Below, piece after piece: positions 1 through 64,000 of a stretch of DNA of 64,000 nt; positions within the stretch are counted from its first letter, which is position 1; the number at the start of each line of letters is the position of its first letter. This DNA comes from Naegleria gruberi. Lineage: Eukaryota. Made by a program: the position numbers and the translations under genes. The stretch lies in assembly GCA_000004985.1 (NCBI GenBank), contig GG738890.1, one strand, 5' to 3'. Under the pieces are notes generated by a model. That model was not told the origin of the DNA and made no database searches. It saw only the letters and a program-made list of their open reading frames with translations.

Positions 1-7
1 TATAAAT

Positions 8-889
8 ATGCTGGATTGGATCCAAGAGAATGAATGGAATTGGTTTGAAAAGGACTTTCAAAAGAAGAAGGCTACATATGCACTCTATGCCATGCATGCT
101 GCTGGATTTGTGGGATGTTTCTTGTTGAAGAGATTTAATCCTGGCATGTTTAAAAGATTCTATGATAGACATGTGGCGATTAGTTTGAATAATATGTATG
201 AAAGAAGATTTCACACACTTATTTTAGGTCAATTCGCTCATACGAATGTGCTTTCTCTCCTTATTCCATTAATTTGCCTTAACAACTTTAGTGATATCAT
301 GGAGAATAACTTTTCACAAGCTTCATTACTTGCCCTATATTTTGTACTTCCAGCATTGGCCTGTATGGCCCACTCGTCACTTGGTGCTTTAATGTTGAGA
401 TATCTTGTCAGTCCTAGCAATAGAGTTTTACAATATCGCATTGCCAAAATGGGTCAGTTCAATATTATTCAAGCTTCATTCTATTCCATATTTTTTGCTC
501 CAATTGCTTTAACACTTCCTGATTTTTTGATGACACATGCTGGAATAACAAATTTGGAATTGAGTTATATATTATTTGGATTACAATTTTTATATTCAAT
601 TATTTCTAAAGGTTCTCCATTTATGGTTGCAGAATTGTTTGCTTTTTATGGATCATATTTTGCTTTAAACCATTTGATTGAAAGAGAAGGATTTCAAAGA
701 TCAAGAATTGTAGAGTTGGAGAAGGGATTTCGTTATTATTTGGGAGAGAGGGTAAATATCAAGAATAATGGAATGGCTATCTTTATTCCAGATAATAGAG
801 AAACACTTGAATTGGCATATTATAAGAATGATAAGAAGGAAAAAGTGATCAAAACAAAGACACTTCTCGGAAAGGATTATACTGAATAA
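8..889 (+). CDS. Hypothetical multi-pass membrane protein; ORF may continue upstream of the window edge
   Basis: 293-aa ORF that is open to position 2. It has several hydrophobic segments and an AHxxGxxxG-like motif (HAAGFVGCF) near the N-terminus, reminiscent of rhomboid TM6. I did not recognise any diagnostic family motif. Confidence 0.4.
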   Translation: MLDWIQENEWNWFEKDFQKKKATYALYAMHAAGFVGCFLLKRFNPGMFKRFYDRHVAISLNNMYERRFHTLILGQFAHTNVLSLLIPLICLNNFSDIMENNFSQASLLALYFVLPALACMAHSSLGALMLRYLVSPSNRVLQYRIAKMGQFNIIQASFYSIFFAPIALTLPDFLMTHAGITNLELSYILFGLQFLYSIISKGSPFMVAELFAFYGSYFALNHLIEREGFQRSRIVELEKGFRYYLGERVNIKNNGMAIFIPDNRETLELAYYKNDKKEKVIKTKTLLGKDYTE

Positions 890-1358
890 TATTTTCAAAC
901 CAAGTACAGTCTATTCATTACCCTTTGCAAACCATTCAGGAATGGAATCAATATTGTAATAACATTTCCATTTGAATTAATTACTTAATCAGATATCCTG
1001 AATATATTTCTTTTCATGGAACTCAAATGATGCAGTAGAATGTGAGAATTTTAATTATCTTTGGAATTTCTTTTAACCTTTATTCGTAACTTTTGTTCTC
1101 AGACCATTTCTGTTGTGGGTGTCTTCTTGGCGAATAGCTTGGTTCATTTCAAGATTTAGTCCAACAGAACTTGCTTGTTTTTTTTGCTAAATCTTGAGCA
1201 TAACCGCCTTAGTTAAAATTATTCCGCCAAATATTTATTCAAACAATTCTTTGAATAATCCTTGAAGACTCTCTGAAGATGATGTTTAATAATTGAATCC
1301 AGAGAATTAGGTTATTCTAATTATCCCCATTCTCTTCTTAATTATTTCATAATACTGT

Positions 1359-2475
1359 TTAAATTGTAAAATTGAATGAAAGGTCAGCATAGCTTATATT
1401 TTGCAACATGACCCTCTGATATTTGCAACTTGCAGCACCAAATAAAAGTTCCCATACGAAATCTAATTCTTCCAATGTTGAGGGAAGATAGAATACCGTT
1501 GCTCTTCTTCCACATCTTCCAGATCGTCCGCTTCTCATTCGACTGAGCGCCTTATCGCAAATCACATCAAAATGCACAACCAATCGGCAAAGTGGCATGT
1601 CAATTCCAAACCAATCCTCATGAGTTCCAATCATTAATTGTGAAAATTGGTTTTCCAAATTGAGGAGTTAGCTCAATGGATGGATATACTGATTCCTTTA
1701 GAATTTTGTAATATTGTTCTGCTCTTGTGTATGTGTTGCAGAATAGGAGAGCAGGCTCAAATTCATACTCATAATTTTGAAAGAATGATTCTCTTAATAG
1801 GCTTAGTTTCTGCTCTTCTTTTGGACAATAGACAAAACGTTCTATAATGCTCTCGCTCAATTCTTCGAAATCGCTATCACAATAACTGTTGCATGTTGTA
1901 ATGAGTGAATCCTTCAAGTGCTCATCGTGCATGTAGCATTCAATGGGCAACGTTCTTGTACCAGTGCATAAAATTTCACATTCCTTTGGGAGTTGACTAA
2001 ATATTCTCTTGATACATCTTCTTGATTCAGTTCCAATTTCCAACATGAAATTCATTTCGTCAATAGCAAGAATTTCCAATTCACTAACATTTATACCATT
2101 CTTGATTGCCTTTTGTGGTGTGGTAATTAAAATTCTTAGATTTTCAGTAACTTCATTCGAAATTCTCGAATGATCAATAAAATCAGCTATGGCATTCATT
2201 GTTCTATGTATTTGATATTCCAAATAATCGGTTGGAACAAGAACTAAACCTTGCAATTTACCATCATTCTTTGTAAAATCCACTTCTTTCAATACTTTAA
2301 TAATTAATCCAACAGTCTTTCCTGCTCCGGCAATCCATTGAACAATTTTGGAAGATTTCACATCTTCTGATTGTGGATTCAATATTACTTTCTGTACGAT
2401 TAGCATGTTCTCCAAGCCGTAGGTATAAATTCCTCGTAATAGATTATCTGTCAAGTTACAATCATCAAATAACAT
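1359..2475 (-). CDS. eIF4A-like DEAD-box helicase paralogue with degenerate catalytic motifs, split across two overlapping frames (1618..2475 and 1359..1658)
   Basis: N-terminus FDDCNLTDNLLRGIYTYGLEN matches the eIF4A Q-motif region. The catalytic motifs are altered: Walker A is AGAGKT, DEAD is DEMN, SAT is TGT, and motif VI is SRMRSGRSGRCGRRA in the second ORF. The two ORFs overlap by 41 nt and no GT..AG intron is visible there. Confidence 0.6.
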
Positions 2476-2650
2476 TTTTTTTTTAAAATTAAAACTTAAT
2501 TTGCCTTGTTTGGTGCATTTTGAAATGTAAAAATGTTTCAGTGAAAAATAGTGATAACATTTGAATTAAACTATTAGATGTACATCTTGCAATACGTATT
2601 TTGAAAATAGTGAGATAATATTTGACATGTACATTTAGAATTTTACAAAA

Positions 2651-3334
2651 TTACTTCTTGTAATATTTAGCAACTTGTTCAGGAGTTGCCTTTTCCAAAA
2701 ACCACCAACTAATAGCATATAATATTCCAGTAGAACGAACAATTTCCTCATCCATCATAAACTCCTTTGCTTTTGCAAGTGGCAACTCTATTACATCAAT
2801 CATTTCACCTTCAGATTCCAAACCTCCTCCTTCACTAACCTTCTTTGAAATCAATCCAGGATCAGTCGATTCACTCAATTCCTCCATCACTTCCACATAA
2901 AACAAATGTTGAATTGCATTATTCTTTGCAGCTCCAGAATAATAATTAGTGATTGGTTCAATCGCCTTCAATGGTACTTGATATCCACATTCTTCCAAAA
3001 TCTCAGCTTGCATTGTTTCAACTGGTGATTTGCCATCCTTATCCAACAAACCAGCACATAATTCAAAACTCATCTTGGCTTTTAAATTTGTTTTTTCCTC
3101 TTCAGTTTTAGCCTCCATTAATTGTCGAACGAATACAGGTGGTCGGAATTGTTTTACCAACAAGAAACATTCCCTCTCTCTATGATACAACAAGGCTGCA
3201 ACAGAATCCTTCGTGATGGCCATATCCCACGATTTAGAAACTCCATTCTGTGAGTAGTAAATTCTCTGTAGGGAAATCCATTTGGATCCTGCTCCGAGAT
3301 TGGTATCAATGTGATAGTCGGTTATATTGTCCAT
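2651..3334 (-). CDS. Nudix hydrolase, NUDT14-like (UDP-sugar pyrophosphatase family)
   Basis: Nudix box ELCAGLLDKDGKSPVETMQAEILEECGY. The order of blocks is the same as in NUDT14: QNGxxKSWD, LLVKQFRPPV, GGGLxxEGEMIDVIELPL, GILYAISWWF. Confidence 0.8.
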   Translation of the reverse strand: MDNITDYHIDTNLGAGSKWISLQRIYYSQNGVSKSWDMAITKDSVAALLYHRERECFLLVKQFRPPVFVRQLMEAKTEEEKTNLKAKMSFELCAGLLDKDGKSPVETMQAEILEECGYQVPLKAIEPITNYYSGAAKNNAIQHLFYVEVMEELSESTDPGLISKKVSEGGGLESEGEMIDVIELPLAKAKEFMMDEEIVRSTGILYAISWWFLEKATPEQVAKYYKK

Positions 3335-3540
3335 TGCTATACTAGTGAGAGGTGTTGGTGTTGTAAGTGAGGATGATGAAATTTCTCTTTCTGTTGAGTT
3401 TGAATATTTTTTTTAATTTTTTTCCAATTTTAATTATAAATTGTCTTGTTTTGTCCTTGTCAAGAATTTGCCAAATAAAATCTTCAATTAATCATACTTT
3501 AAAATAATGGAAACTTTCTCAATCATCGAGCTCACCTAAA

Positions 3541-5079
3541 TCACAAATGAAATAGGAGTAAGTCTCGTGGATCACTGATTAATTGTTTGTCTAATACATT
3601 GTAATGTGGTGCAATATCCAATAATTGTCTGAGTATAGATCTTAATAGAGGTCTACATTGAGAGACGGAGTCTTTTTCTTCCTTTGACTGACATCTGTAG
3701 TTCATTGATTCCCAAGATATTTGATCTTCTCCTACATAGATTCTCCATAATTTTAAATAGTCGAATATGGGATCTTGGGTATTAATGCGGAATAATGCAT
3801 CACTTTCATATCCATCATGACCATAGTAGAATTGTTGCTGAACAAATAGCTTTGCCTTGGCACTAGATTTCTTGTAAGTAATGTCAAAAGTCAAGTCGAC
3901 ACAAAGTCTGGGCTTTCGTTTGAAATTAATAGTGAGAATTCTTCCAATTACGTTCGATACTGATATCTCAGAATCCTTCTTCTGGATTTGTTGGCTCTTA
4001 ATGGATGTGAATGCACGACATGCTACTTTCCAAGCCAAATCCAATACTCTAGTTTCCTTAATATTTTCCAAATCATACAAGTCAATTAAATAGTTAGATC
4101 TCTCATCATGAATTTCGATATCCCTATTAAATTCAACATCTACAATTGGTTTTGGGTTTTCCTTTTCTCTTTCATCCTCATATTCGCTCCATAGAAATGA
4201 ATTGAATGGTGATAGTTTGTGCTTTTGTTTGGGAGTTTTCAGTTCTTCATATAAAGAATCATAAAACTTGTCATTGATTTGATATTCCTCAATTTCACAA
4301 TCAGCATCTTCAAATCCTTTGGCATTCACTTGTAACACTATATTCCTTTTAACATTTGGATCAATGTTCAACCTTTCTTTCCATTTAAAATCACTATGAC
4401 CTTTCACCACATCTACATAAATAATTATATCTTCATTGATTGAGTAGAGAGCACTCATTTTCAAAGTAGCTTGCTCATTCAAATAGATCATTAACACTAC
4501 CAACTCTTCCCCTTCTCTAAACAATTTCTCCATCTTTGTAATTCTAATCTTGGGATAGGTGGTTGAACTTATGTTTTCAGATAATAATCTAGTCAACCAC
4601 TCACTAAATGATTTTTTTCTCTTATTCTTTCCAAACCCGGAAATTACATATTGCCGAGCAAAAAGCCAATGTTTGACACTAACTAATAATCCAATCATAT
4701 TTCTTTCCTTTTCCTTCTTGCTTGAAATTTCATTCGAATTGGAAATTAAATTAAATTCCTGAACCAAATAATTCTCCACTCTATTAATTAATGCAAATCG
4801 AAAATCACCCAACAACAAACTTTCATACCACTGATGACTCACCAATTGCAAACAATGTTTTTGAATTTCATCAAATGGAAGAAAAGAATAAATCAACCCG
4901 ATCACATCATTAGAAAGAAGCAATTTTTCCCTTCCTATCCGATTATTAACATCCTCGTCGTGAGAAGAGTATTTGGCTAACTTATTGTTTGTGGGTGAAT
5001 CACTCGTTTCCTCTTGTATTGCTCGTTTCATTTTTTTTTGTAAAAAATCAGGCGGCAAAATCAACCAATAATATTTCAT
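3541..5079 (-). CDS. F-box-like domain protein (hypothetical)
   Basis: 512-aa ORF with an ATG start. An F-box-like segment is present (LIYSFLPFDEIQKHCLQLVSHQWYESLL); the rest is low-complexity and Lys/Glu-rich. Confidence 0.45.
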   Translation of the reverse strand: MKYYWLILPPDFLQKKMKRAIQEETSDSPTNNKLAKYSSHDEDVNNRIGREKLLLSNDVIGLIYSFLPFDEIQKHCLQLVSHQWYESLLLGDFRFALINRVENYLVQEFNLISNSNEISSKKEKERNMIGLLVSVKHWLFARQYVISGFGKNKRKKSFSEWLTRLLSENISSTTYPKIRITKMEKLFREGEELVVLMIYLNEQATLKMSALYSINEDIIIYVDVVKGHSDFKWKERLNIDPNVKRNIVLQVNAKGFEDADCEIEEYQINDKFYDSLYEELKTPKQKHKLSPFNSFLWSEYEDEREKENPKPIVDVEFNRDIEIHDERSNYLIDLYDLENIKETRVLDLAWKVACRAFTSIKSQQIQKKDSEISVSNVIGRILTINFKRKPRLCVDLTFDITYKKSSAKAKLFVQQQFYYGHDGYESDALFRINTQDPIFDYLKLWRIYVGEDQISWESMNYRCQSKEEKDSVSQCRPLLRSILRQLLDIAPHYNVLDKQLISDPRDLLLFHL

Positions 5080-5228
5080 TAAGGTACACTGTGCATTATC
5101 TCAATGATCGACCTAATATTTAAATTGTAATCTCTAAATAAGGAACGGGATCGTGAAGCGAACTATTTGCTCTTCTCATCATTTTACCATCCTTAAAAAA
5201 AAATTCCAACTATTGAGGGCGCAATAAA

Positions 5229-6536
5229 ATGATCCGAAGCGGTTTTTTAATAATCATGATTGTTATCCTGATGATGATAATGATAAATAATCATTATTAT
5301 TGTGAGGCAAGCGGAGTGAAGTTAAGGGCTATGGGACCTGATTCTAAAACTCGAATGAGAGAACAAATTAACAAGATGGAGAATATTTGCTTATTGACTT
5401 TGAGTGGTTTGGATTGTCCTGGAAAGGGTCTCGATGTGAATTACAAGACTTCATTGATGAGAGGAGCTATGGAAGACATGCCAATCATTGCAGGAGTTGG
5501 TTACAATAGAGTAGATAAGAGTATTAATCCTCCAATTCTCAAATCTCCAAGGGCAACACCTGTGAATGAACAAAAGACACTCACTCGTACCATAAACGGA
5601 GCTACTGATTATTTCAATATGTTATATCCAAGTGATGGAAGTGAAATATTCAATGGTCTCTACAGTCATGGAACAACTGCTACCGACATGATTTTTAAAA
5701 AGTATTTTGAAGGAGATTTGAGAGGGTACAATATCCAGAAACAATACTATACTCACTCTGTTCAAATAACAAATATTGAAGTCACTGACGAATTTAAAAA
5801 GATTATTGACATTCTTCCAGATCAAATGGATGAAGATTTGTACAATATGGTCATTTCATCATTCGGTGATTCTATTGCTACTAAGGTAACCTATGGAGGA
5901 GTTGTTGATCTGACCACATCAGTTCGATCATGTTATAGTAGTCCAAGTATGGAACAATACTTGGACATTCAATTGCAAGTAACTATTGGTATTAACACTG
6001 ATACCAGTAAGTTACCAAATGGATACATGAGATATCAAAGAGTTGGTTCATTGGATATTATTGGTGGTAATCCACAAATTAGCTCCATCAGTCAAAGAGT
6101 TCAAACTTTTGCTAATAATCCAGTACCAGTGAAATTTGAAACCATTCCAATCTGGAGAGCTTTCCCTAATGGGCCAAAACAAGAAAATATGAAAAAGATT
6201 TACAACAAGTTTGTTTCCTCCAATTCCATGAGTGTCGCTCAAATGGTTGCACAAGTTGAGGCCAAGAGACAAGCTGATAAATTAGCTCCTCAACCATTCT
6301 ATGCTTTCAAAGTTAACAAGGTAAATCAAATGATTGAAAAGTTGGGAAGTGGTAATCCAGCCTTTGTTGCAGCTGGTGGTCGTGCAGAATTCACAGAAGA
6401 ATACCTTATTCTAACAAAGAAATTGACACATCGTGTCTTTAAAGCAACTGTTGAAAGAAATGCAGATGGATCTTTTTATATTCACTTTATTCGTGTCAAG
6501 TGTGATAGAGATAAGAATTGTGTTGAACATCTTTAA
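5229..6536 (+). CDS. Secreted protein with MACPF-like signature (putative pore-forming/perforin-like)
   Basis: N-terminal hydrophobic signal peptide (MIRSGFLIIMIVILMMIMI). A MACPF-like block is present (...ITNIEVTDEFKKIIDILP...FGDSIATKVTYGGVVDL), resembling Y/W-G-T/S-H-F/Y-x6-GG. A Cys-rich ORF follows in another frame at 6433..6708. Confidence 0.45.
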   Translation: MIRSGFLIIMIVILMMIMINNHYYCEASGVKLRAMGPDSKTRMREQINKMENICLLTLSGLDCPGKGLDVNYKTSLMRGAMEDMPIIAGVGYNRVDKSINPPILKSPRATPVNEQKTLTRTINGATDYFNMLYPSDGSEIFNGLYSHGTTATDMIFKKYFEGDLRGYNIQKQYYTHSVQITNIEVTDEFKKIIDILPDQMDEDLYNMVISSFGDSIATKVTYGGVVDLTTSVRSCYSSPSMEQYLDIQLQVTIGINTDTSKLPNGYMRYQRVGSLDIIGGNPQISSISQRVQTFANNPVPVKFETIPIWRAFPNGPKQENMKKIYNKFVSSNSMSVAQMVAQVEAKRQADKLAPQPFYAFKVNKVNQMIEKLGSGNPAFVAAGGRAEFTEEYLILTKKLTHRVFKATVERNADGSFYIHFIRVKCDRDKNCVEHL

Positions 6537-6850
6537 AGATCCAGAAGATGAAGACGATTTCGTTTCAACCACCGGAAAGGACACTTGTATTTTCCATCGT
6601 TTGGCAGGTAATTATAATGTTGGAGGTGTTTATCTATGTGGTGGATGTATGCCTTCCTTCTCTTCTGATTTTAAGAGTTTGAGTTGCACTTGTCCATATC
6701 TTGTATAATCCAATTTAACAATTAAATAAATATTGTTAATAAGGATCAAATTGTTAAGTTTATTAAAAACTTGTAAGAACCAAGTATCTCAGTGACTTGA
6801 AAAATAACCATAATTAAGCAATAGAGTTATCAATAATTTATTTACAAAAT

Positions 6851-8164
6851 TTACTTTTGGTTTGGATTAAAGTGCTTTTGAATGTTAATCCAACACTTAT
6901 AATAATCCTTATCAATATTCATTTCATTCATGGCATATTCTGTTGGATTGATAATGTAGGTAGATTCGAACATGAAGGCCATACTTCCTTCAGAGACACG
7001 TTCTGGTTTCAATTCAGCATTGGATGCCTTTTCAAAGACCTTTTCTTCAGGGCCATGAGGAACCATACAATTGTGAAGAGAACCACCTCCCATAACGAAA
7101 CCTTCTTCTTTAGCTTCATAAACTCCTTCAATTAAACCCATATATTCATTCATGGTATTTCTGTGATAGTATGGTGGACGGAATGAGTGTTCTTGAACTG
7201 ACCATCTATCCTTAAAGATGACAAAGTCCAAAACAGCAACACCCTTCTCAGCTGATTGACAGGTCAAAACTGTGAAAATGGATGGATCCAAGTGGTCATA
7301 TGATACAGAGTTGACAACATTGAATAAATTCAAGTCATATTTGTATGGAGCATAATTTCCGTGCCAAGCAACAACATCAAATGGTGAATAGGTACATTTA
7401 GCAGAAAAGTATTGGTTTTGGAACTTTTGAATAATTTCATATTCAACACCTTGGTCACGATCTTCATAACAAGCAATTGGATAGAGGAAATCTCTTGGGT
7501 TGGCCAAACCATTAGCACCAATTGGTCCCAAATCTGGAATAACAAAGTGTCCAGCATAAACTTCAGACATGTAACCTCTGGCAAAAGTACATGAGCTATC
7601 AGCAAAGTCAACTGTGAATTTAATACCACGTGGAATGACACAAATTTCCTTTGGCTTAACTCTCAATTTACCACATTCAGTAGTAATTAACAATTCTCCC
7701 TTTTCTGGAACAAACAAAAAGTCACCATCTGAATTACACATACAACGATCACCCATTGACTTGGTGAATTGATATTGCAAAATTGAAAATCCAGTTTTCA
7801 ATTGTGGACTTCCCGAACCAGCAACAACTCTCAAACCATCAACAAAATCAATTCCTTCTTCAACTTTCTTTGGTGGCATCCAACGAATTTGTTGTGGTGT
7901 CACTAAACGTCCCAAATCAATCTTGACTGAATTGAGTGGTGAAAATTGTTCATTTCCTTCATAATTTGTAAATGGAAAATGTACAACAGAAGGTCTAATT
8001 CTATAAAACCAAACACGTTGATTACAACTACGTGGTGCAGTAAATGCTGTACCTTGTAATTGTTCAGCATAGAGTCCGTATGGACACTTTTGTGGAGTAT
8101 TCTGTCCTAATGGAAGAGCACCTTCTAATGCTTCGGTACTGAAGGTATTTCCCCAACCACACAT
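6851..8164 (-). CDS. hgd: Homogentisate 1,2-dioxygenase
   Basis: Full-length colinear similarity to HGD: GWGNTFSTEALEGALPLGQNTPQKCPYGLYAEQLQGTAFTAPR, DLGPIGANGLANPRDFL, VVAWHGNYAPYKYDL, FRPPYYHRNTMNEYMGLI, HGPEEKVFEKAS, KCWINIQKHFNP. Confidence 0.95.
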   Translation of the reverse strand: MCGWGNTFSTEALEGALPLGQNTPQKCPYGLYAEQLQGTAFTAPRSCNQRVWFYRIRPSVVHFPFTNYEGNEQFSPLNSVKIDLGRLVTPQQIRWMPPKKVEEGIDFVDGLRVVAGSGSPQLKTGFSILQYQFTKSMGDRCMCNSDGDFLFVPEKGELLITTECGKLRVKPKEICVIPRGIKFTVDFADSSCTFARGYMSEVYAGHFVIPDLGPIGANGLANPRDFLYPIACYEDRDQGVEYEIIQKFQNQYFSAKCTYSPFDVVAWHGNYAPYKYDLNLFNVVNSVSYDHLDPSIFTVLTCQSAEKGVAVLDFVIFKDRWSVQEHSFRPPYYHRNTMNEYMGLIEGVYEAKEEGFVMGGGSLHNCMVPHGPEEKVFEKASNAELKPERVSEGSMAFMFESTYIINPTEYAMNEMNIDKDYYKCWINIQKHFNPNQK

Positions 8165-9068
8165 GTATTCTAATCCATCTTGAATACAGGTTGTTTCCTT
8201 TTGATGAAAGGATGGAAATCTAAAGTGAGTCGATGATGATGTTGTCCTATTATATTGTTGTTCAATAAATTTGAAGTAATGTTATTATTATTGTTGTTGT
8301 TGTTAATTTGAATATTATTATAATAATAATATGAATGATATTTTGATGTAATTTTAGAGAGGATAATAATATCAATATATTGTTGAATAGTAATAGCAAT
8401 ATCATGATGATGATGAAGAGTTTGATATGGACAAAATTTCATCATTATAAAAACAGTAAGATTTTTCATTCATCACACGGAGTAAATTTTGTTAATTATC
8501 ATCACACATTAATTATCATCTTCAACCTACATCTTTGGTGGTGGAGTGGGTATGTGGATTTTTTTTTGATTGTGGTTTTTTATTAGCCTTTGTACGGTTC
8601 CTAATTTGAACAATTTTTGGTGTACGATGAGGAATAGAGTTTACAAAACGATTGAACCTTCTTTCAATGCCACAACAAACAGCATTCAGTGTGGTCACTT
8701 TGGCAGTTGGTAAATACCCCAAGGAGGGTGTTTTTGATTATCGCCTTTATTGGATGGGTGGTAATCACTCAGTTGGCAAAATTCGCACTCAGACAAGAGA
8801 AATATTTCCAATCAATTGTAGTGTATAGATCGTTACACTGTTTGGCTATTGACTCCTTAATGATTGCATAACGATTTGAAAATCGAGTCGACACTCATTG
8901 ATTTCGCTCCCTCGTTCGTTGAATTGACTTTCAGAGAAAGATATGCTTGATGTCAATTCATTCAGGATGATTCTGCTTTCAAGCAATTGATCATTTTTTT
9001 TGTAATCTTTTAAATACTATATTTAATTATTTAAATAAAAACGGTTTTTATTAAAACTATAAAAAAAA
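8165..9068. promoter_or_regulatory. Divergent AT-rich intergenic region between hgd (-) and ppme1 (+)
   Basis: Very AT-rich with AAT/ATT microsatellite-like runs (8270..8420). It is flanked by two divergently oriented start codons. Confidence 0.3.
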
Positions 9069-10370
9069 ATGGAAAGAAATCTATTTAAGAGGAAGGTTAC
9101 TGAAAATCAATCATCATCATCATCTCCTTCATCACCACCAACAATGTCTCCACCTTCCCGCCCAACTTCCTTCATCCCAAAACATACATCATCATCATTC
9201 TCCGATAATAGAATTTCATCTTCAATACAACAACAAAATGATGAGGCTTTTAAACCAGAAGTTGACTATGCTAGTCATGGTTTAGAGCAACATGATGTAG
9301 CAGTGGAGGGAAGAGGAGTTTTCCGAATGTATACAATGAATCATTTGCATCATCAAAATACTAATAACGAACAATCAAACACTAATACAACAACAACAAC
9401 ATCACTTCCTGCTCACTTGATAAAAACAAGAAAATGTGAGAGTGTTTTGGTATTTATTCATGGAGCTGGGTTATCTTCCTTGTCTTGGACTTTGTGTATG
9501 CAAAATTTAAGACAATTAGTGATTAGAAGTGGAAATACTAATAATGTAAATATTAATTTTATGAGATCACCTCCTACTCCAATAGAGATGGGAATGGGAC
9601 AACCTAAATCCGCATCAGAAGCCTTTAATGTTGATGATTATGAATATTGTGCAATGGATTTGAGAGGACATGGAGCTAGTCATACGGAAAAGGATTCTGA
9701 ACTCAGTATTGATACATTGGTGGATGATATTATTGCTCTTTTACAACAAGTATATAGAGGAAAGAAGAGAAATTTCATATTGATTGGCCATTCACTTGGA
9801 GGATCAATAGCTGTACGATGTGCTCACAAAATGGACATCATAGAGGAACAGGAGACCAAGTCTGGCACTGTACAATCACACGAATTAATGACAGTGAAAG
9901 GAGTGGTTGTTATTGATATGGTTGAAGGAAGTGCACTGACAAGTCTGCCAAACACTAAGAAATTCATCGAATCTAGACCAAACAAATTCAAAAACATGGA
10001 AAGTGCCATCAAATGGTCCATTCAACATGGTGTTGTCAATAATATTTCGAGTGCTGTTATTAGTATACCTTCACAATTGATGCATGTTGAGGAGGGAAAT
10101 TATTATACTTGGAGAACTAATCTGACAGATTCGGAAGAATATTGGACAGCATGGTTTACAGACATGTCACAGATTTTCCTGGAAGTCAAAGGATTGAAAT
10201 TGCTCATGATTACATCGACTGATATTCTGGATAAAGAATTAACAATTGCCCAAATGCAAGGTAAATTCCAAATGAAAGTTCTCAACAGGTCAGGCCATTG
10301 CATTCAAGAAGATGATCCAGCCCATTGCAGTGAAGTTATCTTTTCCTTTTTGCATCGATTTAGATTGTAA
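9069..10370 (+). CDS. ppme1: Protein phosphatase methylesterase 1 (PP2A methylesterase), alpha/beta hydrolase
   Basis: HGAGLSSLSW, the lipase motif GHSLGGSIAV, and a C-terminal LDKELTIAQMQGKFQMKVLNRSGHCIQEDDP that is almost identical to PPME1 LDKDLTIGQMQGKFQMQVL..GH..HED.P. A Ser/Pro-rich low-complexity N-terminus precedes the catalytic domain. Confidence 0.9.
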   Translation: MERNLFKRKVTENQSSSSSPSSPPTMSPPSRPTSFIPKHTSSSFSDNRISSSIQQQNDEAFKPEVDYASHGLEQHDVAVEGRGVFRMYTMNHLHHQNTNNEQSNTNTTTTTSLPAHLIKTRKCESVLVFIHGAGLSSLSWTLCMQNLRQLVIRSGNTNNVNINFMRSPPTPIEMGMGQPKSASEAFNVDDYEYCAMDLRGHGASHTEKDSELSIDTLVDDIIALLQQVYRGKKRNFILIGHSLGGSIAVRCAHKMDIIEEQETKSGTVQSHELMTVKGVVVIDMVEGSALTSLPNTKKFIESRPNKFKNMESAIKWSIQHGVVNNISSAVISIPSQLMHVEEGNYYTWRTNLTDSEEYWTAWFTDMSQIFLEVKGLKLLMITSTDILDKELTIAQMQGKFQMKVLNRSGHCIQEDDPAHCSEVIFSFLHRFRL

Positions 10371-10556
10371 TTTTTAATCATCTTATTTTGATAAGTTTTA
10401 AAAAGTGAGTAAATATTATTTATTAAGATATTTGAATTGACAGAATTTGTAATTCATCATAGAATGTTTGAATTCTTGACAAAATTCGATAAGAGATTGT
10501 AGCACGTTTAAATGTGTGGGTTCTCACTAACATGTTGGCTCACGTTTTAAAAAAAA

Positions 10557-12215
10557 ATGTCTCAAGATCTATTACTGCCAGAGATTGTCTTTCAGTGTCT
10601 TACCTATATTGATCTTGCAACTCTTCCTACTTGTATGGTAGTATGTCGGGAATGGCATGATATGATCAATCATTCACCCATGTTGTGGCGTTTATTGTTT
10701 GATCAATATTCGGAACAATTATCAACAAATCCTCGACAAGTATTTGCTACTTTTATGAATCTGCCAACAACGAGTGAAGAGGAAAATTCACTACAGGTTA
10801 AATTTGAAGAAACTTTTAGAAAGAAGGGATTATTGAATGATGAAAAATTGTTGAGATCCTTGAAGTTAGATGATAATCAGGCCAAGCATGAATTAGGAAT
10901 GCTCATTGGAAGAATTTATGCTCACTGTTGGCATGTGCATTTGTTGGAAGAGCATCCACCAACCAAATACTTGGATACCTTACTATTTTGTGCTGGTAGA
11001 ATTGGAAATTTCCAATTATATGAGATTGTAAGATTGTTAGGTCTTACTCAAAAGTGTTATCAACTCTTTAATATTAGTTATAATTATGAAAAGATAGAAA
11101 CATTGAGGCCTTTGTTTAGTTTGTCTTATTTTTGTAACATTGCTACAATGTTAGTTAGAGAAGTTGAAGCAAAGAAAGACAATTATACCCAGACATTACA
11201 GACAATTGTTGGATGGGAAAATTTCATGGTTAAATATTTTGAAGAAGGAAATAATATCATTCTGCCTGAAAATTTATTTGAGAGCGATTCGTTTCAACGT
11301 ATGGTTTTCGATTCCTTTGATGACATGATTAGATTTAAAGTTATTAGAAAGGTATTTGGTAGCAAATGGCCTAGTGGAGAGGAGGTCAATAACATATTGT
11401 TTTCTGTTTTTTTGAACAAGCTGAATCAAAGATTTATGGAGAATAAGGTGAAACCAAATGATTTAGTATCCAATATTGACCAATGCATTGAAATATTCAA
11501 TATTGAGAAATGTAGTCATGAACCATTTATTCAATTAATTGAAGGACGATGGTATGGACAGATTGTAAACTTATTTAACTCGTACAAACACTTACTTGAT
11601 GTCAAACATGTAAAGAGACTATTCCAAAGTGCATTTGTTGCCACAGATTATCCAGACTTGATCAAGTATCTCGTTACTGAATATGATATTGACCCATTGG
11701 AATTTTTTGATGAGAGAAATATCATTGCTCAATATTTTGAACGATTGCTTGAAAATAATGATTACTCTCTCAGATACATAATGGATCCACTATTATGTGG
11801 CAGAAAAATGAACCTTGCAGAGTTTTGTACCAAATGCCAAGAAAATAATTATCCAAATTTGTCAAGTGTGGAGAAAGTTTTCAATATTATGGAATTATTG
11901 GCTAAAAGTTGTCCTTCCTATGCATTTGTAGCTCTTATGTCAACTTTGAATAATTTATTTGAACCTCAAATCATAGTTAACCATTCAATCATTTTTGAAA
12001 GATTATTAGAATTTTATAATGAAGGAAAAGCTCAATTGAGTGCCTACGAAGAGCTATTGTACAATACACAAATAGTCAGTAATTATTCAGGTATTAAATA
12101 TCAGTCACTGAAAGAAATGATGATTCAAGAGAGAGAATACAATCCATTGTTTAGTGAAGTTCTAGAGCTTTGTGAAAAATATATTAATGAAAAGAAACAG
12201 ACAGAACAGAACTAA
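10557..12215 (+). CDS. F-box domain protein (hypothetical)
   Basis: N-terminal F-box: LLLPEIVFQCLTYIDLATLPTCMVVCREWHDMINHSPMLWRLLF. 552-aa single ORF. Confidence 0.5.
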   Translation: MSQDLLLPEIVFQCLTYIDLATLPTCMVVCREWHDMINHSPMLWRLLFDQYSEQLSTNPRQVFATFMNLPTTSEEENSLQVKFEETFRKKGLLNDEKLLRSLKLDDNQAKHELGMLIGRIYAHCWHVHLLEEHPPTKYLDTLLFCAGRIGNFQLYEIVRLLGLTQKCYQLFNISYNYEKIETLRPLFSLSYFCNIATMLVREVEAKKDNYTQTLQTIVGWENFMVKYFEEGNNIILPENLFESDSFQRMVFDSFDDMIRFKVIRKVFGSKWPSGEEVNNILFSVFLNKLNQRFMENKVKPNDLVSNIDQCIEIFNIEKCSHEPFIQLIEGRWYGQIVNLFNSYKHLLDVKHVKRLFQSAFVATDYPDLIKYLVTEYDIDPLEFFDERNIIAQYFERLLENNDYSLRYIMDPLLCGRKMNLAEFCTKCQENNYPNLSSVEKVFNIMELLAKSCPSYAFVALMSTLNNLFEPQIIVNHSIIFERLLEFYNEGKAQLSAYEELLYNTQIVSNYSGIKYQSLKEMMIQEREYNPLFSEVLELCEKYINEKKQTEQN

Positions 12216-12290
12216 AATCCCAATTCTTGTTTTTGATACCAAATATTTTTCAATTGTAAAAATTTCTTGGATGTTAATGAATCGGCAGCA

Positions 12291-13937
12291 TCATTCAAGC
12301 CCTTTAGGAAACAATAACTGTTCTAGTGTAATTTTTACGGGAAGATTATCAAGCATGCTTCGATACTTGGATATAAGGGTAGATCTTTTTTCAGGACTAG
12401 TATTGCTTCTAGTTGCCCTAATCATTACATTCTTTGGTGTATGTTCTGTATCAATAAATTCAATAACGTTTGTCTTGTAGCCCATAATTTCCAAAAGTTG
12501 ACATCTCAATGCATCTGTGTAAATGGAACAAAATTTTTCATTGAAAATGTTGTGTTGTAATAGTGGTTCCATAAAGTGATTCTCTGGGAGGGATTTCATA
12601 TGTTTCATTTGTTGGTAGACCTCGTGTTGGCAACATGGAACGGCTAGAATAATTTGACTCTTCCATCTTGTGGCTTGTTCGAGGGCCTTATCTGTTGCTG
12701 TATTGCAGGCATGCAAGGAAACAACAATGTCTACTTGGGAATCATCTTTGTATTCACCAGCAGTGAAATGTGAAGAAGCATCAAATGAATGAATGTCTCC
12801 TACCATAAATTTCAACTCCTTTTCATAGGAATACTTTTTTGAAATGTTATTGCAATGTTGAATGACATCCTTCTTCAAATCCAAACCAATAATTTGTACA
12901 TTTCCAATTTTCAGCACTTCTTTCAAATAGTAGTGAATAGCAAAAGTGAGATATGACTTTCCACATCCAAAATCAACAATTCTCAATGTCATATTTTCTA
13001 CATTTCCCTTCTGGTGTAATAGAGATGATATACTCTCCTTGAAAATCTCCAAAAAGTGATTCATTTGCTTGAACTTGTTATATTTCTGAGCGAGGATCTT
13101 ACCAGAAGTTTCATGTTGTATCCCCAATTCAACAAGGAAATTAATCAACTTGCCCTCTTCCAAAATGTAATCCTTCTTTCTGTTGTGTGAAAACTCATTC
13201 TCCACTGTCGATGATTCTCTAGTGCTTGTTGTTGCCTTAGCCAAATTTGCAATCTTGCTTACTTTCACTTGTTTCATCTTAGTTGTTTCCTTATCATACT
13301 TCACAAGCATGTGAATGTCCTCTGCTGAACCTCTTCTCTGAATCAAAACTTGCTGATAACTTGCATTGTCCATTAATTCTTGAATAATTCGCAATACTTG
13401 TGATAAATCCTCGAAATTTCTATGAATTGCCTTTCCATCCTTCAAAAACAAACTAAATTGAAAACAAGCCTTTGAATCCATCATCATAATCGGCCTCACT
13501 GAAAACTTGAATATTTCAACCTCTCCCAAATTTAATTCCTCTCTAATAGTGGTACCATTATTAATTGATGTTGTCTGTCTTGGTTCACTGAAAGTAGCCT
13601 TGATGAATTCCTTTCTAGAATTAACTTGTTCCGAAATTAAATTAATAAATTCTATTGTACTCGTGCTGATTTGTAATTTTGTATTTTCCATTAATGATGA
13701 TGGTGATGAGGAAGCATTGTGTTGTTGTTGTTGTTTTACATTCTTATCATGATTCGGAGCAAGACCTCGATTAAAATTTAATATGTTCGAAGAATGAAAA
13801 TTCCTTCGTGATTTACATAAAGATGATGAATTCCAAGCCACTTTTCCCATACCCGCCGAGAATGCTGATGATTTTGCCATCTGCTTCGTGTTGGCACCAA
13901 CAACAAACTTTGACTTTAATTTCGAAATCTTTTTCAT
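12291..13937 (-). CDS. Class I SAM-dependent methyltransferase (METTL25/Methyltransf_32-like)
   Basis: Motif I IVDFGCGKSYLTFAI, motif II IGLDLKKDVI, and a downstream LHACNTATDKALEQA...AVPCCQHE block that is typical of that family. Confidence 0.5.
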   Translation of the reverse strand: MKKISKLKSKFVVGANTKQMAKSSAFSAGMGKVAWNSSSLCKSRRNFHSSNILNFNRGLAPNHDKNVKQQQQHNASSSPSSLMENTKLQISTSTIEFINLISEQVNSRKEFIKATFSEPRQTTSINNGTTIREELNLGEVEIFKFSVRPIMMMDSKACFQFSLFLKDGKAIHRNFEDLSQVLRIIQELMDNASYQQVLIQRRGSAEDIHMLVKYDKETTKMKQVKVSKIANLAKATTSTRESSTVENEFSHNRKKDYILEEGKLINFLVELGIQHETSGKILAQKYNKFKQMNHFLEIFKESISSLLHQKGNVENMTLRIVDFGCGKSYLTFAIHYYLKEVLKIGNVQIIGLDLKKDVIQHCNNISKKYSYEKELKFMVGDIHSFDASSHFTAGEYKDDSQVDIVVSLHACNTATDKALEQATRWKSQIILAVPCCQHEVYQQMKHMKSLPENHFMEPLLQHNIFNEKFCSIYTDALRCQLLEIMGYKTNVIEFIDTEHTPKNVMIRATRSNTSPEKRSTLISKYRSMLDNLPVKITLEQLLFPKGLE

Positions 13938-14087
13938 TCCGGACTTTTTTTTTTGTAATAAATCTGAAAAAATTTAAAAATTAAAAAAAGTGAAAAGGAA
14001 AATGAATGAGAGATTGCCTAGTCCAGCAGTATTGTAGGAATAATTCAAGGGAAGTGAAAATGAGTTTATTAATCCTGGTTTCAATTA

Positions 14088-15732
14088 TTACTTCAAAATA
14101 GGAATTGCCTTCAAAATTCCAAGTGGACTTGTGTATTGTCTCAACTTGTTACTGTCCTTAATATGTTTCACACCATTCACGACACACTCATTGGCATGAG
14201 CAATGTTATATTCAATGCAGTCCAATAATTCATCTTGGTGTTCAACGAGATTGGCAAAATCTTGGAATAATTGATTGAGTTGAACCATGGAAAAGTATAA
14301 TTGTTTGATATCTTCATTACTTTCCTTTGCAAGTTGATATTCCACATCCAAAGTTGCTTCCTGAGATTGAGTCAAGGCATATTTAGTGTCACCCTTCAAT
14401 AATTCTTGGAATTGCAATTTATCTTCCACAATCATGGTCTCAATCTCTTGAGGAGTTAGGTCAGCATATGGTGATGCTGCATTTTTACCATTTCCTTTAG
14501 CATAAATGTCAAAGAGACGTTTCACACGACCAATCTTGCTTTGTTTGCATTCTTGTTGTACAGATTGGAATTTATCCATTTCTTGCATGAAGAGTTGAAT
14601 GAGTTTTTGCTGTTGTTGAGATCTGAGACGAGTGATGGCATTCTCTTCTTTCATGGCTTCTTTAATTGAGGAAGTTTCGATGGAAATTTCCTTAATGGCC
14701 TCTTGAATTGTAGATGAAAGTTTAGAAGTAACATCAACTTGTTCTCTCATTTTACTGAATTTCCATTTTAAAAATTATTCGAAATTATTTGAAACCTACC
14801 CTGAAAGTTCATCCAAAACTTTAGAATTTGATTCAGTTTGTACCTTATTAGAAAGACTTTCCAATTTGTTAATTTCATTCACCAGATCCACAGTAATCTT
14901 TCTTTCAATTTCATCCTAAATTTCAGATATTTCATTAATTTTCAAATAGTTCCATTTGTTTCATTTAATTTTTCAAAATTCTCAACTAGTACTTACTGCT
15001 TGTTTTTTAAATCTATTCAAATGTTCTTCAATAGTTTCTTCCGTTGGACCACTATTACTATTTGAAGATGCACTTTTAGATTTTTCAGAACTTGAGCTAG
15101 TGGATGACAAACTTCCAGAACTTGACGAAGATTTCATATCAGAAGCACCAAGAGAAACATTCACAAGTATTTTACCATTTCTAACTTGTTCCAAATCCAA
15201 CCAGAATGGTCCCTTTTCGGCAAGTTTCGTAAAATCTGCAATGGTTTTCTCGACCTTTCCCATTGCAACATTCATTAACAGTTTATTCTTGTCAAAAACT
15301 GCAAATTTCAAAGTATCACTTGGTTTGACTCTGTAATAATATTAAATTAATTGCATTATTATTTTATGGATTCGAATAATGATGAAATTATAAACTTACT
15401 GATCGAAAGTAAATTCTTCATTCCATTCCGGATCCAAAGTTTTGTATTGTACTTTAGTCTTTTGTTCATTAGATTTGGAAAATGGCAACTTGATGAGAGA
15501 ATCATTCGGATTGATGGTTCTTTTTAAAAATTATTATTATTCGAAACTTGATGATATTCGAAACTCACATTACTACAAACTAATAGATCATCACAAATTG
15601 TTAAAAATTATAATAATAATTATTTAATATAATTCACATCACACATAAAATACCTACTGGATCACTAGAACCATTCAAATCTTTGCACTGAAGTTGTGAT
15701 CCTTTCACAACCGAAACTTGAAGTTTTGACAT
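14088..15732 (-). CDS. Multi-exon gene: N-terminal C2 domain, Ser-rich linker, then syntaxin-like t-SNARE (Habc + SNARE motif) with no C-terminal TM
   Basis: The SNARE motif is IKQLYFSMVQLNQLFQDFANLVEHQDELLDCIEYNIAHANECV in the ORF 14088..14750. Hb/Hc helices are present, and Ha (DEIERKITVDLVNEINKLESL) lies in an upstream exon (14800..14915). The C2 exons carry SKLQVSVVKGSQLQCKDLNGSSDP...KTKVQYKTLDPEWNEEFTFD (15401..15732). GTAAGT donors are at 14991-14996 and 15395-15400. The exon phases are compatible with one transcript. Confidence 0.55.
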
Positions 15733-15941
15733 TTTTTTTAATCTATTTTTGATATGAAATCACTGTTTCCAATCACGTTTCAGAGTTTATTTACAACAAT
15801 ACAAATGAAAAACATAAATTAGCAATTCACGTGAATTAAATGTCTCAATTGACTAAAAAATCCAATCAATTTCATCCCATCAGGTATTTACCAGGATACC
15901 CAACAACAAATTGGCATGGTTAATATTATGTTTGATATAAG

Positions 15942-16634
15942 CTATGAATCAACTTCAATTGTAAAGATATCATGTTCAGAGTTATAACAAAGTGTGTGCA
16001 ACATTAAATCTCCAATTTCATGACCCCAAATTCCATACTTTCCATTGGTAGAACATCTATTAATTAAAGAACAATTTGGATCTTGATCACGCATTGGTTG
16101 AGCAGTGATGGATGAAGAACCATCTTCCTCTTCATATATTTCCTTATATCCCCTACAAATCAAGGCAACCAATTGTCTCTGCGTGAAACCATTCACAGGA
16201 CGTTCAAAAGTCTTCCGAGCAGGAATTGATAATGGATAATCATATTCAATAGTAATAGATTGTCTATTCGGAATCAAATCTGTGGTATCTTCATATCTTT
16301 CCAATTCATCTTCATAACATTGAACGGAAACATAGACGTTTTGTTCTTCCATATCATCAGACTTGACCATGTCGGGCTTGACCATGTCGAGGATGTTTGG
16401 AGAGGCTAAATAGGCTGGTGTTGTTGCTGATGGAGTTTCTTGTTTCTGCTCTGCTTCGGAGAAAATTTGATGTTGAGAAAAGAAGCGTGATTGTTGATAA
16501 ATATTATTCATTACTTTCACTTGTTGGGTCAAACAAGGTTCAATGTGTGTGGCACCGACACCTCTAAAGGCAGATACTTGTTGTTTTTGAGAGGAGAGAG
16601 CGGCACGACGAATGAGAGCAAGACTTTTTTTCAT
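15942..16634 (-). CDS. Hypothetical protein with presequence-like N-terminus
   Basis: 230-aa ORF with an ATG start. The N-terminus is basic and hydroxylated (MKKSLALIRRAALSS). A 15-bp tandem repeat encodes MVKPDMVKSD. I recognised no domain. Confidence 0.4.
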   Translation of the reverse strand: MKKSLALIRRAALSSQKQQVSAFRGVGATHIEPCLTQQVKVMNNIYQQSRFFSQHQIFSEAEQKQETPSATTPAYLASPNILDMVKPDMVKSDDMEEQNVYVSVQCYEDELERYEDTTDLIPNRQSITIEYDYPLSIPARKTFERPVNGFTQRQLVALICRGYKEIYEEEDGSSSITAQPMRDQDPNCSLINRCSTNGKYGIWGHEIGDLMLHTLCYNSEHDIFTIEVDS

Positions 16635-16794
16635 TTTTTTTGATTGAATTTCTCAAAAAAGATTGAATTTTACAATGAATTTGATTGAACGTTTTGAAAA
16701 ATTGTAAATTTGGAAAATTACAAATGAGATTATTACAATAATTCGAACACATTCGAAAAAGAATCACGTTTGAACAAATTCAAATTTAAAAAAA

Positions 16795-17778
16795 ATGATT
16801 AAAAATTCGATCAGACAATTCATAAAAGGTGCATCTTTAAAGGCGCATCATCATCAGCTTTATTTTAATACTTTTCATTATACGAAAGTAAACTATTCTT
16901 CTTACACCCTTCCAGAGATACAAAAATCCATCGAACAAATCAACCAACAAATTTTGAGCACCGAAAAATCCTATCAACTTCATCCGAACATGAAGAATAG
17001 ACTATTCTTTGAATTATCTGAAAATTACTGCGAAAGAGCTTCCTTTCTTTTTTTACTAAAAGATTACAAAAGTGGAACGAACGATCTCACACAAGCAATT
17101 TCATTCAATCCAAGAAATTATAAAGCTTGGCTTTTGAAAGCTCGATATAACTTTGAAAAAGTTGGAGATTTACAAAAAGCTTTGGAAGATTACAACAAGG
17201 TACTTGAATTGCATCCACAACATGTTTTTGCACTCATTGGTCGATGTGATATTTATTTGGAATGGAATGAGTTGGATAAATTGTTGAATGATACTTCTAC
17301 TATTATTGATTTAGTGAAATTGAAAGAAAATCAAAGATTGGAACAAGATGAGAGTGGAGGATTGAAATATGATTCCATTAACATGTTGATCAATTCGTAT
17401 AATAAGAGATTTATTGCATTTCTTAGAAAGGGAGAGTATGAAGTAGCTTTGAATGAATTAAATGAATTAATTAAGGAAATTCCAATGGAGAAAACAGAAA
17501 AATTAATTCAGATGTATTTATTGAAAGGAGTTTTGTATCGTGATCAATTAGCTCAGCCAGATAAGGCACTGGAGGAGTGCAGTAAGATAATTAAGATTGA
17601 TCCGTCTCATGTAGATTCCTTGATTATTAGAGCTTCTCTTTATATGGAAAAGAAAGATTATCAAAGAGCATTGGAAGATTATGAGAAACTACTTGAATTG
17701 GAGCCAACCTCTAAGAATGCCAATTATAGAAACATCATTGAGTCAATCAAAAAGTTGGAAAAAAACAAGTCAAACTAA
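16795..17778 (+). CDS. TPR-repeat protein
   Basis: Repeated 34-residue TPR-like units: AWLLKARYNFEKVGDLQKALEDYNKVLELHP, ALIGRCDIYLE, ALEDYEKLLELEP. Confidence 0.6.
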   Translation: MIKNSIRQFIKGASLKAHHHQLYFNTFHYTKVNYSSYTLPEIQKSIEQINQQILSTEKSYQLHPNMKNRLFFELSENYCERASFLFLLKDYKSGTNDLTQAISFNPRNYKAWLLKARYNFEKVGDLQKALEDYNKVLELHPQHVFALIGRCDIYLEWNELDKLLNDTSTIIDLVKLKENQRLEQDESGGLKYDSINMLINSYNKRFIAFLRKGEYEVALNELNELIKEIPMEKTEKLIQMYLLKGVLYRDQLAQPDKALEECSKIIKIDPSHVDSLIIRASLYMEKKDYQRALEDYEKLLELEPTSKNANYRNIIESIKKLEKNKSN

Positions 17779-17809
17779 TTTGAATATATTGACACAGTTG
17801 TTGGTCAAT

Positions 17810-19426
17810 TTATTCTAAAGTGGAATCTTCTCCTTGTAAAGGAGAGTAATCTTCGAGATTGATAATGTCTGTTGCAATTTTCTCAGTAAAGTATCTATCA
17901 TGTGAAGTAGCAATGATAATTCCAGGAAAATTCATTAATGCTTCCTCGATTACTTCTAAACTTGGAAAGTCAATATGATTAGTCAATTCATCCAATACCA
18001 AAATTGAGCATTTTTGCATGATTATTTTACATAGCTGTACCTTTCTTCTACATCCAATACTCAACGATTTCAATGGTGAATTCAAATCATGCCAAGTATA
18101 AACTCCAAGATTACACAATTCAGTAATAACCTTTTGTTTTGTTGCTTGAATACTCGAATCTTCCATCAACAATTCAATTGCAGTCTTGTCGAGTGGCATA
18201 TTTTCCTGTTCCTGATCTAAATAACCAATCTTGGCATGCTTACTAATATTTACACTTCCTTCATCGGATTCTGTCAATCCCATAATTATGTTCATTAAGG
18301 TTGTCTTTCCAGAACCATTAGGTCCTTGAATGATTAATCGATCTCCACTAACCAAAGTGAAGGAAAGATTTTGGAAGAGAGGTTTTTGGGCAAAGGATTT
18401 GGACAAGTCCGATAATTCAATACTTAGAGAGGATGCAATAGAACTTTCATCAAATTCGAACGAAATTTTGTTTCGTTCTTGAATTAAATCTGTTCTATTC
18501 TCGAGCAAGTGTTCTTGCTTTCTCGTGATTTGATTAAATGCTTTGGAGGTACCCTTGTGAACTCGTTCCTCTTGATTGTTATAACTGAGTTTATCCCTAT
18601 TCTTTGGATCTCTCAATTTTCTAGCTTTCATGGAAGATGCCATCTGAATTGACTTTTGTTTCAGGTTTTTCAATTCCTTATCTTGAAGTTCACGTTCTTG
18701 CATGGCTCGTTGACGTTTCTTTTCCTCTTGAGCAAGATAATTTTCGTATCCTCCCCTGAAGTGAACAAACTTTTTGGTGTGAGGAGAAAGTTCTGAAATT
18801 CTATTAGAAACTGAATTAATCAATGTTCTGTCGTGAGTCACCATCACAACTGCTCCATCATAATCCTTCAAGAAATGTTCCAACCATTCAATACCTTGCA
18901 CATCAAGGTGATTAGTTGGTTCATCCAATAATAAAATGTCAGGTTTCACAATACTTAGAGCACACAGAATTGACTTGGTTTTCTCTCCACCACTCAAACT
19001 CTCAAATGGTTGTTCCAATAAATCATTATTCAATCCAATAAGTTTCGTCTGCTGATAAATCTCATCTCCAATTATCGAATTCAACTCATTATACCACTCC
19101 TCAGAAAGTGGTTGCAAAGGTTGTTCCAAAAACTGTTGAATATCAGCATCAGGAAAGAATTTCAACATGGTAATAATTGTCGACTCATCACCCTTAGTAA
19201 TTTCTTCAAAATGTTGAGGCAAGAAACCAATCTTTCCCTCAATCTCCACCATTCCAGTATATTCAAAGTCAATCATACCAAATTGAGATGTTCTATTATG
19301 ATTATCATCATCTTTTTGATCATGATCATCATTATTTAAATAAGCACTATTCATCAAACGGAGGAATGTAGTTTTGCCACATCCATTCTCGCCCACAAGT
19401 GTTACCTTCGCACAATATAGGATCAT
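17810..19426 (-). CDS. ABC-F family ATPase (two ABC cassettes, no TMD); 5' end is probably incomplete in this ORF
   Basis: Walker A GENGCGKT and GPNGSGKT. Signature motifs LSGGEKT and LSIGCRRK. Walker B LLLDEPTNHLD and LVLDELTNHID. The ORF begins only 12 residues before the first Walker A. An ABC-F-like DIKIFNITIKHSNRMIIS segment lies upstream in another frame (about 19530..19640). Confidence 0.8.
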   Translation of the reverse strand: MILYCAKVTLVGENGCGKTTFLRLMNSAYLNNDDHDQKDDDNHNRTSQFGMIDFEYTGMVEIEGKIGFLPQHFEEITKGDESTIITMLKFFPDADIQQFLEQPLQPLSEEWYNELNSIIGDEIYQQTKLIGLNNDLLEQPFESLSGGEKTKSILCALSIVKPDILLLDEPTNHLDVQGIEWLEHFLKDYDGAVVMVTHDRTLINSVSNRISELSPHTKKFVHFRGGYENYLAQEEKKRQRAMQERELQDKELKNLKQKSIQMASSMKARKLRDPKNRDKLSYNNQEERVHKGTSKAFNQITRKQEHLLENRTDLIQERNKISFEFDESSIASSLSIELSDLSKSFAQKPLFQNLSFTLVSGDRLIIQGPNGSGKTTLMNIIMGLTESDEGSVNISKHAKIGYLDQEQENMPLDKTAIELLMEDSSIQATKQKVITELCNLGVYTWHDLNSPLKSLSIGCRRKVQLCKIIMQKCSILVLDELTNHIDFPSLEVIEEALMNFPGIIIATSHDRYFTEKIATDIINLEDYSPLQGEDSTLE

Positions 19427-19710
19427 CAATAATAAGTGTTTCTTGTTTTTCTTTTTTATATGGAGTTGACTCTATCATTAGAAAAACACAAATGGGAGAT
19501 GATCATTCTATTAGAGTGTTTAATGGTGATATTAAATATTTTGATGTCACTAGAAGAATTAAAGAATCTAATATAAAGTACGACTATTTAAAAGGGAATT
19601 CTTGGTTTGATAATAGATTAATAATAGATTACAAAAGTCATAACACTAGAAGTTTCTTGTTTGTAAGAAATTTCACAATCCATTTATTATTCTGTTCACT
19701 AAATAATGAA

Positions 19711-20253
19711 TTAAATATCTTCTTGAGCTAATACACTGGAAGCATAATTTTTTAAGGTCTCTACATACTGTAACTGGTCAACTTCAAACTTATCTCTATC
19801 ATTAGAGAATGTTATTATTTCGATATTCTTCTCTTCATTAAATAGGATCTTCTTTAATTTCATACAAGCTTTCCAGTAATGATACTCAACTAGAAAGATT
19901 TGGTAGTTCTTGTAAAGATAATCAAGATCAGAATCTTTAAAAATAATCTTCAGCTCTTTTCTGAAATTGGCTGGTGTGATTATTTTAAAATCAGCAAACA
20001 GCTCGAGCTTTCTATACTTTCCTTTAATTTCATTAATATCCTTTTCACCAACATAAATGTCAATAATGAGTGTTTTTTGTCTTCCATTTCCCCTCTTAAT
20101 TACAAAGTCTGGTGTTGAATTGTTGAGAAGACATTTAATATCGTGTTCTCGAGTAATAATGTTCTCTGTAATAAAAACTTCTTTCTTTTCTATCAACATA
20201 TCTTGTATCATGTAATACAAATAATCATGTACCATTTCATTATTGTCTTCCAT
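19711..20253 (-). CDS. Hypothetical protein (possibly the 3' part of the same gene as 20331..21041)
   Basis: 180-aa ORF with an ATG start. The reading frame stays open upstream into 20254..20345 in a shifted frame that connects to the neighbouring ORF. Confidence 0.35.
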   Translation of the reverse strand: MEDNNEMVHDYLYYMIQDMLIEKKEVFITENIITREHDIKCLLNNSTPDFVIKRGNGRQKTLIIDIYVGEKDINEIKGKYRKLELFADFKIITPANFRKELKIIFKDSDLDYLYKNYQIFLVEYHYWKACMKLKKILFNEEKNIEIITFSNDRDKFEVDQLQYVETLKNYASSVLAQEDI

Positions 20254-20330
20254 ATAGCCTAAAGCCTTTAGTCTTTGTTCGATATATGTAAAGGCTTGTT
20301 TAGTATTGGATACGGCATACTTATGCTCTA

Positions 20331-21041
20331 TTAAATCCTTGAAGTGAGCATTCTTCTTCCATTCTGATGGAATATGAAATTTTTTTCTAAAAACCTGAAG
20401 TAATGACGAAGTGTTTTGGCTGAGACAAAACTTAAGACATCTCCATCGGATAGTCTATCACCAACTTCGTAGTTACGTCTAATCTCCTTGATAGTAGTTA
20501 GACCCCAATGTTTACCAGTGAAATCCTCATCAGCGGATTCCTCATCAGGGTCTTCATCAAGTTGATTAGCTTGTTGCAGAACAGGAGGAACAGCTTCGAG
20601 ATGCTTTATTCTCTCACCCAAAGAAGTGATGGCGTTGAGAATAGCATCAAGGTTCTTTTCAGAACCAGCTTGGTTGTTATCCAAGGTTTTGGATGTTGGG
20701 TCAACCACAGAGGGGAGTGAAGCTGAGCTACCATTGTCAGTTACTGGGATGTAACCAGACTTGTAGGTAGAAGTTGAGGATTTGCTTGCTGAAACTCTTT
20801 GACGAATGTTGGAAATATTCGCCTTGCTTGGTGTTTGAACCATTTCAATATACTTAATTTTTTTGAGCATAAAATTATTTATCAACTCAATTTTATTGTT
20901 TACAATTTGTCGAAATACTAACGTTGCATCGTTCCTCGCAACTCTACATTTGTCACTACTAATCATTCCCTGTTGTTCAAATGGTACGTCAACTCCTTGT
21001 TGTGTCATACAAACTTCATCAATTATTGCTTGTTCAGACAT
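20331..21041 (-). CDS. Hypothetical Ser/Thr-rich protein
   Basis: The listed ORF starts with GTG; the first ATG is at 21039-21041. It has a coiled-coil/low-complexity middle, and its C-terminus runs into the frame discontinuity at about 20330-20400. Confidence 0.4.
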   Translation of the reverse strand: MSEQAIIDEVCMTQQGVDVPFEQQGMISSDKCRVARNDATLVFRQIVNNKIELINNFMLKKIKYIEMVQTPSKANISNIRQRVSASKSSTSTYKSGYIPVTDNGSSASLPSVVDPTSKTLDNNQAGSEKNLDAILNAITSLGERIKHLEAVPPVLQQANQLDEDPDEESADEDFTGKHWGLTTIKEIRRNYEVGDRLSDGDVLSFVSAKTLRHYFRFLEKNFIFHQNGRRMLTSRI

Positions 21042-21360
21042 CGTCACTTTGGTGCTTGAAGTTTTTTTTTTATTGTTCTTTAAAAAATTAAAATTATTGT
21101 GATTTTGAACATGTTACATTGCAAATTAATAAAAACAAGATTGAGAACAAGTAATCCTCATTATAGAGATGGTACTAAGTGACAGTGAAACGGGGGACGG
21201 ATGAGACGGAGAACACTCAGTTTCTTACTAAAGACGGGAGAAGAGCATCCGCTTAATACTGATGACGGTAAACCAAAATGGAAAATGCACAACCTTAGTA
21301 ACACCGATAAATTGAATGATACATTTAATAAAGTTAAGAATATGAAAAAATATTTCAACA

Positions 21361-21870
21361 TCTAGTACGTGATGTACTTTGATGATTCTTCGAGTGGTTT
21401 CACATCCGTAAGCTGCCAAACGTTCACATCATCATCTCAACATCATCTAAATAGTAGTAATAGTAGTAATTTTTATTATTGGACTTTCATCATAAAATAG
21501 TAAATCAATTTTTGGATTATAATTTTTCAAGTTGGTAAACCATCATCGGAACACTCACCAACCGTCATCATAGATATATTTAATATAGTAGAATAGTATG
21601 GGTGATTTCTATGTCTTGGAAATATCTTTATTTTGGTGAAACTCAACATTTTACTAAAATCATCCTCACTGTTGAATCCATTGGAAAGATTGGAAAACTA
21701 TTAATGTAGGATTGTTGGAAATGGTCAATAGTAGCATAGTAAATTTTGAACAGTGGATTTTCATCAAGTTTTAATAGGGATAGGTACATGTGAATTTTAA
21801 AAAGTACATGTACCATTACTCAACATGTACTTGACCAACTTGGAAATCTTCTAGTACTATTGTTTAAATC
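21361..21870. repeat. Interstitial copy of the subtelomeric repeat (about 75-80% identical to 62831..63535)
   Basis: It shares ordered blocks with the terminal repeat: cgagtggtttcacatc, caaac.ttcacatcatcatctcaacat, tagtagtaat..agtaatttttatt, aagttggtaaaccatcatcgga.cactcaccaacc.tcatcat, gataggtacatgt...caacatgtacttgaccaacttggaaa. Confidence 0.6.
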
Positions 21871-22695
21871 ACTAATAAACACCATATTTAATATCAGTTT
21901 TTCATTATTTTGTGTTTTGGCTTGGAGAGTGATTTCTAGCCAAACCTTTTATCATTCACTCCTTCAAGAGTGATTCAAAAATTATCAAACTCATTGTGAA
22001 CATTACACAATGATATTAAAATAATAAAATTCTTGTTTTTTCTTTTTATTTCATTTCTTTCACCTTAAATCGAACAATTAACCTTATTTCCTTAAACATC
22101 ATTAAGATCAAATTGAATTTCAAAGATAACCAACTTTTTCAACATCTCAAATCCTACACGTTATAGGGATCACACTCATATCAATTAATCCTATTTTTCA
22201 TTTTCAGTAAAAAATCAAAATTTGAACTTTCCAAAGTTTACTATTTACCTGAATTGTTTGAGAAGGAAACTTCTCATAAAAAGAAGGGTAGTTACCCAAC
22301 AGTGTTTTAATCAACTAAGTCAAATTATTTCATGTCATTCTTAAATTTGAGACAGAAAGAGTGAAATCTTTGATTTTAGTGAATATTCCACAACAGAGGT
22401 GTTGTGTTTGTTACCGTCACACCGTCAATTAGTATCTCCTCCTAATTATACTAATGGGTATTAAAGCTCAGGGACTGTTTCACCTTTAAGGTGATTCAGC
22501 CTTGAGACCTGCTTTAATGGATATAAATCTTTATTAGCAGGTCCCGAGATTAATAAATATGGCTCTTATAAAAAACTTATCAATAGTATTAGTAAAGATA
22601 AGAAAAAAATTAGGAGATGCGAATAGGAGGCATAAACTAAATTGAAATTAAAATAAAAAAGATATCATTCGATGAACATTTCAATATGAATGTAA

Positions 22696-22769
22696 GCAGC
22701 GATAGATCAGTTGGTTAGATCGTAAGCCTAACACGCTTAAGGTCGCGGGTTCAAGCCCCGCTCGCTGTA
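22696..22769 (+). tRNA. tRNA-Val (anticodon AAC)
   Basis: Cloverleaf: acceptor GCAGCGA/TCGCTGT, D-stem GATC/GATC, anticodon stem TAAGC/GCTTA with loop CTAACAC (AAC). T-arm GCGGG-TTCAAGC-CCCGC. Discriminator A, followed by a downstream T-run. Confidence 0.9.
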
Positions 22770-22951
22770 TCCATTTTATTTTCTAATTATTTTTGACGTA
22801 ACCAATTCCAAAGAATTCAACCAACAATTGGACTGCAGTTTCGTCCAATATTTGAATTGTATAACTGAAAGGGTTAATTAGAATTGGTCCCCTTGGTGAT
22901 TATTTCATGTCTTGTGCTCTTGCTTTTTATTGAATTTCTAATTAGAAAGTA

Positions 22952-24493
22952 CTATTCTTTAGCATTTTTCATTCTCATTGATTGCATTGCTTGACTAATC
23001 TCCTTATTGGAAGATTTCAATCTTTCGAATAAATCAGACATGTCCAATAAACAGTGATTTTCCAATTTTTCAAAGAAATTCAAATCCAAACTTTCACTTT
23101 CTTCGATAAGTTTCGAATATTCTACATTCTTCTGTTGAATATAAGGAATATTCAATTCGAAAGGTGAACCAATCGTTAAATAATTCTCAACAATCTTTCT
23201 CGCATGATTTTTCACAACTTGTTGGTCAACTGAACGTTTCTTGAAAATTTCCTTAAATTTCTGAATATCTTTCCAAGACGAAACACTTTCCACACAGAAA
23301 GAACGTCTCGCAAAATCCAAAACAATCTCAAAATATTTTCTATTCAGTAAAATTAATTCAACTTCTGATTTTTCTTCAACTTGAGTTTCGGTTTGATTCG
23401 TTTTCTTTGAATTTAAATATTGAGAAACTGCTCCATACACAGCAGGTCCAAACGTATAAATCAAAACTTCACACAATGAATAAACTGTCAGGGTATATCC
23501 AAAAGGTAGAAAATAATCAACCAATGATGAAATGACATCGATTCCTGTCATTACTCCAAATGAAATAATTCCAACAAGTTGAATCACCAAAAGTATGACA
23601 GTATCTCTCTTGATATTCCATGTATCCTTATCTGAGATCATTGCAAGAATAATGGAAACAAATTCCAATATGAAAAACATTACAAAAACACATGCCAAAA
23701 GGATTACAAAATTTGTGCTCAATGCACAGCCATGTGAAAAGTTAAAGAACCCAGTGTCTGGAATCATGATTTTGGGTGATGAGGGATTGGATTGATACAT
23801 GGTTTCTTCCACAGCTCCCAAAATTATCCATAATAAGATGACGCCAAATGTCAATAGAAAATAACAAATCATCATGAATTTGTAACTTGCCAAGAATGTG
23901 AATATTTTCATTTTCAACTTCTTTTTCCTATCCAATAACATGCTTTCTCCATCCTCCTGTTTGATCGATGTTTGAATTGTTTCCTCCTTCATGGTACTTG
24001 TCAACTCAATTTGACTTGTATTTTGCATGTCGTGCATGGATGACGAAATTTCACCACTACTCAAAGATTTGACATTAAAACTCTTCAACAGATTCAACCT
24101 ATACAATGCAAACAATCGAATACATCTAAAACTGGTCGGCATTGTAAACATTGCAGGGATTAGAATAAAAACTAGAGTAAACAATCCACATGGAAAAATC
24201 TGTCGTCCAATGGCCAACCGAAACAACAATAATCCTGTCAAAGTACAATGAGCACACACTGAAAAAACCAAATAGAATGGGTCTCTTGCCTTTACATAAC
24301 CAGATTTTCTATAAATTATTGTCAAAATTATTCCACTCAACCCGAAAATAAACATGGCAGCAATGAACATTGATGAAGTAATTGTGGTGGAAACAAAGTC
24401 AGGACATAGACCATATTTTTCGGTGGAATTGTTGGAAAGAAGTAGTGGATGACAAGTGGAATTAGTAGAGGAGGTGATGTTTTGTGTGGTCAT
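22952..24493 (-). CDS. Seven-transmembrane receptor with C-terminal RGS domain (7TM-RGS, AtRGS1-like architecture)
   Basis: About 7-8 hydrophobic helices in the N-terminal 330 aa. C-terminal RGS-like block: FEIVLDFARRSFCVESVSSWKDIQKFKEIFKK...ARKIVENYLTIGSPFELNIPYIQ. Confidence 0.75.
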   Translation of the reverse strand: MTTQNITSSTNSTCHPLLLSNNSTEKYGLCPDFVSTTITSSMFIAAMFIFGLSGIILTIIYRKSGYVKARDPFYLVFSVCAHCTLTGLLLFRLAIGRQIFPCGLFTLVFILIPAMFTMPTSFRCIRLFALYRLNLLKSFNVKSLSSGEISSSMHDMQNTSQIELTSTMKEETIQTSIKQEDGESMLLDRKKKLKMKIFTFLASYKFMMICYFLLTFGVILLWIILGAVEETMYQSNPSSPKIMIPDTGFFNFSHGCALSTNFVILLACVFVMFFILEFVSIILAMISDKDTWNIKRDTVILLVIQLVGIISFGVMTGIDVISSLVDYFLPFGYTLTVYSLCEVLIYTFGPAVYGAVSQYLNSKKTNQTETQVEEKSEVELILLNRKYFEIVLDFARRSFCVESVSSWKDIQKFKEIFKKRSVDQQVVKNHARKIVENYLTIGSPFELNIPYIQQKNVEYSKLIEESESLDLNFFEKLENHCLLDMSDLFERLKSSNKEISQAMQSMRMKNAKE

Positions 24494-24903
24494 TCTTTTT
24501 TATTAGAAAGTGGGAGATGGTCAACCGGTGCAGAAATGAAATGGTGGGAGCACATGAACAATGTACTACGAAGCTCTGCAATAGTATGACTAAACTTACA
24601 GAATACTAACTAATAAACCAGAGCTCTTCGTTATGCAACAGTTGATGGATGACACTTTGGGAAGAGTTAGTACATTGAAGGTTACAAGATAATATTGCTG
24701 ACAGCTAATCACAGCAATTAGTTTGCTCACTTAATCTTTTTGAAGTTCAAATTAGATTTTACAATGAATATTGGTTGCTTATTTTTGATTGATTTAGTTC
24801 TTGTAAAGAATCACGATTTGAATCTTTTTTGGGTTTTTTCACGTTTCATTTTGCTTTTTTTCAGGCATTTGCTGTTGTGTTTCTTGAAAATAAATATAAA
24901 AAA

Positions 24904-25302
24904 ATGTTTTCAGAAACAATTCAAACTCAATTCTACTCTTTCTTGATTGGTATTCTTTGTTTTGCTATGAGTAGTGTAGCTTCATCAGCACTCTCGAAAG
25001 GCAAAAAGGAAAGTGTTTCCCACCATAATAATTCTCATACGAAACAAGACGATTCAGATTTATGGAATTTTACTGTCTCCCAAAGAAAAAATGAATTGAG
25101 GGAAGAACGTAGAGTGGTCCATAATCAACGTTCAAACAATTATGAAACAGTTCAATCTTTGGAAAAACAATTATCCGAAACTGAAGTTGCCCTTTTTATT
25201 GCTAGAGAACAATTGAGTGCTGCAAACAAGGAAAAGGAAGCGTTGGAAGAACAAGTTATTATTCAAGCTTGTCATATTCAAGACTTGGAGAACAAATTTT
25301 GA
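24904..25302 (+). CDS. Small signal-peptide/TM + coiled-coil protein (hypothetical)
   Basis: The listed ORF begins with TTG; the first ATG is at 24904 (MFSETIQTQFYSFLIGILCFAMSSVASS). A heptad-rich C-terminus follows. Confidence 0.35.
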   Translation: MFSETIQTQFYSFLIGILCFAMSSVASSALSKGKKESVSHHNNSHTKQDDSDLWNFTVSQRKNELREERRVVHNQRSNNYETVQSLEKQLSETEVALFIAREQLSAANKEKEALEEQVIIQACHIQDLENKF

Positions 25303-25407
25303 AGAAACTAGATATCAAAACAGTGAGCAATAAAATTAAGTACAAAAGAATATTTACGAGCTAGTCTTTTTATAATGATATTAAGGAACATTTCATTTTG
25401 AATGTAA

Positions 25408-25481
25408 GCAGCGATAGATCAGTTGGTTAGATCGTAAGCCTAACACGCTTAAGGTCGCGGGTTCAAGCCCCGCTCGCTGTA
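25408..25481 (+). tRNA. tRNA-Val (anticodon AAC), second identical copy
   Basis: 74 nt identical to 22696..22769. About 25 bp upstream (gaacatttca..tgaatgtaa) and 14 bp downstream (ctgtatccatttta) are also shared. Confidence 0.9.
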
Positions 25482-25563
25482 TCCATTTTACATTTCAATT
25501 TTATTGTCCAAGAATTTATTCTAATCTAATGTTCGTAACTTTACAATTTTTTTATTCACAAAT

Positions 25564-28343
25564 CTACAAATCAGCTTGGAATGATAAATCTTCTTCTAAT
25601 GGTTGTTCGACAAAGGCATCATCCTCTCCCATGTCTTCTCCAACTATATCTTCCATAGATAAGTTGAGAGCATCAGAGACAATACCCTTTGACAATGCCA
25701 TTCCCATAGTATTGAGGGAATTGCTATTTTGCCTTACTTCTATCTTTAAGAGCTTGATTGCTTCCTCTTGTTTTCTGTTGGCATCCCTTAATTGAGTGAT
25801 TAACTTTTCCTTTGCAGCATCCTCTGCTTCAAATTGTTGAAGGAGTACCTTGAGATCGTGAATTTCTTGTTGTAATGTCTTTAATTCACAAATCTTCTTC
25901 CAGTACTTGTCAGATCGTTCCTTGGCATCCTTGTACTTGTTCATGTATTTGAGAAGCACTTGGTGAGTTTGTTCCAATTCACTAACTCTTGCTTGTTCAT
26001 CCTTTCTGCTTTGACGTAAATCATTTTCCAATTGGAGAATGTACTTGTTGGTAAACTTAATGTCTTCCTTTCTCACCACTGTTTGAATGATTGTATTTCC
26101 AGATGATTTACCTGTTGAGGAAGGTGGAACTGAAGAAGAGGATCCATTTTCAACCTTATAAGCACTTCCACCAGCCACCGATCCTGCAGCACTGCCTTGA
26201 GTTGTTGGCGTTGACATTATAGTTGATGAGACCACTACTTGTGCCTTTCTTGCCTCATCCAATTCCTTACTGAGCTTTTCAATCTGAAGCTTGAGTTGCT
26301 CATTTTCTTCTCTAAACACTGTGTTGTCATTTTCTGCTTTTTCAAAGCTTTGTTTGAGATCAATATTGCTTTCTGTCAATTTCAAAACTTCCACCTTCAA
26401 TTGATCAGTAGTACCGGCCTTGTCCATCAGCTCTTTCTTTGTATTTTCAATGATGGTAATATGTTCTTGAGCATTATGCAATTTAAGCTTTAACTCTTCA
26501 ATGACAATATCATCTTCCTTTTTGACCTTCTCACAAGCTCTCTTCAATTTGGTTATTCTTGCTTTGTGGGCAGAGTTGAAGAGTTTTGTTGGAGCAATAC
26601 CCTTAACATCAGTTCCACGACCTGGAGAGAAAACAGCCTCTGGATAAACTTGACCCAGTTCAGAGGTATTTTGATTAATACCAAACATTATATCAATCCA
26701 TTTGTGTAAATTTTGGGAAACGTGTTCACACTCCAAGGCATCTCTAGCTTTTTGGATGAAATCTTTAGCACTCTCGGCCCAAGGTGGAAGGCTAACGTCA
26801 CCAGTTCCTCCCAGAGGAAGACTCTTAAAATTAATGAGAACCAATCCTTCACCACTGTACAAATCTGGAATTGTTTCTTTTGGATCACTTCCAGACACTA
26901 TACCCTCCCAACATTTCTCAAGAGACATGAAAAGCTTATTGGTATCAATGAATTTGCCGTCATTAAAATGGAACATGATATCAGGATAACATCTCACCAA
27001 ATAGGAGAGGATATTTTCATAAGTCATGCAGAAATTGTCACATACTGGCCTTTCCAACTTTTTCCTTGCGGCAGAGTTGATGCATCCAATATGTTTGGAC
27101 AAGTCTCTGAATGTGGCAGGGTTTTCAAGATCTAACTTTTCTGATTTCAAATCAGCAAAAATCCAAGGGAAGATTGGATACAAGTAGACATCATTCAATG
27201 TACGCCCAGCGTATCTGTTAAGATTTTGGATATATTCGAAAGTGGAGAGATAACCTGTCACCCATTGTTCTTGATCTCTTTTCACTGATTCATTAATATC
27301 GATCATGCTGTTTTGTCCATAGCTGATCTTTTCAAATGTTGCATCTCTTTCCTCTTCCTTATCAAAGATGAAGAGTGCAGAGGATTCATTATGTAAATGC
27401 ATGACAAATGCTTTGGATCCATTCAAATATTCTGTTTTTACAAGTGCCAATACAGATGATGGGGAAAGTTTTAAAATGTGAGGCTCACCACCAAAACAAA
27501 AGTTTGGTTGGAAGTACACTCTTTTTGAGGAAATTGCAAATTTACCTCTCAACTTTTCAAATGAAGAAATCATGAGAGCTGAGGTAGTGTAAGAAACACT
27601 TTCATCCTCAGTCAGCCATCCAGTATTGAATGGTGTTCTCTTTTCAATCATTTCAACCATGTCTGCAAGTTGTTGATTTCTTGTTTTGTCATCCTTTGTA
27701 AGAATTACTGATTGCATTCTTTCTAACAAATCGTAAACCTTTTGGAAGTTTTCTTTTTGAATACCTAATGTAATTTTTGTAATCTGTGTGATTAATTGAT
27801 GATGAGTTTAAGGATTTTAAAATCATATAAACCAGTAAGAATAGCCATGAACATCATTCCAAAAATAATTGAAAACATACCTTCATCTTACTGTGATCCT
27901 TGCTATCAATTAAACAAACTCTTGCAGTTGAAATCGTCACTGTGGAACATTTCTTTGAAAATCCCTTTGCAGCTGCCTTCTTAATGTTCGAAATATCCTT
28001 AGTCAGAATACGATAAACTGGAAGTGTAAAATCCTCAGGACAGAAGGTTAATGATTTTGTGGCGAGAACAAGATGACCTCTTGGGTGATCATCTTCCTTT
28101 GTATTGACTTGAATATATGTTGAATGACTTGGGAGAATTTCCAATATCTCTTCATCACTCTCCAAGTACATGGATGAAAATCGAACACATGCCGGTTTGG
28201 CCTTAAAGAAATCTATAGGTGATGATTTGTCAGAGTTGTCATTGTTATTATTGTCGTTTGCAGAGTTGTTATTGTAGATGTGAGTGAACAATATAGAATT
28301 TTTTATTATTAGACCATCATAACGGCTAGTACTTACTCAACAT
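25564..28343 (-). CDS. BEACH-domain protein (PH-like + BEACH, C-terminal coiled-coil, no WD40), 3 exons
   Basis: BEACH motifs: YLSTFEYIQNLNRYAGRTLNDVYLYPIFPWIFADLKSEKLDLENPATFRDLSKHIG...LPPWAESAKDFIQKARDALECEHVSQNLHKWIDIMFG. Intron 27753..27891 runs from a GTAAGA donor to an aaaaag acceptor. The PH-like exon is 27892..28212. A putative 7-nt first coding exon ATGTTGA sits at 28337..28343 and is followed by a GTAAGT donor. Confidence 0.75.
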
Positions 28344-28858
28344 TTTTGTCTCAATAAAAACGTAAGGCTTTTCTAGGGTTGTTTGTCGACAATTTTTTTA
28401 ATGTTGTGATTTTAATAATTTTTTGGAGGGAAACTTCTACAACCCATCAACAAGACTTCTCTCCACATTGTTATTGGCAGTTGAAGATTCCGATGAAGAA
28501 TCCTGTTGTGGCTCTATGAAATCAGTGAACGACTGCATTGAGCCTTATTACCATTTCCCCATGAAACGGCTATGTTTGTACTAGCTAGTTTATAGTGGCA
28601 TTCATTTTCATTATCATTAGGTTTTGTGTAAAATTCAAGGATTTTCTCCTGTATTGTTCCTATTTGTTAGTAGACTAGATCAAATAATTGACAACTTTTT
28701 CTTTACATTAAAATACAAGAAGGATTTATATTATTAAAATTATTAGATGTTTGATTATCAAATATACATTTTGTGGAAAATAATTGTAGAATTACAACTA
28801 TGACAAGTTTGTTGTTGTTGTATGGGATGATGACTTAGATTTTCTCTCGGCTAAACAA

Positions 28859-29404
28859 TTAATAATAGGTTCCCTTCATGTAGTTCTTTGCTTTACGTTT
28901 AAAGTCTTCTGGTTGATCGACGTAGTGCTTGGCAGCATCAACATCGAGAGGATCATCGGGATTTGGTTCGAGGAAGAGGAAGTGAAGACCAGTAAAGATG
29001 GCATTCAAGTTCAAAACTGGCTTCCAGTCAGCTCTCAAAATATTCAAACAAACAGCACCATTTTGATCAATATTTGGGTGCCATACTTTTGTTTTACAAA
29101 TAACCTTTGGAGGCTTGATTGGATATTCGTTTGGAATGTTAATTTCAAATTCGTGTGGGTGAGCCTTCCAAATTCCGTCATCAGGAACAAGGACAAGAGT
29201 CATCTTGTTGAGTTTGTTAGCATCGTCAATTTTTAAATTATCAGACCACTTCTTTTCAAGTTCATCAAGATCTTTTTGAACACGAATTTGATAACCAGTG
29301 CTACGACCACCACCACTGGCAATAATACCTGTTACACCTTGGGTGGCTTGAGGAGTACCTGATTGTTGTTCCTTTTCCTTTTGAATACGGGCTTTGGCAA
29401 ACAT
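28859..29404 (-). CDS. ube2m: NEDD8-conjugating enzyme E2 (Ubc12/UBE2M)
   Basis: UBC fold with HPNIDQNGAVCLNILRADWKPVLNLNAIFTGLHFLFLEPNPDDPL. The N-terminus MFAKARIQKEKEQ...IRVQKDLDEL is the Ubc12-type extension. The listed ORF starts at GTG; the first ATG is at 29402-29404. Confidence 0.9.
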   Translation of the reverse strand: MFAKARIQKEKEQQSGTPQATQGVTGIIASGGGRSTGYQIRVQKDLDELEKKWSDNLKIDDANKLNKMTLVLVPDDGIWKAHPHEFEINIPNEYPIKPPKVICKTKVWHPNIDQNGAVCLNILRADWKPVLNLNAIFTGLHFLFLEPNPDDPLDVDAAKHYVDQPEDFKRKAKNYMKGTYY

Positions 29405-29736
29405 TCTAGTATTTTTTTTTATAATAAAAATAAATTCCTGTTCTTTTGTTAATAAAATTTTATTCAGCACAAGTTCTTTCTCTTTACAATTCTTTAAAAA
29501 TAGAACAAGGTGTTGTTTTTAAAAACTTGGGATGAACTCTCTTACAATTATTTTCATCATCAGATGACAATAACAGAGGGTGTTATCAAATTATTCTTCT
29601 TCTTAGGGAAGTGCTAACTAACAGTGAGCAGTATTATGAAGAACTTCATCACCTACAATTTGTTAAAATATTTCCTGATCATCAAAAACGTTATCCATGA
29701 CAATGATGATAACTTTTAACATCATCTTGATAACAT

Positions 29737-31200
29737 TTAAAAACCATCAAAGTTAGTATCACTCAAGTAGGATTGTCTTGATGAGCTTCTACTATCATTG
29801 ACAGGCATAAATTCACAAACAAAATCATTCCACTCAGCAAAAACATTGGCCAACTCCTTGCTCGGATCGCTTCTACCACCAAGAATCATCATTTGGTCAT
29901 CAGAGAAATCGGATGTAGAAACACCATTAGATTGTAAATTGAACATTCTTTCTTCAATTTCAATTTCTCTTCTGATAAATTCATCTTCATCTTGACAATT
30001 ATCAAAACAAGTTTCATCATATGATTCTTGTTGATAGGTTGGTGAGGCAACATCTAATTTACATTCGTATGGAACAATGGCTGAACCTTCACAGAGAAGA
30101 ATTTCCTGTTGGTCAAAGTTGTACACTGACTCGTCAACTAGATCATCTTCCAAGCTAATTGGAGCATTTCTAATATCAAAGTCTTGTCTCTTTTCTGATT
30201 TTATGAGAGGAGCTGATGATGGTCTAATGATAAGTTGTTGTTGACTTGTTGTTGAGGTGGTAATCATTTGGAAAGGATCTTCATTACACAATAAATCACC
30301 TTCGTTGGAGAGGTGACTATCTGTGCTACTAACATTGGAAACACTTCTCTTCTTTCTACTTTGAATACTGGATGAGGAGCTCTTTTTAGCTTCAGTTTCA
30401 AGGGTATCCTTGAGTTTTTCTGGAATTGGAACATTTGAATTACAGGTAATGTTGGTTCTCGAGATTGGTCTACCTTTTCCTTCTTGTTCATACTTTCTAA
30501 GCATGATCCATCTGTGTCTGCATTGAATATCAGTTCTTCCTTGGAATGAATCAGCAATACTCTTCCAAGCACTTTCACCAAATTCTCTGACCTTATCAAT
30601 GAGGATGTTATCTTCCTCTTCATTCCATGGTTTTTTACAAATCTTTGGATTTAAGACTCTCCACCAATGTTGATTACATTGGTCGCTATTCTTTGTGGCT
30701 ACCATCTTGGCAATTTCATTCCACTTCTTTTCACCATACTTTTCAATGGCTTTGAGGAGGAGTTCATTTTCATTCTTGGTCCATCTGTTGCAACTCTTTC
30801 TCTTACCATTGGCACCATCATCAGTTGGTGAAGTTGGTTCCGATTTAACCTTTGGTGGTTTTGTTGATGATTTTGAGGCACTGTTCTTTCTCTTAGTTTT
30901 TGATGTTTTAGTGATGGAATTAATTGGTGTACGAGGGAGGGCAGCAATATCAAAGTCTTCCTCTGGTTCCTTCTTTGGTGGCATTGTTGAAACAACAGAG
31001 GCCATAGCTTTCTGTTGTTGTTGCTGTTGTTGCAAGAGGATGGTTGTATGATTAAGGGAGCTGTACAAAACTGATGAGGTATTACCAAGGACCATATTAA
31101 TAGGAGCTGATGTTATAGTCATTGGTGTTATGGAGGATGAGGATATTTCAATCCCCGAGTTAAGGCCGGTTGGGCTACTGGTTCTAGAACTTTTCACCAT
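29737..31200 (-). CDS. Myb-domain (R2R3-type) DNA-binding protein
   Basis: Two Myb/SANT repeats: RWTKNENELLLKAIEKYGEKKWNEIAKMV...QCNQHWWRVLNP and KPWNEEEDNILIDKVREFGESAWKSIADSF.GRTDIQCRHRWIML. There is a poly-Q tract, and a CAA/CAG repeat at about 31020. Confidence 0.7.
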   Translation of the reverse strand: MVKSSRTSSPTGLNSGIEISSSSITPMTITSAPINMVLGNTSSVLYSSLNHTTILLQQQQQQQKAMASVVSTMPPKKEPEEDFDIAALPRTPINSITKTSKTKRKNSASKSSTKPPKVKSEPTSPTDDGANGKRKSCNRWTKNENELLLKAIEKYGEKKWNEIAKMVATKNSDQCNQHWWRVLNPKICKKPWNEEEDNILIDKVREFGESAWKSIADSFQGRTDIQCRHRWIMLRKYEQEGKGRPISRTNITCNSNVPIPEKLKDTLETEAKKSSSSSIQSRKKRSVSNVSSTDSHLSNEGDLLCNEDPFQMITTSTTSQQQLIIRPSSAPLIKSEKRQDFDIRNAPISLEDDLVDESVYNFDQQEILLCEGSAIVPYECKLDVASPTYQQESYDETCFDNCQDEDEFIRREIEIEERMFNLQSNGVSTSDFSDDQMMILGGRSDPSKELANVFAEWNDFVCEFMPVNDSRSSSRQSYLSDTNFDGF

Positions 31201-32038
31201 TTGATTATCAAATGATTATATTGAAAACGGTTTAAAAAGTAGAGTGTATTTTTCTTGAGGGTCTCAGTTTGTTCAAAACAGAATTGGAGGACGTGTGTTC
31301 TCTTATTGTGTTACGTCTCTTGTTCGTTGTTGCTCTTTGTACAGCGCGGCAACTGTGTGTTGTACTTTTTTTCTATGGATGAAATTGTGTTCCTTAGGCG
31401 GGACTCTTTTAAAACTTAACGTTTATTGAGAAGTTGAGGAAACAATTCTTGAACAAACCGCTCTACCCGAATGTCTCTGGCGCCAAATGAAATTCTTAAC
31501 GCCTCAATGACCATTATGGACTAGCATCTCACCTTATTTGTCTTATTCTGCTCTTCAATTTGTTTTTCCAAGTTGTTGAAAAATTTTGGAGGTAAAAGAA
31601 AAAGTGATGGTGACTGCCGTTGTAGTTTTACTTCTTCAAGAAGAAGCATCATCAATGATCATTAAATTTGATGGTTTTTTATTATTTTAAATGTGAGGTG
31701 ATGAAACAATGTAAATGGGATTTGATGGTTCTTGATGGACTAGATAGGGATGAAATGATTCGGAATGGAATAATTATCGGAAGAAGAGGGTTTAATGGCA
31801 CAACTATTAAATTCTAGATTGTTGTGATTATAATTGAAAAGAATGTGTTTGTTGGGAATTCACAAACAATATTCTTCTAAAAATCCCGTATTTGATATTT
31901 ATGGACATGGTTTGGAATTCACAACTCAAACATTTTGAAAAAATTCATGGTGGAGAGTTGTTCTCTCACAAAACAGTTTCAATCCAACAAAAAAAGCAAC
32001 ACAACAACCTTCTACCTTTCTAAATCCTGCAACTAACA

Positions 32039-32986
32039 ATGAGTCAAACTCAATGCGCAAGAAAATCATGTGCCAGCTCTTCATCTTCCAATGAAGGAGT
32101 TTCCAACACTAAAGAAAACCAAAAAGCAATTGAGTTGGAAATTATTAAAAACAATATTGCAAGATATCATGAAGAAGCACTCGATCAATTGAGAAGATTG
32201 ATTCCAAAACAAAAAGAAGAAGAAACGAAAACAACATTCAATCCATCAGATATTTGGCAAGAGTTGAAATATCCAGAATTTGCTTCTTTGGAAAAGCCAA
32301 GTATTATCACTCAAGCAGATGCTAGTAGTAGAGTGGATAGTGATGTGTCTAGAATTGCTCCATTTGCTGAAACTGAGAGCATGTCCAGGTTTATTGATAA
32401 TAACATTGAAAGAGGGTCTCGTGTCATTGACTGCATGGGAGGATATGGACATGTAGCTATGGCTTGTATCCACGGAGGAAAACGTACAGATTTGGCAGTA
32501 TTTGATCACTTTGAAAACGATGAGAAATCAAGAAGTGTAAGAATGAAAGCAGTACAGAAGAATATGGATCAATATCATACCAAATTTTCAGGAAAGAGAA
32601 AGGCCAACATCTATGAGCATGGGATCCATTTAAAACAAGAGATGAGAATCAACAATGTTTTACTACTGGATGCAAGATTGATCACTGAAAAGCTTGAGAA
32701 AATCATTGAAGATTTTAAGAATTCTAATGCAAGAGAAATAGTGCTCAAGATTCCAATTCATTTCACACTGGCTAATGAGTTTGCTAGTAGGAATCCAGAG
32801 CTGAGAGGTATTGGAATGGTCATGAAGTGTCCAAGTACTAGAATTCACAATGAGACAATGCTTGGAATGGAAGAAGATTTCATTCAATTGCTTATTATTA
32901 GAAAGTTGGTTAAAAAGCAAAACAAGAATGATAGACAACAACAATATTATAACAATGATAGAAGTAAAAAGCAAAAGTATTATTAA
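32039..32986 (+). CDS. Degenerate TGS1-like methyltransferase-fold protein (paralogue of 34481..35563, lacks the PPWG motif)
   Basis: Colinear with the downstream TGS1 gene: RVIDCMGGYGHVAMAC vs IYDATGGIGGNTFGFV; NNVLLLDA vs SLVLIDAPWG; EIVLKIPIHFT vs MVVLKVPMHYS. The catalytic D/SPPWGG motif is replaced. Confidence 0.45.
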   Translation: MSQTQCARKSCASSSSSNEGVSNTKENQKAIELEIIKNNIARYHEEALDQLRRLIPKQKEEETKTTFNPSDIWQELKYPEFASLEKPSIITQADASSRVDSDVSRIAPFAETESMSRFIDNNIERGSRVIDCMGGYGHVAMACIHGGKRTDLAVFDHFENDEKSRSVRMKAVQKNMDQYHTKFSGKRKANIYEHGIHLKQEMRINNVLLLDARLITEKLEKIIEDFKNSNAREIVLKIPIHFTLANEFASRNPELRGIGMVMKCPSTRIHNETMLGMEEDFIQLLIIRKLVKKQNKNDRQQQYYNNDRSKKQKYY

Positions 32987-33179
32987 TAACTAATAAATTG
33001 AAGAGATAATGATTGTAATATTATAAACTGTAAAAAAGAAACAAAACCTAGAATTAAAATTTAAATAGTTTCATCAAAAAATTGTTTATTTCAAATGAAC
33101 CAAAGGACCTGACTGAATGAGTTACATTGAGGATTTAATATTGTTGTTTTATCAAGTTTCAATTCAAGTAGTTGTTTAT

Positions 33180-34310
33180 TTACAAGTCATTTGCCAAATG
33201 TTTGATAATAATTTCTTCATTCTTCTTTCCAAAGTATTGAGCCAATTCATCAAGTTTAACAAATTTAGCTTCACCATACATATCACTATATCCCTTTCTC
33301 AACAATTCTTGGTCCTCATTGGAAAGTTCCTCAAAGATCCAAACCTTTGTGTGAGTGAATAAAGGTAGCTCAACTTGAGATTCTTCAAATGATTCCTGAC
33401 CTGGATCTCTGACCACATAATCATTCAATCTTCCCAATCTAATAGCTGGTAATTCCTTTTTGCCATCAAAATTATTGAGAGATTTGTTCTTTCCTACATT
33501 TGCATATTTCAATCTAAAGAGTTTGTAACACTTATCAATGCTCTTTCCTTCTCCCATTTGTTGAATCTTTTTAGCATTTTCGAAACAATCGAGAATTTCT
33601 GCTAGGATTTGATTGGCCTTGAACTCTTTGAATTTTCTCTCCAATTCTTGAATTCTCTCAAAACTCAAACAGGAAAGTAACAATTTCAAAACGTTACAAT
33701 CAAAGGTTTCATGATTCAAAGGCAATTTTGATTTGGAAAGCTTTCTCAAGGAATAGTCCAATGAACCATATTCGATTGGCTCAGTTTCCTGAACGAGAAA
33801 CTTTTGGTCCTTCTTAATGTAAACTAAAGTACCTTCTGATTCAATAAGAAAGTTAAATGGACTTCTTTCCAACAATTTCAATGACTTTCCAACTTGTGTC
33901 ATTCTGGAACGAAACACTCTAACTTTCAATTGAATCATTTGACCAATCTTGAGTCTCTTGTTGGAATTCTTCTCAGAGCAAACTAATCTAACCGTAGCAG
34001 TATTATCAGAAAGGTAGTAAGCATATTCTTCTGCAAATATTTCAGAGATTACACCTTTAACAAGGAAAATCTTGTCAATTGCCTTTGGTGCTTGGTCAAT
34101 CAGTGAAGCCAAGTTTGAAACCTTCTCTACCAATGGAACAGTTGAGGTTTGCTTGAAATGCTTTCTTTCAGTTACAGTAGTGAGATTATTCTTGTTATTC
34201 GAATCAACTTTTCTGGTTTCAAATTTTTCTTGTGACTCTTGTCTATTAGAATCTTGCTTTTGCTTCTTCTTAATATTCAATGGTTGATTGCTATTCTTAT
34301 TGTCTGACAT
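33180..34310 (-). CDS. Hypothetical basic protein, possible OB-fold
   Basis: 376-aa ORF with an ATG start and a Lys-rich N-terminus. The central block (IFLVKGVISEIFAEEYAYYLSDNTATVRLVCSEK...KIGQMIQLKVRVFRSR) has an OB-fold-like pattern. This is speculative. Confidence 0.35.
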   Translation of the reverse strand: MSDNKNSNQPLNIKKKQKQDSNRQESQEKFETRKVDSNNKNNLTTVTERKHFKQTSTVPLVEKVSNLASLIDQAPKAIDKIFLVKGVISEIFAEEYAYYLSDNTATVRLVCSEKNSNKRLKIGQMIQLKVRVFRSRMTQVGKSLKLLERSPFNFLIESEGTLVYIKKDQKFLVQETEPIEYGSLDYSLRKLSKSKLPLNHETFDCNVLKLLLSCLSFERIQELERKFKEFKANQILAEILDCFENAKKIQQMGEGKSIDKCYKLFRLKYANVGKNKSLNNFDGKKELPAIRLGRLNDYVVRDPGQESFEESQVELPLFTHTKVWIFEELSNEDQELLRKGYSDMYGEAKFVKLDELAQYFGKKNEEIIIKHLANDL

Positions 34311-34480
34311 TTTTTTAAAGTTGAGAAGATTTTCCCTTTGACTTGGTCGTTAATTTTATGGCAAAATGTTGTGAATTCGTTTTTGAATTGTTTGCGTTGT
34401 GAATTCTAAACCTTCAAATGTGAGTAATAAATAGGGATTTTGTTGACATTTTTGATTTTGTTGATTTTTTACTGACAGGT

Positions 34481-35563
34481 ATGAAGGTTTGGAATTCACA
34501 ACGCAAACAATTCATTTTTAATATTAGAATTCTTTTGCCAGAGGCTTTTTTATTCAAAATTAACAAAAAAACAAAACTAAATATGCTTGCTGTAGTTAAT
34601 GAAGGTGTCGAAAGATTGATAAAGGAAGCTGAGAGAAAGAAAGAAGTGGCTTTGCAAGTGAGAAATCTATTCGAAAGTTCAGATGAAATCTCTGATGAAA
34701 TTCTCAAAGAAAGTAAGCAGCTTTGGGAAGAGTTTGGATTCACAGAGGAAATGTCCAAGATTACTAATAGAAAGTTGGCAATTCAAATTTTGCAAATGTT
34801 TGAAGATAAATTGGATGAAATTCTTCTTTTACTTTCTAACAAAGTTAATCCAACACAAGAAGAAACTAAACGAAAGGATAGAGATCCAAAGGTTTCTGAT
34901 TATTTCCATAGGAGAATTCGTTTCGGTATGAAAACAGATAGTGTTGATGCACTTTCGTATGTAACTCCATACAGACAAGCAAGAGATGTTTCTCATCATA
35001 TTTTGAAACAATTCGAAACTCAATTTCATAACATTCCAACTCATATCTATGATGCCACTGGAGGAATTGGCGGAAACACCTTTGGTTTCGTCGATATTCT
35101 CAGAAAATACTATTGCACTCAACAAGTGAATTTGAAAAGTTTCGAAATGGATTCGAATAGATGCAACTGCTTGAGAGATAACTTGAAAGTTTATCTGAAA
35201 GAATATTCCAGACAAGACATGAGAAAAATATCAACTCAAGTACTGGAAGGAAATTTCCTTGAGTTATGGAAAGAAATTCCACAAAACGAAAGAACAAATA
35301 GTTTAGTCCTAATTGATGCTCCATGGGGTAATTCAGATTATTCGAAACATTCGATTATTTACGATTTGTATCTATTCGATAATGAAACTCAGAAGAGTGT
35401 TAATGAAATTTCACATGAATTACTTTACAATGATGGAGTTTCTATGGTTGTGCTGAAAGTTCCAATGCATTATAGTGAAATGAATTTAGTTTCGAATAGT
35501 GAAAAGGTGAAAGTTGAAAGCTATCTCTTGAGAAAGAGTAAATATTTAATCATTTATAAATAA
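34481..35563 (+). CDS. tgs1: Trimethylguanosine synthase (RNA cap guanine-N2 methyltransferase, TGS1)
   Basis: SDYFHRRIRFGMKTDSVDALSYVTPYRQARDVSHHIL matches TGS1 [37 protein letters not shown]. Motif I IYDATGGIGGNTF. The catalytic LVLIDAPWGNSDY matches VVFLSPPWGGPDY. Confidence 0.7.
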   Translation: MKVWNSQRKQFIFNIRILLPEAFLFKINKKTKLNMLAVVNEGVERLIKEAERKKEVALQVRNLFESSDEISDEILKESKQLWEEFGFTEEMSKITNRKLAIQILQMFEDKLDEILLLLSNKVNPTQEETKRKDRDPKVSDYFHRRIRFGMKTDSVDALSYVTPYRQARDVSHHILKQFETQFHNIPTHIYDATGGIGGNTFGFVDILRKYYCTQQVNLKSFEMDSNRCNCLRDNLKVYLKEYSRQDMRKISTQVLEGNFLELWKEIPQNERTNSLVLIDAPWGNSDYSKHSIIYDLYLFDNETQKSVNEISHELLYNDGVSMVVLKVPMHYSEMNLVSNSEKVKVESYLLRKSKYLIIYK

Positions 35564-35627
35564 ATTTCCAAATAAGATTACATAATAAAATCATATCCAA
35601 ATCCACCATTAAATATATTCCTCTTCA

Positions 35628-36638
35628 TTAGTAATATTCTTTAATATCCAAAAGGGGAAGAATTATCTGTCCCATCAAAAACATGTACAACATTATTTTG
35701 TGAGCTTGTTCAGAATCATTAAACTGTTGTTCAAAATAGAGAGAGGAATCCATAGTTTCGTATGCAAATTTCTCAGCCACTTGTTTAGAAATCACTCTCT
35801 TCGTTCGTTCTGCCTTATTTCCAATCAGAACAAACTCTGCAATTTGATCTCTCTCTTTATACATACTCTTCAAACTTTCATACATTGTTTTGGCTGTTGT
35901 GAAGGACTTTTCATTATCAATGGCAAATATTATTGGAATAGTTCTGGATTGACGACTAGCTAATGTCAGAGATGGTACTGAAGGGAAAAATAATCCATGC
36001 TCGTATGAATTATTCTCTCCAATCTTGTAATCCACTTTTAAATATTCAGTCCAATTTCTATGGATTTTATATTTCGCCTTATTGTAAACAACTGTTTCAC
36101 AAAATGTTGATCTTCCAACGTTGAAATCTCCGGCAATATATGAATAATGTTTCTTTTTCTCTTTTGGTTGTTTGGCTTGGTATTCATGAAAGCAAGTGCA
36201 GGAATTTTTCAATTGTTGAACTTGTTTCTGCCACAAATCAGGATCAAATACAACTGACATAGGGCTCCTCACTGTCCTATTATCATTAATTAAGCAACAG
36301 GCAGCTTCATAAACATGAGTTTTGAAATATCTCTTCAAAATCTTTCTGTCCAATATTAAATTTTCATCAATTCTAATATTTTCCATCATGAACAAGTCCA
36401 TCATCATTGAATTATTGAATATTATCCCTTTTCTGTAAATTAATTCTATAACGACTTTCCGAAATGATTTACAAACTCTTAGCAGAGAAAACCAACTCCC
36501 TGAAATGTATTCGAAAATTTCACATAAAATTTCATTTGGAATTTGAATGATTTGGGAGTTTTCTCCGATTGGAGTTGAAGAGAATGAACGTAATGTTTCT
36601 AAAATACATGAAAATGGACCAAGTAACAGTTTGATCAT
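35628..36638 (-). CDS. F-box-like protein with C-terminal degenerate Ras/Rab-like GTPase domain
   Basis: F-box-like IPNEILCEIFEYISGSWFSLLRVCKSFRKVV. The C-terminal IPIIFAIDNEKSFTTAKTMYESLKSMYKERDQIAEFVLIGNKAERTKRVISKQVAEKFAYE matches the Rab G3-G4 region (VYDxTxxESF...LVGNKCD). G1 is degenerate (GDFNVGRST), and G4 is NKAE. The listed ORF starts at TTG; the first ATG is at 36636-36638. Confidence 0.5.
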   Translation of the reverse strand: MIKLLLGPFSCILETLRSFSSTPIGENSQIIQIPNEILCEIFEYISGSWFSLLRVCKSFRKVVIELIYRKGIIFNNSMMMDLFMMENIRIDENLILDRKILKRYFKTHVYEAACCLINDNRTVRSPMSVVFDPDLWQKQVQQLKNSCTCFHEYQAKQPKEKKKHYSYIAGDFNVGRSTFCETVVYNKAKYKIHRNWTEYLKVDYKIGENNSYEHGLFFPSVPSLTLASRQSRTIPIIFAIDNEKSFTTAKTMYESLKSMYKERDQIAEFVLIGNKAERTKRVISKQVAEKFAYETMDSSLYFEQQFNDSEQAHKIMLYMFLMGQIILPLLDIKEYY

Positions 36639-36747
36639 TTTTTTGTTGATTTTACGAGTAAAATAGTTGGAAAGAAAATTGGTGTGACAGTGAAAGTCAA
36701 TGAAATAAGGAACCTTCAAATTGTTTTTCTAGTAGTTTAAAGTTAAT

Positions 36748-39700
36748 TTATTTCTTTGAAATTTCCTTCAAGTAATCCACAAGCAACAAGCCAACATCAT
36801 GTTTAATCTTATCAGTGGCAATCTTGAAAGAACCTAATTTACCCAAACCACCAAATCCTGACTTGGATAAGGTATCATCATAATTAACAGGAGTCTTTGG
36901 TTTAAAGCTCTTTTCCTCAGTTTGTTGCATTATGGTATCAATCAATGTAAGAGAAACCTCGGCAATACGAGTAATATTGGCCTTATTGTAAACATTGATC
37001 ATGTGTGGTAAAATGTCTGGATAAACTGAAATGAAAACAGATGGCAATTTGTGGAAAGCTTCTTGAAGAGCAGAGTAAATGGCAATACGTTCTGTATCCA
37101 TATCAACATGTTGTACAGCTGTGATTAAGAATCTAGTGAAGAGAAGTGGAGTGAATGAAGATGAAGAGAAGGTCTTGTCATTGAAGAATACCTTTCCACC
37201 CAAAATTTGGCAAAGTTTTTCAAAGTCTGATGGAATCAAGAGAGCAATGAAACCAAGAATTGAATAATAGAATTTGATGCTGGATTCACTGATAATCTTT
37301 GGTGTGGATGGAAGTGAGGATCCTTCCATAGAAACAGGTGAGCTTGCAGTTGAGAGGTCTGATTGAGAGGAACTTTGCAATTGAGGTTGGTCAATAGAGC
37401 TCAGACCATCTTCTTCTTCTCCCAACATTAACATACGATTGTGTTGCAATCTGGCAGATAAGGTAATGAGATTGGCACAAATGTTGGCAGTGGTGGACTT
37501 TGTTTGTGCATTGGTGAGACCTCTCATCAACAAACAACTCAAAGCAAATGAAAAGTGAGTACGGAAACTAACACCAATGGAAACTTCAACCTTTGTAATC
37601 ACGTTATCAATAAGGGAACCAGAAACACGACAATAACTATTAAAGTATTCTTCGATGGAAATACATTTTTGGAATTGTGGACTGGCACCAACAGCATTCA
37701 AAACACAATCGAACAAGTGAACTACAGCAGGGAATAATGATTCATCACTCAATGCCAATAGCACAATTGGAATGGCAAATACTTGCTTGAGAATTGGTTC
37801 ATCAGGTGAGAGTTTGTAACTGTACTGACCCAAGCACAACAAGGTGGCAATCTTATAGTCAGTACGGAAAGCAGCAGTATGTTCATTGTTTGCAGAGAAA
37901 CTATCAATGAGACGTTCAACAACAAATGGAAGAGTTTCTTGTGTTTCTTCGCCTGGTTTGATGAGTACACCATACATAGCCAAAAGTCTTGGAAGGAAGA
38001 CTGGATTAGTCTTCAAGGCCTTGGAGTGACACATTTGAGTGAGTTCCTTATGCCAACGTTTTTGAATTTCTGGGTCGACCAAATAACAAGTCTTGGTAAC
38101 TTCATAAAAGTAGTGAGCAAGAGTTTCCAAATCCCACATGTTAATTGGTGAAATCTTGAATGGCTTTTCCTTCTTGGCAGGTGTTGTACCATCATTTTCA
38201 AAAGAAACAAATGGATCCATATCACGAGCTCCATCAGTACCCATAAACATGAATTGGAATTTGTCAGAGACTAGGGTATTCAAATGTTGTTGCATAATCT
38301 TCTTGTGTTCATTCGTAAAGTCCAAACTAGTGGAGAGTGAGTGAACAACATTGATAGCAAAGCCACGAATAGTAGCACGTAAGAACATTGATCCTCTTCC
38401 AATCATCATTGAAATAATGTAGAAGAGAGTTGGGAAGTTGTCCAAAACGGAGATTCTGTTTTGGAAACTTAACATGAGCAAGAATCTGCTATAGATAATA
38501 ACCTTAGCCCAACCTGGATGTTCTTCAAGAGGTTCAACAACTTCGTGAATTTCATTATCCATAACATCCAACAATTGATCAACAATCATCTTGACAACAG
38601 CAGGAGCATGACCACCTGAAGCCAATGTAACAACCAAATCATTCAAAATATCAACCTTCTTGGACATCTTTGGTCCTGCTTCGTGAGCAGCACTAATAAT
38701 ACATCTCATGGCAATATCAACAAGAGCACCATCCTTTGAAAGTTCTCCCCAAATTTCACTCAAAACAGCAGGATAAATATCTTGGAAGTCAATGGTGGAC
38801 TTGACCAAATCAGGGAACCACTCAGTGGTTCTATCAATTTGAACTTGAGCTTCAAAGTTACTCATCATACTTCCACCAATGATAGACATTTCATAATTTG
38901 CTCCCTTCATTTCAGAGTTCATTTGTTGAACTGGTTGTTGTTTGGAATCATTAGCTTGAGCATAAATCATGGACAAATTCTTAATCCATGGCTTCATGTA
39001 CTTCAATACCAAGTACTTGTATGGCAAACTGACCTTGTTGAAACCACGCAATGCTTCACGAAGGAATTGAGTGGTCAACAAAGGTTTAGCCTTGCTGACT
39101 TGTTCAGATAATGCAACAACCAAGTCACCAGTATTGTGAGGAACACAAATAATATCAGTTTCTAATAAGGTAACTGGGAATTCAAATTGTTCAGCAAGAG
39201 CAGCCAATAAATTGTAAGCTTCGGATCTAGTTCTTGGGAATTTAGATTCCAAGTTGAGGAAACACATGTTAAGTAAAGAACCTGGAATATCTTGTTGACG
39301 AATACCTTCAGCACGTTCTCTACCAACTCTGTCGTCGAGAGTGGCTTCACTCTTTTGTCTGAAAATGGAATTTCTAATATTCATCAAAAGCAAGTCATTC
39401 TTTTCGGCCTTGATCATCAACTTGTTATTACTACCATATTCAACAGAGACATGTTCAGTGTTACCAGCATTTGTTGAAATGGTGGCATGTGAAATTGAAA
39501 GTAATTCAATAAAGTCAATTCTCTTGGTATCGTGGTTGAGAATATTATCTGAGGTAATAACACACAAATACTTCTTTGAAACCTTAACGACAGCATCCTT
39601 CTTTTCACCACGTTGTGAAAGAATGAAAGCAGAGCTGAATGTTGATTCAACATCACGTTCATAATCAAGAGTTGATTGTGGAAGGTCGATATTCTTTCTT

Positions 39701-42700
39701 TCAATATATTCTTCCAATTCACGAACAGAGATACAGAAAGAAACCTTCTTCTTGATAGCCTTTCTCTTAACATAGGAGAACTTTTGAGAGAGGTGAGTCT
39801 TGAGATAGGAATTTGGATTAAAGATGATGGTTCTGGCGCAATTCTTACGAGCACCAGTTGGTAAAGTCTTGAAGAAGTTAACAATGTGGCCAGCTTGAAG
39901 ACCTGTTTCTTCACGTAAACCAGTAACATCAACAACAACTTCGTATGGTTTAGTCCAGAAATTCATCAAAGTCTTAAAGATATGGTACATGACCTTGTCA
40001 TCTTCCTTATCTCCTGTACTTTCAGCAAAGTGAGATCCCAAGTTTTGAGTGATAAAGTAAAAGACTGGTCTTGCTTCCTTGCTTGCACCAGATCTGTAGA
40101 AGATCTTACGTTCTTCAATTACGCTCAAATCCTTATCCTTATTGTCACTAATGAGTTGAATGAGATGAGGAGTGCTATATTCTTCAGAAGCTGAGGCCAT
40201 AGTTGTCTTCTTGACTTCCTTTTCTGGAGGTTTACCCAACTCTGTCATTATAACTTGCATACGTTCAATAGATTCTGCCAATTTCTTTGGGTCAGTAACT
40301 GGAGAAATGATTGAAAGATCACTATCGTCAATAGTCTTTCTGGTATCCATCTTTTGAGTAGATTGTTGACCTGAACGTTGGAGTTGTACCAATCTTTGTT
40401 GCATCTTTTCCATGTTATTGAAGAGGAATCTGTGAACACACAAGAAGTTTTCTTCACGAACTTCATCTTCCATAATAAATTCAGCTTCTTTGAAATCATC
40501 AGGGCACTTGGAAGAAACAGAGTCAAAGAATTGACGAGCTCTATCAAAGTTCTTGGCAACGAATGGATCCATCTTGACCATGAAAGCTTCCTTATTAAAA
40601 CTCTTGGCATCAGAGGCACTTTGTTTTCTTTCAAATTTGATACCATTGGCAACGTTTTGCAACAATTTGGAAATCAACAATAAACATCTGGAAGCTTCAG
40701 CAGTTGGTGATTGATCTACGAGACCAGAAGTCTTTGGAGAAACAATAGCTGGATTCAACAAACGCAAGAACAACAAACCACCAACAACAACGTGTTTGGT
40801 AGAGTGTCTTTCTTCGTCATCATAAACTGGTGGGAATTTGTTATTAACAGATTCTGCCAAATAATTACAAAGATAACGAATTTGAAGTGGGAGCTCATCA
40901 ACAGAAGTAAAGACATGTTCAAGGAAAGCTTGAGCAGTGGCAGCTAATAATGTAGCATTCTTTTCAACAGCTTCATTTGGTTTCAACTTGGTTTCATCTA
41001 CTTCGAAATTACCAGGATCAGAAACAACCTTTTTTACAAGTTCAGACAATGTATCAACAATATACTTGAATCCAACAGAGTTACAATAAGCTGTCAACAT
41101 CTTCGAAGCAGAACTGTTTGCTCTGAAAAGAGTAGAGGAAGAAGATGTTGCATCAACCTCCTTATCAATAGATCTCTTCAATAATTCCAAAGCTTTACCT
41201 CTTTCAGCAAATAATCTGATGAGTGCCTTACACAAGTCATCCATTTCATTTACAGAAACACTTGATACCATCAAGAAGACCAAATCCAAGTTTGGATCTT
41301 GAATTAAGAGATTGAGAAGCTTGTCGTACTTCTTTACACTTTCAGTATTTTGCTCTTCTTCCAATTGAATACCTTGTTTCATGACACGAGTTAATACACT
41401 CAAGAAGGCAGAACGAGTTTCTTGATCTTCAATATAGGTCATCTTCATGAATTGTTCGAGACCGTAGTTAATATTAGACTCGAGCAAATTACCCAAAGAC
41501 AAGATGGTATATTCACGCAATTGTGGATGAGCATCCTTATCAACCTTGGATCTTGTCAAGTATCTTGAGAGGAATGAGAAGTGCTTGATGAATTCACGCT
41601 TGTTCATATCATCATTCTTTTCACCATTTCCAGCCGATTGTTTATCACGAACTTTGGTAAAGTTCAAATCCTTGAGAACAGCAGAAATTGCCTTCATACA
41701 CAAAGCATCCAAGTTAGGGAAATCAAGTTCAACAACTGATGTTGTACTACTGGCAGCTGTCTTGTTGACGAATTCACTAGTCCATTCAGTAATGTGTCTC
41801 AAAGCTTCAAATCTGAACATAATTTCATTGTTAAAGGTGATATATTCCTTACGCTTCATCATGATATCAATCAAGATACATAATTTACACTTGATAACGT
41901 TATAATCCTTATTCAAAACCAATTGGGAACAATAACGAATAAAGCTCAAAATGAGAGTTTCAAACTTGGCCATGGCTAAATCTTCAGAATTTTCTTGGGC
42001 TTGTTCAAGGACAGAACGAACAATGTGAATGGCCTTTTCTACGAATAAAGTAGAAGAGGAAGAAACACGAACAATGGAAGCACCTTCTTCAAAACATCCA
42101 GAAACATAACTGTGCAAAGATTGGAACAAGACACCATATAGTGAAGGAGCCAACTCTGTACCAATAGTTTGAGCAACATTGTCACGAATGAGTGGAACAT
42201 CACTCACAACCAATCTCATCAAATTTCTAATCAAATCATCCTTCATGGAAAAGTCCTTCTTTTCCTTCTTGAGAGTGGTACCACCACGAACTCCTCTAGC
42301 AGATAAACTACCATCATTAGTACTGTCATCTGAACCTTGATCCTTGATTGGAACTGGATTGTTGGATGGATTCAATAAAGTTTCACTTGATTGTAAGCAA
42401 ACACCACCCATAGAACATAAGAATGCTGTATAGTTCTTCCACAAGTTCTTCAAACGAGTATGTTCAACTAATCTGGCATCATCAATGAGTTCCTTATTTC
42501 TAATTGAACCTTCCTCGAGAGTTTTGGTAAAGTCCTTCCAACGAGAGTACATTTCAATGAAAGCAGCCAAGTTGGCCTTTGTTTGCAATTCAACACGACG
42601 CAAGAGACGACGAATTGATTTTTGTTGGTGATTTCTGGTTTTACCTAGTTCATCCAATTTAGAAATCTTACGATAGAGTTGATAATTTTGAGCAATACCA

Positions 42701-45249
42701 TTGTGAGTTTCCTTATTTTCCAAAATATCAATCATGTCACACAAATCTCCAAAGACACCAGCAGCAGTTGTCCAAATATCTGGATCAGTGGAACATAAAA
42801 GAACCAACAAGGTTGATTCAGCTGATTCCCACATTTGTGTACGCTTTCTACTGGCTAAGTTTTGGTCGGTAATCTTATCTTTGTGTAAACTCAAGAATTT
42901 GTTTGATGCAGTACAAACATCCTTGACTAGTTCTAAAATGGTTGTAACATTTTGTCCCTGAGATTCCTTATCTTGGAATAAGATGAAACATAATCTAGAA
43001 ATAACAGAAGAACTCAAATCAATGAAACCTGTAGCAATATCTTGAGGACACCATTGCATAATATAGTGAGGTTGGAACAATTTTTGAAGTAATTTGTAAG
43101 CTTGAGCTTGAACTTGATAATTTGATACGCCTTCTAAACAATTGACCAAACCAACAAAGAAGTACAAAATTTCGTTAATGTGGCCAGAAATATTGTCACT
43201 AGTATTTTCCAATACAAGTCTAGGTTCAGCAAAGAAGACAGCCAAACAAGCTAATAAAGTCTCAGTGGAAGGAGGGGTAGTAGATCCAGAACTTGAACCA
43301 CTTGGTTGGGCAACTGATTGGCCACGCTTATTGTACAAGAGACTTTCTTGTTGGAGTAATTCTTGGAACATGTTACGAACAAATTTTGCAATATGTTTGT
43401 AACTGTGAGCAAGAGTTGGATGCCACTTGAGGGATGTAGAATTCTTTCTAGCAAGTTTTAACATGGCTTTAGCAAGAGCCAATTTAAAAACTGTATTCTT
43501 GGTTTTGAAACAGTGTGGGAAAATGTAACTGGTTACGTGTCTTTGATTGATTCTATAAGCAGAAACGAAAAAGTCAACCATTAATTTCACATCAACGTCA
43601 TCTGTACCATTTTTACGAACTGGATTATCAACATTCATTAAACGTTCATGTAATGCATTTTGAACTTCACTGTTTAGGAAACGGAAAGCTGTCAAATCAC
43701 GACTCTTCAAATAGGTACTGGCCTTGTAAAAATCTACAAAACAAACAACTGCAGTATCAGAATTTACATCACGCTTAGTATTCTTTTCCTTGAGAGCTTT
43801 GAGAATATTTTCCAAGAATTTGTACTCCTTCTTTTCAGATGGCTTTGGTTTATCACCTTGTTTAACAGCCATAATTGTATTGGCAAAAACTTCAGGACAC
43901 AAGAGAAGAATCATTGTTTGGAGTGGCCAAATGAATGGAGCTTGTTTCTTCAATTTTCTCTCTGCAATAACATTGAAAAGTTTTTGTGGACCTCCTGGTA
44001 ATTCAGTTTTGTTTTTACAATTTCTAATGAATTGATGAGGATAGTTAGTAATCCAATTCCAAACTGCTTGTCTCAATGGACCTGCAAGAGCAACAAAAGC
44101 TTTTGCCTTCAATTTTGCTTGAACTTCATTCAATAATGAAATTAATCTAGTTAATTTAGCATTGTCAAAATTAATATATTCAATCATTTGATAAATTCTA
44201 TCATCAACTTCGTCTGATTTCATCTTTTTGAAAAAGTCTTCAACTCTAACAAAAACAACTTCAAAATTAACAACAGACAATTTGAACAAGACACGAGCAG
44301 CCAAATGTTTAAGATATTGATGTGGTCCCTTCGTCCTTGTCGATTCATCAGTTGAATTATTGTTGGCAGTATTTACATTACCACCACTTGTACTTAATGA
44401 CCTAATATTGAACAATGTATCAATAATTTGTGTTAAAAGTGTTTCAGAGTAATCATTGCCTAATTTTGTAATTTCACTTTCATTAAATCCAGCTGGAGGT
44501 GCCAATTCTTCATCTGATGTTGAACCAGAATCATCAACAGTTGGTTCACCAGATTGATCAGAACTTGGTTCACTATAATCAGAGGCAGTAGTAGTAGCAT
44601 CTAGACCTCCAGTACCTGCATCAACATTGGAAGAATCAGCTTCAATCATTAACAAGTGATCATCATCAAATCGTAAATCTAAACGATCATACTTGATTGC
44701 AGCACTTAGGGTTTTCAAAAAGAGTTGGAAAATGATGATTTTTGAACGAATGAAACGTTCAGAAACTTCCTCTTCAATAGCATGAAGAGTTTCAGGTGGA
44801 ATTTGTGAACCAACTCCACTTCCTGTGTTATTATTATTGTTATTATTTGGATTGGCACCTTGTGCAATGTTTTTAATACCATCGAAGAGGTTTAATCTAC
44901 TTTGGGTTGTTGGTCCACTATTAGGAATGAGGAAAGAACCTCCTGTTGTTGTTGTAGTAGTATTATTATTATTCGTAGTGTTTCCACCATTACTTCCCAA
45001 TGATGAGGATGATCCAAATGTACCTGTTGTTTGATTAATTATTGATGGATTTGTTGAAGAATCACCTGAAGCACCTGGTGTAAGATTACCACCACCAACA
45101 GACAAGGCTAGAGTTTCAGGTGAAGACATTACATTTTGATAATTCTTCTCCAATGATGTATTCACGTGGAGTAGACCATTGATTACAGTATCAAGTTGAT
45201 AATTGGAGAGTTTGATCAGGGATGTTGCTGTTTGACGCAAATCTCCCAT
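36748..45249 (-). CDS. NF1: Neurofibromin (NF1) orthologue: RasGAP-related domain + Sec14/PH-like region, single 2833-aa ORF
   Basis: RasGAP signature FLRLLNPAIVSP with flanking TLFRANSSASKMLTAYC and LPLQIRYLCNYL. The Sec14-PH region RKIFYRSGASKEARPVFYFI...KPYEVVVDVTGL matches NF1 [20 protein letters not shown]...KPYEIVVDLTHTG. Also DIPGSLLNMCFLNLESKFPRTRSEAYNLLAALAEQFEF and KYLVLKYMKPWIKNL. Confidence 0.9.
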   Translation of the reverse strand: MGDLRQTATSLIKLSNYQLDTVINGLLHVNTSLEKNYQNVMSSPETLALSVGGGNLTPGASGDSSTNPSIINQTTGTFGSSSSLGSNGGNTTNNNNTTTTTTGGSFLIPNSGPTTQSRLNLFDGIKNIAQGANPNNNNNNNTGSGVGSQIPPETLHAIEEEVSERFIRSKIIIFQLFLKTLSAAIKYDRLDLRFDDDHLLMIEADSSNVDAGTGGLDATTTASDYSEPSSDQSGEPTVDDSGSTSDEELAPPAGFNESEITKLGNDYSETLLTQIIDTLFNIRSLSTSGGNVNTANNNSTDESTRTKGPHQYLKHLAARVLFKLSVVNFEVVFVRVEDFFKKMKSDEVDDRIYQMIEYINFDNAKLTRLISLLNEVQAKLKAKAFVALAGPLRQAVWNWITNYPHQFIRNCKNKTELPGGPQKLFNVIAERKLKKQAPFIWPLQTMILLLCPEVFANTIMAVKQGDKPKPSEKKEYKFLENILKALKEKNTKRDVNSDTAVVCFVDFYKASTYLKSRDLTAFRFLNSEVQNALHERLMNVDNPVRKNGTDDVDVKLMVDFFVSAYRINQRHVTSYIFPHCFKTKNTVFKLALAKAMLKLARKNSTSLKWHPTLAHSYKHIAKFVRNMFQELLQQESLLYNKRGQSVAQPSGSSSGSTTPPSTETLLACLAVFFAEPRLVLENTSDNISGHINEILYFFVGLVNCLEGVSNYQVQAQAYKLLQKLFQPHYIMQWCPQDIATGFIDLSSSVISRLCFILFQDKESQGQNVTTILELVKDVCTASNKFLSLHKDKITDQNLASRKRTQMWESAESTLLVLLCSTDPDIWTTAAGVFGDLCDMIDILENKETHNGIAQNYQLYRKISKLDELGKTRNHQQKSIRRLLRRVELQTKANLAAFIEMYSRWKDFTKTLEEGSIRNKELIDDARLVEHTRLKNLWKNYTAFLCSMGGVCLQSSETLLNPSNNPVPIKDQGSDDSTNDGSLSARGVRGGTTLKKEKKDFSMKDDLIRNLMRLVVSDVPLIRDNVAQTIGTELAPSLYGVLFQSLHSYVSGCFEEGASIVRVSSSSTLFVEKAIHIVRSVLEQAQENSEDLAMAKFETLILSFIRYCSQLVLNKDYNVIKCKLCILIDIMMKRKEYITFNNEIMFRFEALRHITEWTSEFVNKTAASSTTSVVELDFPNLDALCMKAISAVLKDLNFTKVRDKQSAGNGEKNDDMNKREFIKHFSFLSRYLTRSKVDKDAHPQLREYTILSLGNLLESNINYGLEQFMKMTYIEDQETRSAFLSVLTRVMKQGIQLEEEQNTESVKKYDKLLNLLIQDPNLDLVFLMVSSVSVNEMDDLCKALIRLFAERGKALELLKRSIDKEVDATSSSSTLFRANSSASKMLTAYCNSVGFKYIVDTLSELVKKVVSDPGNFEVDETKLKPNEAVEKNATLLAATAQAFLEHVFTSVDELPLQIRYLCNYLAESVNNKFPPVYDDEERHSTKHVVVGGLLFLRLLNPAIVSPKTSGLVDQSPTAEASRCLLLISKLLQNVANGIKFERKQSASDAKSFNKEAFMVKMDPFVAKNFDRARQFFDSVSSKCPDDFKEAEFIMEDEVREENFLCVHRFLFNNMEKMQQRLVQLQRSGQQSTQKMDTRKTIDDSDLSIISPVTDPKKLAESIERMQVIMTELGKPPEKEVKKTTMASASEEYSTPHLIQLISDNKDKDLSVIEERKIFYRSGASKEARPVFYFITQNLGSHFAESTGDKEDDKVMYHIFKTLMNFWTKPYEVVVDVTGLREETGLQAGHIVNFFKTLPTGARKNCARTIIFNPNSYLKTHLSQKFSYVKRKAIKKKVSFCISVRELEEYIERKNIDLPQSTLDYERDVESTFSSAFILSQRGEKKDAVVKVSKKYLCVITSDNILNHDTKRIDFIELLSISHATISTNAGNTEHVSVEYGSNNKLMIKAEKNDLLLMNIRNSIFRQKSEATLDDRVGRERAEGIRQQDIPGSLLNMCFLNLESKFPRTRSEAYNLLAALAEQFEFPVTLLETDIICVPHNTGDLVVALSEQVSKAKPLLTTQFLREALRGFNKVSLPYKYLVLKYMKPWIKNLSMIYAQANDSKQQPVQQMNSEMKGANYEMSIIGGSMMSNFEAQVQIDRTTEWFPDLVKSTIDFQDIYPAVLSEIWGELSKDGALVDIAMRCIISAAHEAGPKMSKKVDILNDLVVTLASGGHAPAVVKMIVDQLLDVMDNEIHEVVEPLEEHPGWAKVIIYSRFLLMLSFQNRISVLDNFPTLFYIISMMIGRGSMFLRATIRGFAINVVHSLSTSLDFTNEHKKIMQQHLNTLVSDKFQFMFMGTDGARDMDPFVSFENDGTTPAKKEKPFKISPINMWDLETLAHYFYEVTKTCYLVDPEIQKRWHKELTQMCHSKALKTNPVFLPRLLAMYGVLIKPGEETQETLPFVVERLIDSFSANNEHTAAFRTDYKIATLLCLGQYSYKLSPDEPILKQVFAIPIVLLALSDESLFPAVVHLFDCVLNAVGASPQFQKCISIEEYFNSYCRVSGSLIDNVITKVEVSIGVSFRTHFSFALSCLLMRGLTNAQTKSTTANICANLITLSARLQHNRMLMLGEEEDGLSSIDQPQLQSSSQSDLSTASSPVSMEGSSLPSTPKIISESSIKFYYSILGFIALLIPSDFEKLCQILGGKVFFNDKTFSSSSFTPLLFTRFLITAVQHVDMDTERIAIYSALQEAFHKLPSVFISVYPDILPHMINVYNKANITRIAEVSLTLIDTIMQQTEEKSFKPKTPVNYDDTLSKSGFGGLGKLGSFKIATDKIKHDVGLLLVDYLKEISKK

Positions 45250-46402
45250 ATTATTTGTAGTGGTACGAGAATTGAATGGAAGCTAAATATATATATTAAA
45301 TTGTGTTATGTTAGTCATTATATTTTCATTATTATTATTCATAATAATAATATTGGTGGTGAGAAAGTGGCACAGCGTTATTGTTATTAATTATTATTGT
45401 TGTTGTTGTTGGAGGTTACATGTAATATATTCATCGTTATGATGATGATTTAATAAACAAGATAATATTCATCATCATCAAATCATTTTTTGTTGTTATC
45501 GTCGTCATCGTAAAGATTGGTCCATCAACCACCACACAATCAAGTTGATTTGTTTGATGTAATAATAATAACAACACAAACACAAACAACAACATGTTCA
45601 TCATGATGATCATCCGTAAATTAATTTACAGAGTGGTGTGAGAATCGACAGCAAATTCACCATATCGCAGAATATAATTATTATTTAGTTCAACTCGTTG
45701 TAAAGAAACGTACCAATTTCGCAATTCTGTCCACAAGACCTTCAATTAGAGTATCCATCTTTAAATTGTTGTATATTTGTAATCTCTTGTTGAAAAATCA
45801 ACTTGGTTTGTATTGATTATTGACTTGATGTTTTCAAAAAATGTGAATTTTATCAAAACAACAGCAACAAGAGAGTGTTTGTAGTTGGGAGGATGAAATT
45901 AATTTTTTTCTGATGGATTGTTGTTCACTTATCCACTAGACGATCAAATGTCAACAATGACAGGCCGTTTTTTAAATCTCTTCTTTTGTACTGTGAAGGT
46001 TTCGTCCTTGTAACCTCCGATTTGAGAATAGCTAGGGTTTCCTGTTGTTTAATATGTTTCACAAGTCAACATCTTTTTCTCAATAATGTGCTTAATATTA
46101 TTAGAAAATGTTATATTCGAAAGGTTTTTGCATTTCACCCCAATTATTTCATGATGTATTTTACCATTCCTATCTAAGACCACAAGATGATTTAAAAAAC
46201 AAATTTAAATGTGTGTAAATTGGTAGAGCAATTTTTTAATAAGACTCGATTGAAAATGCTTTTTTAATAAGACCATCCTAATAGGAAAATCAACCAATTT
46301 CAATTCATCTCTCGACCTTACCCGCCAGTAATTCTTTTGCCAAACTATTTAATATAGATATTATTTTAATAATAATATCTGCTGCTGGAATCATAATCAG
46401 TT
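45250..46402. promoter_or_regulatory. AT-rich divergent intergenic region between NF1 (-) and the penicillin-amidase-like gene (+)
   Basis: No ORFs are present. It contains homopolymer and ATT/AAC low-complexity runs and is flanked by two divergent ATG starts. Confidence 0.3.
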
Positions 46403-49400
46403 ATGATGATGGCAAATGTCACGCCCAATACAAAACAATCAAGAAAAAATAAAATGGCCAACAATCGATCATCACCCTCTTCCGTTGTCATTTGGTGGGT
46501 GGTAGCAATAGCCATCTCTTCCGTTCTCTTCTTTGTTCCACTCATTTACTTGATTGCCACAATTCCCCATCTCATTGCAATTTGTAATTCACTCTTTGCC
46601 TTTGTAGTACTCTCACTTGTTGGTTTCTTCTTGATTTTGGCAGTGTGGGTTGGAATAATGATCAGAGATATGAATAAGAATGTTGTCAACAAGACTACAA
46701 AGAGGAGTGTATTGGAGGAGGAGGTGGATGAAGGTCGCTTGAATGATTATCAGAGAACCTTTGGAAATCAGGCTAGATTGTTGAATGGTGGTGGCGATGA
46801 TGAAATGTCGGGAGAGGAATATGATGATGATGATGAAGAATCATTGATTCAACAACAACAGGGAAATAACGAATTAGTAATGGAGGAATCGAATAGAGCT
46901 GCCAATTTGATTGAAGAAACTCGTAGAAATCAACAATACAAACAAACTACAGAGTATATTGTACAGTTTTTGAGAGTTGGCTCCTTTTTGATTTTCATTG
47001 TACTTTTAATTGGATTGTTACTGTTTTCTATTTGGATTGGAACAACAAAGAGTAGAGCAGAAGGTCTTCTTCGTGGATCCATGTCAATTAATGAGATTGT
47101 GACAAGAGCCAATGCTGGAGATGTTTCCTATAAGGAAGCTCAACCATACATTCAGAAATTTTTGGAACAATTAGGTCAGTCTACTGTCAAGGTTGAAAGA
47201 GATTCAAATGATGTAATTCACATCACTGCCCCAAATGAGTATACACTCTATTTCACTCAAGGTTTTGTTCATGCTCAAGAGAGATTGTGGCAAATTGATA
47301 CTTTGAAGAGTACAATCAAGGGAGAATTATCCAGCTTGTTTGGATATGGACTCATCTTCTCTGACCAGTACTATCTTACCATGGGATTATATGAAGCTGC
47401 TCAGAGAGATTGGGCTAATTTGGGTGATGATTTAAAACAAAGATTGGAAGCCTATGCTTACGGATTGAATACCTATGCCAAATTATTGCCAGGTCTTCCT
47501 GTTGAATTTCAACTTTTGAGTTACAAGCCAGGTGTTTTCACTGGTGTTGATATTTTGGCTCATCACAAATATATTAGTTTAACTCTTGCTGGTAATATTC
47601 ACTCTGAAATTGCTAGATATGGTCTCGAATTGGTTGGTTTATCATATGATAGAATCAAGACTATTCTTCCAAATTCTTATCCAAATGGATTCCCAATTAT
47701 TTCATCACCAAATGCTAATATTACTTATCAACCAAGTTCAACCACATCATCCACAACTAGTAGAAGTAGTAGCAGTTCAACTAGAAAGAAATCACTCTCT
47801 GCATCCATTTCTGTTTTGGCTGGACAAATTATCTCAGGTCTGGAAGATTTGGTAGATATCTTTTCATCTTCATCCACTATAAGACAGAGATTTGCCCTCT
47901 CCATGTTCGATCCACAAAATCACTTCTCCTCTCCAGAACAAAAGAATGCCTTCCTTCAAGCTAGTAATAATTGGGTCATTGGTGGTGCCTACACATCAAC
48001 TGGAAAACCATTACATGCCAATGATATTCACCTTCATTTCCAAGGTCCAAATATTTTCCTCTTGATGCACCTCAAGATTGAAAGCTCAACAAAACCAATG
48101 CAAGTTATTGGAGCTTCAATTGCTGGATTACCATGTGTTATTGTTGGCAGAAATGGAAATGGAATTTCATGGTCAATTACCAATGCTGGAGCAGATACAA
48201 TGGATACTTATTTAATTGATGAAAATGCAGATGGTCTCACCTATAACTATGGTGGCGCCAAAAACAGTTATACTATCAAGACAGTTACACTTTCAGTTAA
48301 GGGAGGCTCCAAGGCCATGTTTAATGTTACAACTGCAGGAAGTTTTGGACCTCTGGTTGATAAATTGTACAATATTCCAAATCTCCCAAAGCAAAAGCGT
48401 CTAGCCCTCAGATATTTGGATGTTTTATTGAAAACTGATAAGAGCACTCAAACATTCTTTGATTTGCCTTATACAACCAACTATGATCAATTTATTGAAG
48501 CTTTTAAAAATCTCAATGCTCCAGTTTTGAATATTCTCTATGCCGACAATAATAATAATATTGGATATATTATGGCTGGTAAACTTCCAAAAAGAGGTTC
48601 GACCACTACTGACAATTTAGGATTGAGACCTGTCAAGACCTATGATAGCACTGAAAAGTCTTACACATGGGAAACTGATGATAGTGGAAATTACAAGACC
48701 AATGCTTTTGATGATTTACCAGATATTGCTCCAGAGGTAGCTACTTCACGCTTTATATTCTCTGCCAACAACAAGGCTGAAGCTAATCCTGTCACTACCA
48801 TTACTAATGACTATAGCTTGTTGTATGGAAGAAGTATGAGAATTCAATCCTTGGTTTCCTCCCTCATTGCCAGAAAGAATATCACACTCTCTGATATGGC
48901 AAAAGTTCAAAGTGATAGTGTCAGTGTGCTCTACTTGATGAATAGAAATATTTTTGCTCGTATGAAACCTTTCACAGATACTTATAAGGAAGGTGTCAGA
49001 AATGATTTGGCCAACAATTGGGATGGTGATATGAAGCCAGATTCCAAGTATGCAACCATTTTCGAGTACTGGATGACCTATCTCACTAATTTGGCTGCCA
49101 ATGAAACCAAACAAGATAATGACTTACCATTCTCCAAAAAGAAGAGTTTCCCTCTTTCATTGAGATATGCCCTCTCTGCTATTCAAACAGAACTCTCCAC
49201 TGGAGTTACCGATCAAAATTGTAAGTCATTCTCCAGTGACAAGACATGTCTCGGATACGCCAAGGATCAATTGGAAGCTGTTCTTGTTGCTTTAAGATCT
49301 AAATTCTCATTCGTTCCACTTTACAGTTCCTACAGAATTCACCAAACTAAATTTACTCATCCAATCTTTGGCGCCTATGGTTTAACAGGATGTTTGGGAA

Positions 49401-49672
49401 CAAGAATATCGAGAAAGAGTGGTGGTACTGACACTATCAATGAAGGTGGTCCATCTGATGCCAACTTGTCAAACAATTTCGGTCCAACCTATCGTCAAAT
49501 TATTGATCATGCCAATCCAGAAAGCTCAGTATTTATAATGCCAATGGGTCAATCAGGAAATATCTTTTCTGACACGTACGATAATTACTTACAAGCATGG
49601 GAAGATGGTAAATACATTCCAATGAAAACTAAGGATTATATTGTTAGGGATGTTTTGATAATTGCCAAATAA
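46403..49672 (+). CDS. Penicillin amidase (penicillin/cephalosporin/AHL acylase, Ntn-hydrolase S45) family protein with N-terminal TM anchors
   Basis: Alpha-subunit block FTQGFVHAQERLWQIDTLKS...GELSSLFG. Beta-subunit N-terminal nucleophile context SNNWVIGGAYTSTGKPLHANDIHL. N-terminal hydrophobic helices VVIWWVVAIAISSVLFFVPLIYLIATIPHLIAICNSLFAFVVLSLVGFFLILAVWVGIMI. Confidence 0.8.
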   Translation: MMMANVTPNTKQSRKNKMANNRSSPSSVVIWWVVAIAISSVLFFVPLIYLIATIPHLIAICNSLFAFVVLSLVGFFLILAVWVGIMIRDMNKNVVNKTTKRSVLEEEVDEGRLNDYQRTFGNQARLLNGGGDDEMSGEEYDDDDEESLIQQQQGNNELVMEESNRAANLIEETRRNQQYKQTTEYIVQFLRVGSFLIFIVLLIGLLLFSIWIGTTKSRAEGLLRGSMSINEIVTRANAGDVSYKEAQPYIQKFLEQLGQSTVKVERDSNDVIHITAPNEYTLYFTQGFVHAQERLWQIDTLKSTIKGELSSLFGYGLIFSDQYYLTMGLYEAAQRDWANLGDDLKQRLEAYAYGLNTYAKLLPGLPVEFQLLSYKPGVFTGVDILAHHKYISLTLAGNIHSEIARYGLELVGLSYDRIKTILPNSYPNGFPIISSPNANITYQPSSTTSSTTSRSSSSSTRKKSLSASISVLAGQIISGLEDLVDIFSSSSTIRQRFALSMFDPQNHFSSPEQKNAFLQASNNWVIGGAYTSTGKPLHANDIHLHFQGPNIFLLMHLKIESSTKPMQVIGASIAGLPCVIVGRNGNGISWSITNAGADTMDTYLIDENADGLTYNYGGAKNSYTIKTVTLSVKGGSKAMFNVTTAGSFGPLVDKLYNIPNLPKQKRLALRYLDVLLKTDKSTQTFFDLPYTTNYDQFIEAFKNLNAPVLNILYADNNNNIGYIMAGKLPKRGSTTTDNLGLRPVKTYDSTEKSYTWETDDSGNYKTNAFDDLPDIAPEVATSRFIFSANNKAEANPVTTITNDYSLLYGRSMRIQSLVSSLIARKNITLSDMAKVQSDSVSVLYLMNRNIFARMKPFTDTYKEGVRNDLANNWDGDMKPDSKYATIFEYWMTYLTNLAANETKQDNDLPFSKKKSFPLSLRYALSAIQTELSTGVTDQNCKSFSSDKTCLGYAKDQLEAVLVALRSKFSFVPLYSSYRIHQTKFTHPIFGAYGLTGCLGTRISRKSGGTDTINEGGPSDANLSNNFGPTYRQIIDHANPESSVFIMPMGQSGNIFSDTYDNYLQAWEDGKYIPMKTKDYIVRDVLIIAK

Positions 49673-50127
49673 ATTGTTGAATTTATTACAAAATATATTG
49701 AACATTTTAAATGAACTTTCATTAGCTCTCACATTAAACAAACTTAAATCGCTTTAACCAAATGAATAGTTTATCGGCGCTAAGGAAGAATTTACATCAC
49801 TCAACTACAATTTTTTTCAATTTTGCGAGAGATTTAATTTCATCTCCAATCAAAACAAAGATTAGAGACAATTCCATCACGCTCAATCAAAACTAAAACG
49901 TACCAACTGGGCCATTTATGAAATGTTGGATTCTTTCAAAGATCCAGTGGAGAGTGCCAGTACATGCAGTTTGTAATTAATTTTCTCTAAAAAAACTATT
50001 CGAAACCCTCTCTGTTTCTTCTCTCGAATAGTCTAATTGAATAAATTGCAATACTGTCAACAAAAAATAACCTGATATCATCAACATTATCAATTAAGGA
50101 TTTTCAATAAACTCATAACTCAAAAAA

Positions 50128-50343
50128 ATGGAAACTCAACAAATGACTCCCGAGGTTTACCTCTCACTCTCAAGAAGACGATGCTCCACCATACATGCAC
50201 TTCCACAAGATCCACAGCTAGGAGAAAGTATGTTCAATTCCTTCTCATTTCCACCTAGAAAACCAGGTCATGATGTGGTGGATGATGTTTTGGACGAAAT
50301 GGAAGAGATGAATCTCCATGAAGAAGAATCGACGGATGAATAA
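50128..50343 (+). CDS. Small acidic ORF (71 aa) with a basic RRRCST motif; hypothetical
   Basis: ATG start in a plausible context (aaaaaATGG). It is isolated in a 1.2-kb intergenic region. The C-terminus is strongly acidic (DDVLDEMEEMNLHEEESTDE). Confidence 0.25.
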   Translation: METQQMTPEVYLSLSRRRCSTIHALPQDPQLGESMFNSFSFPPRKPGHDVVDDVLDEMEEMNLHEEESTDE

Positions 50344-50918
50344 TATCAATTGTTACATATGATGATTCCTGTAGTATATATCAAAGTCTATCTATCCTCG
50401 AGAATTTTGTAAAATAACATTGTAAGAAAAAAGAAAAATCGCAAAGACCAGATTGTAATAAAAAAGCGCAATTAGATCTAGAAGTCAACAGTTGTCTCCA
50501 ATTATTCCCTCTCATTAACAAAACCAATATTCCTTCATGGCAACTCCCAATGCTCCTGTCTTGTGAACTCTAATCACAATATGAGCGAATTTCCAGTGCT
50601 GTTGAAATAAGGTGGCACAATTTCCTTACTGTCCAACAACACACACCCACACCATATGTTTGGTTGAAGAGTATTGAAAGTTGTTTATGTTCAAGTCTTC
50701 AATTGTCTGATGTGATTACAGTAAATATTATAATCGGGTAATAGTGGAAGATCCAAATCATGATTTGTTTTCAAACGATCAATATCATCAATAATTGATA
50801 TCAAACAATACTACCAACAAATATATTATTATTATTTAATTGATATTATTTAATTATTTACAAAATTTCCACACAAATTTCAAAAATTCTAAATTTCCAT
50901 CTCACTGATTTAAAAAAT

Positions 50919-51464
50919 TCAAATATGATGTGTTTCATTAATTTCAAAAAACTTTAAAACTCTCTTATAAATTTCACCACCACTTCCTTCCAATCTATTT
51001 TCCAAAACTAATTGCATTGTAACTTGATCAAGGAAATGCTGGAGTTCTGTTTTTCTCTTTTCTATTGTTTCTGGATTTGTGTTTCCAAAGAAGATTTTAC
51101 CTGGAAAATCATATTTAACATCAGTTGCACCGATTGTTTGCATTTGTGAACTGTCAGATGTCTCGGAATGTTGATGGGTTATTGATGACAGTTGTTTGTA
51201 TAAATCTCTTAATTCTGAATATCGTTTGGCTACAGAAAGTGTAAAAACGATGGCTTGGGATTTTGTTCTTGTTAGTTTACTGGGTGATTGTGAATCGACA
51301 GGTAAAATTGATTTGACAGTAAATGTCACATCATAAATGACAGTGGCATGTTTGTCTTTTGTTGTTACTACGTTATATCCGTCAATTGTTAGTGAAAAGG
51401 AAAGTTGATTGGTCTTGTAGGGTGGTAATTTGTTTGATGGTATTTCGTCTTGAGATTCGTACAT
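50919..51464 (-). CDS. PX (phox-homology) domain protein
   Basis: VAKRYSELRDLYKQL ... DFPGKIFFGNTNPETIEKRKTELQHFLDQV matches the PX consensus (RYS-F..L, proline-rich loop, RR..L..YL). Confidence 0.65.
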   Translation of the reverse strand: MYESQDEIPSNKLPPYKTNQLSFSLTIDGYNVVTTKDKHATVIYDVTFTVKSILPVDSQSPSKLTRTKSQAIVFTLSVAKRYSELRDLYKQLSSITHQHSETSDSSQMQTIGATDVKYDFPGKIFFGNTNPETIEKRKTELQHFLDQVTMQLVLENRLEGSGGEIYKRVLKFFEINETHHI

Positions 51465-51928
51465 TTTTTTTAAGTTTCTAATAAAAATTAAAATTGATGA
51501 TTTTTAAATTTCTAGTTGGAACTTGATGATGAAATGTTGCAGAACTTTGGAGAGATATTTTTTTAATTTTCCAATTCATCATACTTTTATGGAAAGTTTA
51601 GTTTATCAGTTTAGTTTTGACATTCAATAAATTATTATATTAAATATATATTATAATATTGTTATTCAATATTATTGAAGGGAATGTGGATTACCATTCA
51701 TGTTCTATTGAGATAATTTCCATTAGAAAGTTCAATAACAGGATTCGAATAAAAAAATATTCATGAAGAAAGAATAGCTTTTTCGATAAACTACAATCCT
51801 TCATTTCTAAAATTATTTGAAGAGAGAAAAACTTCATCCAATATCAATTACCTTTTGTAATACAGTGAAGAGATATTCGAAACTACGTAAGTTCAATTAA
51901 AAAAAAAGTTGTAGTATCGAACATTAGA

Positions 51929-54900
51929 ATGAAAGTAAAGATCTCATTTCTCTTGCTCAATATTTTATTCCTTCTCTTCCTGTCAATATTTCTTGACACT
52001 TCATTGAGTGCTGACACCTTAACTTTTGTTTCGAAAGGAAATGCGCCTCAAACAGGTTCTTCTTTATATTTCCATAAAGCTAGTAACAAGTTGTATGCGT
52101 TTGGAGGTACCACTGATAGTAACAATGTTGTAAATACTATTAAATCTGTCAGTGTCACGTCAACTGTGTTACAGAGCTTGTCAAATCTTAATTCTAACTT
52201 CTCAACGACTAGTTTGTCCATTAGTACTTCTTTATCATCTGTAGGATCAGTATCAACAGCGTTTTCTTATGGAGCTTTTCATATTTTGACAATTGACAAT
52301 CAAGAATATGCATATATATTTGGAGGATCAAATAATCGTATTCAAAGAGCAAATACTTCCTCATTAACATCATTTACAACACTTTATAGTACATTACCTG
52401 AAGCCTATTTTGGAGGAGCTACCTTTAGAACAGAAAGTTTCGTCTATTTGATTAGTGGAAGTGGAACGAAGGCAATGTATAGAGCTAGTGTCAGTAATCC
52501 AACAAATTGGACAAATATTGGTAATTTTCCAGTTACTATTGTGATGCCAGGAGTTTTTACTTACAAAAGAAAAGTTTATTTGGTTGGAGGTTCTTCTTCC
52601 TATTTAGGAGGAACTAATTATAATACTATTTACTTTGCAACTTTTGATGCTCTTGACAAGATGACAAGCAGTTCGAGTGGAGTTTGGTCCCTATCCACTT
52701 CCAAGTTACCAGTAGCAGCAGGTAGCTCAACATTCTTCATGACTGATACATATGCTTACATGACATCTGGCACTCTTGGTACAAAACTTTACCGAGCTCC
52801 TCTTTCTTCATTAACAACCTGGACAGATAGTACACTGACCACCCCTTACTCAGCCTCTCTCGTCACTTCCTTCACAAGTGGTAATACTCTTCTCTACTAT
52901 GCTGGTTTGAAATATTCGACAATTTTATTTTGGACTTCAATTTCATCACTTGATAATTTTTACACTTCACAAGTTGAAGAGTTTAAGGGATGTTTTAGTG
53001 TGCCAGTTTCGGATTTGACTGTTTGTAATGGAAGAGGAGGCTGCGTTGCAAGGGATGTATGTCAATGTAGTGATGGGTTTTATGGAGATGCTTGTCAGTT
53101 TGAAAGAGTTTGTTATGGAGTGACAGCTGGCAGTTCGAATGTTTGTTCTGGAAATGGAGTTTGTATGGCTGATAATACGTGTGTTTGCAATAGTGAAAGT
53201 ACTGGTTCTACATGCTCTGATTTTACTTGTTTTGGTATTTCTCCAACTGATTCGAATATTTGCTCTGGAAATGGAAATTGTCTTTCACATGACAAGTGCC
53301 AATGTAAAACTGGATATTCTGGACAAAATTGTGATTCTTTCACTTGTTATGGACTCCCACCAAGTGATCCAAAGGTTTGCTCTTCCTTAGGTCCATGCAT
53401 TGGTTACAACAATTGTTCATGTCCAAATTCTCTGGCCGAAGATTGTTCTGCATTTGGATGTAATGGAATAAGCGCCAATAATCCGAGTGTTTGCTCTGGA
53501 AATGGGATTTGCACTTCTTTGGATGTTTGTGTTTGTAATGAGACAGTTAGTGGTCAATTTTGTAATGTGTTTTCATGTTTTAATGTTTCGAATGATGATT
53601 CGAATGTTTGTTCGGGAAAGGGAAGTTGTTTGAAATCAGATATGTGCTCTTGTCAGAATGGATACAGTGGTAGCCAGTGTGAATTATTTTCATGTGGTGG
53701 AATTAGTCGTTTGGACAGTTTAGTTTGTTCTGGAAATGGAAGTTGCATTTCTCCTGATTTGTGTAAATGTAATGAGGGATGGAGTGGTGATAATTGTGAA
53801 TTTCCATCATGTTTTGGATATTTATCAACTGATGGATTAGCTTGTAGTGGTTATGGAACTTGTGTTTCGAATAATAGCTGTCTCTGTGCGCAAGGATTTC
53901 GTGGTCAATCATGTGAAATTTACACTTGTAATGGCAAATCAAATCAAGAAATTCAATGCTCTGGAAATGGTCAATGTTCTCCTCAAACTCTCACTTGTAA
54001 TTGTAGAGAGAATTACTTTGGACAAGATTGCGAATATTTCACTTGTTTTGGTGTGCTAAATAATCAAACAAATGTTTGCTCTGGACATGGCATTTGTTTG
54101 GGTATTAATAATTGCTCTTGTGAGAGTGGTTATTTTGGATTTTCATGTGAATTGCATTCATGTGATGGTATTCCACAATTGTCTGACATTTACAAGAATA
54201 TGACAAATAGTCCTTTCTCAAATTGGGAAAACCAAATTCCTTGTAATGGTAGAGGAGCATGTACTGCACTCGATACTTGCCAATGTGATTCTGGTTATTT
54301 GGGAAAATATTGTTCAGATTTCAAATGTTTTGACAAGCTCGTTAATGACACAAATGTTTGTTCAGGGAATGGAACATGTACATCTCCAAATAAGTGTCAA
54401 TGCAAAGAAGGATTCTATGGAAATGAATGTGAAAGTTTTGATTGTTTTGGAATTGAAAAATCATTCAAAACTGTTTGTTCTTCAGCTGGCATTTGTATTT
54501 CTCCTGAAAATTGTTTTTGTAAGGCAGGATTTTATGGAGCTGATTGTTCCAAGTATGAATGTTATGGTCTATTATTTAATAATTCGAATGTTTGTTCAGG
54601 AAATGGCAAGTGTTTGGAGCCAGAAAGTTGTCAATGCAAGGAAGGATTCTTGGGTAATAATTGTGAACTTTATTATTGTTATGGAAAGGTCAATAACGAA
54701 ACGAGTGTTTGTGGAGGAAATGGAAAATGTTCTTCATTGAATACATGTGAATGTAGGGATGGATATATTGGGGATGAGTGCTCTGTTTACAAGTGTTTCG
54801 AAACATTTAGTAACGATTCCACAGTATGCTCCTCTTTTGGTAAATGTTCTGGAATTGATACATGTATTTGCAATGCAGAACATTTTGGAGAAAAGTGTGA

Positions 54901-57900
54901 ATTAACTTGGTGTCATGGAAAGGCTTCAAATGATAGCTCAGTATGTAACGGTAAAGGAATTTGTAACAGCTTTGACACATGCATTTGTGATCAAGATTAT
55001 TTTGGTGAAACTTGTCAAGATTTCAAATGTGGAACCCTGTTAAAGAATGATTCTATGGTTTGTTCTGGAAGTGGATCATGTTCAAGCCCAAATAATTGCA
55101 CATGTTTGGATGGTTATTTTGGAACTCATTGTGAATTATTTGAATGTCAAGGAAAGCTCCTCAATGATTCTAATGTTTGCTCTGGAAATGGAACATGTCA
55201 ATCTCCAAATAAGTGTCAATGCAAAGAAGGATTCCATGGGAATGAATGTGAAAGTTTTGATTGTTTTGGAATTGAAAAATCATTCAAAACTGTTTGTTCT
55301 TCAGCTGGCTCGTGTATTTCTCCTGAACATTGCGTTTGTAGGGCAGGATTTTATGGAGCTGATTGTTCCAAGTATGAATGTTATGGTCTATTATTCAATA
55401 ATTCGAATGTTTGTTCAGGAAATGGCAAGTGCTTGGAGCCAGAAAGTTGTCAATGCAAAGAAGGATACTACGGAAATGTATGTGACAGTTTTGATTGTTT
55501 TGGAATTGAAAAATCATCAGAAACTGTTTGCAACTCAGTTGGATCTTGCATTTCTCCTAACTTGTGCAAATGCAAGGATGATTTCTATGGAGCTACCTGT
55601 GAAAAGTTTAAATGCTTTGGTGTTAATATGACCGATGAAAAAGCATGTAATCAGAAAGGTACATGTATTGGAAAAGACTTGTGCACTTGTGAGAATGGAT
55701 ATTTCGGTAGTAACTGTTCCCAATTTGGTTGTTTTGGAATTGTTAGTAGCAATGCTAGTGTTTGTTCGAATGGAAATGGCAAATGCATTGGTAGAGATGA
55801 GTGTGAATGTTTAACAACCAAAAATGGTTATTACACTGGAAATGAATGTCAATACTTTGTGTCTAACATTACACAAGTTGCATTTGTAATAGATATTGAT
55901 GAAAATAGAAAGGAAATATTATCAGAACCTGGTGAAGATAGATTTGTGAACTTAAAAGTAACAATGAGCTCGTTGTCAAATGTTACCTTCTTGGTATGGT
56001 GTAATAATTGTACAAATTTTACAAATACTGGAATGGATAATGCTCTTGTTTTTTATACACCCCAAATGGTTATTGATGTTTCTAATTTAGCTGTAGGAGG
56101 TACATTTGAATTTTCAGTCATTAGTCAGAACATGGCAGAGAAAACCGAATTCTCCAATATTAGAAAGTTTATCTTGGCAATAGTGGTTCGCCCTATTGAA
56201 CCTTATAAACCTACTGACGTACGAATTGAAAGTTTAGAGGTATCCAACTTTCCAAAGGCAATTATCTACTCATCCTCTCTCAAGTTTGATTTCATTCTTT
56301 CCAAATTGACTTTGAACAATTTAGAAGGCAGCAAATTGTTAATGAGTGATTGTATTTCACTCACTGACGAATCTTGTCAATTAAGATATAATTATAATGT
56401 ATCTGTTTTTGATACATTTAAAAAAGAAGAAATTATCTATGGTTTGAAGGTTAAAGGACATGTATTCTGCCCCGTAGCCAATTATACTAATACTCTAAAG
56501 CTTTCACCTGCTATTAATGTTCAGTTCGCTCTTCCAACAAGTAACTTTTCCGCTTCTTCCCTCAAAATAGTTTTTAGTTTTGAAATTGGAAGTGAAAATT
56601 ATTCAATCCAAACATATTCCCAATCAGAATTAGTTTCTGTGAGTGCTGAAGGTATAAAACCTCCAAATAATTATCAAGTACAAGTTTCTCCTCAAACATC
56701 AGTAGCCATAGTAGAGAATGTCACAATAGCTTCACCTGTTTGGAATTGTGACAATGAAAATTTCAATCCTATTCGCTACGCATTTGGTTTTTACAATCCT
56801 ACTGTCGATAGTAAGAAAGCATGGATAAAGTTGACAGAATATTCCACAAATCCAACAGCTAGTTTCCCACTTCCTTATCTATCCAAGCAATTAAGCACTT
56901 CCATGCAAGTAGAAGTTGTAATATTTGTGATGGACTCTCAAGGGAATAGTCAATATCTGAAAATAGGGCAAGCAAAAGTTTCTCCATTTCAAGGAATTTT
57001 GCCTTCCTCCATGAGTGATCTAGAGAGAAGTGTTCTAGCCTACGATCAATTTACTCTATCCCATATGGCTGACAGTTCTGTGGTTGTGGATATCGTTAAG
57101 AGTATTTCTGTAAATCCTGCAGATCCTGGATCTTCATTGAAAGTTCTGGACTCGCTGACTTCTGACAGTAGCTTGTTGAGTAATCCAGATATTGCAAGTC
57201 AAGTGGCTGATACAGTTACCTCCTTCTTGTCAAGTGCCCTTGAACTTTATCAAAACGAGCTTAAAACAAATGGTTTTGTCTCGTCTAAAATGTCAGAAGA
57301 AGCCAAATCATCAGCTGTTTCAGTAATTTCCAATTTGTTTACATCTGTTGACACAAATTCAACAACATCTGCAAGTAATGATATTGCCAAAAAGACAGAA
57401 CAAATGATTCTCTCCTTCTCCAAGTTAGTTCTAGCCTCAGAAGTTCCAAAAGTGTTAGAAACAAGTGACTCTGGATCTCTCGCATTACCAGTGTTACAGT
57501 ACAATACTCCATCCATGAATGTTACATTCTCCTCATTCATGCTTAGTGGTGGTGCTTCAAAGAGGTCTTCTAACAATCAAGGTACTTATCAATTAACAAG
57601 TGGAGAATCAAATATTCAAATAGACTTGAATGAAATAGTTGGAAAATACGGAGGCTATTCGAAACCACTTGGATTGTCCCTTGTCACTTTTGAAAAGAAT
57701 ACCAAGGTTGATAACTTTTCCCTTTCCAATCCAATGTCCTCTATAATCAACGAGTTGAAATATTACCAAAACTCTGAAATTGTGAAGTTGAATGATTTAG
57801 ATAGTCCAATATCTTTGCAATTTGGAATTAACTCTGCTTCTCTTTTACTCCTTTCTAAAGGGGCAAGCATTACCTCTCAGGAAAGTTTCAATCAAACTCA

Positions 57901-59833
57901 AAATGTAACAATAATACAGGAACCCTATGTTAGTTGCATGTATTGGGATGAAATTGAGAATGGATGGAGAGATTACGGGTGTACACTTCTTTCCTTTGAT
58001 AATGTAACTGGAAAGGCAGAATGTGCCTGTACTCACACCACTAAATTCTCAACCTTTGTGCAATACAAGAAGAGAAATGTTACCTCCACTTTAACACCTG
58101 CTCAAGTTGTTGCTGCTCTCAGTGAAACAACATTTGAAATTATCCTGAATAGCTTTGAAATAGTTGCAGGAGTAGTCTTTGGTTTTTTCTCATTCATTTT
58201 GTTGGTGCTCTTGATAGTGTACAGAAAGCGCCAGCCAATTCAGAGCAGAATGTTGACACCGTATATTGGTATGGTAGCATTACTTGTTGAGAATGTTTTA
58301 ATTTCCATACTACAGAAAGGTCTCCTTCTCCAAGATACGAGTAATCCATCGAATAGCAGTGATAGTTTAATCTTGGGAGCCAATTTGACAGGAAATATTT
58401 GCATGATTATTGTAAATACCTTGAATATTACTGCCATCTTTGCCTATTTAGTTCAAGTTATTCGATTCCAATTCATGAAGTCACTCTATGAAAAGATTAA
58501 GAGAACAAGAACAGAACCATCAAGGAAAATAATCCAATTTTTGAAATTCATTACTTCCAAACTTGTATTCTCAGTTTCGGTGTTCATTTGTGCGTGTGTC
58601 AACTTGTTGTTATGGACAGTGTGGGTAGCTATATTGAGATCTAACACTATTGATTCATCCACTTATACTAAAGGAAGTGCAATTTGTTATGCCATACTAT
58701 TAATTGGATGTAGCATCTTGATTTCCATTACAATTATTGTTGATATTTTCACAACTGTTACACGAGATGACGATCAACAAATTACTGAAAGAGCCAGATC
58801 CAAAATCTTCTCACCAGAGGAAATGAAAAACATCAAAGAAGGCATTGAAGAAGTGCAAAGTACCTCAGCAGCCTCTCCAATAAGTATTACTGATACACCA
58901 TCCTATTCATCCTTTGAATTGAGAAAATTATTTAGAAAATTCCTCCACCGAGATGAACCACTGTACTTTAGAATGGAAATGCTCTTCTTCTTGACATGCT
59001 TTGTTTTCTGTATCATTCAATTAGTAACTGGCTTGATTATTGATCAAATCAAATCATCTGAATCAACAGTAACTCCAACAATACGTGCCCTCTCAGTCAT
59101 TCAATTCATATTTGAAGTACTCTACTCTGCAACCTACTTGCTTGTATTTGGTGGTTTCTCTCTACTTGTTCTCATTAAACAAAAGAAGGCAACAAAAAAG
59201 CCAATCAATGAAGCTGATTCACTATTTGACGATTCAGAAGTGATGGAATTATTCCAAGATGTACAAGGATTTGAAATCTTTGAAGAGTTTGCTCAAAAGG
59301 AATTCTCTGTTGAAAACCTCTATCTCTATGCTGAATTGTTATCCAACAAACAAGTGATTGCTGGTAATGCTCTCCGAAAACTACCAAACTTTTTGGAAGT
59401 ACTCTCTGATAAGTTTATCCAAAATGGATCCACCTATGAAGTGAATATTCCCTCCTCTACAAAGACTGAATTCAACCAATTGAGAAAATCCCTAAAGGAG
59501 GTGTTAATCATGATGAATACTCAAAGTGGAGGGCAACAACAAGCCCATGTTGTGGATATTATTCTTGAGGATGGAGATGAGCAAGATGACAATAATCGTG
59601 TTGAAGATAATGTAATTGGCAAGAATCTAGATGAGGAAAATTCTCTGAAGGCAAAAGTGTTAAGCTTCTTTGATGCTCTCTCACGACAAGTTGCCATTAA
59701 TTTGAGCGATACATTCAGTCGTTTTGCCAATACCAAGAGTTACAAATCCTACAGGAAGAACCGAGATTTCATTCAAAATATGGTCAAAAAGGCCAATGTT
59801 GAAGCCTTCCATACAAGTCCCAATGTTGTCTAG
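51929..59833 (+). CDS. Giant adhesion-GPCR-like receptor: signal peptide, N-terminal beta-propeller-like region, about 30 tenascin-type EGF-like repeats, GPS motif, 7TM, C-terminal RGS domain
   Basis: Repeated CxGxGxCxxxxxCxCxxGxxGxxC units across about 52980..55860. GPS-like CMYWDEIENGWRDYGCTLLSFDNVTGKAECACTHTTKFSTF. Seven hydrophobic helices at 58140..59180. C-terminal RGS consensus FEEFAQKEFSVENLYLYAELL...YEVNIP. Confidence 0.8.
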   Translation: MKVKISFLLLNILFLLFLSIFLDTSLSADTLTFVSKGNAPQTGSSLYFHKASNKLYAFGGTTDSNNVVNTIKSVSVTSTVLQSLSNLNSNFSTTSLSISTSLSSVGSVSTAFSYGAFHILTIDNQEYAYIFGGSNNRIQRANTSSLTSFTTLYSTLPEAYFGGATFRTESFVYLISGSGTKAMYRASVSNPTNWTNIGNFPVTIVMPGVFTYKRKVYLVGGSSSYLGGTNYNTIYFATFDALDKMTSSSSGVWSLSTSKLPVAAGSSTFFMTDTYAYMTSGTLGTKLYRAPLSSLTTWTDSTLTTPYSASLVTSFTSGNTLLYYAGLKYSTILFWTSISSLDNFYTSQVEEFKGCFSVPVSDLTVCNGRGGCVARDVCQCSDGFYGDACQFERVCYGVTAGSSNVCSGNGVCMADNTCVCNSESTGSTCSDFTCFGISPTDSNICSGNGNCLSHDKCQCKTGYSGQNCDSFTCYGLPPSDPKVCSSLGPCIGYNNCSCPNSLAEDCSAFGCNGISANNPSVCSGNGICTSLDVCVCNETVSGQFCNVFSCFNVSNDDSNVCSGKGSCLKSDMCSCQNGYSGSQCELFSCGGISRLDSLVCSGNGSCISPDLCKCNEGWSGDNCEFPSCFGYLSTDGLACSGYGTCVSNNSCLCAQGFRGQSCEIYTCNGKSNQEIQCSGNGQCSPQTLTCNCRENYFGQDCEYFTCFGVLNNQTNVCSGHGICLGINNCSCESGYFGFSCELHSCDGIPQLSDIYKNMTNSPFSNWENQIPCNGRGACTALDTCQCDSGYLGKYCSDFKCFDKLVNDTNVCSGNGTCTSPNKCQCKEGFYGNECESFDCFGIEKSFKTVCSSAGICISPENCFCKAGFYGADCSKYECYGLLFNNSNVCSGNGKCLEPESCQCKEGFLGNNCELYYCYGKVNNETSVCGGNGKCSSLNTCECRDGYIGDECSVYKCFETFSNDSTVCSSFGKCSGIDTCICNAEHFGEKCELTWCHGKASNDSSVCNGKGICNSFDTCICDQDYFGETCQDFKCGTLLKNDSMVCSGSGSCSSPNNCTCLDGYFGTHCELFECQGKLLNDSNVCSGNGTCQSPNKCQCKEGFHGNECESFDCFGIEKSFKTVCSSAGSCISPEHCVCRAGFYGADCSKYECYGLLFNNSNVCSGNGKCLEPESCQCKEGYYGNVCDSFDCFGIEKSSETVCNSVGSCISPNLCKCKDDFYGATCEKFKCFGVNMTDEKACNQKGTCIGKDLCTCENGYFGSNCSQFGCFGIVSSNASVCSNGNGKCIGRDECECLTTKNGYYTGNECQYFVSNITQVAFVIDIDENRKEILSEPGEDRFVNLKVTMSSLSNVTFLVWCNNCTNFTNTGMDNALVFYTPQMVIDVSNLAVGGTFEFSVISQNMAEKTEFSNIRKFILAIVVRPIEPYKPTDVRIESLEVSNFPKAIIYSSSLKFDFILSKLTLNNLEGSKLLMSDCISLTDESCQLRYNYNVSVFDTFKKEEIIYGLKVKGHVFCPVANYTNTLKLSPAINVQFALPTSNFSASSLKIVFSFEIGSENYSIQTYSQSELVSVSAEGIKPPNNYQVQVSPQTSVAIVENVTIASPVWNCDNENFNPIRYAFGFYNPTVDSKKAWIKLTEYSTNPTASFPLPYLSKQLSTSMQVEVVIFVMDSQGNSQYLKIGQAKVSPFQGILPSSMSDLERSVLAYDQFTLSHMADSSVVVDIVKSISVNPADPGSSLKVLDSLTSDSSLLSNPDIASQVADTVTSFLSSALELYQNELKTNGFVSSKMSEEAKSSAVSVISNLFTSVDTNSTTSASNDIAKKTEQMILSFSKLVLASEVPKVLETSDSGSLALPVLQYNTPSMNVTFSSFMLSGGASKRSSNNQGTYQLTSGESNIQIDLNEIVGKYGGYSKPLGLSLVTFEKNTKVDNFSLSNPMSSIINELKYYQNSEIVKLNDLDSPISLQFGINSASLLLLSKGASITSQESFNQTQNVTIIQEPYVSCMYWDEIENGWRDYGCTLLSFDNVTGKAECACTHTTKFSTFVQYKKRNVTSTLTPAQVVAALSETTFEIILNSFEIVAGVVFGFFSFILLVLLIVYRKRQPIQSRMLTPYIGMVALLVENVLISILQKGLLLQDTSNPSNSSDSLILGANLTGNICMIIVNTLNITAIFAYLVQVIRFQFMKSLYEKIKRTRTEPSRKIIQFLKFITSKLVFSVSVFICACVNLLLWTVWVAILRSNTIDSSTYTKGSAICYAILLIGCSILISITIIVDIFTTVTRDDDQQITERARSKIFSPEEMKNIKEGIEEVQSTSAASPISITDTPSYSSFELRKLFRKFLHRDEPLYFRMEMLFFLTCFVFCIIQLVTGLIIDQIKSSESTVTPTIRALSVIQFIFEVLYSATYLLVFGGFSLLVLIKQKKATKKPINEADSLFDDSEVMELFQDVQGFEIFEEFAQKEFSVENLYLYAELLSNKQVIAGNALRKLPNFLEVLSDKFIQNGSTYEVNIPSSTKTEFNQLRKSLKEVLIMMNTQSGGQQQAHVVDIILEDGDEQDDNNRVEDNVIGKNLDEENSLKAKVLSFFDALSRQVAINLSDTFSRFANTKSYKSYRKNRDFIQNMVKKANVEAFHTSPNVV

Positions 59834-59882
59834 GTTATTGAAGATGATAGGATAGTTTGAACTTTATCGTGTAACGATGATA

Positions 59883-62830
59883 NNNNNNNNNNNNNNNNNN
59901 NNNNNNNNNNNNNNNNNNNNNNNNNNNNNNNNNNNNNNNNNNNNNNNNNNNNNNNNNNNNNNNNNNNNNNNNNNNNNNNNNNNNNNNNNNNNNNNNNNNN
60001 NNNNNNNNNNNNNNNNNNNNNNNNNNNNNNNNNNNNNNNNNNNNNNNNNNNNNNNNNNNNNNNNNNNNNNNNNNNNNNNNNNNNNNNNNNNNNNNNNNNN
60101 NNNNNNNNNNNNNNNNNNNNNNNNNNNNNNNNNNNNNNNNNNNNNNNNNNNNNNNNNNNNNNNNNNNNNNNNNNNNNNNNNNNNNNNNNNNNNNNNNNNN
60201 NNNNNNNNNNNNNNNNNNNNNNNNNNNNNNNNNNNNNNNNNNNNNNNNNNNNNNNNNNNNNNNNNNNNNNNNNNNNNNNNNNNNNNNNNNNNNNNNNNNN
60301 NNNNNNNNNNNNNNNNNNNNNNNNNNNNNNNNNNNNNNNNNNNNNNNNNNNNNNNNNNNNNNNNNNNNNNNNNNNNNNNNNNNNNNNNNNNNNNNNNNNN
60401 NNNNNNNNNNNNNNNNNNNNNNNNNNNNNNNNNNNNNNNNNNNNNNNNNNNNNNNNNNNNNNNNNNNNNNNNNNNNNNNNNNNNNNNNNNNNNNNNNNNN
60501 NNNNNNNNNNNNNNNNNNNNNNNNNNNNNNNNNNNNNNNNNNNNNNNNNNNNNNNNNNNNNNNNNNNNNNNNNNNNNNNNNNNNNNNNNNNNNNNNNNNN
60601 NNNNNNNNNNNNNNNNNNNNNNNNNNNNNNNNNNNNNNNNNNNNNNNNNNNNNNNNNNNNNNNNNNNNNNNNNNNNNNNNNNNNNNNNNNNNNNNNNNNN
60701 NNNNNNNNNNNNNNNNNNNNNNNNNNNNNNNNNNNNNNNNNNNNNNNNNNNNNNNNNNNNNNNNNNNNNNNNNNNNNNNNNNNNNNNNNNNNNNNNNNNN
60801 NNNNNNNNNNNNNNNNNNNNNNNNNNNNNNNNNNNNNNNNNNNNNNNNNNNNNNNNNNNNNNNNNNNNNNNNNNNNNNNNNNNNNNNNNNNNNNNNNNNN
60901 NNNNNNNNNNNNNNNNNNNNNNNNNNNNNNNNNNNNNNNNNNNNNNNNNNNNNNNNNNNNNNNNNNNNNNNNNNNNNNNNNNNNNNNNNNNNNNNNNNNN
61001 NNNNNNNNNNNNNNNNNNNNNNNNNNNNNNNNNNNNNNNNNNNNNNNNNNNNNNNNNNNNNNNNNNNNNNNNNNNNNNNNNNNNNNNNNNNNNNNNNNNN
61101 NNNNNNNNNNNNNNNNNNNNNNNNNNNNNNNNNNNNNNNNNNNNNNNNNNNNNNNNNNNNNNNNNNNNNNNNNNNNNNNNNNNNNNNNNNNNNNNNNNNN
61201 NNNNNNNNNNNNNNNNNNNNNNNNNNNNNNNNNNNNNNNNNNNNNNNNNNNNNNNNNNNNNNNNNNNNNNNNNNNNNNNNNNNNNNNNNNNNNNNNNNNN
61301 NNNNNNNNNNNNNNNNNNNNNNNNNNNNNNNNNNNNNNNNNNNNNNNNNNNNNNNNNNNNNNNNNNNNNNNNNNNNNNNNNNNNNNNNNNNNNNNNNNNN
61401 NNNNNNNNNNNNNNNNNNNNNNNNNNNNNNNNNNNNNNNNNNNNNNNNNNNNNNNNNNNNNNNNNNNNNNNNNNNNNNNNNNNNNNNNNNNNNNNNNNNN
61501 NNNNNNNNNNNNNNNNNNNNNNNNNNNNNNNNNNNNNNNNNNNNNNNNNNNNNNNNNNNNNNNNNNNNNNNNNNNNNNNNNNNNNNNNNNNNNNNNNNNN
61601 NNNNNNNNNNNNNNNNNNNNNNNNNNNNNNNNNNNNNNNNNNNNNNNNNNNNNNNNNNNNNNNNNNNNNNNNNNNNNNNNNNNNNNNNNNNNNNNNNNNN
61701 NNNNNNNNNNNNNNNNNNNNNNNNNNNNNNNNNNNNNNNNNNNNNNNNNNNNNNNNNNNNNNNNNNNNNNNNNNNNNNNNNNNNNNNNNNNNNNNNNNNN
61801 NNNNNNNNNNNNNNNNNNNNNNNNNNNNNNNNNNNNNNNNNNNNNNNNNNNNNNNNNNNNNNNNNNNNNNNNNNNNNNNNNNNNNNNNNNNNNNNNNNNN
61901 NNNNNNNNNNNNNNNNNNNNNNNNNNNNNNNNNNNNNNNNNNNNNNNNNNNNNNNNNNNNNNNNNNNNNNNNNNNNNNNNNNNNNNNNNNNNNNNNNNNN
62001 NNNNNNNNNNNNNNNNNNNNNNNNNNNNNNNNNNNNNNNNNNNNNNNNNNNNNNNNNNNNNNNNNNNNNNNNNNNNNNNNNNNNNNNNNNNNNNNNNNNN
62101 NNNNNNNNNNNNNNNNNNNNNNNNNNNNNNNNNNNNNNNNNNNNNNNNNNNNNNNNNNNNNNNNNNNNNNNNNNNNNNNNNNNNNNNNNNNNNNNNNNNN
62201 NNNNNNNNNNNNNNNNNNNNNNNNNNNNNNNNNNNNNNNNNNNNNNNNNNNNNNNNNNNNNNNNNNNNNNNNNNNNNNNNNNNNNNNNNNNNNNNNNNNN
62301 NNNNNNNNNNNNNNNNNNNNNNNNNNNNNNNNNNNNNNNNNNNNNNNNNNNNNNNNNNNNNNNNNNNNNNNNNNNNNNNNNNNNNNNNNNNNNNNNNNNN
62401 NNNNNNNNNNNNNNNNNNNNNNNNNNNNNNNNNNNNNNNNNNNNNNNNNNNNNNNNNNNNNNNNNNNNNNNNNNNNNNNNNNNNNNNNNNNNNNNNNNNN
62501 NNNNNNNNNNNNNNNNNNNNNNNNNNNNNNNNNNNNNNNNNNNNNNNNNNNNNNNNNNNNNNNNNNNNNNNNNNNNNNNNNNNNNNNNNNNNNNNNNNNN
62601 NNNNNNNNNNNNNNNNNNNNNNNNNNNNNNNNNNNNNNNNNNNNNNNNNNNNNNNNNNNNNNNNNNNNNNNNNNNNNNNNNNNNNNNNNNNNNNNNNNNN
62701 NNNNNNNNNNNNNNNNNNNNNNNNNNNNNNNNNNNNNNNNNNNNNNNNNNNNNNNNNNNNNNNNNNNNNNNNNNNNNNNNNNNNNNNNNNNNNNNNNNNN
62801 NNNNNNNNNNNNNNNNNNNNNNNNNNNNNN
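59883..62830. other. Assembly gap (run of N, 2948 bp)
   Basis: Contiguous N characters. The ORFs translated across it (the X-runs) are artefacts. Confidence 0.99.
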
Positions 62831-63540
62831 TCGGAGTGGTTTTACATCATGAAACCACCAAACTTTCACATCATCATCTCAACATGATCTATATAGTAGT
62901 AATAATAGTAATTTTTATTGGTGGATTATCATCATGAAATTGGAATTTATTTTTCATGATGGAAAATCATAAGTTGGTGTTCCATCATCGGATCATTCAC
63001 CAACATCATCATTATTGTTTTCCATTAATAATAATGTATAATTTCGAGTCTTGTAGCATAATTTGTGAAAATAATGGATATCTATTATTGGATTGTGATT
63101 ATAAATTTGGAATTTAATTTTGACTTTCACAAATTCAAGTTGGTAAGCCATCATCGGAGCAACTACCAACCATCATCATTGTTATTTATCATCATTATAA
63201 TAGTAATATTTGTGGAAATAAATCTGATAATAGTAATATTTTAATGAAATTCAATGTTTTCACTAAAATCATCATCACTGCCAGATTTATATGATAATTT
63301 GGAAAACTTTCAATCTAGTATTGTTCAGCATGGTCAATTCCATCAGGTAAAATCACTTCCGAACATTTCCCTATTGGTTATCATGATGATAGGTACATGT
63401 ATATTTTCAACATGTGCCTGGACCATATCCCAACATGTACTTCAACTTGGAAAATGTCTTTCGGGTTATTCATGGTCACCAATCATGATTCATGCCAAAA
63501 GTACACAGCCAATCATCTTGAAACATTAATAAACATTTAG
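62831..63540. repeat. Subtelomeric (telomere-associated) repeat containing an internally duplicated ~45-bp motif
   Basis: The unit aagttggt..ccatcatcgga.c...accaac..tcatcatt occurs twice (about 62965 and about 63140). It is homologous to 21361..21870 and directly abuts the terminal simple repeat. Confidence 0.6.
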
Positions 63541-64000
63541 GTTGGGTTTGGGTTTGGGTTTGGGTTTGGGTTTGGGTTTGGGTTTGGGTTTGGGTTTGGG
63601 TTTGGGTTTGGGTTTGGGTTTGGGTTTGGGTTTGGGTTTGGGTTTGGGTTTGGGTTTGGGTTTGGGTTTGGGTTTGGGTTTGGGTTTGGGTTGGGTTTGG
63701 GTTTGGGTTTGGGTTTGGGTTTGGGTTTGGGTTTGGGTTTGGGTTTGGGTTTGGGTTTGGGTTTGGGTTTGGGTTTGGGTTTGGGTTTGGGTTTGGGTTT
63801 GGGTTTGGGTTTGGGTTTGGGTTTGGGTTTGGGTTTGGGTTTGGGTTTGGGTTTGGGTTTGGGTTTGGGTTTGGGTTTGGGTTTGGGTTTGGGTTTGGGT
63901 TTGGGTTTGGGTTTGGGTTTGGGTTTGGGTTTGGGTTTGGGTTTGGGTTTGGGTTTGGGTTTGGGTTTGGGTTTGGGTTTGGGTTTGGGTTTGGGTTTGG
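63541..64000 (+). repeat. Telomere-like terminal tract (TTTGGG)n, G-rich strand 5'->3' toward the window end
   Basis: About 76 perfect hexamer repeats, with one variant unit at about 63688 (ttgggt). The tract runs to the last base of the window. Confidence 0.85.

Follow-up and report, generated by a model that had tools for sequence, protein, structure and literature searches.

A probable SynPM-family Qa-SNARE of Naegleria gruberi that carries an N-terminal C2 domain and lacks a transmembrane anchor

We analyzed a 64,000-nucleotide stretch of contig GG738890.1 from the Naegleria gruberi assembly GCA_000004985.1 (the whole of this stretch is referred to as the window), in which six exons on the minus strand, from 15732 to 14088, make up one gene with a 440-residue product. 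The spliced coding sequence (CDS) is 1323 nt long and in frame, GT-AG boundaries are found at all five introns, and the GC content is 0.17-0.22 in the introns, which are packed with stop codons, versus 0.35 in the CDS. The gene is already annotated in databases as NAEGRDRAFT_80938, and our predicted product matches that protein with 100% identity over 100% coverage. The exons and the regions that they encode are as follows.

15658..15732, minus strand: exon 1, 75 nt, with the ATG at 15732-15730; encodes MSKLQVSVVKGSQLQCKDLNGSSDP, comprising strands 1-2 of the C2 domain and Ca2+-binding loop 1, which contains D18 and D24; donor GTAGGT
15569..15579, minus strand: exon 2, a micro-exon of 11 nt (FVVI); acceptor tattAG, donor GTGAGT
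15400..15519, minus strand: exon 3, 120 nt, middle of the C2 domain (...KTKVQYKTLDPEWNEEFTFDQ); donor GTAAGT
14997..15330, minus strand: exon 4, 334 nt, a single frame that runs from the C-terminal half of C2 across the Ser-rich linker into the beginning of Habc helix A (TEETIEEHLNRFKKQA)
14800..14915, minus strand: exon 5, 116 nt, Habc helix A; donor GTAGGT
14088..14754, minus strand: exon 6, 667 nt including the stop codon TAA at 14090-14088; remainder of Habc, linker, SNARE motif and C-terminal tail
15195..15726, minus strand: coding span of the C2 domain, residues 3-114, split by introns 1-3
15045..15152, minus strand: Ser-rich low-complexity linker, residues 129-164
14502..15029, minus strand: coding span of Habc (syntaxin N-terminal domain), residues 170-303, split by introns 4 and 5
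14151..14309, minus strand: Qa SNARE motif, layers -7 to +8, I368 to S420
14237-14235, minus strand: zero-layer Q392, inside the SNARE motif
14091..14150, minus strand: C-terminal tail of 20 residues, NKLRQYTSPLGILKAIPILK, sitting where syntaxins usually have a transmembrane (TM) helix

In the program-made list of open reading frames (ORFs), ORF 14982..15311 falls in the exon 4 region, and the SNARE motif lies in ORF 14088..14750 of the minus strand, which encodes 220 aa, begins with an ATG and ends ...HIKDSNKLRQYTSPLGILKAIPILK. The next ORF on the same strand starts at 13937, 150 bp downstream, and encodes an unrelated Methyltransf_32 protein; N. gruberi is gene-dense here, with neighbours 150-210 bp away. 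A preliminary description of the locus had remarked on both the lack of a TM helix in the SNARE-motif ORF and the closeness of the next gene, and both are borne out by the ORF list and by hydropathy. It had also placed Habc helix A, a Ser-rich linker and a complete C2 domain in upstream in-frame exons beginning with an ATG at 15730-15732; the ATG is present, exons with GT donors and AG acceptors join in frame into the 1323-nt CDS, and Pfam and exon translation agree on the domains. The details needed more correction: the boundaries at 14800, 14915, 14997 and 15330 hold, while exon 6 starts at 14754 rather than 14743 and exon 3 ends at 15400 rather than 15401, and the exon list was incomplete, the N-terminal half of C2 containing two more introns around the micro-exon 15579..15569. 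The donors, given there as GTAAGT, have that sequence in two of the five introns and read, from intron 1 to intron 5, GTAGGT, GTGAGT, GTAAGT, GTAAGT and GTAGGT.

The first domain of the product matches the Pfam C2 family (PF00168) at residues 3-114 with an E value of 3e-20, covering profile positions 2-103 of 104, and the best C2 matches are of the synaptotagmin type, with Syt7 at E 4e-16 and an alignment to Syt1 C2A as well. The five Ca2+-ligand positions of Syt1 C2A (D172, D178, D230, D232 and D238) correspond in N. gruberi to D18, D24, D82, N84 and V90. The ligand pattern is shared by N. fowleri and N. lovaniensis, again with Syt1 D232 replaced by N and D238 by V, and the residue preceding V90, at position 89, is N in N. 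gruberi and D in the two other species. All five ligand Asp residues are kept in the C2 domain of a Willaertia orthologue, which is 39% identical to Syt7 C2A, and in that of P0150, an environmental sequence. The Naegleria C2 domains also have a conserved insertion of 11-13 residues (NPNDSLIKLP..F) in the loop after strand 3. Because two of the five Ca2+ ligands are replaced, the N. gruberi protein should not be filed, on its residue pattern, as a canonical Ca2+ sensor, and Ca2+-triggered lipid binding may be weak or lost in the Naegleria protein; of the Ca2+/lipid-binding C2 domain proposed at the outset, the C2 fold stands and the Ca2+ part is doubtful in Naegleria. Asn ligands occur in some Ca2+-binding C2 domains, for example in cPLA2, so the Naegleria domain could still bind Ca2+. 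C2 domains can alternatively act as protein-interaction modules.

Beyond the Ser-rich linker, the Pfam Syntaxin family (PF00804) is called at residues 170-303 with 27.8 bits against a cut-off of 26.7, and the profile search advised in the preliminary description thus returned both C2 and Syntaxin. The PF00804 scores of the N. fowleri and N. lovaniensis orthologues, taken individually, are below the cut-off; with scores just above or below this line, the family is, by the measure of the profile, a divergent syntaxin. An alignment to Syntaxin-1A spans residues 171-422, and the SNARE layers read ILMLFFV-Q-LIIAVGIS versus ILILFMV-Q-IIVAVATA in Syntaxin-1A, with 16 of 16 intact. SNARE-motif chains of Syntaxin-1A align at E values of about 1e-6 to 1e-8, and a profile of the syntaxin part, built from five family members, finds full-length Syntaxin-1A (E 1.5e-14, over its residues 28-249) and Sso1 (E 4.5e-6), its matches to endosomal syntaxins being confined to the SNARE motif. 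The signature LVE-x-Q-D-E-L-L-D-x-IE-x-N is present in the N. gruberi protein, and the N. fowleri orthologue carries the UniRef name 'Syntaxin-PMc'; the supplement of Herman et al. (2021) labels most of the plasma-membrane syntaxin (SynPM) paralogues in N. fowleri 'Classified based on phylogeny'. The best full-length matches in the PDB are Syntaxin-1A and Sso1, and our neighbor-joining (NJ) tree took in SynPM-like sequences only. This tree, computed from BLOSUM score distances with 200 bootstraps, is crude, and a Kimura-corrected version was discarded after saturation yielded NaN values and a ladder in input order. An AlphaFold2 model of the full protein from a three-sequence alignment was unusable (mean pLDDT 41, pTM 0.21).

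The C-terminal tail is neither long nor apolar enough to form a TM helix. Kyte-Doolittle means over 19 residues peak at 0.72, versus 3.05-3.58 in TM-bearing relatives, and 20 residues follow layer +8, versus 43 in the closest TM-bearing relatives. The core of the tail, R-x-x-x-[SN]-P-L-G-[IL], is common to Naegleria, Willaertia and one environmental fragment, and the stop codons of N. gruberi, N. fowleri, N. lovaniensis, Willaertia and the environmental fragment P0007 coincide in the alignment. A lipidated anchor of the STX11, SNAP-25 or Ykt6 type was considered and rejected: the C-terminus ...SPLGILKAIPILK contains no Cys, no Cys-rich end and no CaaX box, and the N-terminus, MSKL, lacks the Gly2 of a myristoylation site. 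Among related environmental syntaxins, by contrast, C-termini reading CLIM, CIIS or CTLM do occur. A TM exon further downstream, an objection raised in advance, was found before the next gene in none of the species examined, the spacers containing no hydrophobic ORF; the 150-bp spacer of N. gruberi has no open hydrophobic frame of at least 19 residues, and downstream of the N. fowleri and N. lovaniensis orthologues the sole hydrophobic stretches are those of the neighbouring gene, which encodes a Mem_trans protein.

Orthologues with the same fusion had been anticipated in other amoebozoa; they exist, and they come from the heteroloboseans N. fowleri, N. lovaniensis and Willaertia magna, Naegleria itself belonging to Heterolobosea within Discoba and not to the amoebozoa. 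The N. fowleri (437 aa) and N. lovaniensis (440 aa) proteins align end to end with that of N. gruberi at 57% and 55% identity (55% and 53% by BLASTP, both with 99% coverage), and the three species share the six-exon layout, the intron phases and the position of the stop. Exon 5 is 116 nt long in all three, the micro-exon lies at the same place and measures 16 nt in N. fowleri and N. lovaniensis (11 nt in N. gruberi), and every species compared has retained its splice sites and reading frame. The Willaertia magna orthologue is more distant (459 aa, profile E 5.8e-74, 32% identity), and its last 349 codons, residues 111-459, form one open exon that runs from the end of C2 through the linker, Habc and the SNARE motif to the tail. 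Similarly, the environmental P0150 has a C2 domain (98 bits) and a Syntaxin domain (78 bits) in an intron-free ORF of 448 codons. In the crude BLOSUM score-distance tree its syntaxin part groups with canonical SynPM, away from the Naegleria clade, and this divergent sequence probably arose by a separate fusion. Both Willaertia and P0150 surfaced solely in an exhaustive HMMER profile search, among the best 150 of 2663 matches, and weaker fusions may be hidden. No further fusion proteins came from word-indexed searches that used P0150 and the N. gruberi and Willaertia proteins as queries, and a metagenome locus scan with C2-derived peptide patterns only gave seven C2-only loci, none with a syntaxin-like region.

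The C2 domain, Habc, SNARE motif and tail are under purifying selection, with dN/dS between N. fowleri and N. lovaniensis of about 0.08-0.11 for these four parts (0.10 for the tail); the Ser-rich linker evolves fast, at 0.53 in the same comparison. No description of an architecture combining C2 with a TM-less Qa-SNARE was found in literature on Naegleria syntaxins, Syntaxin-PMc and gene 80938 that included neither the genome paper of N. gruberi nor the Venkatesh et al. (2017) supplements.

The C2-syntaxin locus is almost certainly a single fused gene, and the join between its two parts is real because exon 4 by itself links C2 to the start of Habc. That prediction has instead merged two adjacent genes, a small C2 protein ending at the intron 5 TAG and a short syntaxin starting from the ATG at 14750, was offered early as the alternative, and it can point to the ATG at the head of ORF 14088..14750, to the TAG (14799-14797) that a read-through of intron 5 meets immediately, and to the density of N. 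gruberi genes, with neighbours at 150-210 bp. This explanation is very improbable and, on the comparative data, essentially refuted. Exon 4 has C2, linker and the start of Habc in one frame, the Pfam Syntaxin match and the Syntaxin-1A alignment both cross the exon 4/5/6 junctions, a stand-alone syntaxin would be without Habc helix A, and M221 is not conserved, the orthologues having KQVRDQ there. Moreover, exon lengths and phases are kept in the three Naegleria species, whose gene models are possibly not fully independent annotations, and the same continuity appears free of annotation in the single Willaertia exon and in the one intron-free ORF of P0150. We find it scarcely credible that a TM exon has been overlooked in a conventional tail-anchored syntaxin, whether because the annotation is truncated, the assembly has a gap or a 3' intron went unrecognised: nearly all Qa-SNAREs are tail-anchored, and the closest TM-bearing relatives do extend further past layer +8, but the stop is shared by the three Naegleria, Willaertia and P0007, the N. 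gruberi spacer has no open hydrophobic frame of at least 19 residues, the downstream hydrophobic stretches of N. fowleri and N. lovaniensis lie in the Mem_trans gene, and the tail is itself under purifying selection. A TM anchor is typical of Qa-SNAREs and not obligatory, STX11, STX19 and kinetoplastid forms being without it. We give next to no credence to a functionless, decaying SynPM duplicate that lost its TM helix and gained a C2 exon by accident; the weak Syntaxin Pfam scores and the degenerate Ca2+ site of Naegleria would suit such a pseudogene, but the selection analysis refutes it, with dN/dS about 0.1 in every domain, and all 16 SNARE layers are kept, no species has lost a splice site or the frame, and the architecture has been retained over the Naegleria-Willaertia divergence at 32% identity.

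A different kind of alternative accepts the architecture and assigns it an inhibitory or decoy role of the amisyn or tomosyn type, in which C2 would recruit the protein to a membrane and its unanchored Qa helix would occupy the Qa slot of SNARE complexes unable to drive fusion, in competition with TM-anchored SynPM paralogues. This is possible, if on the unlikely side. The TM anchor of the Qa-SNARE is specifically needed for rapid fusion of reconstituted yeast vacuoles (PMC10398888), the about seven SynPM paralogues of Naegleria make a regulatory one affordable (Herman et al., 2021, supplement), and Venkatesh et al. (PMC5399786) suggest a possible regulatory role for the TMD-less Syx16A isoform in kinetoplastids; the anchor would, in addition, sit at the membrane-distal end of the bundle. 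However, sequence does not separate an inhibitory from a productive SNARE, and the conserved, partly hydrophobic tail (SPLG[IL][LM]K..) could touch the membrane at the correct end. The lipid-anchored, TM-less STX11 and STX19 of mammals and the PX-anchored Vam7 also support fusion.

The reading that we prefer, and regard as likely, is that of one gene encoding a TM-less SynPM-family Qa-SNARE paralogue with a C2 domain placed in front on a flexible Ser-rich linker; the core of the preliminary description, in which one gene encodes a syntaxin-like Qa-SNARE that has a C2 domain at its N-terminus and no TM helix, is backed by the identity to the annotated protein, the orthologues, the Willaertia exon and the environmental ORF. 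The mechanism that we propose for it is drawn entirely from domain content. The protein would be soluble or peripheral, and its C2 domain would bind acidic phospholipids and supply membrane targeting much as Vam7 uses its PX domain, with no need of a tail anchor; we lean slightly towards C2-mediated targeting in place of the anchor. Ca2+-dependent binding was probable in the ancestor and would be so in Willaertia, and it may be altered or Ca2+-independent in Naegleria. Once recruited to the membrane, the protein would fill the Qa position of the four-helix SNARE bundle, and TM anchors, if any, would have to come from its Qb, Qc and R partners. An N-terminal anchor would lie at the membrane-distal end of the zippered bundle and would therefore transmit no zippering force, so that a recruitable, regulated or modulatory Qa-SNARE is, judging from the architecture, more likely than a constitutive fusogen.

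A broader proposal, which we consider doubtful, is that C2-syntaxins are a distinct and recurrently evolved class uniting a Ca2+/lipid sensor and a Qa-SNARE in one polypeptide, where Ca2+ or acidic lipids would recruit the soluble Qa-SNARE through C2 and switch on, or veto, assembly of the SNARE complex. If so, wound repair, regulated exocytosis or contractile-vacuole discharge could make use of such proteins, which would offer a simpler alternative to the separate synaptotagmin and syntaxin of animals and would have appeared at least twice, in vahlkampfiid heteroloboseans and in the environmental eukaryote represented by P0150.

On the prevailing view, fusion by SNAREs depends on force that C-terminal membrane anchors pass on. 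The critical anchor in reconstituted yeast vacuole fusion is that of the Qa-SNARE (PMC10398888), and a Qa-SNARE maintained by selection with an N-terminal C2 domain and no tail anchor amounts to a natural experiment on the role of this anchor. The C2-syntaxin is a candidate recruitable or regulatory SNARE in a deep-branching eukaryote, and the union of a syntaxin with a synaptotagmin-like module in the same polypeptide bears on the evolution of Ca2+ or lipid control of fusion. In N. fowleri, the 'brain-eating' species, the orthologue is one of an expanded set of SynPM proteins with possible roles in trogocytosis and secretion. The importance of the N. gruberi gene is limited by its existing annotation and by a function that we infer.

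Among known systems, the SynPM syntaxins (Syntaxin-1A/2/3/4, Sso1/2 and SYP1) share the three-helix Habc domain and a Qa SNARE motif with its zero-layer Gln, whereas the N. gruberi protein lacks their C-terminal TM helix, adds an N-terminal C2 domain and Ser-rich linker, and has in an internal position the N-peptide that normally lies free before Habc. The same broad Qa family includes other members that have lost the TM helix, namely STX11 and STX19, which attach by palmitoylated C-terminal cysteines, and the kinetoplastid TMD-less SynPM1 and Syx16A. Leishmania has TM-less SynPM paralogues, of which the TMD-less SynPM1 is cytosolic, and kinetoplastid SynPM paralogues show the same loss of the TMD as the Syx16A isoform (PMC5399786). 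The kinetoplastid forms have no added domain, and neither they nor STX11 and STX19 have a C2 domain. Synaptotagmins supply the best C2 matches (Syt1 C2A and Syt7 C2A), but the N. gruberi protein has one C2 domain where they have two in tandem, and no TM helix precedes it at the N-terminus.

Functional parallels lie further afield. Amisyn (STXBP6) and tomosyn are likewise TM-less and combine a SNARE motif with another membrane-recruiting domain; amisyn has an N-terminal PH domain, and both proteins enter SNARE complexes and modulate fusion. Unlike the N. gruberi protein, they have no Habc and carry an R-type SNARE motif that replaces the vesicle SNARE, and homology stops at the coiled coil. The closest functional analogy is yeast Vam7, a soluble SNARE that is recruited to membranes by a lipid-binding domain at its N-terminus instead of a tail anchor, this domain being a PX domain that binds PI3P. 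Vam7, described as an unanchored Qc (PMC10398888), differs in being Qc rather than Qa, in lacking Habc and in using PX rather than C2, and its homology to the N. gruberi protein is limited to the SNARE motif.

Joining exons at GT...AG boundaries in the minus-strand sequence from 15800 to 14000 gives a six-exon gene for the N. gruberi C2-syntaxin, whose exons splice into an open reading frame of 1323 nt (440 codons).

Exons of the C2-syntaxin gene, all joined at GT...AG boundaries, and two neighboring genes
15732-15658, minus strand: exon 1
15579-15569, minus strand: exon 2, an 11-nt micro-exon within C2
15519-15400, minus strand: exon 3
15330-14997, minus strand: exon 4
14915-14800, minus strand: exon 5
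14754-14088, minus strand: exon 6
12291-13937, minus strand: 548-aa Methyltransf_32/TRM13-like methyltransferase, apparently intron-less ORF
16795-17778, plus strand: 327-aa TPR-repeat protein, apparently intron-less ORF

The five introns (45-81 nt each) have a GC content of 0.17-0.22 versus 0.35 in the coding sequence, and any of them, if retained, introduces an in-frame stop within a few codons. The ORF at 14088..14750 (220 aa) in the preliminary description corresponds to the 3' exon translated from the first ATG in it. The junctions proposed there were nearly right, except for the start of exon 6, at 14754 rather than 14743, and the end of exon 3, at 15400; that description had overlooked the two short introns on either side of the micro-exon, within the first C2 half. 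The translation matches NAEGRDRAFT_80938 (UniRef name 'C2 domain-containing protein') at 100% identity and 100% coverage, which makes the source N. gruberi (Heterolobosea, Discoba) rather than an amoebozoan as first supposed. The annotation deposited for this protein is the fused model. Gene model and Pfam domains are already in public databases; full-text literature searches found no paper describing or discussing a C2-syntaxin.

The next gene does lie 150 bp past the C2-syntaxin stop, as a same-strand ORF from 13937 encoding the methyltransferase; neither this protein nor the TPR-repeat protein is related to C2-syntaxin. Upstream, a 230-aa ORF (15942-16634, minus) stops 210 bp short of the start codon of C2-syntaxin and has no Pfam match at E<=0.001. 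Local synteny is not conserved, as N. fowleri and N. lovaniensis have other flanking genes, Abhydrolase_3 upstream and Mem_trans downstream.

The alternative of two tightly packed genes read as one is rejected, and five lines of evidence show that C2-syntaxin is one gene. Exon 4 holds the last C2 strands, the Ser-rich linker and the first Habc residues in one open frame. BLASTP recovers orthologues in N. fowleri (437 aa, 55% identity) and N. lovaniensis (440 aa, 53%) at 99% coverage, which align end to end. In their own genome assemblies these genes have the same six exons, including the micro-exon, with conserved phases and exon 5 at exactly 116 nt in all three species, while intron lengths and sequences differ. 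M221 of N. gruberi (KMREQV), where a stand-alone syntaxin would start, is absent from the other two, which read KQVRDQ. Finally, an exhaustive profile search over 1.84 billion representative proteins (best 150 of 2663 matches inspected) recovered the same fusion in Willaertia magna (KAL9648861.1, 459 aa; profile positions 3-434, E 5.8e-74), where the only two introns lie within C2 and the last exon runs for 349 uninterrupted codons from C2 strands 7-8 through linker, Habc and SNARE motif to the stop; no splicing decision therefore joins C2 to syntaxin there.

The micro-exon is 16 nt in N. fowleri (locus L001, 4168-4183) and N. lovaniensis (L002, 4151-4166), and their exon 1/2 and exon 2/3 boundaries are offset by a few bases from those of N. 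gruberi, which looks like intron sliding or alternative boundary choice. Willaertia has a single intron near this site.

Pfam bears out both halves of the protein, with C2 at residues 3-114 (E 3e-20) and the Syntaxin N-terminal domain at residues 170-303 (27.8 bits, cut-off 26.7). Comparison with solved structures pairs the N-terminus with C2A of synaptotagmin-7 and synaptotagmin-1, and residues 171-422 with Syntaxin-1A. All 16 SNARE layers are intact around the zero-layer Gln392 (ILMLFFV-Q-LIIAVGIS versus ILILFMV-Q-IIVAVATA in Syntaxin-1A). With both Habc and a Q-SNARE motif, C2-syntaxin thus belongs to the syntaxin/Qa-SNARE family. A syntaxin-half profile built from five family members matched full-length Syntaxin-1A (E 1.5e-14) and Sso1 (4.5e-6), and its match to endosomal syntaxins (7, 13, 17) was confined to the SNARE motif. 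This preference agrees with the UniRef name 'Syntaxin-PMc' of the N. fowleri orthologue, and it fits the supplement of Herman et al. 2021 (PMC8296547), where N. fowleri has seven SynPM paralogues. The protein is probably a member of this plasma-membrane (SynPM) subfamily. A segment before Habc (15045-15029 region, residues 165-175, TEETIEEHLNRFK), TEET[IV][DE]xH[LIV][ND][RK]FK, is (near-)invariant in the three Naegleria species though preceded by a fast-evolving linker. It occupies the position of the syntaxin N-peptide, which binds SM proteins.

Unlike typical syntaxins, C2-syntaxin has no tail anchor. Its maximum 19-residue hydropathy is 0.72 versus 3.05-3.58 in TM-bearing relatives from the same profile search, and 20 residues follow SNARE layer +8 versus 43 in a TM-bearing relative. 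The stop codons of three Naegleria species, Willaertia and an environmental fragment align at one position, and no open hydrophobic frame that could be a downstream TM exon precedes the next gene in the three Naegleria genomes. Also absent are a CaaX box, a Cys cluster and an N-terminal Gly. R-x-x-x-S/N-P-L-G-I/L forms the conserved core of the tail, and the residues after it are a mixture of hydrophobic and basic ones. In a comparison of N. fowleri with N. lovaniensis, Nei-Gojobori dN/dS is 0.10 in both C2 and the tail, 0.11 in Habc, 0.08 in the SNARE motif and 0.53 in the linker. Both halves are constrained and the tail is under purifying selection; the intact layers and the values of 0.08-0.11 outside the linker rule out a pseudogene.

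Among the closest relatives (best 150 of 2663 matches), the environmental SynPM-like syntaxins P0034, P0052 and P0047 also lack a TM and have CaaX-like ends (…RKCLIM, …RPKCIIS, …KKCTLM) that suggest prenylation, and P0072 (…SSIIRKALPF) has neither TM nor CaaX box. These protist lineages may have lost or replaced the tail anchor of Qa-SNAREs repeatedly.

We aligned the C2 domains to Syt1 C2A, whose Ca2+ ligands we take to be D172, D178, D230, D232 and D238. All five aspartates are kept in Willaertia, whose C2 is 39% identical to Syt7 C2A, and in the environmental protein P0150, so the ancestral C2 looks like a canonical Ca2+-dependent domain. The three Naegleria proteins have Asn at D232 and Val or Ser at D238, as does the environmental fragment P0028, which covers three loop-3 positions; all have Asp or Asn one residue ahead of D238. 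Judged by these substitutions, the N. gruberi site is degenerate, and the domain may bind lipid without Ca2+, bind Ca2+ in an altered manner or serve as a protein-binding module. As the five-Asp site is absent in Naegleria, 'Ca2+ sensor' is an unsuitable label. The loop that follows strand 3 in Naegleria C2 also carries an insertion of 11-13 residues, with an invariant INP[NS]DSLIKLP.

About 15636-15598 plus the start of exon 3: C2 loop insertion, residues 31-43, INPNDSLIKLPFS, conserved in three Naegleria species

It lies on the face opposite the Ca2+ loops and is absent from Syt1, Willaertia and P0150.

Beyond P0007 and P0028, environmental fragments of the Naegleria/Willaertia clade, the best 150 of 2663 matches include P0150 (448 aa), encoded on a 1507-bp JGI contig.

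L003 3-1349 (JGI sample 3300030572, contig Ga0210258_10217852): P0150, one intron-free ORF

P0150 has C2 (98 bits), Syntaxin (78 bits), a SNARE motif with every layer intact and no TM (C-terminal end ...YYQRHRFKLAPVSAAKLLR), and shares only 24% identity with C2-syntaxin of N. gruberi. A crude NJ tree from score distances between syntaxin halves (200 replicates) unites the C2-syntaxins of Naegleria and Willaertia in one clade (97% bootstrap), adjoined by a TM-bearing N. lovaniensis syntaxin (90%), and places P0150 beside rat Syntaxin-1A and the syntaxins of Mantamonas and an MMETSP entry (86%). Because P0150 falls with canonical SynPM and with the heterolobosean C2-syntaxins in 0/200 replicates, this tree tentatively suggests that the C2-Habc-SNARE architecture arose twice, P0150 possibly being an independent fusion. 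Since only the best 150 of 2663 matches were inspected, more C2-syntaxins may exist.

We propose that C2, on its ~40-residue flexible linker, would hold the protein at an acidic-lipid membrane, and that the complete Qa motif would then join the four-helix bundle. Such an anchor, being N-terminal, would sit at the membrane-distal end of the zippered complex, where it could localize the protein and could not pass on zippering force. In reconstituted vacuole fusion, a TM anchor at the Qa position is required for efficiency (PMC10398888); a Leishmania SynPM without a TM is cytosolic, and Venkatesh et al. consider a TMD-less Syx16A isoform perhaps regulatory (PMC5399786). Because of the membrane-distal anchor, the need for a Qa TM and these TMD-less kinetoplastid forms, we favor a recruitable, regulated or modulatory Qa-SNARE. 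Whether it would be productive in fusion, with its partners supplying the anchors, or act as an inhibitory decoy, we give roughly equal weight. For a recruitable Qa-SNARE of this kind the nearest working analogy would be Vam7, in which an N-terminal PX domain stands in place of a TM, as C2 would in C2-syntaxin.

What the first reader, a model, noticed from the sequence alone, without database searches (positions are those of the whole stretch)
21361..21870. Interstitial diverged copy of the subtelomeric repeat 42 kb from the telomere, about 830 bp upstream of a tRNA gene
Ordered blocks totalling about 500 bp match the terminal element at roughly 75-80% identity (cgagtggtttcacatc ... ttcacatcatcatctcaacat ... 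aagttggtaaaccatcatcggaacactcaccaacc ... gataggtacatgt ... caacatgtacttgaccaacttggaaa). There is no ORF, and no terminal inverted or long terminal repeats are visible. It may mark an ancient chromosome-end fusion or inversion, or it may be a non-autonomous mobile element family that also populates subtelomeres.
Basis: seen in the sequence. Interest (0 to 1): 0.5.

Follow-up and report, generated by a model that had tools for sequence, protein, structure and literature searches.

The report
Internal copy of Naegleria telomere-adjacent DNA
A roughly 0.5-kb non-coding stretch inside this Naegleria gruberi chromosome arm is a real, about 79%-identical, same-orientation copy of the DNA next to the telomere 42 kb away; it is most likely a decaying leftover of a former chromosome end, which is an ordinary kind of genome scar.

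Summary
Window 21392-21846, with a weak tail to 21881, is collinear and co-oriented with the telomere-adjacent sequence 62834-63453. Identity is 79% over 435 aligned columns. The local alignment scores 123, against 15±2 for shuffles and at most 22 for any other part of the window. The organism is Naegleria gruberi, and the terminal (GGGTTT)n array is its reported TTTGGG telomere repeat.

The terminal copy carries two diverged ~166-bp units where the internal copy has one. An assembly gap cuts the terminal copy on its left, so the element's left boundary is unknown.

The element is non-coding and matches no Rfam family. Its conserved "blocks" fit uniform neutral decay. No significant terminal inverted repeats, target-site duplications or SINE features are present.

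About 27 bp beyond the last homologous block lies a G+T-rich, telomere-like stretch in the correct orientation. Its collinearity with the terminal tail plus telomere is marginal (P 0.01-0.06).

My best reading (0.4) is an internalised old chromosome end. Rivals are a dispersed non-autonomous repeat, a repair-mediated ectopic copy, and a functional module.

Genome-wide copy number could not be tested because no N. gruberi DNA outside the window was reachable. So "subtelomeric repeat family" remains unproven.

Side finding: the neighbouring conserved gene is disrupted by a 554-bp fragment of a repeated element.

The parts
21392..21846 (+). Core of the interstitial copy, collinear with terminal 62834-63453
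   Evidence: blastn E 4e-38 and 1e-46. Alignments. SW z=52. nhmmer E 3e-144.
21392..21461 (+). Left block, containing GAGTGGTTT and the 21-nt identical run TTCACATCATCATCTCAACAT; aligns without gaps to 62834-62903
   Evidence: One search shows an ungapped alignment. Homology starts exactly at the edge of the N gap in the terminal copy, so the true left end is unknown.
21462..21625 (+). Single copy of the ~166-bp unit that is present twice in the terminal copy
   Evidence: Three-way alignment with 76% mean column identity. The unit profile finds exactly three units in the window.
21529..21562 (+). H block AAGTTGGTnnnCCATCATCGGAnCAnnnACCAAC, a weak 6-7-bp stem
   Evidence: Three matches in the window against 0 expected. 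As DNA, folding energies are -3.2 to -6.2 kcal/mol and z-scores -0.7 to -3.3.
21783..21832 (+). Cluster of three ACATGT palindromes (GGTACATGT...ACATGTACC...ACATGTACTT)
   Evidence: Such triple clusters occur only in the two copies. Hairpin z-scores are about -1.8.
21847..21881 (+). Weakly homologous tail ending in CACTAATAAACA; the terminal counterpart CATTAATAAACA ends 8 bp before the telomere
   Evidence: The tail alone gives P=0.06 against shuffles.
21887..21927 (+). Possible decayed telomere tract, with best core TTTGTGTTTTGGCTTGG at 21909-21925
   Evidence: It is one of only 4 clusters in 59.9 kb (both strands) within 4 mismatches of (TTTGGG)3. Its SW score of 11 is close to the window's highest, which are 12-14. 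G+T content is in the top 0.2% of windows. Collinear alignment with the tail plus telomere gives P=0.012-0.05. Suggestive only.
62831..63543 (+). Telomere-adjacent (terminal) copy of the element, cut on its left by the assembly gap
62904..63070 (+). Terminal copy, ~166-bp unit 1 (H block at 62971-63004)
   Evidence: (families D1-D3).
63071..63240 (+). Terminal copy, ~166-bp unit 2 (H block at 63137-63170)
   Evidence: The H block of the internal copy is closer to this unit (93%) than to unit 1 (85%).
63544..64000 (+). Telomere array (GGGTTT)n with one irregular GGGTT unit at 63688-63692
   Evidence: TTTGGG is the candidate N. gruberi telomere repeat reported in PMC3622300.
59883..62830 (.). 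Assembly gap (2948 N) hiding whatever lies to the left of the terminal copy
22696..22769 (+). tRNA-Val(AAC), 826 bp to the right of 21870; probably an incidental neighbour
   Evidence: A second copy at 25408-25481 has no element nearby.

Best explanation
The segment is a non-coding, neutrally decaying paralogue of the telomere-associated sequence (TAS) of this Naegleria gruberi chromosome end. It is most likely the scar of a former chromosome end.

**Proposed history.**
1. An older end carried TAS plus a TTTGGG tract at about window position 21.9 kb.
2. That end acquired the present distal ~42 kb. The likely route is telomere capture, meaning break-induced replication or a non-reciprocal translocation that copied or joined another chromosome arm's terminal segment in direct orientation.
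3. The incoming segment brought its own TAS and telomere.
4. The internalised TAS then lost contact with other chromosome ends and drifted to about 21% divergence. Its telomere tract decayed toward A+T.

**Shown.** The homology, the collinearity, the shared orientation, the lack of coding or RNA-family signal, the uniform decay pattern, and the unit-number difference.

**Inferred.** That the terminal element belongs to a chromosome-end family, that the G+T-rich stretch is a telomere remnant, and the rearrangement mechanism itself.
For: **Homology and orientation.**
- The homology is highly significant, and both copies lie on the + strand with the telomere-proximal end to the right.
- In the terminal copy the last matching block ends 8 bp from the telomere. 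In the internal copy the same block is followed, about 27 bp later, by TTTGTGTTTTGGCTTGG on the G-strand orientation.

**Telomere-like remnant.**
- Only 4 such telomere-like clusters exist in 59.9 kb on both strands, and none lies on the minus strand.
- G+T richness is in the top 0.2%.
- Tail plus telomere collinearity gives P=0.012-0.05.

**Neutral, non-coding decay.**
- The run-length pattern of matches equals that of shuffled mismatches (P=0.30 and 0.12).
- Alignment gaps are mostly not multiples of 3.
- tblastx identity is similar in all frames.
- There are no Rfam matches.

**Other points.**
- Variable numbers of a diverged ~166-bp unit (1 versus 2 copies) are typical of TAS-like minisatellite DNA (the comparison with TAS is from general knowledge).
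- The element sits in the largest ORF-free interval of the window (21042-22695), next to a gene disrupted by a repeat fragment.
- The organism and telomere type are established.
Against: - The telomere-like remnant is short (17 nt, or 30-40 nt if read generously). It was judged partly post hoc and is only marginally significant; some other parts of the window score as high or higher in a Smith-Waterman scan.
- Only one chromosome end is visible, so it is unknown whether the terminal element is shared by chromosome ends at all.
- The left boundary is hidden by the gap.
- The tail homology on its own gives only P=0.06.
- No syntenic outgroup was available. The N. lovaniensis and Willaertia loci share only the query gene with the window.
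- The distal 42 kb carries ordinary genes, which neither supports nor contradicts a translocation.
Confidence: 0.4

Rival explanations
1. It is a member of a dispersed, non-autonomous mobile element family (MITE-, Helitron- or solo-terminal-repeat-like). One copy happens to lie next to the telomere and another lies in an intergenic region.
For: By general knowledge, most ~0.5-kb repeated non-coding units are transposon-derived.

- A 16-nt inverted pair (21524-21539 / 21831-21846, 88% complementary) flanks 291 bp between the arms, so the pair spans 21524-21846 (pair I6).
- The internal copy can be read as A|TC...CTAG|T with a sub-terminal palindrome, which is Helitron-like (read directly from the sequence).
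- The tail homology beyond about 21858 is weak (P=0.06), so the repeat unit may end before the telomere.
- The 2.9-kb assembly gap beside the terminal copy would fit unassembled repeat DNA (inference).
- A fragment of another repeated element was inserted only 450 bp away.
Against: - The inverted pair lies inside the homologous region rather than at its ends. By a rough calculation, about 0.3 such pairs are expected by chance.
- It is degraded in the terminal copy.
- CTAG is not conserved in the terminal copy, which reads TCGG.
- No convincing target-site duplication is visible. The 8-mer TCTAGTAC at 21361 and 21851 is at chance level.
- There is no poly-A tail, and by eye no good A-box or B-box. 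ARAGORN and Rfam find no tRNA-like part.
- Only 2 copies occur in 61 kb.
- No copies turned up in the metagenome, prokaryote-genome or viral collections. These collections probably lack this species, so this point carries little weight.
Confidence: 0.25
2. It is an ectopic copy made during double-strand-break repair or gene conversion. A piece of subtelomeric DNA was copied as filler into an internal break, and no chromosome end ever existed at this position.
For: A clear, recent example of fragment capture lies 450 bp away. There, 554 bp of a repeated element replace 9 nt of a conserved gene, with no target-site duplication, and a 97%-identical relative has the intact site. The internal copy is of similar size (about 455-490 bp).
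Against: This does not predict the shared orientation or the telomere-like stretch after the tail. The boundaries cannot be examined because the gap hides the left end of the terminal copy.
Confidence: 0.2
3. It is a functional cis-element kept by selection at both sites, for example a protein-binding platform, a replication origin, or a promoter or boundary module. It would be built from strand-biased CATCAT motifs, the H block and three ACATGT palindromes.
For: - CATCAT occurs at 12-17 per kb on the + strand in both copies, against 1 per kb in the rest of the window. Its complement ATGATG occurs 0 and 2 times.
- The H block is kept in all three units, with one compensatory stem change between units 1 and 2.
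- The triple ACATGT cluster is unique to the two copies.
Against: - The pattern of conserved runs is what uniform 79% identity gives.
- Hairpins are weak, with z-scores from -0.7 to -3.3.
- There is no Rfam family match.
- With only two copies, shared motifs are explained by common descent.
Confidence: 0.07

Closest known systems
Telomere-associated sequences (TAS), such as the core X element and subtelomeric repeats of Saccharomyces cerevisiae (from general knowledge)
   Same: It is a few-hundred-bp non-coding element lying within about 90 bp of the telomere repeats. It contains short dispersed motifs and variable numbers of an internal unit, and its orientation is fixed relative to the chromosome end.
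   Different: No sequence relationship was tested or is expected. It is not shown here that the Naegleria element occurs at more than one chromosome end. No ARS-like or known factor-binding sites were identified.
Interstitial subtelomere and telomere relics, such as the human 2q13 ancestral fusion site and interstitial telomeric sequences (from general knowledge)
   Same: Subtelomere-like DNA lies far from the present chromosome end, is diverged from the terminal copies, and is followed by a possible degenerate telomere tract.
   Different: The human fusion site has head-to-head telomere arrays with inverted subtelomeres on both sides. Here there is a single direct-orientation copy, a doubtful tract of at most about 40 nt, and no inverted partner. 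That pattern fits telomere capture or translocation better than end-to-end fusion.
Non-autonomous DNA transposons (MITEs, small Helitrons)
   Same: The size (about 0.5 kb), the lack of coding capacity, the A+T richness and the internal palindromes.
   Different: No terminal inverted repeats lie at the ends of the homology. No demonstrable target-site duplication is present. The Helitron-like 3' CTAG is not shared by the second copy.

Membership tests
Subtelomeric / telomere-associated repeat family | Lies directly internal to the telomere repeat array | tested here: met
   The terminal copy 62831-63543 abuts (GGGTTT)n at 63544. TTTGGG is the reported N. gruberi telomere candidate.
Subtelomeric / telomere-associated repeat family | Shared by several or all chromosome ends of the genome | not testable with these tools
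   N. gruberi contigs could not be retrieved. Pattern scans of the metagenome, prokaryote-genome and viral collections returned 0.
Subtelomeric / telomere-associated repeat family | Non-coding, with internal tandem or variable units | tested here: met
   No conserved ORF. tblastx is equal across frames. The ~166-bp unit is present once versus twice.
Interstitial telomeric sequence / ancestral chromosome-end relic | Telomere repeats at the internal site, adjacent to the subtelomere-like DNA and in the matching orientation | tested here: inconclusive
   TTTGTGTTTTGGCTTGG at 21909-21925 matches 14 of 18 positions. It is 1 of 4 such clusters in 59.9 kb. Collinearity gives P=0.012-0.05. It is too short to be sure.
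End-to-end (head-to-head) telomere fusion site | Inverted telomere arrays and an inverted second subtelomere beyond the junction | tested here: not met
   There are no minus-strand telomere-like clusters. No inverted copy of the element exists anywhere in the window.
MITE / TIR DNA transposon | Terminal inverted repeats at the ends of the repeated unit, plus target-site duplication | tested here: not met
   The best inverted pair (21524-39 / 21831-46) is internal to the homology and at chance level. No target-site duplication was seen at the visible right end. The left end is hidden by the gap, so this part is incomplete.
SINE | tRNA-, 5S- or 7SL-derived head with a Pol III A/B box, and an A-rich or simple-repeat tail | tested here: not met
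   ARAGORN and Rfam find no tRNA-like segment in either copy. By inspection, there is no A-rich tail.
Helitron (non-autonomous) | 5' TC and 3' CTRR with a sub-terminal hairpin, inserted between A and T | tested here: inconclusive
   The internal copy can be read as A|TC(21360)...CTAG(21852-55)|T, with palindromes 20-40 nt upstream. The terminal copy has TCGG at the equivalent place and its 5' end is in the gap. The motifs are too short to carry weight.
Known non-coding RNA gene | Match to a curated covariance model, or a stable conserved structure | tested here: not met
   No Rfam match at gathering score. Only chance-level matches appear at E>1. The hairpins are weak.
Protein-coding gene or pseudogene | A reading frame conserved between copies | tested here: not met
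   The 91-aa ORF of the terminal copy is broken in the internal copy. It has no real relatives among 1.8 billion representatives. The exact ORFs are not in the protein collection.

The most novel reading that the evidence does not exclude
The element is a previously undescribed Naegleria chromosome-end module with a fixed orientation toward the telomere. One possibility is a telomere-targeted mobile element. Another is a protein-binding subtelomere platform, built from strand-biased CATCAT arrays, the H block and a triple ACATGT palindrome cluster. Under either possibility, the internal copy would still act as an origin, a boundary or a seed for chromosome healing, rather than being a dead scar.
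Probability: 0.08. Interest if true: 0.55.

Novelty: new member of a known kind. Interest (0 to 1): 0.25.

Why it matters
I found no sequence-level description of Naegleria chromosome ends in the searchable literature. The only relevant report is a candidate TTTGGG telomere repeat (PMC3622300; other searches).

If the terminal element proves common to N. gruberi chromosome ends, this internal copy would be a datable marker of a past chromosome-end rearrangement. Naegleria has a poorly understood karyotype, ploidy and sexual cycle, so such a marker would be useful.

The element would also be a practical probe for finishing chromosome ends in assemblies.

If the element instead proves to be one of many dispersed copies, it is simply a new small repeat family. 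Either outcome is of modest, specialist interest.

Tried and rejected
**1. Retrieving other N. gruberi DNA.** Exact-protein look-ups failed for two window ORFs and for two N. gruberi database proteins. Pattern scans with the H block, the 21-mer and the palindrome block found nothing in the metagenome, prokaryote-genome or viral collections.

**2. Is the repeat the end of the neighbouring repeated element?** Rejected. A 97%-identical environmental contig (L002) shows that the 554-bp fragment is a discrete insertion inside a conserved gene. At least 347 bp of sequence that continues collinearly in L002 (20949-21295) separate that fragment from the repeat. The related element contig L001 has no similarity to the repeat.

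**3. Cross-species synteny to date the junction.** Uninformative. The N. lovaniensis (L003) and Willaertia (L004) loci share only the query gene with the window.

**4. RNA gene.** No Rfam match. The hairpins are weak.

**5. Selective constraint on the blocks.** Not supported. The run-length test gives P=0.30 and 0.12.

**6. Coding potential.** No conserved ORF. The search of protein representatives with the 91-aa ORF gave only 4 weak hits (28-38% identity), which I take to be compositional. The exact ORFs are absent from the collection.

**7. More copies within the window.** nhmmer profiles of the whole element and of the 166-bp unit find only the known copies.

**8. Literature.** The searchable library holds nothing on Naegleria subtelomeres. 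The genome paper is not held. The supplement of the telomere survey is not held.

Full report
**Where the window comes from**

The ORF at 17810-19429 (minus strand) is 100% identical to a predicted ABC-F protein of Naegleria gruberi on a 350,200-bp contig. The window ends in 457 bp of (GGGTTT)n. This is the TTTGGG repeat proposed as the N. gruberi telomere (PMC3622300). The window is therefore the last 64 kb of an N. gruberi scaffold, with a chromosome end on the right. A run of 2948 N (59883-62830) separates the last gene from the 713-bp telomere-adjacent sequence at 62831-63543.

Yes.
- blastn of the terminal 713 bp against the window gives two overlapping hits at 21392-21641 (74%, E 4e-38) and 21448-21846 (67%, E 1e-46). 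Nothing else exceeds 34 bits.
- The two hits overlap because the terminal copy carries two diverged copies of a ~166-bp unit where the internal copy has one.
- Once this is allowed for, the copies are collinear: 81% identity over 134 nt on the left and 78% over 301 nt on the right. That is 79% of 435 aligned columns, with K2P 0.22-0.27.
- The local alignment score is 123. Dinucleotide shuffles give 15.3±2.1 (maximum 25), and every other 510-bp stretch of the window on either strand gives at most 22.
- Profile searches (nhmmer) with the whole element and with the unit find no further copy in the window.
- The tRNA-Val(AAC) gene is 826 bp to the right of 21870.
- The distance to the telomere is about 41.7 kb, including the gap of uncertain size.

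**Anatomy**

From left to right the internal copy has:
- a left block (21392-21461) containing a 21-nt identical run;
- one ~166-bp unit (21462-21625) containing the H block AAGTTGGTnnnCCATCATCGGAnCAnnnACCAAC (3 matches in the window, 0 expected);
- a right part that ends in a cluster of three ACATGT palindromes (21783-21832), seen only in the two copies, and in CAACTTGGAAA;
- a weakly similar tail to 21881, whose last block (CACTAATAAACA) corresponds to a block ending 8 bp before the telomere in the terminal copy.

CATCAT is strongly enriched and strand-biased in both copies. It occurs at 12-17 per kb against 1 per kb elsewhere, and its complement is almost absent.

Homology in the terminal copy begins exactly at the edge of the N gap. 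The true left boundary of the repeat is therefore unknown.

**What it is not**

- *Not coding.* ORFs in the internal copy are at most 57 aa. The 91-aa ORF of the terminal copy is broken in the internal copy. tblastx identity is similar in all frames, and alignment gaps are mostly not multiples of three. That ORF has no genuine relatives among 1.8 billion protein representatives, and none of ten ORFs from the two copies and the internal copy's left flank is in the protein collection.
- *Not a known RNA.* Nothing matches at Rfam gathering scores, and only chance-level matches appear at E>1. The two conserved hairpins are weak, at -3 to -8 kcal/mol with z-scores of -0.7 to -3.3.
- *No sign of selection on the blocks.* The longest identical run and the number of runs of at least 10 nt are what shuffled mismatches give (P=0.30 and 0.12). 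The "ordered blocks" are simply how 79% identity looks.
- *No clear transposon hallmarks.* The best inverted pair lies inside the homology and is at chance level. There is no A-rich tail and no tRNA-like head. A Helitron-like reading of the internal copy (A|TC...CTAG|T) is not shared by the terminal copy.

**The neighbourhood**

The two ORFs to the left, 20331-21047 and 19711-20253 (both minus strand), are a single conserved 251-aa gene. It has homologues in Willaertia and in metagenomes.

In the window this gene is broken by a 554-bp insert (20395-20948) that replaces 9 nt. A 97%-identical environmental contig (L002) has the intact gene.

The insert is the first 148 codons, plus about 100 bp of upstream sequence, of a ~340-aa protein family that is present in several copies in N. 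gruberi. One copy on another contig is 100% identical. In a related contig (L001) this ORF sits between a 155-aa ORF and an ORF of more than 881 aa. The large ORF has a below-threshold tyrosine-recombinase match (22 bits against a cut-off of 27.1).

I first suspected that the TAS-like repeat might be the end of this element. L002 refutes that. The insert is discrete, and at least 347 bp that continue collinearly in L002 (20949-21295) separate it from the repeat. L001 also shows no similarity to the repeat.

The finding still matters in two ways. It shows that this interval tolerates junk, and that this genome captures repeat fragments at breaks.

**Testing the chromosome-end idea**

If the internal copy was once next to a telomere, a decayed TTTGGG tract should follow its right end on the + strand.
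- A scan for 18-mers within 4 mismatches of (TTTGGG)3 finds only four clusters in 59.9 kb on both strands. One is at 21908-21926 on the + strand, about 27 bp after the tail block.
- The 30 nt ending there are in the top 0.2% of the window for G+T content.
- Aligning the internal tail with the terminal tail plus telomere gives P=0.012 (local) and 0.02 (semi-global). The tail alone gives P=0.06, and the junction plus telomere gives P=0.05.
- In a plain Smith-Waterman scan the region scores 11, close to the window's highest scores of 12-14 but not unique.

This is suggestive, not conclusive.

No minus-strand telomere-like tract and no inverted copy of the element follow. A head-to-head fusion is therefore not supported. 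The direct orientation also argues against an inversion (inference).

Cross-genus synteny could not date the junction. The distal 42 kb holds ordinary genes: an NF1-like RasGAP, a penicillin amidase and an EGF-repeat protein.

**Most likely explanation**

I favour, at 0.4, an internalised former chromosome end. Under this reading, TAS plus a short telomere tract became internal when the present distal segment was added in direct orientation, by telomere capture through break-induced replication or by translocation. The internal TAS has since decayed neutrally.

The rivals are:
- a dispersed non-autonomous repeat family (0.25);
- a repair-mediated ectopic copy of subtelomeric DNA, like the neighbouring 554-bp capture (0.2);
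- a functional motif platform (0.07).

The decisive test is a whole-genome search for copies, with their positions, orientations and termini. It could not be run because no N. gruberi sequence outside the window was reachable with these tools.

**Verdict**

This is a real but ordinary feature. It is a diverged interstitial paralogue of telomere-adjacent DNA, a known kind of genome scar, in an organism whose chromosome ends I could not find described. Interest is 0.25. Novelty: new member of a known kind.

Noticed in passing
window 19711-21041 (minus strand); insert at 20395-20948: The ORFs 20331-21047 and 19711-20253 are one conserved 251-aa gene of unknown function, with homologues in Willaertia magna and in metagenomes. 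In this genome it is disrupted by a 554-bp insert that replaces 9 nt (CAAGATGAT), with no target-site duplication. A 97%-identical ENA metagenome contig (L002) has the intact gene. No NCBI N. gruberi protein model for the downstream half appeared among the hits, which suggests a pseudogene.
   Followed up: yes
window 20395-20948 (minus strand); L001 1-4436: The insert is the 5' 148 codons plus upstream sequence of a ~340-aa protein family with at least four N. gruberi members on three contigs (P0121, P0122, P0123, P0126). One member is 100% identical. In contig L001 this ORF lies between a 155-aa ORF and an ORF of more than 881 aa. The large ORF's C-terminus gives a sub-threshold Phage_integrase (tyrosine recombinase) match and no reverse-transcriptase match. 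It may be a Crypton- or DIRS-like repeated element. Putative, uncertain DIRS1-like copies have been reported for N. gruberi (PMC3266345).
   Followed up: partly
L002 1336-1530 versus window 19405 downward: The last 195 nt of the environmental contig diverge from the window inside the start of the ABC-F gene, at the Walker A region. The window has an extra 18 nt (GTAACACTTGTGGGCGAG) and then unrelated sequence follows. This may be a chimeric metagenome contig, an intron difference or a structural difference. The other end of L002 stops at window 21295, which is 97 bp before the detectable start of the repeat. That could reflect an assembly break at repeated DNA.
   Followed up: no
window 22674-22793 and 25386-25505: There are two tRNA-Val(AAC) genes, 2.7 kb apart on the same strand. 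They sit within a 120-nt duplicated stretch that is 93% identical.
   Followed up: no
window 51929-59833 (plus strand): The last gene before the gap encodes a 2634-aa protein made largely of 39-aa (117-nt) cysteine-rich EGF/teneurin-type repeats. Its ORF ends 50 bp before the N gap.
   Followed up: partly
window 63688-63692: The otherwise perfect (GGGTTT)n telomere array has a single irregular GGGTT unit.
   Followed up: no
window 21042-22695: This is the largest interval in the window without an ORF of at least 150 aa (1.65 kb). The 770 bp between the possible telomere remnant and the tRNA gene (21927-22695) has no ORF of 60 aa or more, no Rfam match above threshold and no similarity elsewhere in the window. 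Its origin is unexplained.
   Followed up: partly

What the first reader, a model, noticed from the sequence alone, without database searches (positions are those of the whole stretch)
32039..35563. TGS1 cap-hypermethylase gene next to a degenerate paralogue that has lost the PPWG catalytic motif
Gene 34481..35563 carries the TGS1 hallmarks (GGIGGNT motif I, DAPWGNSDY catalytic loop, conserved WFSVTPE-like upstream block). Gene 32039..32986, 1.5 kb away on the same strand with one unrelated gene between, is colinear with it, but D-A-P-W-G is replaced by LLDARLITE. This suggests a local duplication followed by loss of catalysis, leaving a pseudo-methyltransferase that might bind cap or RNA.
Basis: partly seen in the sequence, partly recalled or inferred. 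Interest (0 to 1): 0.5.

Follow-up and report, generated by a model that had tools for sequence, protein, structure and literature searches.

The report
Divergent cap methyltransferase plus possible dead paralogue
In this Naegleria gruberi segment one gene really is a very divergent member of the RNA-cap guanine-N2 methyltransferase (TGS) family, which public annotation already says, while the claim that its neighbour is a decayed copy of it rests on weak, borderline similarity; all three adjacent genes share an upstream DNA element.

Summary
The window is Naegleria gruberi nuclear DNA. Both ORFs exist exactly as described and equal the RefSeq models.

**Gene B (34481..35563)** is a real but very divergent TGS-family methyltransferase.
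- It scores 29.3 bits on Pfam PF09445 (cut-off 22).
- hhalign against 119 canonical TGS1 proteins gives Prob 95%, E 3.6e-8.
- It keeps the AdoMet residues and a D-A-P-W...Y cap-stacking loop, as in Giardia Tgs2 (DPPW, Glu after strand 2).
- It lacks the Lys and Arg that hold the cap triphosphate in human TGS1.
- UniRef already names it "Trimethylguanosine synthase".

**Gene A (32039..32986)** is an intact orphan gene with normal codon usage.
- It has no homologue among 1.84 billion representative proteins and no Pfam hit.
- It has no profile match to TGS1 (hmmsearch -6.7 bits; hhalign Prob 6%).
- Its colinear similarity to B is marginal: BLASTP E 0.007 and shuffle tests p 0.005-0.013, but only about 0.1 after correcting for all window proteins.
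- It shares several rare B-type residues, and the cap-binding loop is absent.
- Paralogy is plausible (about 50%) but unproven, and cap binding is unlikely.

**New observation:** A, B and the gene between them each carry a conserved 28-33-nt upstream element. All six exact copies of its 10-mer core in the 64 kb lie in this 2.7-kb stretch, which suggests co-regulation.

The parts
34481..35563 (+). Gene B: divergent TGS-family (cap guanine-N2) methyltransferase, XP_002673490.1 / D2VR58_NAEGR, 360 aa as annotated
   Evidence: ORF. Exact match to the RefSeq/UniRef entry named 'Trimethylguanosine synthase'. Pfam PF09445 29.3 bits against a cut-off of 22. hhalign against 119 canonical TGS1 proteins gives Prob 95%, E 3.6e-8 over 135 columns.
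34583..34585 (+). Met35 of B: probable true start codon (inferred)
   Evidence: The shared upstream element (34482-34514) lies inside codons 1-12 of the annotated ORF. In A and C the same element sits 75-130 nt upstream of the ATG. Codon-usage signal of codons 1-34 is weak and too short to decide.
34874..35374 (+). B residues 132-298: region aligned to the canonical TGS1 profile (N-terminal extension, motif I, motif IV)
   Evidence: hhalign. The Pfam match covers residues 188-296.
35060..35080 (+). B motif I, GGIGGNT (residues 194-200), AdoMet binding
   Evidence: Asp191, Gly195, Gly197, Gly198 and Asn199 match invariant TGS1 columns.
35315..35341 (+). B motif IV loop DAPWGNSDY (residues 279-287): catalytic Asp, m7G-stacking Trp282, Tyr287
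   Evidence: Residue roles come from PMC2709555 and PMC1865056.
32039..32986 (+). Gene A: orphan 315-aa protein, XP_002673489.1 / D2VR56_NAEGR; candidate degenerate paralogue of B
   Evidence: ORF. Exact RefSeq match. No homologue in 1.84e9 representatives. In-frame codon usage +0.30 bits/codon against -0.25 and -0.76 out of frame; chance of such an ORF 6.6e-11. Weak colinear similarity to B.
32429..32449 (+). A residues 131-137, DCMGGYG: motif-I-like remnant with TGS-type spacing D-x3-G-x-G (followed by H138-V139 instead of G-N)
   Evidence: Alignments.
32663..32689 (+). A residues 209-217, LLDARLITE: position of motif IV. D211-A212 align with B D279-A280; the PWGxxDY loop is missing.
33180..34310 (-). 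Gene C: orphan 376-aa protein between A and B, XP_002673582.1 / D2VR57_NAEGR; function unknown; carries the same upstream element
   Evidence: ORF. No Pfam hit. No PDB match. No similarity to A or B (p about 0.5). Codon usage is coding-like.
31909..31941 (+). Upstream element copy 1 (GGTTTGGAATTCACAACTCAAACATTTTGAAAA), about 100 nt 5' of the ATG of A
31851..31865 (+). Partial second copy of the element core upstream of A (GTTGGGAATTCACAA)
34384..34416 (-). Upstream element copy 2, about 75 nt 5' of the ATG of C (minus strand); left arm of a 33-nt inverted repeat. A further core copy lies at 34369-34378 (-).
   Evidence: Inverted repeat I1, 97% complementary, 65-nt spacer.
34482..34514 (+). Upstream element copy 3, about 70 nt 5' of Met35 of B; right arm of the inverted repeat

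Best explanation
Gene B encodes a fast-evolving, highly divergent member of the Tgs family. This family is the AdoMet-dependent methyltransferases that methylate the exocyclic N2 of the m7G cap of small nuclear and nucleolar RNAs. B most resembles the 'DPPW/Glu' type of Giardia Tgs2. It probably still binds AdoMet through Asp191, Gly-Gly-Asn199, Glu222, Asn234 and Thr162. It probably stacks m7G on Trp282 of its D-A-P-W loop, with Asp279 as proton acceptor. It lacks the Lys and Arg that hold the cap triphosphate in human TGS1, so its substrate contacts may differ, and whether it adds one or two methyl groups is open. Gene A is a real, selectively maintained protein-coding gene. It is most likely an old tandem copy of a B-like gene that kept the Rossmann core and part of motif I but lost the whole cap-binding and catalytic loop. 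That would make it a non-catalytic methyltransferase-fold protein, not a cap binder. A, B and the unrelated gene C between them each carry the same 28-33-nt upstream element. The three are therefore probably transcribed under common control and may work together, for example with A as a structural or regulatory partner of B. What is shown: B's family membership, A's intact-gene status, and the non-random clustering of the element. What is inferred: A's descent from B, its inactivity, the co-regulation, and any partnership.
Confidence: 0.5

Rival explanations
1. Gene A is an unrelated lineage-specific orphan gene. Its resemblance to B would be a chance alignment helped by a glycine-rich patch. 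B would be a stand-alone divergent Tgs enzyme, and the shared upstream element would reflect only local co-regulation or a small repeated element.
For: There is no profile match of any kind for A. hhalign A against B gives Prob 1.4%. Window-wide tblastn gives E 0.56. Another unrelated window protein scores p 0.012 against A. A is an orphan among 1.84e9 representatives. Gene C is unrelated to both A and B yet carries the same element.
Against: The best local and global alignments fall exactly on the methyltransferase core, in register with motif I, the Asn-x3-Tyr helix, strand 4 (LLDA/LIDA) and strand 5 (VLKIPIH[F]/VLKVPMH[Y]). They also share several residues that canonical TGS1 never has. A ranks first against a B+TGS1 HMM among 324 sequences. 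The two genes are adjacent and on the same strand.
Confidence: 0.38
2. Gene A is a still-active class I methyltransferase with a different chemistry or substrate. It would have diverged from a B-like ancestor or from another methyltransferase family, rather than being a dead pseudoenzyme.
For: A keeps the acidic residue and two glycines of motif I (D131, G135, G137). It keeps an acidic residue at the position that binds the AdoMet ribose (E159) and the Asn175/Tyr179 pair. O- and C-methyltransferases do not need the (D/N/S)PP(W/Y/F) motif (general knowledge of class I methyltransferases).
Against: No Pfam methyltransferase family is detected, even weakly. G703/N704 of motif I are replaced by His-Val and Thr673 by Ala; in human TGS1 and Giardia Tgs2 these residues are important for AdoMet contacts (PMC2709555, PMC1865056).
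Confidence: 0.07
3. The repeated 33-nt element and its inverted-repeat arrangement belong to a small mobile or hairpin-forming element (MITE-like or hairpin-RNA locus), not to a promoter. The apparent link between the three genes would then be incidental.
For: The arms at 34384-34416 and 34482-34514 are 97% complementary with a 65-nt spacer. As RNA the region folds at -61 kcal/mol, z = -10.9. It gives weak sub-threshold hits to miRNA-precursor models.
Against: The copy upstream of A is a solo arm without a partner. Every copy points toward the adjacent gene at a similar distance from its ATG. The Rfam scores are far below gathering thresholds (37.8 against 98). No copy was found elsewhere in the window or in JGI metagenome contigs.
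Confidence: 0.05

Closest known systems
Giardia lamblia Tgs2, with the Trichomonas vaginalis Tgs and mimivirus Tgs: cap guanine-N2 methyltransferases of the DPPW type that add a single methyl group
   Same: B has Asp (not Ser) at the first position of motif IV and Glu (not Asp) at the end of strand 2, as in Tgs2 (140-DPPWGGVDY, VAIE91). It also has the same Thr, motif I Asp, Asn, Trp, Tyr and Pro that are essential in Tgs2 (PMC1865056; PMC2709555; PMC2588526). Like Tgs2 it is a small protein that is little more than the methyltransferase domain plus a short N-terminal part.
   Different: B has Ala for the first Pro (DAPW), Asn-Ser for Gly-Gly after the Trp, and Met-His for the Arg-Asn after the conserved Pro. 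It has a 26-aa insertion after strand 2 and helix B, and about 100 extra N-terminal residues. I could not retrieve Tgs2 sequences, so there is no direct alignment or phylogeny. The number of methyl groups B transfers is unknown.
Canonical Tgs1/TGS1 (human TGS1, PDB 3GDH; yeast Tgs1), Pfam PF09445
   Same: B matches the family profile above Pfam's threshold and matches 119 canonical members by hhalign. The match covers the N-terminal extension (Y-[WF]-x2-R-x-R), VTP, D-x3-G-x-G-G-N-T, N-x3-Y, P-W-G-x2-D-Y and the strand 5 Pro.
   Different: B scores only 15 bits against a canonical-TGS1 HMM on which true members score 240-360 bits. PDB phmmer does not find 3GDH with B. The equivalents of K646, F655, W669, S671, F804, R807 and N808 are changed. 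Gene A does not match this family at all.
Catalytically inert methyltransferase-fold partners of active methyltransferases, such as the vaccinia virus D12 subunit of the D1/D12 cap N7-methyltransferase (also METTL14 with METTL3 and Trm6 with Trm61, from general knowledge)
   Same: If A is a degenerate copy of B, it would be another methyltransferase-fold protein without an active site, encoded next to and probably co-regulated with an active cap methyltransferase. D12 is a degenerate 2'-O-methyltransferase fold without a proper AdoMet site that allosterically stimulates D1 (PMC4615557).
   Different: No interaction between A and B has been shown. A's fold is not independently established. D12 is not a paralogue of its own partner's family, whereas A would be.

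Membership tests
Tgs / RNA cap guanine-N2 methyltransferase (PF09445): gene B | Significant match to the family profile above the curated threshold | tested here: met
   PF09445 scores 29.3 bits (30.6 for the domain alone) against a cut-off of 22. hhalign against 119 canonical members gives Prob 95%, E 3.6e-8.
Tgs / RNA cap guanine-N2 methyltransferase (PF09445): gene B | AdoMet-binding motif I (h-h-D-x3-G-x-G-G-N/D) and an acidic residue at the end of strand 2 | tested here: met
   IYD191ATGGIGGN199 and FE222. Glu at this position is what Giardia Tgs2 uses (PMC1865056).
Tgs / RNA cap guanine-N2 methyltransferase (PF09445): gene B | Motif IV (S/D)-P-P-W-G-G-x-D-Y with the m7G-stacking Trp and the phosphate-binding Tyr | tested here: met
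   D279-A-P-W282-G-N-S-D-Y287. It is a variant with Ala for the first Pro; the equivalent P141A mutant keeps 30% activity in Tgs2.
Tgs / RNA cap guanine-N2 methyltransferase (PF09445): gene B | N-terminal extension (K-Y-W...F...W-F-S-V-T-P-E) that completes the cap pocket | tested here: inconclusive
   The segment is aligned (D140-Y-F...R-x-R-F...Y-V-T162-P-Y), and Thr, Tyr and Pro are kept. The equivalents of K646, W669 and S671 are changed.
Tgs / RNA cap guanine-N2 methyltransferase (PF09445): gene B | Strand 5 motif F-L-P-R-N (Arg binds the cap phosphates, Asn fixes the loop) | tested here: not met
   B has K326-V-P328-M-H330, so only the Pro is kept. The alanine mutants keep 8% and 11% activity in human TGS1 and 73% and 18% in Giardia Tgs2.
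Tgs / RNA cap guanine-N2 methyltransferase (PF09445): gene B | m7G-dependent, AdoMet-dependent methyl transfer to cap N2 | not testable with these tools
   This needs recombinant protein and a methyltransferase assay.
Tgs / RNA cap guanine-N2 methyltransferase (PF09445): gene A | Significant match to the family profile | tested here: not met
   Pfam gives no hit at E<=10. The custom TGS1 HMM scores -6.7 bits. hhalign gives Prob 6% over 25 columns. The B+TGS1 HMM scores 6.9 bits, E 0.06.
Tgs / RNA cap guanine-N2 methyltransferase (PF09445): gene A | AdoMet-binding motif I and the strand 2 acidic residue | tested here: inconclusive
   VID131CMGG135YG137 keeps Asp and two Gly with TGS-type spacing, and E159 aligns with the ribose-binding acid. 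However, Gly-Asn is replaced by His138-Val139.
Tgs / RNA cap guanine-N2 methyltransferase (PF09445): gene A | Motif IV with the stacking Trp and Tyr; Thr of VTP | tested here: not met
   After L-L-D211-A212 the P-W-G-x2-D-Y loop is absent, with no Trp or Tyr. The Thr equivalent is Ala107.
Class I (Rossmann-fold) AdoMet-dependent methyltransferase fold: gene A | Seven-stranded beta-alpha-beta core | tested here: inconclusive

The most novel reading that the evidence does not exclude
A, C and B form a lineage-specific, co-regulated three-gene module in Naegleria. In it, a Tgs2-like cap N2-methyltransferase (B) with altered triphosphate contacts would work with its own catalytically dead paralogue (A) as an obligatory structural or targeting subunit, by analogy with D1/D12 or METTL3/METTL14. 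The unknown protein C would join them, and all three would be driven by a shared 33-nt promoter element. The module might act on a non-canonical set of capped RNAs or make a dimethylguanosine cap.
Probability: 0.12. Interest if true: 0.55.

Novelty: new member of a known kind. Interest (0 to 1): 0.3.

Why it matters
If A is truly a dead copy of B that works with it, this would be the first case of a Tgs-family cap hypermethylase paired with a pseudo-enzyme paralogue. It would extend a theme known from other RNA methyltransferases (D1/D12, METTL3/METTL14, Trm61/Trm6) to cap N2 methylation, in a free-living excavate whose RNA-cap biology is essentially unstudied. B's unusual active-site periphery has an Asp and Glu as in Giardia Tgs2, lacks the Arg and Lys for the triphosphate, and has Lys where human TGS1 has the Phe proposed to accommodate the first methyl group. 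That makes it a useful natural variant for asking what decides one versus two N2 methylations. The shared upstream element gives a concrete, testable candidate for a Naegleria cis-regulatory motif. As it stands, however, the solid part (B is a TGS-family gene) is already annotated, and the interesting part (A) is not demonstrated.

Tried and rejected
- **PDB sequence searches** with B (full length and domain), A and C found nothing relevant: designed proteins, PPR repeats and a retroviral Env at noise level.
- **Word-index homologue searches** of A and B returned only themselves and a 97%-identical strain variant of B.
- **Exhaustive HMMER search** of A against 1.84e9 representatives returned only A itself.
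- **Metagenome contigs:** a scan with B found no relative, and a scan with the upstream element found nothing.
- **Viral contigs:** scans with A and B found no relative, so nothing points to a giant-virus origin.
- **Single-sequence AlphaFold of A** failed with pLDDT 38.6, so no fold search was run on that model.
- **The afdb50 library** was unavailable, so my model could not be compared with the public AlphaFold model of D2VR56.
- **Rfam on 31000-36000** gave only sub-threshold hits: generic hairpin matches to miRNA models on the inverted repeat, and weak C/D snoRNA-like hits.
- **Literature search** for Naegleria plus trimethylguanosine found nothing relevant.
- **Rejected: A is a decayed pseudogene.** The ORF is intact, has in-frame codon bias and is far too long to arise by chance.
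- **Rejected: A is related to C, or B to C.** The p value is about 0.5.
- **Caveat on seeds:** They served only as search seeds. The human one agrees with every residue number quoted in PMC2709555, and all family members used afterwards are database proteins.
Full report
**What the window is.** Gene A (32039..32986, +, 315 aa) is 100% identical to a 'predicted protein' of Naegleria gruberi. The three genes of interest are RefSeq models on a 350-kb scaffold:
- A = XP_002673489.1 / D2VR56.
- C, the middle gene (33180..34310, minus strand, 376 aa) = XP_002673582.1 / D2VR57.
- B (34481..35563, +, 360 aa) = XP_002673490.1 / D2VR58. UniRef already names B 'Trimethylguanosine synthase'.

The neighbours are ordinary nuclear genes. 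They include a Myb factor, an F-box/Ras-like protein, a 2833-aa RasGAP + CRAL/TRIO protein, a BEACH protein, a penicillin amidase and an EGF-repeat protein. The window is about 33% GC.

**Checking the observation.** B contains GGIGGNT (35060..35080), DAPWGNSDY (35315..35341) and a YVTPY block. A reads LLDARLITE (32663..32689) at the aligned position. More precisely, LLDA aligns with B's LIDA, and the following P-W-G-x2-D-Y loop is missing. A is about 20 residues shorter than B between strands 4 and 5.

**Gene B is a real but very divergent Tgs-family methyltransferase.**
- It passes Pfam PF09445 (29.3 bits, cut-off 22; residues 188-296).
- I collected 119 canonical TGS1 proteins. The human seed reproduces every residue number quoted in PMC2709555.
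- hhalign of B against that family gives Prob 95%, E 3.6e-8 over 135 columns. The match runs from the N-terminal extension through motif IV.
- B is nevertheless remote. It scores 15 bits on an HMM where members score 240-360 bits. Sequence search of the PDB does not recover human TGS1 with B.

I mapped the functionally tested residues of human TGS1 (PMC2709555) and Giardia Tgs2 (PMC1865056) onto B.
- Kept: T673 (Thr162), D696 (Asp191), G703/N704 (Gly198/Asn199), N731 (Asn234), W766 (Trp282), Y771 (Tyr287) and P806 (Pro328).
- Changed conservatively, in the Giardia Tgs2 manner: D719 to Glu222 and S763 to Asp279. Published data show S763D is 97% active, and Tgs2 uses Glu91 and Asp140.
- P764 to Ala280: the equivalent P141A mutant keeps 30% activity.
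- Lost: K646 (Asp140), R807 (Met329), N808 (His330) and F804 (Lys326).

So AdoMet binding and m7G stacking look intact. The triphosphate contacts and the pocket proposed for the first methyl group differ.

A second N. gruberi-like strain is available as metagenome contig L001, which is 99.2% identical over 33607..42393. In it B shows 10 non-synonymous and 8 synonymous changes overall, but only 2 non-synonymous against 4 synonymous in the methyltransferase domain. The RasGAP gene shows 2 against 15. B is therefore fast-evolving with a constrained catalytic domain.

**Gene A is a real gene, but an orphan.**
- A 315-codon ORF has a chance probability of about 7e-11 at this composition.
- Its in-frame codon usage matches the other genes: +0.30 bits/codon against -0.25 and -0.76 out of frame.
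- It is therefore not a decaying pseudogene.
- It has no homologue with E<=0.001 among 1.84 billion representative proteins.
- It has no Pfam hit, even at E<=10.

**Is A a degenerate copy of B? Evidence for.**
- BLASTP A against B gives 23.5 bits, E 0.007.
- Composition-preserving shuffles give p 0.0055 for the local alignment and 0.008-0.013 for the global one. The control pairs A-C and B-C give p about 0.1-0.9.
- B is the best match to A among 24 window proteins.
- A ranks first of 324 sequences (window proteins plus 300 shuffles) against a B+TGS1 HMM, though at only 6.9 bits.
- The alignment is in register with the methyltransferase landmarks:
  - VIDCMGGYG against IYDATGGIG, sharing the TGS-type spacing D-x3-G-x-G.
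  - N-x3-Y in helix B.
  - LLDA against LIDA on strand 4.
  - IVLKIPIHF against VVLKVPMHY on strand 5.
- At columns that are at least 95% conserved in 41 canonical TGS1 sequences, A and B share residues that none of the 41 have. These are Cys to Gly in motif I, D719 to Glu, F761 to Leu, S763 to Asp, P764 to Ala, F804 to Lys and N808 to His.
- Re-aligning 150 shuffles of A reached the observed count of such shared residues once.

**Is A a degenerate copy of B? Evidence against.**
- There is no profile-level signal. The canonical TGS1 HMM gives -6.7 bits. hhalign against the family gives Prob 6% on motif I only. hhalign A against B gives Prob 1.4%.
- The positive tests all sit near p 0.005-0.01 and are not independent of each other.
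- Corrected for the 24 proteins compared, the result is about 0.1. tblastn across the whole window gives E 0.56. Another, unrelated protein reaches p 0.012.
- Structure prediction does not settle the question. The single-sequence model was useless (pLDDT 38.6).
- A model guided by an alignment of A with B and 41 TGS1 proteins gave a seven-stranded class I methyltransferase core, with pLDDT 70-87 for residues 110-260.
- Because I imposed the alignment, this is consistency and not proof.

I put descent of A from a B-like gene at about one half. If it is true, A has lost the Trp, the Tyr and the Thr, and most of the N-terminal-extension residues that build the cap pocket. Residual AdoMet binding (D131, G135, G137, E159) cannot be excluded.

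**A new observation links the three genes.** The 10-mer GAATTCACAA occurs six times in the 64-kb window, and all six copies lie within 31856-34501. The expected number is 0.76, and 0 of 100 shuffles reached six. The copies belong to a longer element, GGTTTrGAATTCACAACkCAAACAwTT, which is present exactly three times:
- 31909-31941 (+), about 100 nt upstream of A's ATG, with a partial second copy at 31851-31865.
- 34384-34416 (-), about 75 nt upstream of C's ATG, with an extra core copy at 34369-34378.
- 34482-34514 (+).

The last two copies form a 33-nt inverted repeat that is 97% complementary with a 65-nt spacer, lying in the divergent C-B intergenic region. Each copy points toward its gene. 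The coding sequences of A and B are near saturation, so a 27-33-nt stretch at 85-97% identity must be either selectively maintained or recent. The simplest reading is a shared cis-regulatory element, which would make A, C and B a co-regulated trio. This is inference, since there are no expression data.

A consequence concerns B's start. The third copy lies inside codons 1-12 of B's annotated ORF, so B's true start is probably Met35 (34583).

The alternative is that the inverted repeat is a MITE-like or hairpin-RNA element. It folds at -61 kcal/mol with z = -10.9. I consider this less likely, because A's copy is a solo arm and the Rfam hits are far below threshold.

C itself has no Pfam or PDB match and no similarity to A or B. 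Its function remains unknown.

**Comparison with what is known.** B works like, and passes the membership test for, the Tgs family. It has the Asp/Glu signature of Giardia Tgs2, an enzyme that adds only one methyl group. Trichomonas Tgs and the mimivirus Tgs also add a single methyl group (PMC2588526, PMC4615557). B fails the F-L-P-R-N feature and part of the N-terminal extension. A fails the family tests, so it is not a Tgs-family member. At most it is a relic.

The closest functional analogy for a relic kept beside its active relative is the class of inert methyltransferase-fold partners. An example is vaccinia D12, a degenerate 2'-O-methyltransferase fold that allosterically activates the D1 cap methyltransferase (PMC4615557). 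No interaction between A and B has been shown.

**Verdict.** The shared upstream element is the most solid new finding. Interest is modest at 0.3, and the finding is at best a new member of a known kind.

Noticed in passing
window 31851-31941, 34369-34416, 34482-34514: A 28-33-nt element (GGTTTrGAATTCACAACkCAAACAwTT) sits upstream of each of the three adjacent genes A, C and B and points toward each gene. All 6 exact copies of its 10-mer core in the 64-kb window lie within this 2.7-kb stretch (0.76 expected). It is a candidate shared promoter or regulatory motif.
   Followed up: yes
window 34481-34585: The annotated start codon of B (34481) lies 1 nt before the upstream element, so the element occupies codons 1-12. 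The true start is probably Met35 at 34583. If so, the RefSeq model XP_002673490.1 may be 34 codons too long.
   Followed up: partly
window 34384-34514: The C-B intergenic region holds a 33-nt inverted repeat, 97% complementary with a 65-nt spacer. As RNA it would fold at -61 kcal/mol (z -10.9). It gives only sub-threshold hits to miRNA-precursor models. It could be a bidirectional promoter architecture or a hairpin or MITE-like element.
   Followed up: partly
window 33180-34310 (-): Gene C is a 376-aa orphan with a basic N-terminus and no Pfam or PDB match. It evolves fast between two strains (10 non-synonymous and 6 synonymous changes in 704 nt) and shares the upstream element with A and B. 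Its function is unknown.
   Followed up: partly
L001 (ENA ERZ929261 metagenome contig, 8789 bp) = window 33607-42393: An environmental metagenome contig is 99.2% identical to the window, so it comes from a second N. gruberi-like strain. Substitution density is very uneven: 1.6-2.3% in B and C against 0.3% in the RasGAP gene.
   Followed up: yes
window 33090-33200 (+): There are weak, sub-threshold C/D-box snoRNA-like hits (snoZ162 at 25 bits against a threshold of 45; snoZ5) in the convergent A-C intergenic region. No convincing C box is visible by eye, so this is probably chance.
   Followed up: no
window 35628-36719 (-): This ORF combines an F-box-like domain with a C-terminal partial Ras-family domain (profile positions 69-148 only), which is an unusual combination. 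The mechanical ORF starts at TTG, and its exact sequence is not in the protein collection, so the reference gene model differs.
   Followed up: no
window 46403-49672 (+): A 1089-aa ORF gives a very strong penicillin amidase match (PF01804, E 1.4e-150). This is a typically bacterial enzyme family in a eukaryotic genome, so it is a possible horizontal transfer.
   Followed up: no
window 36748-45249 (-): A 2833-aa single-exon ORF has RasGAP and divergent CRAL/TRIO domains, which is neurofibromin-like architecture. It is under strong purifying selection between strains (2 non-synonymous against 15 synonymous changes).
   Followed up: no
window 59883-62830: A run of N marks an assembly gap. The long 'ORFs' listed across it (59864..62869 and 59877..62852) are artefacts.
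   Followed up: no

Follow-up and report, generated by a model that had tools for sequence, protein, structure and literature searches.

The complete coding sequence at 35628..36638 on the minus strand of the window (the whole 64,000-nt stretch of DNA that was analysed) encodes an F-box–GTPase protein, a degenerate member of a family specific to Naegleria; the architecture has already been described and the protein already annotated. The coding sequence looks to be under purifying selection, with the gene maintained rather than decaying. Judged from its sequence, it is predicted to encode a maintained, highly diverged Naegleria F-box Rab-like protein that would act as an SCF substrate receptor with a nucleotide-independent pseudoGTPase recognition module, a reading in which we place about even confidence.

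Gene structure and reading frame

The coding sequence is a single exon encoding 336 aa plus stop (ORF list and translation), with the ATG at 36638 and a TAA stop ending at 35628 on the minus strand as read from the DNA. The encoded protein was identified as XP_002673583.1 / EFC40839.1 of Naegleria gruberi NEG-M, which is labelled 'Ras-like GTPase superfamily protein' at NCBI, and the single-exon gene model is adopted because the ORF in the window is 100% identical to this protein over its full length. At the local base composition, a stop-free run of 336 codons would be expected by chance with a probability of ~3e-13.

No second copy or tandem paralogue was found by tblastn within the 64,000-nt window, and no mention of the XP_002673583 / EFC40839 accession numbers was found in the literature search. 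The GC content of the genome is 32-35%. The F-box/Rab-like gene lies between a TGS1-like methyltransferase gene and a neurofibromin-like RasGAP gene, the latter adjoining it; a functional tie to the RasGAP gene was considered and rejected, adjacency in a compact genome being the sole observation.

N-terminal segment, F-box and linker

The F-box that the earlier note had suspected in the N-terminus was located at aa 32-69 (IPNEILCEIFEYISGSWFSLLRVCKSFRKVVIELIYRK; 36432..36545, minus strand), where the Pfam family F-box-like PF12937 matches with 30.6 bits against a cut-off of 24.3 (E 3e-7), the Pfam cut-offs being the curated gathering scores. PF00646 (F-box) and PF15966 (F-box_4) gave weaker matches, below their gathering scores. 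F-box motifs run to about 40-50 residues with an LPxE(I/L)L...VCKxW pattern; the one here (IPNEILCEIFEYIS...LLRVCKSF) retains the hallmark (L/I)PxE(I/L)LxxIF...VCKx(W/F), with Leu changed to Ile and Trp to Phe, and residues P34, E36, E40, C56 and R60 are invariant across five members of the subgroup of Naegleria F-box Rab-like proteins. The F-box matches that of XP_002677810 at a BLASTP E of 1e-5, and among PDB sequences the N-terminal 164 residues come closest to the FBXO31 F-box, with a weak match of E 0.56. The F-box and linker part of the AlphaFold model is unreliable (pLDDT below 50), and since the N-terminal 158 residues have no confident model, it is the HMM match that carries the assignment of an F-box fold.

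Ahead of the F-box lies a segment of 31 residues (MIKLLLGPFSCILETLRSFSSTPIGENSQII; 36546..36638, minus strand), which in the alignment has no counterpart in XP_002676638.1, XP_002677810 and XP_002678758, the comparison covering these three subgroup sequences with an available N-terminus and without a long leader. All three begin within ~10 residues of their F-box.

Behind the F-box, the alignment revealed a family-specific linker at aa 70-159 (36162..36431, minus strand), a region with no Pfam family match. It contains a conserved helix RKILKRYFKTHVYEAACC, which aligns with RKFTKYLIRKHVYEMAC in XP_002678758 and RKFRKTMLRKFIYQVAD in XP_002676638.1, and aa 55-145 match XP_002678758 at a BLASTP E of 1e-3. 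Conservation of the linker across the subgroup suggests that the geometry between F-box and G-domain may be fixed.

Predicted fold of the G-like domain

The C-terminal part of the protein, aa 160-332 (35643..36161, minus strand), was assigned by Pfam, phmmer, AlphaFold and Foldseek to a Rab-derived G-like domain, a predicted pseudoGTPase. The earlier note had recognised a Rab-like C-terminal region from the peptides IIFAIDNEKSF...LIGNKAE...FAYE, and all of these are present in the translation (aa 236-246, 271-277 and 291-294, respectively). The region matches Ras PF00071 with 32.2 bits against a cut-off of 21.6 (E 1e-7; aa 228-311, profile positions 69-148), and its b4-a3-b5-a4 core (IIFAIDNEKSF...VLIGNK) is recognisably Rab/Ras. 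The profile search proposed in that note has placed both Ras and F-box-like above their Pfam gathering scores.

The structure prediction, also proposed there, gave a confident G-domain fold over aa ~160-332 (alignment-guided AlphaFold run with 37 sequences, pLDDT 75-95), although the alignment behind the model consists of Rab-like sequences, which ties the fold result to the sequence homology. The order of strands and helices in the model is canonical (b1-a1-b2-b3-a2-b4-a3-b5-a4-b6-a5). Run on the single sequence, AlphaFold returned an unusable model with pLDDT 34.5. The alignment-guided model matched Rab9, Rab7 and Rheb in Foldseek with E 5e-11 to 1e-9 and TM 0.73-0.82 (normalised by target length), and EhRabX3 (5c1s, E 2e-4) was the protein's closest match among PDB sequences.

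Degeneration of the G motifs

The change of the P-loop Lys to Arg and of NKxD to NKAE, both reported in the earlier note, are real substitutions at homologous positions according to the alignment and the codons. The G1 / P-loop variant GDFNVGRS (aa 170-177, 36108..36131, minus strand; GDFNVGRST spans aa 170-178) aligns column by column with GDSFSGKT of XP_002676638.1, GNSGVGKS of an N. gruberi Rab and GAGGVGKS of H-Ras, and the invariant Lys is replaced by Arg176, whose codon AGA at 36111-36113 is one transition from AAA (Lys). Arg176 is also present in a 99.2%-identical metagenomic copy of the gene. In the G4 variant NKAE (aa 274-277, 35808..35819, minus strand), which aligns with NKTD of XP_002676638.1, NKLD of the N. 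gruberi Rab and NKCD of H-Ras, the guanine-specificity Asp is replaced by Glu277 (codon GAA).

Beyond these defects, G3 and G5 have also been lost. At the former G3 and start of switch II (LFFPSVPS, aa 216-223, 35970..35993, minus strand), the alignment shows no DxxG and a switch II that falls ~5 residues short of its length in Rab or Ras; in the AlphaFold model strand b3 stops at aa 217, with PSVPS after it. The former G5 (ETSAK) site, aligned at aa 303-307 (35718..35732, minus strand), now reads EQQFN, and SAK is missing here in 5/5 subgroup members, including XP_002676638.1 (ETTNS). RabF-type switch motifs are absent, the switch regions not being alignable to IGVDF / DTAGQE, and there is no C-terminal prenylation Cys, the protein ending ...PLLDIKEYY with 0 Cys in the last 140 residues. 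From this G-domain fold with mutated G motifs we infer a pseudoGTPase, for which loss of nucleotide binding is predicted.

Several atypical GTPases, Rnd and RhoH among them, bind GTP but do not hydrolyse it, and the G-like domain might similarly still bind guanine nucleotide as a switch that is locked or very slow, catalytically inactive but with nucleotide-dependent partner binding. The P-loop backbone GxxxxG(R)S with Ser177 is retained, as are N274 and K275 of G4, Glu277 is chemically near Asp, and Thr197, two residues before strand b2, could replace the switch I Thr. Arg may sometimes contact phosphates and Glu might contact guanine, which could leave residual nucleotide binding. However, Ras-like proteins bind nucleotide much more weakly once their P-loop Lys is substituted, and here 4/5 G motifs are altered together, with DxxG wholly gone, leaving no Asp for Mg2+/water and no Gly for the gamma-phosphate, and with the shortened switch II and the absence of SAK in addition. 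We regard a locked switch as unlikely and prefer the reading of a domain that has lost nucleotide binding.

Homologues and the Naegleria F-box Rab-like family

In an exhaustive phmmer search of 1.84 billion proteins, the only significant non-self match was XP_002676638.1 of N. gruberi (E 1.4e-10), with an alignment spanning aa 165-322, P-loop region included. This protein contains an F-box and Ras at 102.8 bits (Pfam) with G1, G3 and G4 intact. Herman et al. 2021 (BMC Biol 19:142, PMC8296547) enter it as 'Rab, F-box' in their Table S8, which covers nearly 90 Rab-like loci of N. gruberi and from which the family sequences were taken. Identity to the nearest paralogue is ~27-31%. Collinear homology to the subgroup members extends from the F-box through the linker into the G-domain, and F-box and linker align with XP_002676638.1, XP_002677810, XP_002678758 and XP_002680400. 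A word-indexed homologue search with the single protein returned the protein itself only, and with a five-member profile it added just a truncated model of a paralogue and a Rab-like protein that is unrelated; the other Naegleria paralogues were recovered by neither. No orthologue outside N. gruberi was found in the exhaustive phmmer search or in a scan of JGI metagenomes with the protein, the JGI scan yielding no relative.

These homologues also bear on whether the F-box and GTPase likeness could be a chance match in an AT-rich ORF, to which we give practically no credence. The single Pfam E-values (1e-7 and 3e-7) are modest and AlphaFold reached only pLDDT 34.5 from the single sequence, but both domains, independently of each other, pass their curated Pfam cut-offs, the library-wide E of 1.4e-10 is to a paralogue of the same two-domain layout, the homology is collinear over three segments, and the G-domain model is confident. 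A chance match is refuted by Pfam, phmmer, the F-box and Ras domains of the paralogue, and Foldseek.

Herman et al. described three Naegleria-specific Rab-like subgroups with N-terminal F-boxes, and reported >350 Ras-superfamily genes in Naegleria, many of them fused to F-box or BTB modules (PMC8296547). Among the extra domains of Naegleria GTPases the F-box occurs most often, and F-box fusions with Rab, Rho, Ran or G-alpha are the commonest multidomain GTPase architecture there (PMC8296547, Additional file 4, Table S8). The earlier note had called a pseudo-GTPase attached to an SCF adaptor an unusual module, which is true of eukaryotes generally but not of Naegleria, where F-box/GTPase fusions have been published (PMC8296547); an F-box/GTPase fusion is also known from Euglenozoa in TbFRP (PMC3593210).

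The studied protein shares with the Naegleria F-box Rab-like family the N-terminal F-box, the conserved linker and the C-terminal Rab-like G-domain, and with its subgroup the absence of a C-terminal prenylation Cys; the family has been detected in Naegleria only. Degenerate G motifs recur among the subgroup members, XP_002680400 having lost G1 and G4 in the alignment. Unlike XP_002676638.1, which keeps G1, G3 and G4, the studied protein has Lys changed to Arg in G1, no G3, Asp changed to Glu in G4 and no G5, and it has an extra N-terminal segment of ~30 residues. XP_002676638.1 and XP_002677810 carry a long low-complexity insert between linker and G-domain, whereas the studied protein has none. 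XP_002673583, EFC40839 and two of the protein's peptides are absent from the 19 supplementary files of PMC8296547 that were searched, among them the curated Table S8; the curators of this list of >350 Ras-superfamily genes could perhaps have judged the gene too divergent.

Selection and maintenance of the gene

The reading frame is also intact in the 99.2%-identical metagenomic copy (ENA), so the ORF is open in two alleles. The gene differs from this copy by 7 synonymous and 5 non-synonymous changes, corresponding to an omega of 0.17 (binomial p 0.003, a selection test based on only 12 substitutions), and it is because of these counts and this omega that the gene is considered maintained. When transition bias was allowed for, 7/10 transitions were synonymous against 33% expected (p 0.02). 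Omega is alike in both halves of the protein (F-box/linker 0.17, G-domain 0.16) and lies below the values of 0.33 and 0.32 obtained for the two genes that flank it on the other side.

The family is reported to evolve by birth-and-death, with pseudogenes (PMC8296547), and the locus might accordingly be a recently inactivated paralogue, a pseudogene-to-be whose motif losses are decay. The absence of the gene from the curated table of PMC8296547, the lack of an orthologue outside N. gruberi in the phmmer search and JGI metagenome scan, and the broken motifs in other subgroup members such as XP_002680400 are in line with this. Against it stand a 336-codon frame open in two alleles in a genome of 32-35% GC (chance 3e-13), the ~27-31% identity to the nearest paralogue, indicating long divergence with the frame kept open, the omega of 0.17 (p 0.003-0.02) alike in both protein halves, and the retained F-box consensus residues. 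Ongoing decay is very unlikely in our judgement, and a maintained gene is the preferred reading. A member with a predicted-dead nucleotide pocket that is still under purifying selection is the point added by this locus, and because such a member is kept under selection, the Rab fold may be useful as a plain binding module without a GTP cycle.

Proposed function

F-box proteins usually consist of an N-terminal F-box, a linker and a C-terminal interaction domain serving as the substrate receptor. In the proposed mechanism, the F-box of the studied protein, with Phe at the consensus Trp, would dock Skp1 and thereby Cul1-Rbx1, and the linker would position the C-terminal domain. The Rab-derived domain would no longer cycle between GTP and GDP, would probably bind no nucleotide, and would present a constitutive protein-binding surface by which a partner is delivered to the ligase and ubiquitinated. 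GTP may gate this surface in those paralogues whose motifs are intact, the studied protein being the putative switch-less version.

Alternatively, the F-box may set the abundance of the protein itself or belong to a non-SCF Skp1 complex, with the G-like domain as the working part, for example as a scaffold or decoy for regulators of active paralogues in a protein made short-lived by its F-box. Auto-ubiquitination is common among F-box proteins, and yeast Rcy1 is one of those that work with Skp1 outside SCF. The domain data (Pfam, AlphaFold, Foldseek) fit this alternative equally well as the substrate-receptor reading, but the usual F-box layout and the subgroup-wide conservation of the linker, with the fixed geometry that it suggests, argue against it, and overall we consider it unlikely. 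A precedent in its favour is TbFRP, the FYVE-F-box-Ras-like GTPase of Euglenozoa, whose authors tied the F-box to the protein's own rapid proteolysis and observed cleavage that frees the GTPase domain (PMC3593210).

For Naegleria GTPases fused to an F-box or BTB module, Herman et al. proposed 'GTPase-dependent ubiquitination' (PMC8296547). Such fusions hint that G-protein switches may be linked directly to cullin-RING ubiquitin ligases. Extending the substrate-receptor reading to the whole family, the Rab fold may have been recruited in Naegleria as an SCF substrate-receptor module, with intact members binding their targets in the GTP state only and the studied protein being either a selectively maintained, nucleotide-free constitutive receptor or an antagonist that competes with the switchable paralogues for Skp1 or substrate; this extension is tentative, and we think it possible rather than probable. 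The locus is a convenient candidate for studies of Skp1 binding, nucleotide binding and partners, and opens no new category.

Comparison with related systems

TbFRP resembles the studied protein in having an F-box N-terminal to a Rab-related G-domain, in occurring in Discoba and in its proposed tie to ubiquitin-dependent turnover (PMC3593210). It differs in having a FYVE domain, for which the studied protein has no Pfam match, and in its published description as a GTPase rather than a motif-degenerate protein; the comparison made here is between descriptions. According to PMC3593210, N. gruberi is without an FRP orthologue, which agrees with the exhaustive phmmer search of 1.84 billion proteins, where no kinetoplastid or euglenid protein was matched at E 1e-3. 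Orthology to TbFRP was rejected on the missing FYVE domain and the lack of detectable specific similarity (Pfam, phmmer).

RhoBTB likewise combines a Ras-superfamily G-domain with an adaptor module of cullin-RING ligases in one chain. It differs in its atypical Rho domain, which belongs to another G-domain subfamily and is N-terminal (the opposite order), and in its adaptor, BTB with Cul3 in contrast to F-box with Skp1-Cul1; with the G-fold alone in common, the comparison is an analogy. RhoBTB and BTB-Arf/Ras fusions also occur in Naegleria (PMC8296547).

The pG1 and pG2 domains of p190RhoGAP (PMC5593906) and EhRabX3, a tandem-G-domain protein (PDB 5c1s), are G-domain folds with degenerate motifs within a larger protein, serving something other than a GTP switch, as is predicted for the studied protein. 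Their origin and partner domains are different, with none fused to an F-box, and for pG1/pG2 the loss of nucleotide binding was shown experimentally (PMC5593906), whereas for the studied protein it is a prediction.

Compared with canonical Rabs, the studied protein lacks intact G1, G3, G4 and G5, the RabF switch motifs and the C-terminal Cys, and carries a 159-residue N-terminal extension, while Rab7 and Rab9 are the best structural matches of its modelled G-domain.

Gene identity and domain composition

The gene lies on the minus strand at window 35628-36638 as a single-exon open reading frame of 336 codons, which opens with an ATG at 36638 and closes with TAA; an in-frame TTG 5' of this ATG would add just 27 residues of intergenic-looking sequence. 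For DNA of the local base composition, a stop-free run of 336 codons has a chance probability of about 3e-13. The product is identical over its full length (100%) to XP_002673583.1 / EFC40839.1 / UniProt D2VR59 of Naegleria gruberi strain NEG-M, indicating that the window (GC about 33-35%) is N. gruberi nuclear DNA, and pairwise BLAST comparison found no second copy within the window. That record, named "Ras-like GTPase superfamily protein", already carries precomputed F-box-like and Ras Pfam domains.

In a Pfam hmmscan, an N-terminal F-box-like domain (PF12937, aa 32-69, 30.6 bits against a gathering score of 24.3) was followed by a Ras domain (PF00071, aa 228-311, profile positions 69-148, 32.2 bits against 21.6), and two further F-box models matched more weakly. 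With both domains above the gathering score, the F-box and Ras-like fusion that the earlier note had read from the sequence was confirmed, and all of the peptides quoted there were found at their positions. Among PDB sequences, the phmmer matches were small GTPases only, led by EhRabX3 (E 2e-4) and followed by N-Ras, H-Ras, Sec4, Rab5 and Rab9. A chance resemblance to F-box and GTPase sequences is excluded. The first 31 residues (MIKLLLGPFSCILETLRSFSSTPIGENSQII; window 36546-36638, minus strand) form a hydrophobic, Ser- and Arg-rich extension without a counterpart in the aligned paralogues XP_002676638.1, XP_002677810 and XP_002678758, and may be a targeting signal.

Relationship to the Naegleria F-box Rab-like family

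In an exhaustive phmmer search against 1.84 billion cluster representatives, the sole non-self match was XP_002676638.1 (E 1.4e-10, 31% identity, aa 165-322), a 415-aa N. gruberi protein named "rab family small GTPase", in which an F-box scores 28.5 bits and the Ras domain a strong 102.8 bits; the alignment includes the P-loop region, which is outside the Pfam Ras envelope. In the re-annotated Naegleria Ras superfamily (Herman et al. 2021, PMC8296547, Additional file 4, Table S8), nearly 90 Rab-like loci were reported in N. gruberi, and three Naegleria-specific Rab-like subgroups were described, each with a conserved N-terminal extension in which an F-box is recognisable in at least some members. 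XP_002676638.1 is entered there as "Rab, F-box", and the architecture itself has been published for Naegleria.

Each segment was compared separately with paralogues by pairwise BLASTP. The G-domain matched XP_002676638.1 (E 3e-14) and XP_002677810 (E 4e-10), the F-box matched XP_002677810 (E 1e-5), and the linker (aa 55-145) matched XP_002678758 (E 1e-3). The target was also aligned with XP_002676638.1 and with the corrected sequences of XP_002677810, XP_002678758 and XP_002680400, taken from the Table S8 block of XP_002676638.1. In this five-sequence alignment, F-box residues P34, E36, E40, C56 and R60 are invariant, a linker helix is common to the target (RKILKRYFKTHVYEAACC) and paralogues (RKFTKYLIRKHVYEMAC, RKFRKTMLRKFIYQVAD), and the G-domain is common through its C-terminal helix (...AHKIMLY, against ...AHKVALY and ...AHNILLF in paralogues).

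The closest family is the Naegleria F-box Rab-like expansion: the protein has its N-terminal F-box extension, the G-domain is nearest to those of subgroup members, and both are confined to Naegleria; the one point of difference is listing in the published table. Neither the accession nor its peptides were found in the supplementary files searched, including Table S8 of PMC8296547, and no mention of the accession was found in the literature searched. Its membership of a family whose curated list omits it is new, and this identity is the part of our explanation held with high confidence. A TbFRP orthologue was rejected, with no FYVE domain in Pfam and no euglenozoan match among the 1.84 billion representatives; the TbFRP paper likewise reports no orthologue in N. 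gruberi (PMC3593210).

Nucleotide-binding motifs

Motif states were read from the MAFFT L-INS-i alignment and the DNA. The P-loop (G1, GxxxxGK[ST]) reads GDFNVGRS against GDSFSGKT in XP_002676638.1, with Arg176 encoded by AGA, one transition away from Lys AAA, and G4 reads NKAE in place of NKxD (Glu277, GAA) against NKTD, TRKD in XP_002678758 and LKSS in XP_002680400; both substitutions claimed in the earlier note are therefore present. The switch I Thr (G2) is ambiguous, with Thr197 two residues ahead of b2, against PTIG in XP_002676638.1. G3 (DxxG) is absent, b3 being followed by PSVPS and switch II being about 5 residues shorter, against DVYG in XP_002676638.1 and DQ-PA, ESGG and ANAG in other members. 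At G5 (SAK), EQQFN stands against ETTNS, and all subgroup members are without SAK. Erosion thus recurs in the subgroup, with the target at its degenerate end, and its place among the most motif-degenerate members, as judged from these motifs, is likewise new.

Given defects in four of the five G motifs and a truncated switch II, no GTP/GDP switching is expected; a functional small GTPase was rejected on motif criteria, and the protein probably binds no nucleotide. A G-domain acting as a switch locked in the nucleotide-bound state is, against this pocket, improbable. The C-terminus (...PLLDIKEYY) has no Cys, and the protein is therefore not prenylated as a Rab is; a Rab proper was rejected for want of a prenylation site and RabF-type switch motifs.

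XP_002680400, whose 300-aa database model is without the F-box present in the corrected Table S8 model, has wholly lost G1 and G4 and is a candidate second pseudoGTPase of the subgroup.

Predicted fold

AlphaFold gave no usable model from the target sequence alone (pLDDT 34.5). With a 37-row alignment of the target, its allele, XP_002676638.1, the XP_002680400 database model and Rab-like search matches, the predicted G-domain fold was obtained across aa ~160-332 (pLDDT 75-95) in the canonical order b1-a1-b2-b3-a2-b4-a3-b5-a4-b6-a5. Foldseek of this model against the PDB gave 1675 matches at E <= 1e-3, the best being Rab9, Rab7, Rheb, an Asgard Rab, Rab5 and Rap (TM-scores 0.73-0.82, normalised by target length, about 170 aligned columns). 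Because the guiding alignment consisted of Rab-like sequences, the model corroborates the homology and is no independent test of it. The first 158 residues have pLDDT below 50, so the model is uninformative on F-box and linker structure.

Evidence for a maintained gene

The second member of the target's 90% protein cluster differs by S18L, which falls inside the N-terminal extension, G47E, A113S, K290Q and K333E. Its gene sits on an 8.8-kb contig from an ENA metagenome (ERZ929261), with neighbours as in the window, and contig positions 1-8034 are collinear with window 33607-41638 (99.17% identity over 8034 nt), indicating that an N. gruberi-group amoeba was present in the sampled environment. 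The contig comes from run ERR1078381 of project PRJEB11402 and supplies four genes with a second allele.

Seven of the 12 differences between the coding sequences are synonymous and five non-synonymous, and none hits a motif residue. By the Nei-Gojobori method, omega is 0.17 (dS 0.037, dN 0.006; binomial p 0.003 against neutrality), with 0.17 for aa 1-160 and 0.16 for aa 161-336. As 10 of the 12 changes are transitions, the test was redone with transitions only; the synonymous share was then seven of 10, where 33% would be expected (p 0.02). The open frame has been kept throughout divergence to about 27-31% identity with the nearest paralogue.

Disrupting mutations in some subgroup members have been described as "birth-and-death evolution" (PMC8296547), and the target could be a dying paralogue. 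The substitution counts, small as they are, and the long-kept frame argue for a maintained gene and not a decaying copy, leaving this alternative very unlikely; a new result is that the gene appears to be under purifying selection despite its motif loss.

Proposed mechanism

On the general biology of F-box proteins, the F-box would bind Skp1, and hence Cul1-Rbx1, and the C-terminal domain would be the receptor presenting a partner for ubiquitination, with geometry set by the conserved linker and the Rab-derived surface working constitutively. This nucleotide-free SCF receptor is proposed tentatively; taken as a whole, our best explanation has about even chances. The F-box might instead govern the protein's own turnover, as discussed for TbFRP, or place it in a non-SCF Skp1 complex; we consider this alternative unlikely. 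Under the SCF receptor reading, paralogues like XP_002676638.1 could bind in a GTP-gated manner, corresponding to the "GTPase-dependent ubiquitination" put forward by Herman et al. (PMC8296547) as a regulatory mode. RhoBTB, which joins a G-domain to a cullin adaptor, is an analogy only, as are the p190RhoGAP pG domains and EhRabX3, G-folds without a normal switch. Specialists are unlikely to be surprised by the target; the wider question, whether proteins that unite an F-box with a GTPase link G-protein switching to ubiquitination, could be approached in vitro with the target and XP_002676638.1 as a matched dead/live pair.

Neighbouring genes and other features

On the same strand, 109 bp upstream, a 2833-aa neurofibromin-like ORF (window 36748-45249) encodes RasGAP (125.7 bits) and divergent CRAL/TRIO (Sec14-like, 102.1 bits) domains; it is very strongly conserved between the window and the metagenomic contig (omega 0.04). 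A RasGAP gene adjoining a dead Ras-like gene is probably a coincidence in a compact genome. A 360-aa ORF (34481-35563, plus strand), convergent with the target with 64 bp between stop codons, matches the Pfam family Methyltransf_15 of RNA cap guanine-N2 methyltransferases (TGS1-like; 29.3 bits) and has an omega of 0.33 against the metagenomic copy. The next, of 376 aa (33180-34310, minus strand), matches nothing in Pfam at E <= 10 and is conserved in the metagenomic copy (omega 0.32 over the first 234 codons); its product is a lineage-specific protein.

A run of 2948 N (59883-62830) is an assembly gap, and the two ORFs of roughly 1000 aa that span the gap, at 59864-62869 and 59877-62852 on both strands, were dismissed as its artefacts. 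A perfect (TTTGGG)n hexamer array (63542-64000; 76.7 copies, 99% matches) reaches the window's very end and resembles a repeat of telomere type lying at the end of a scaffold.
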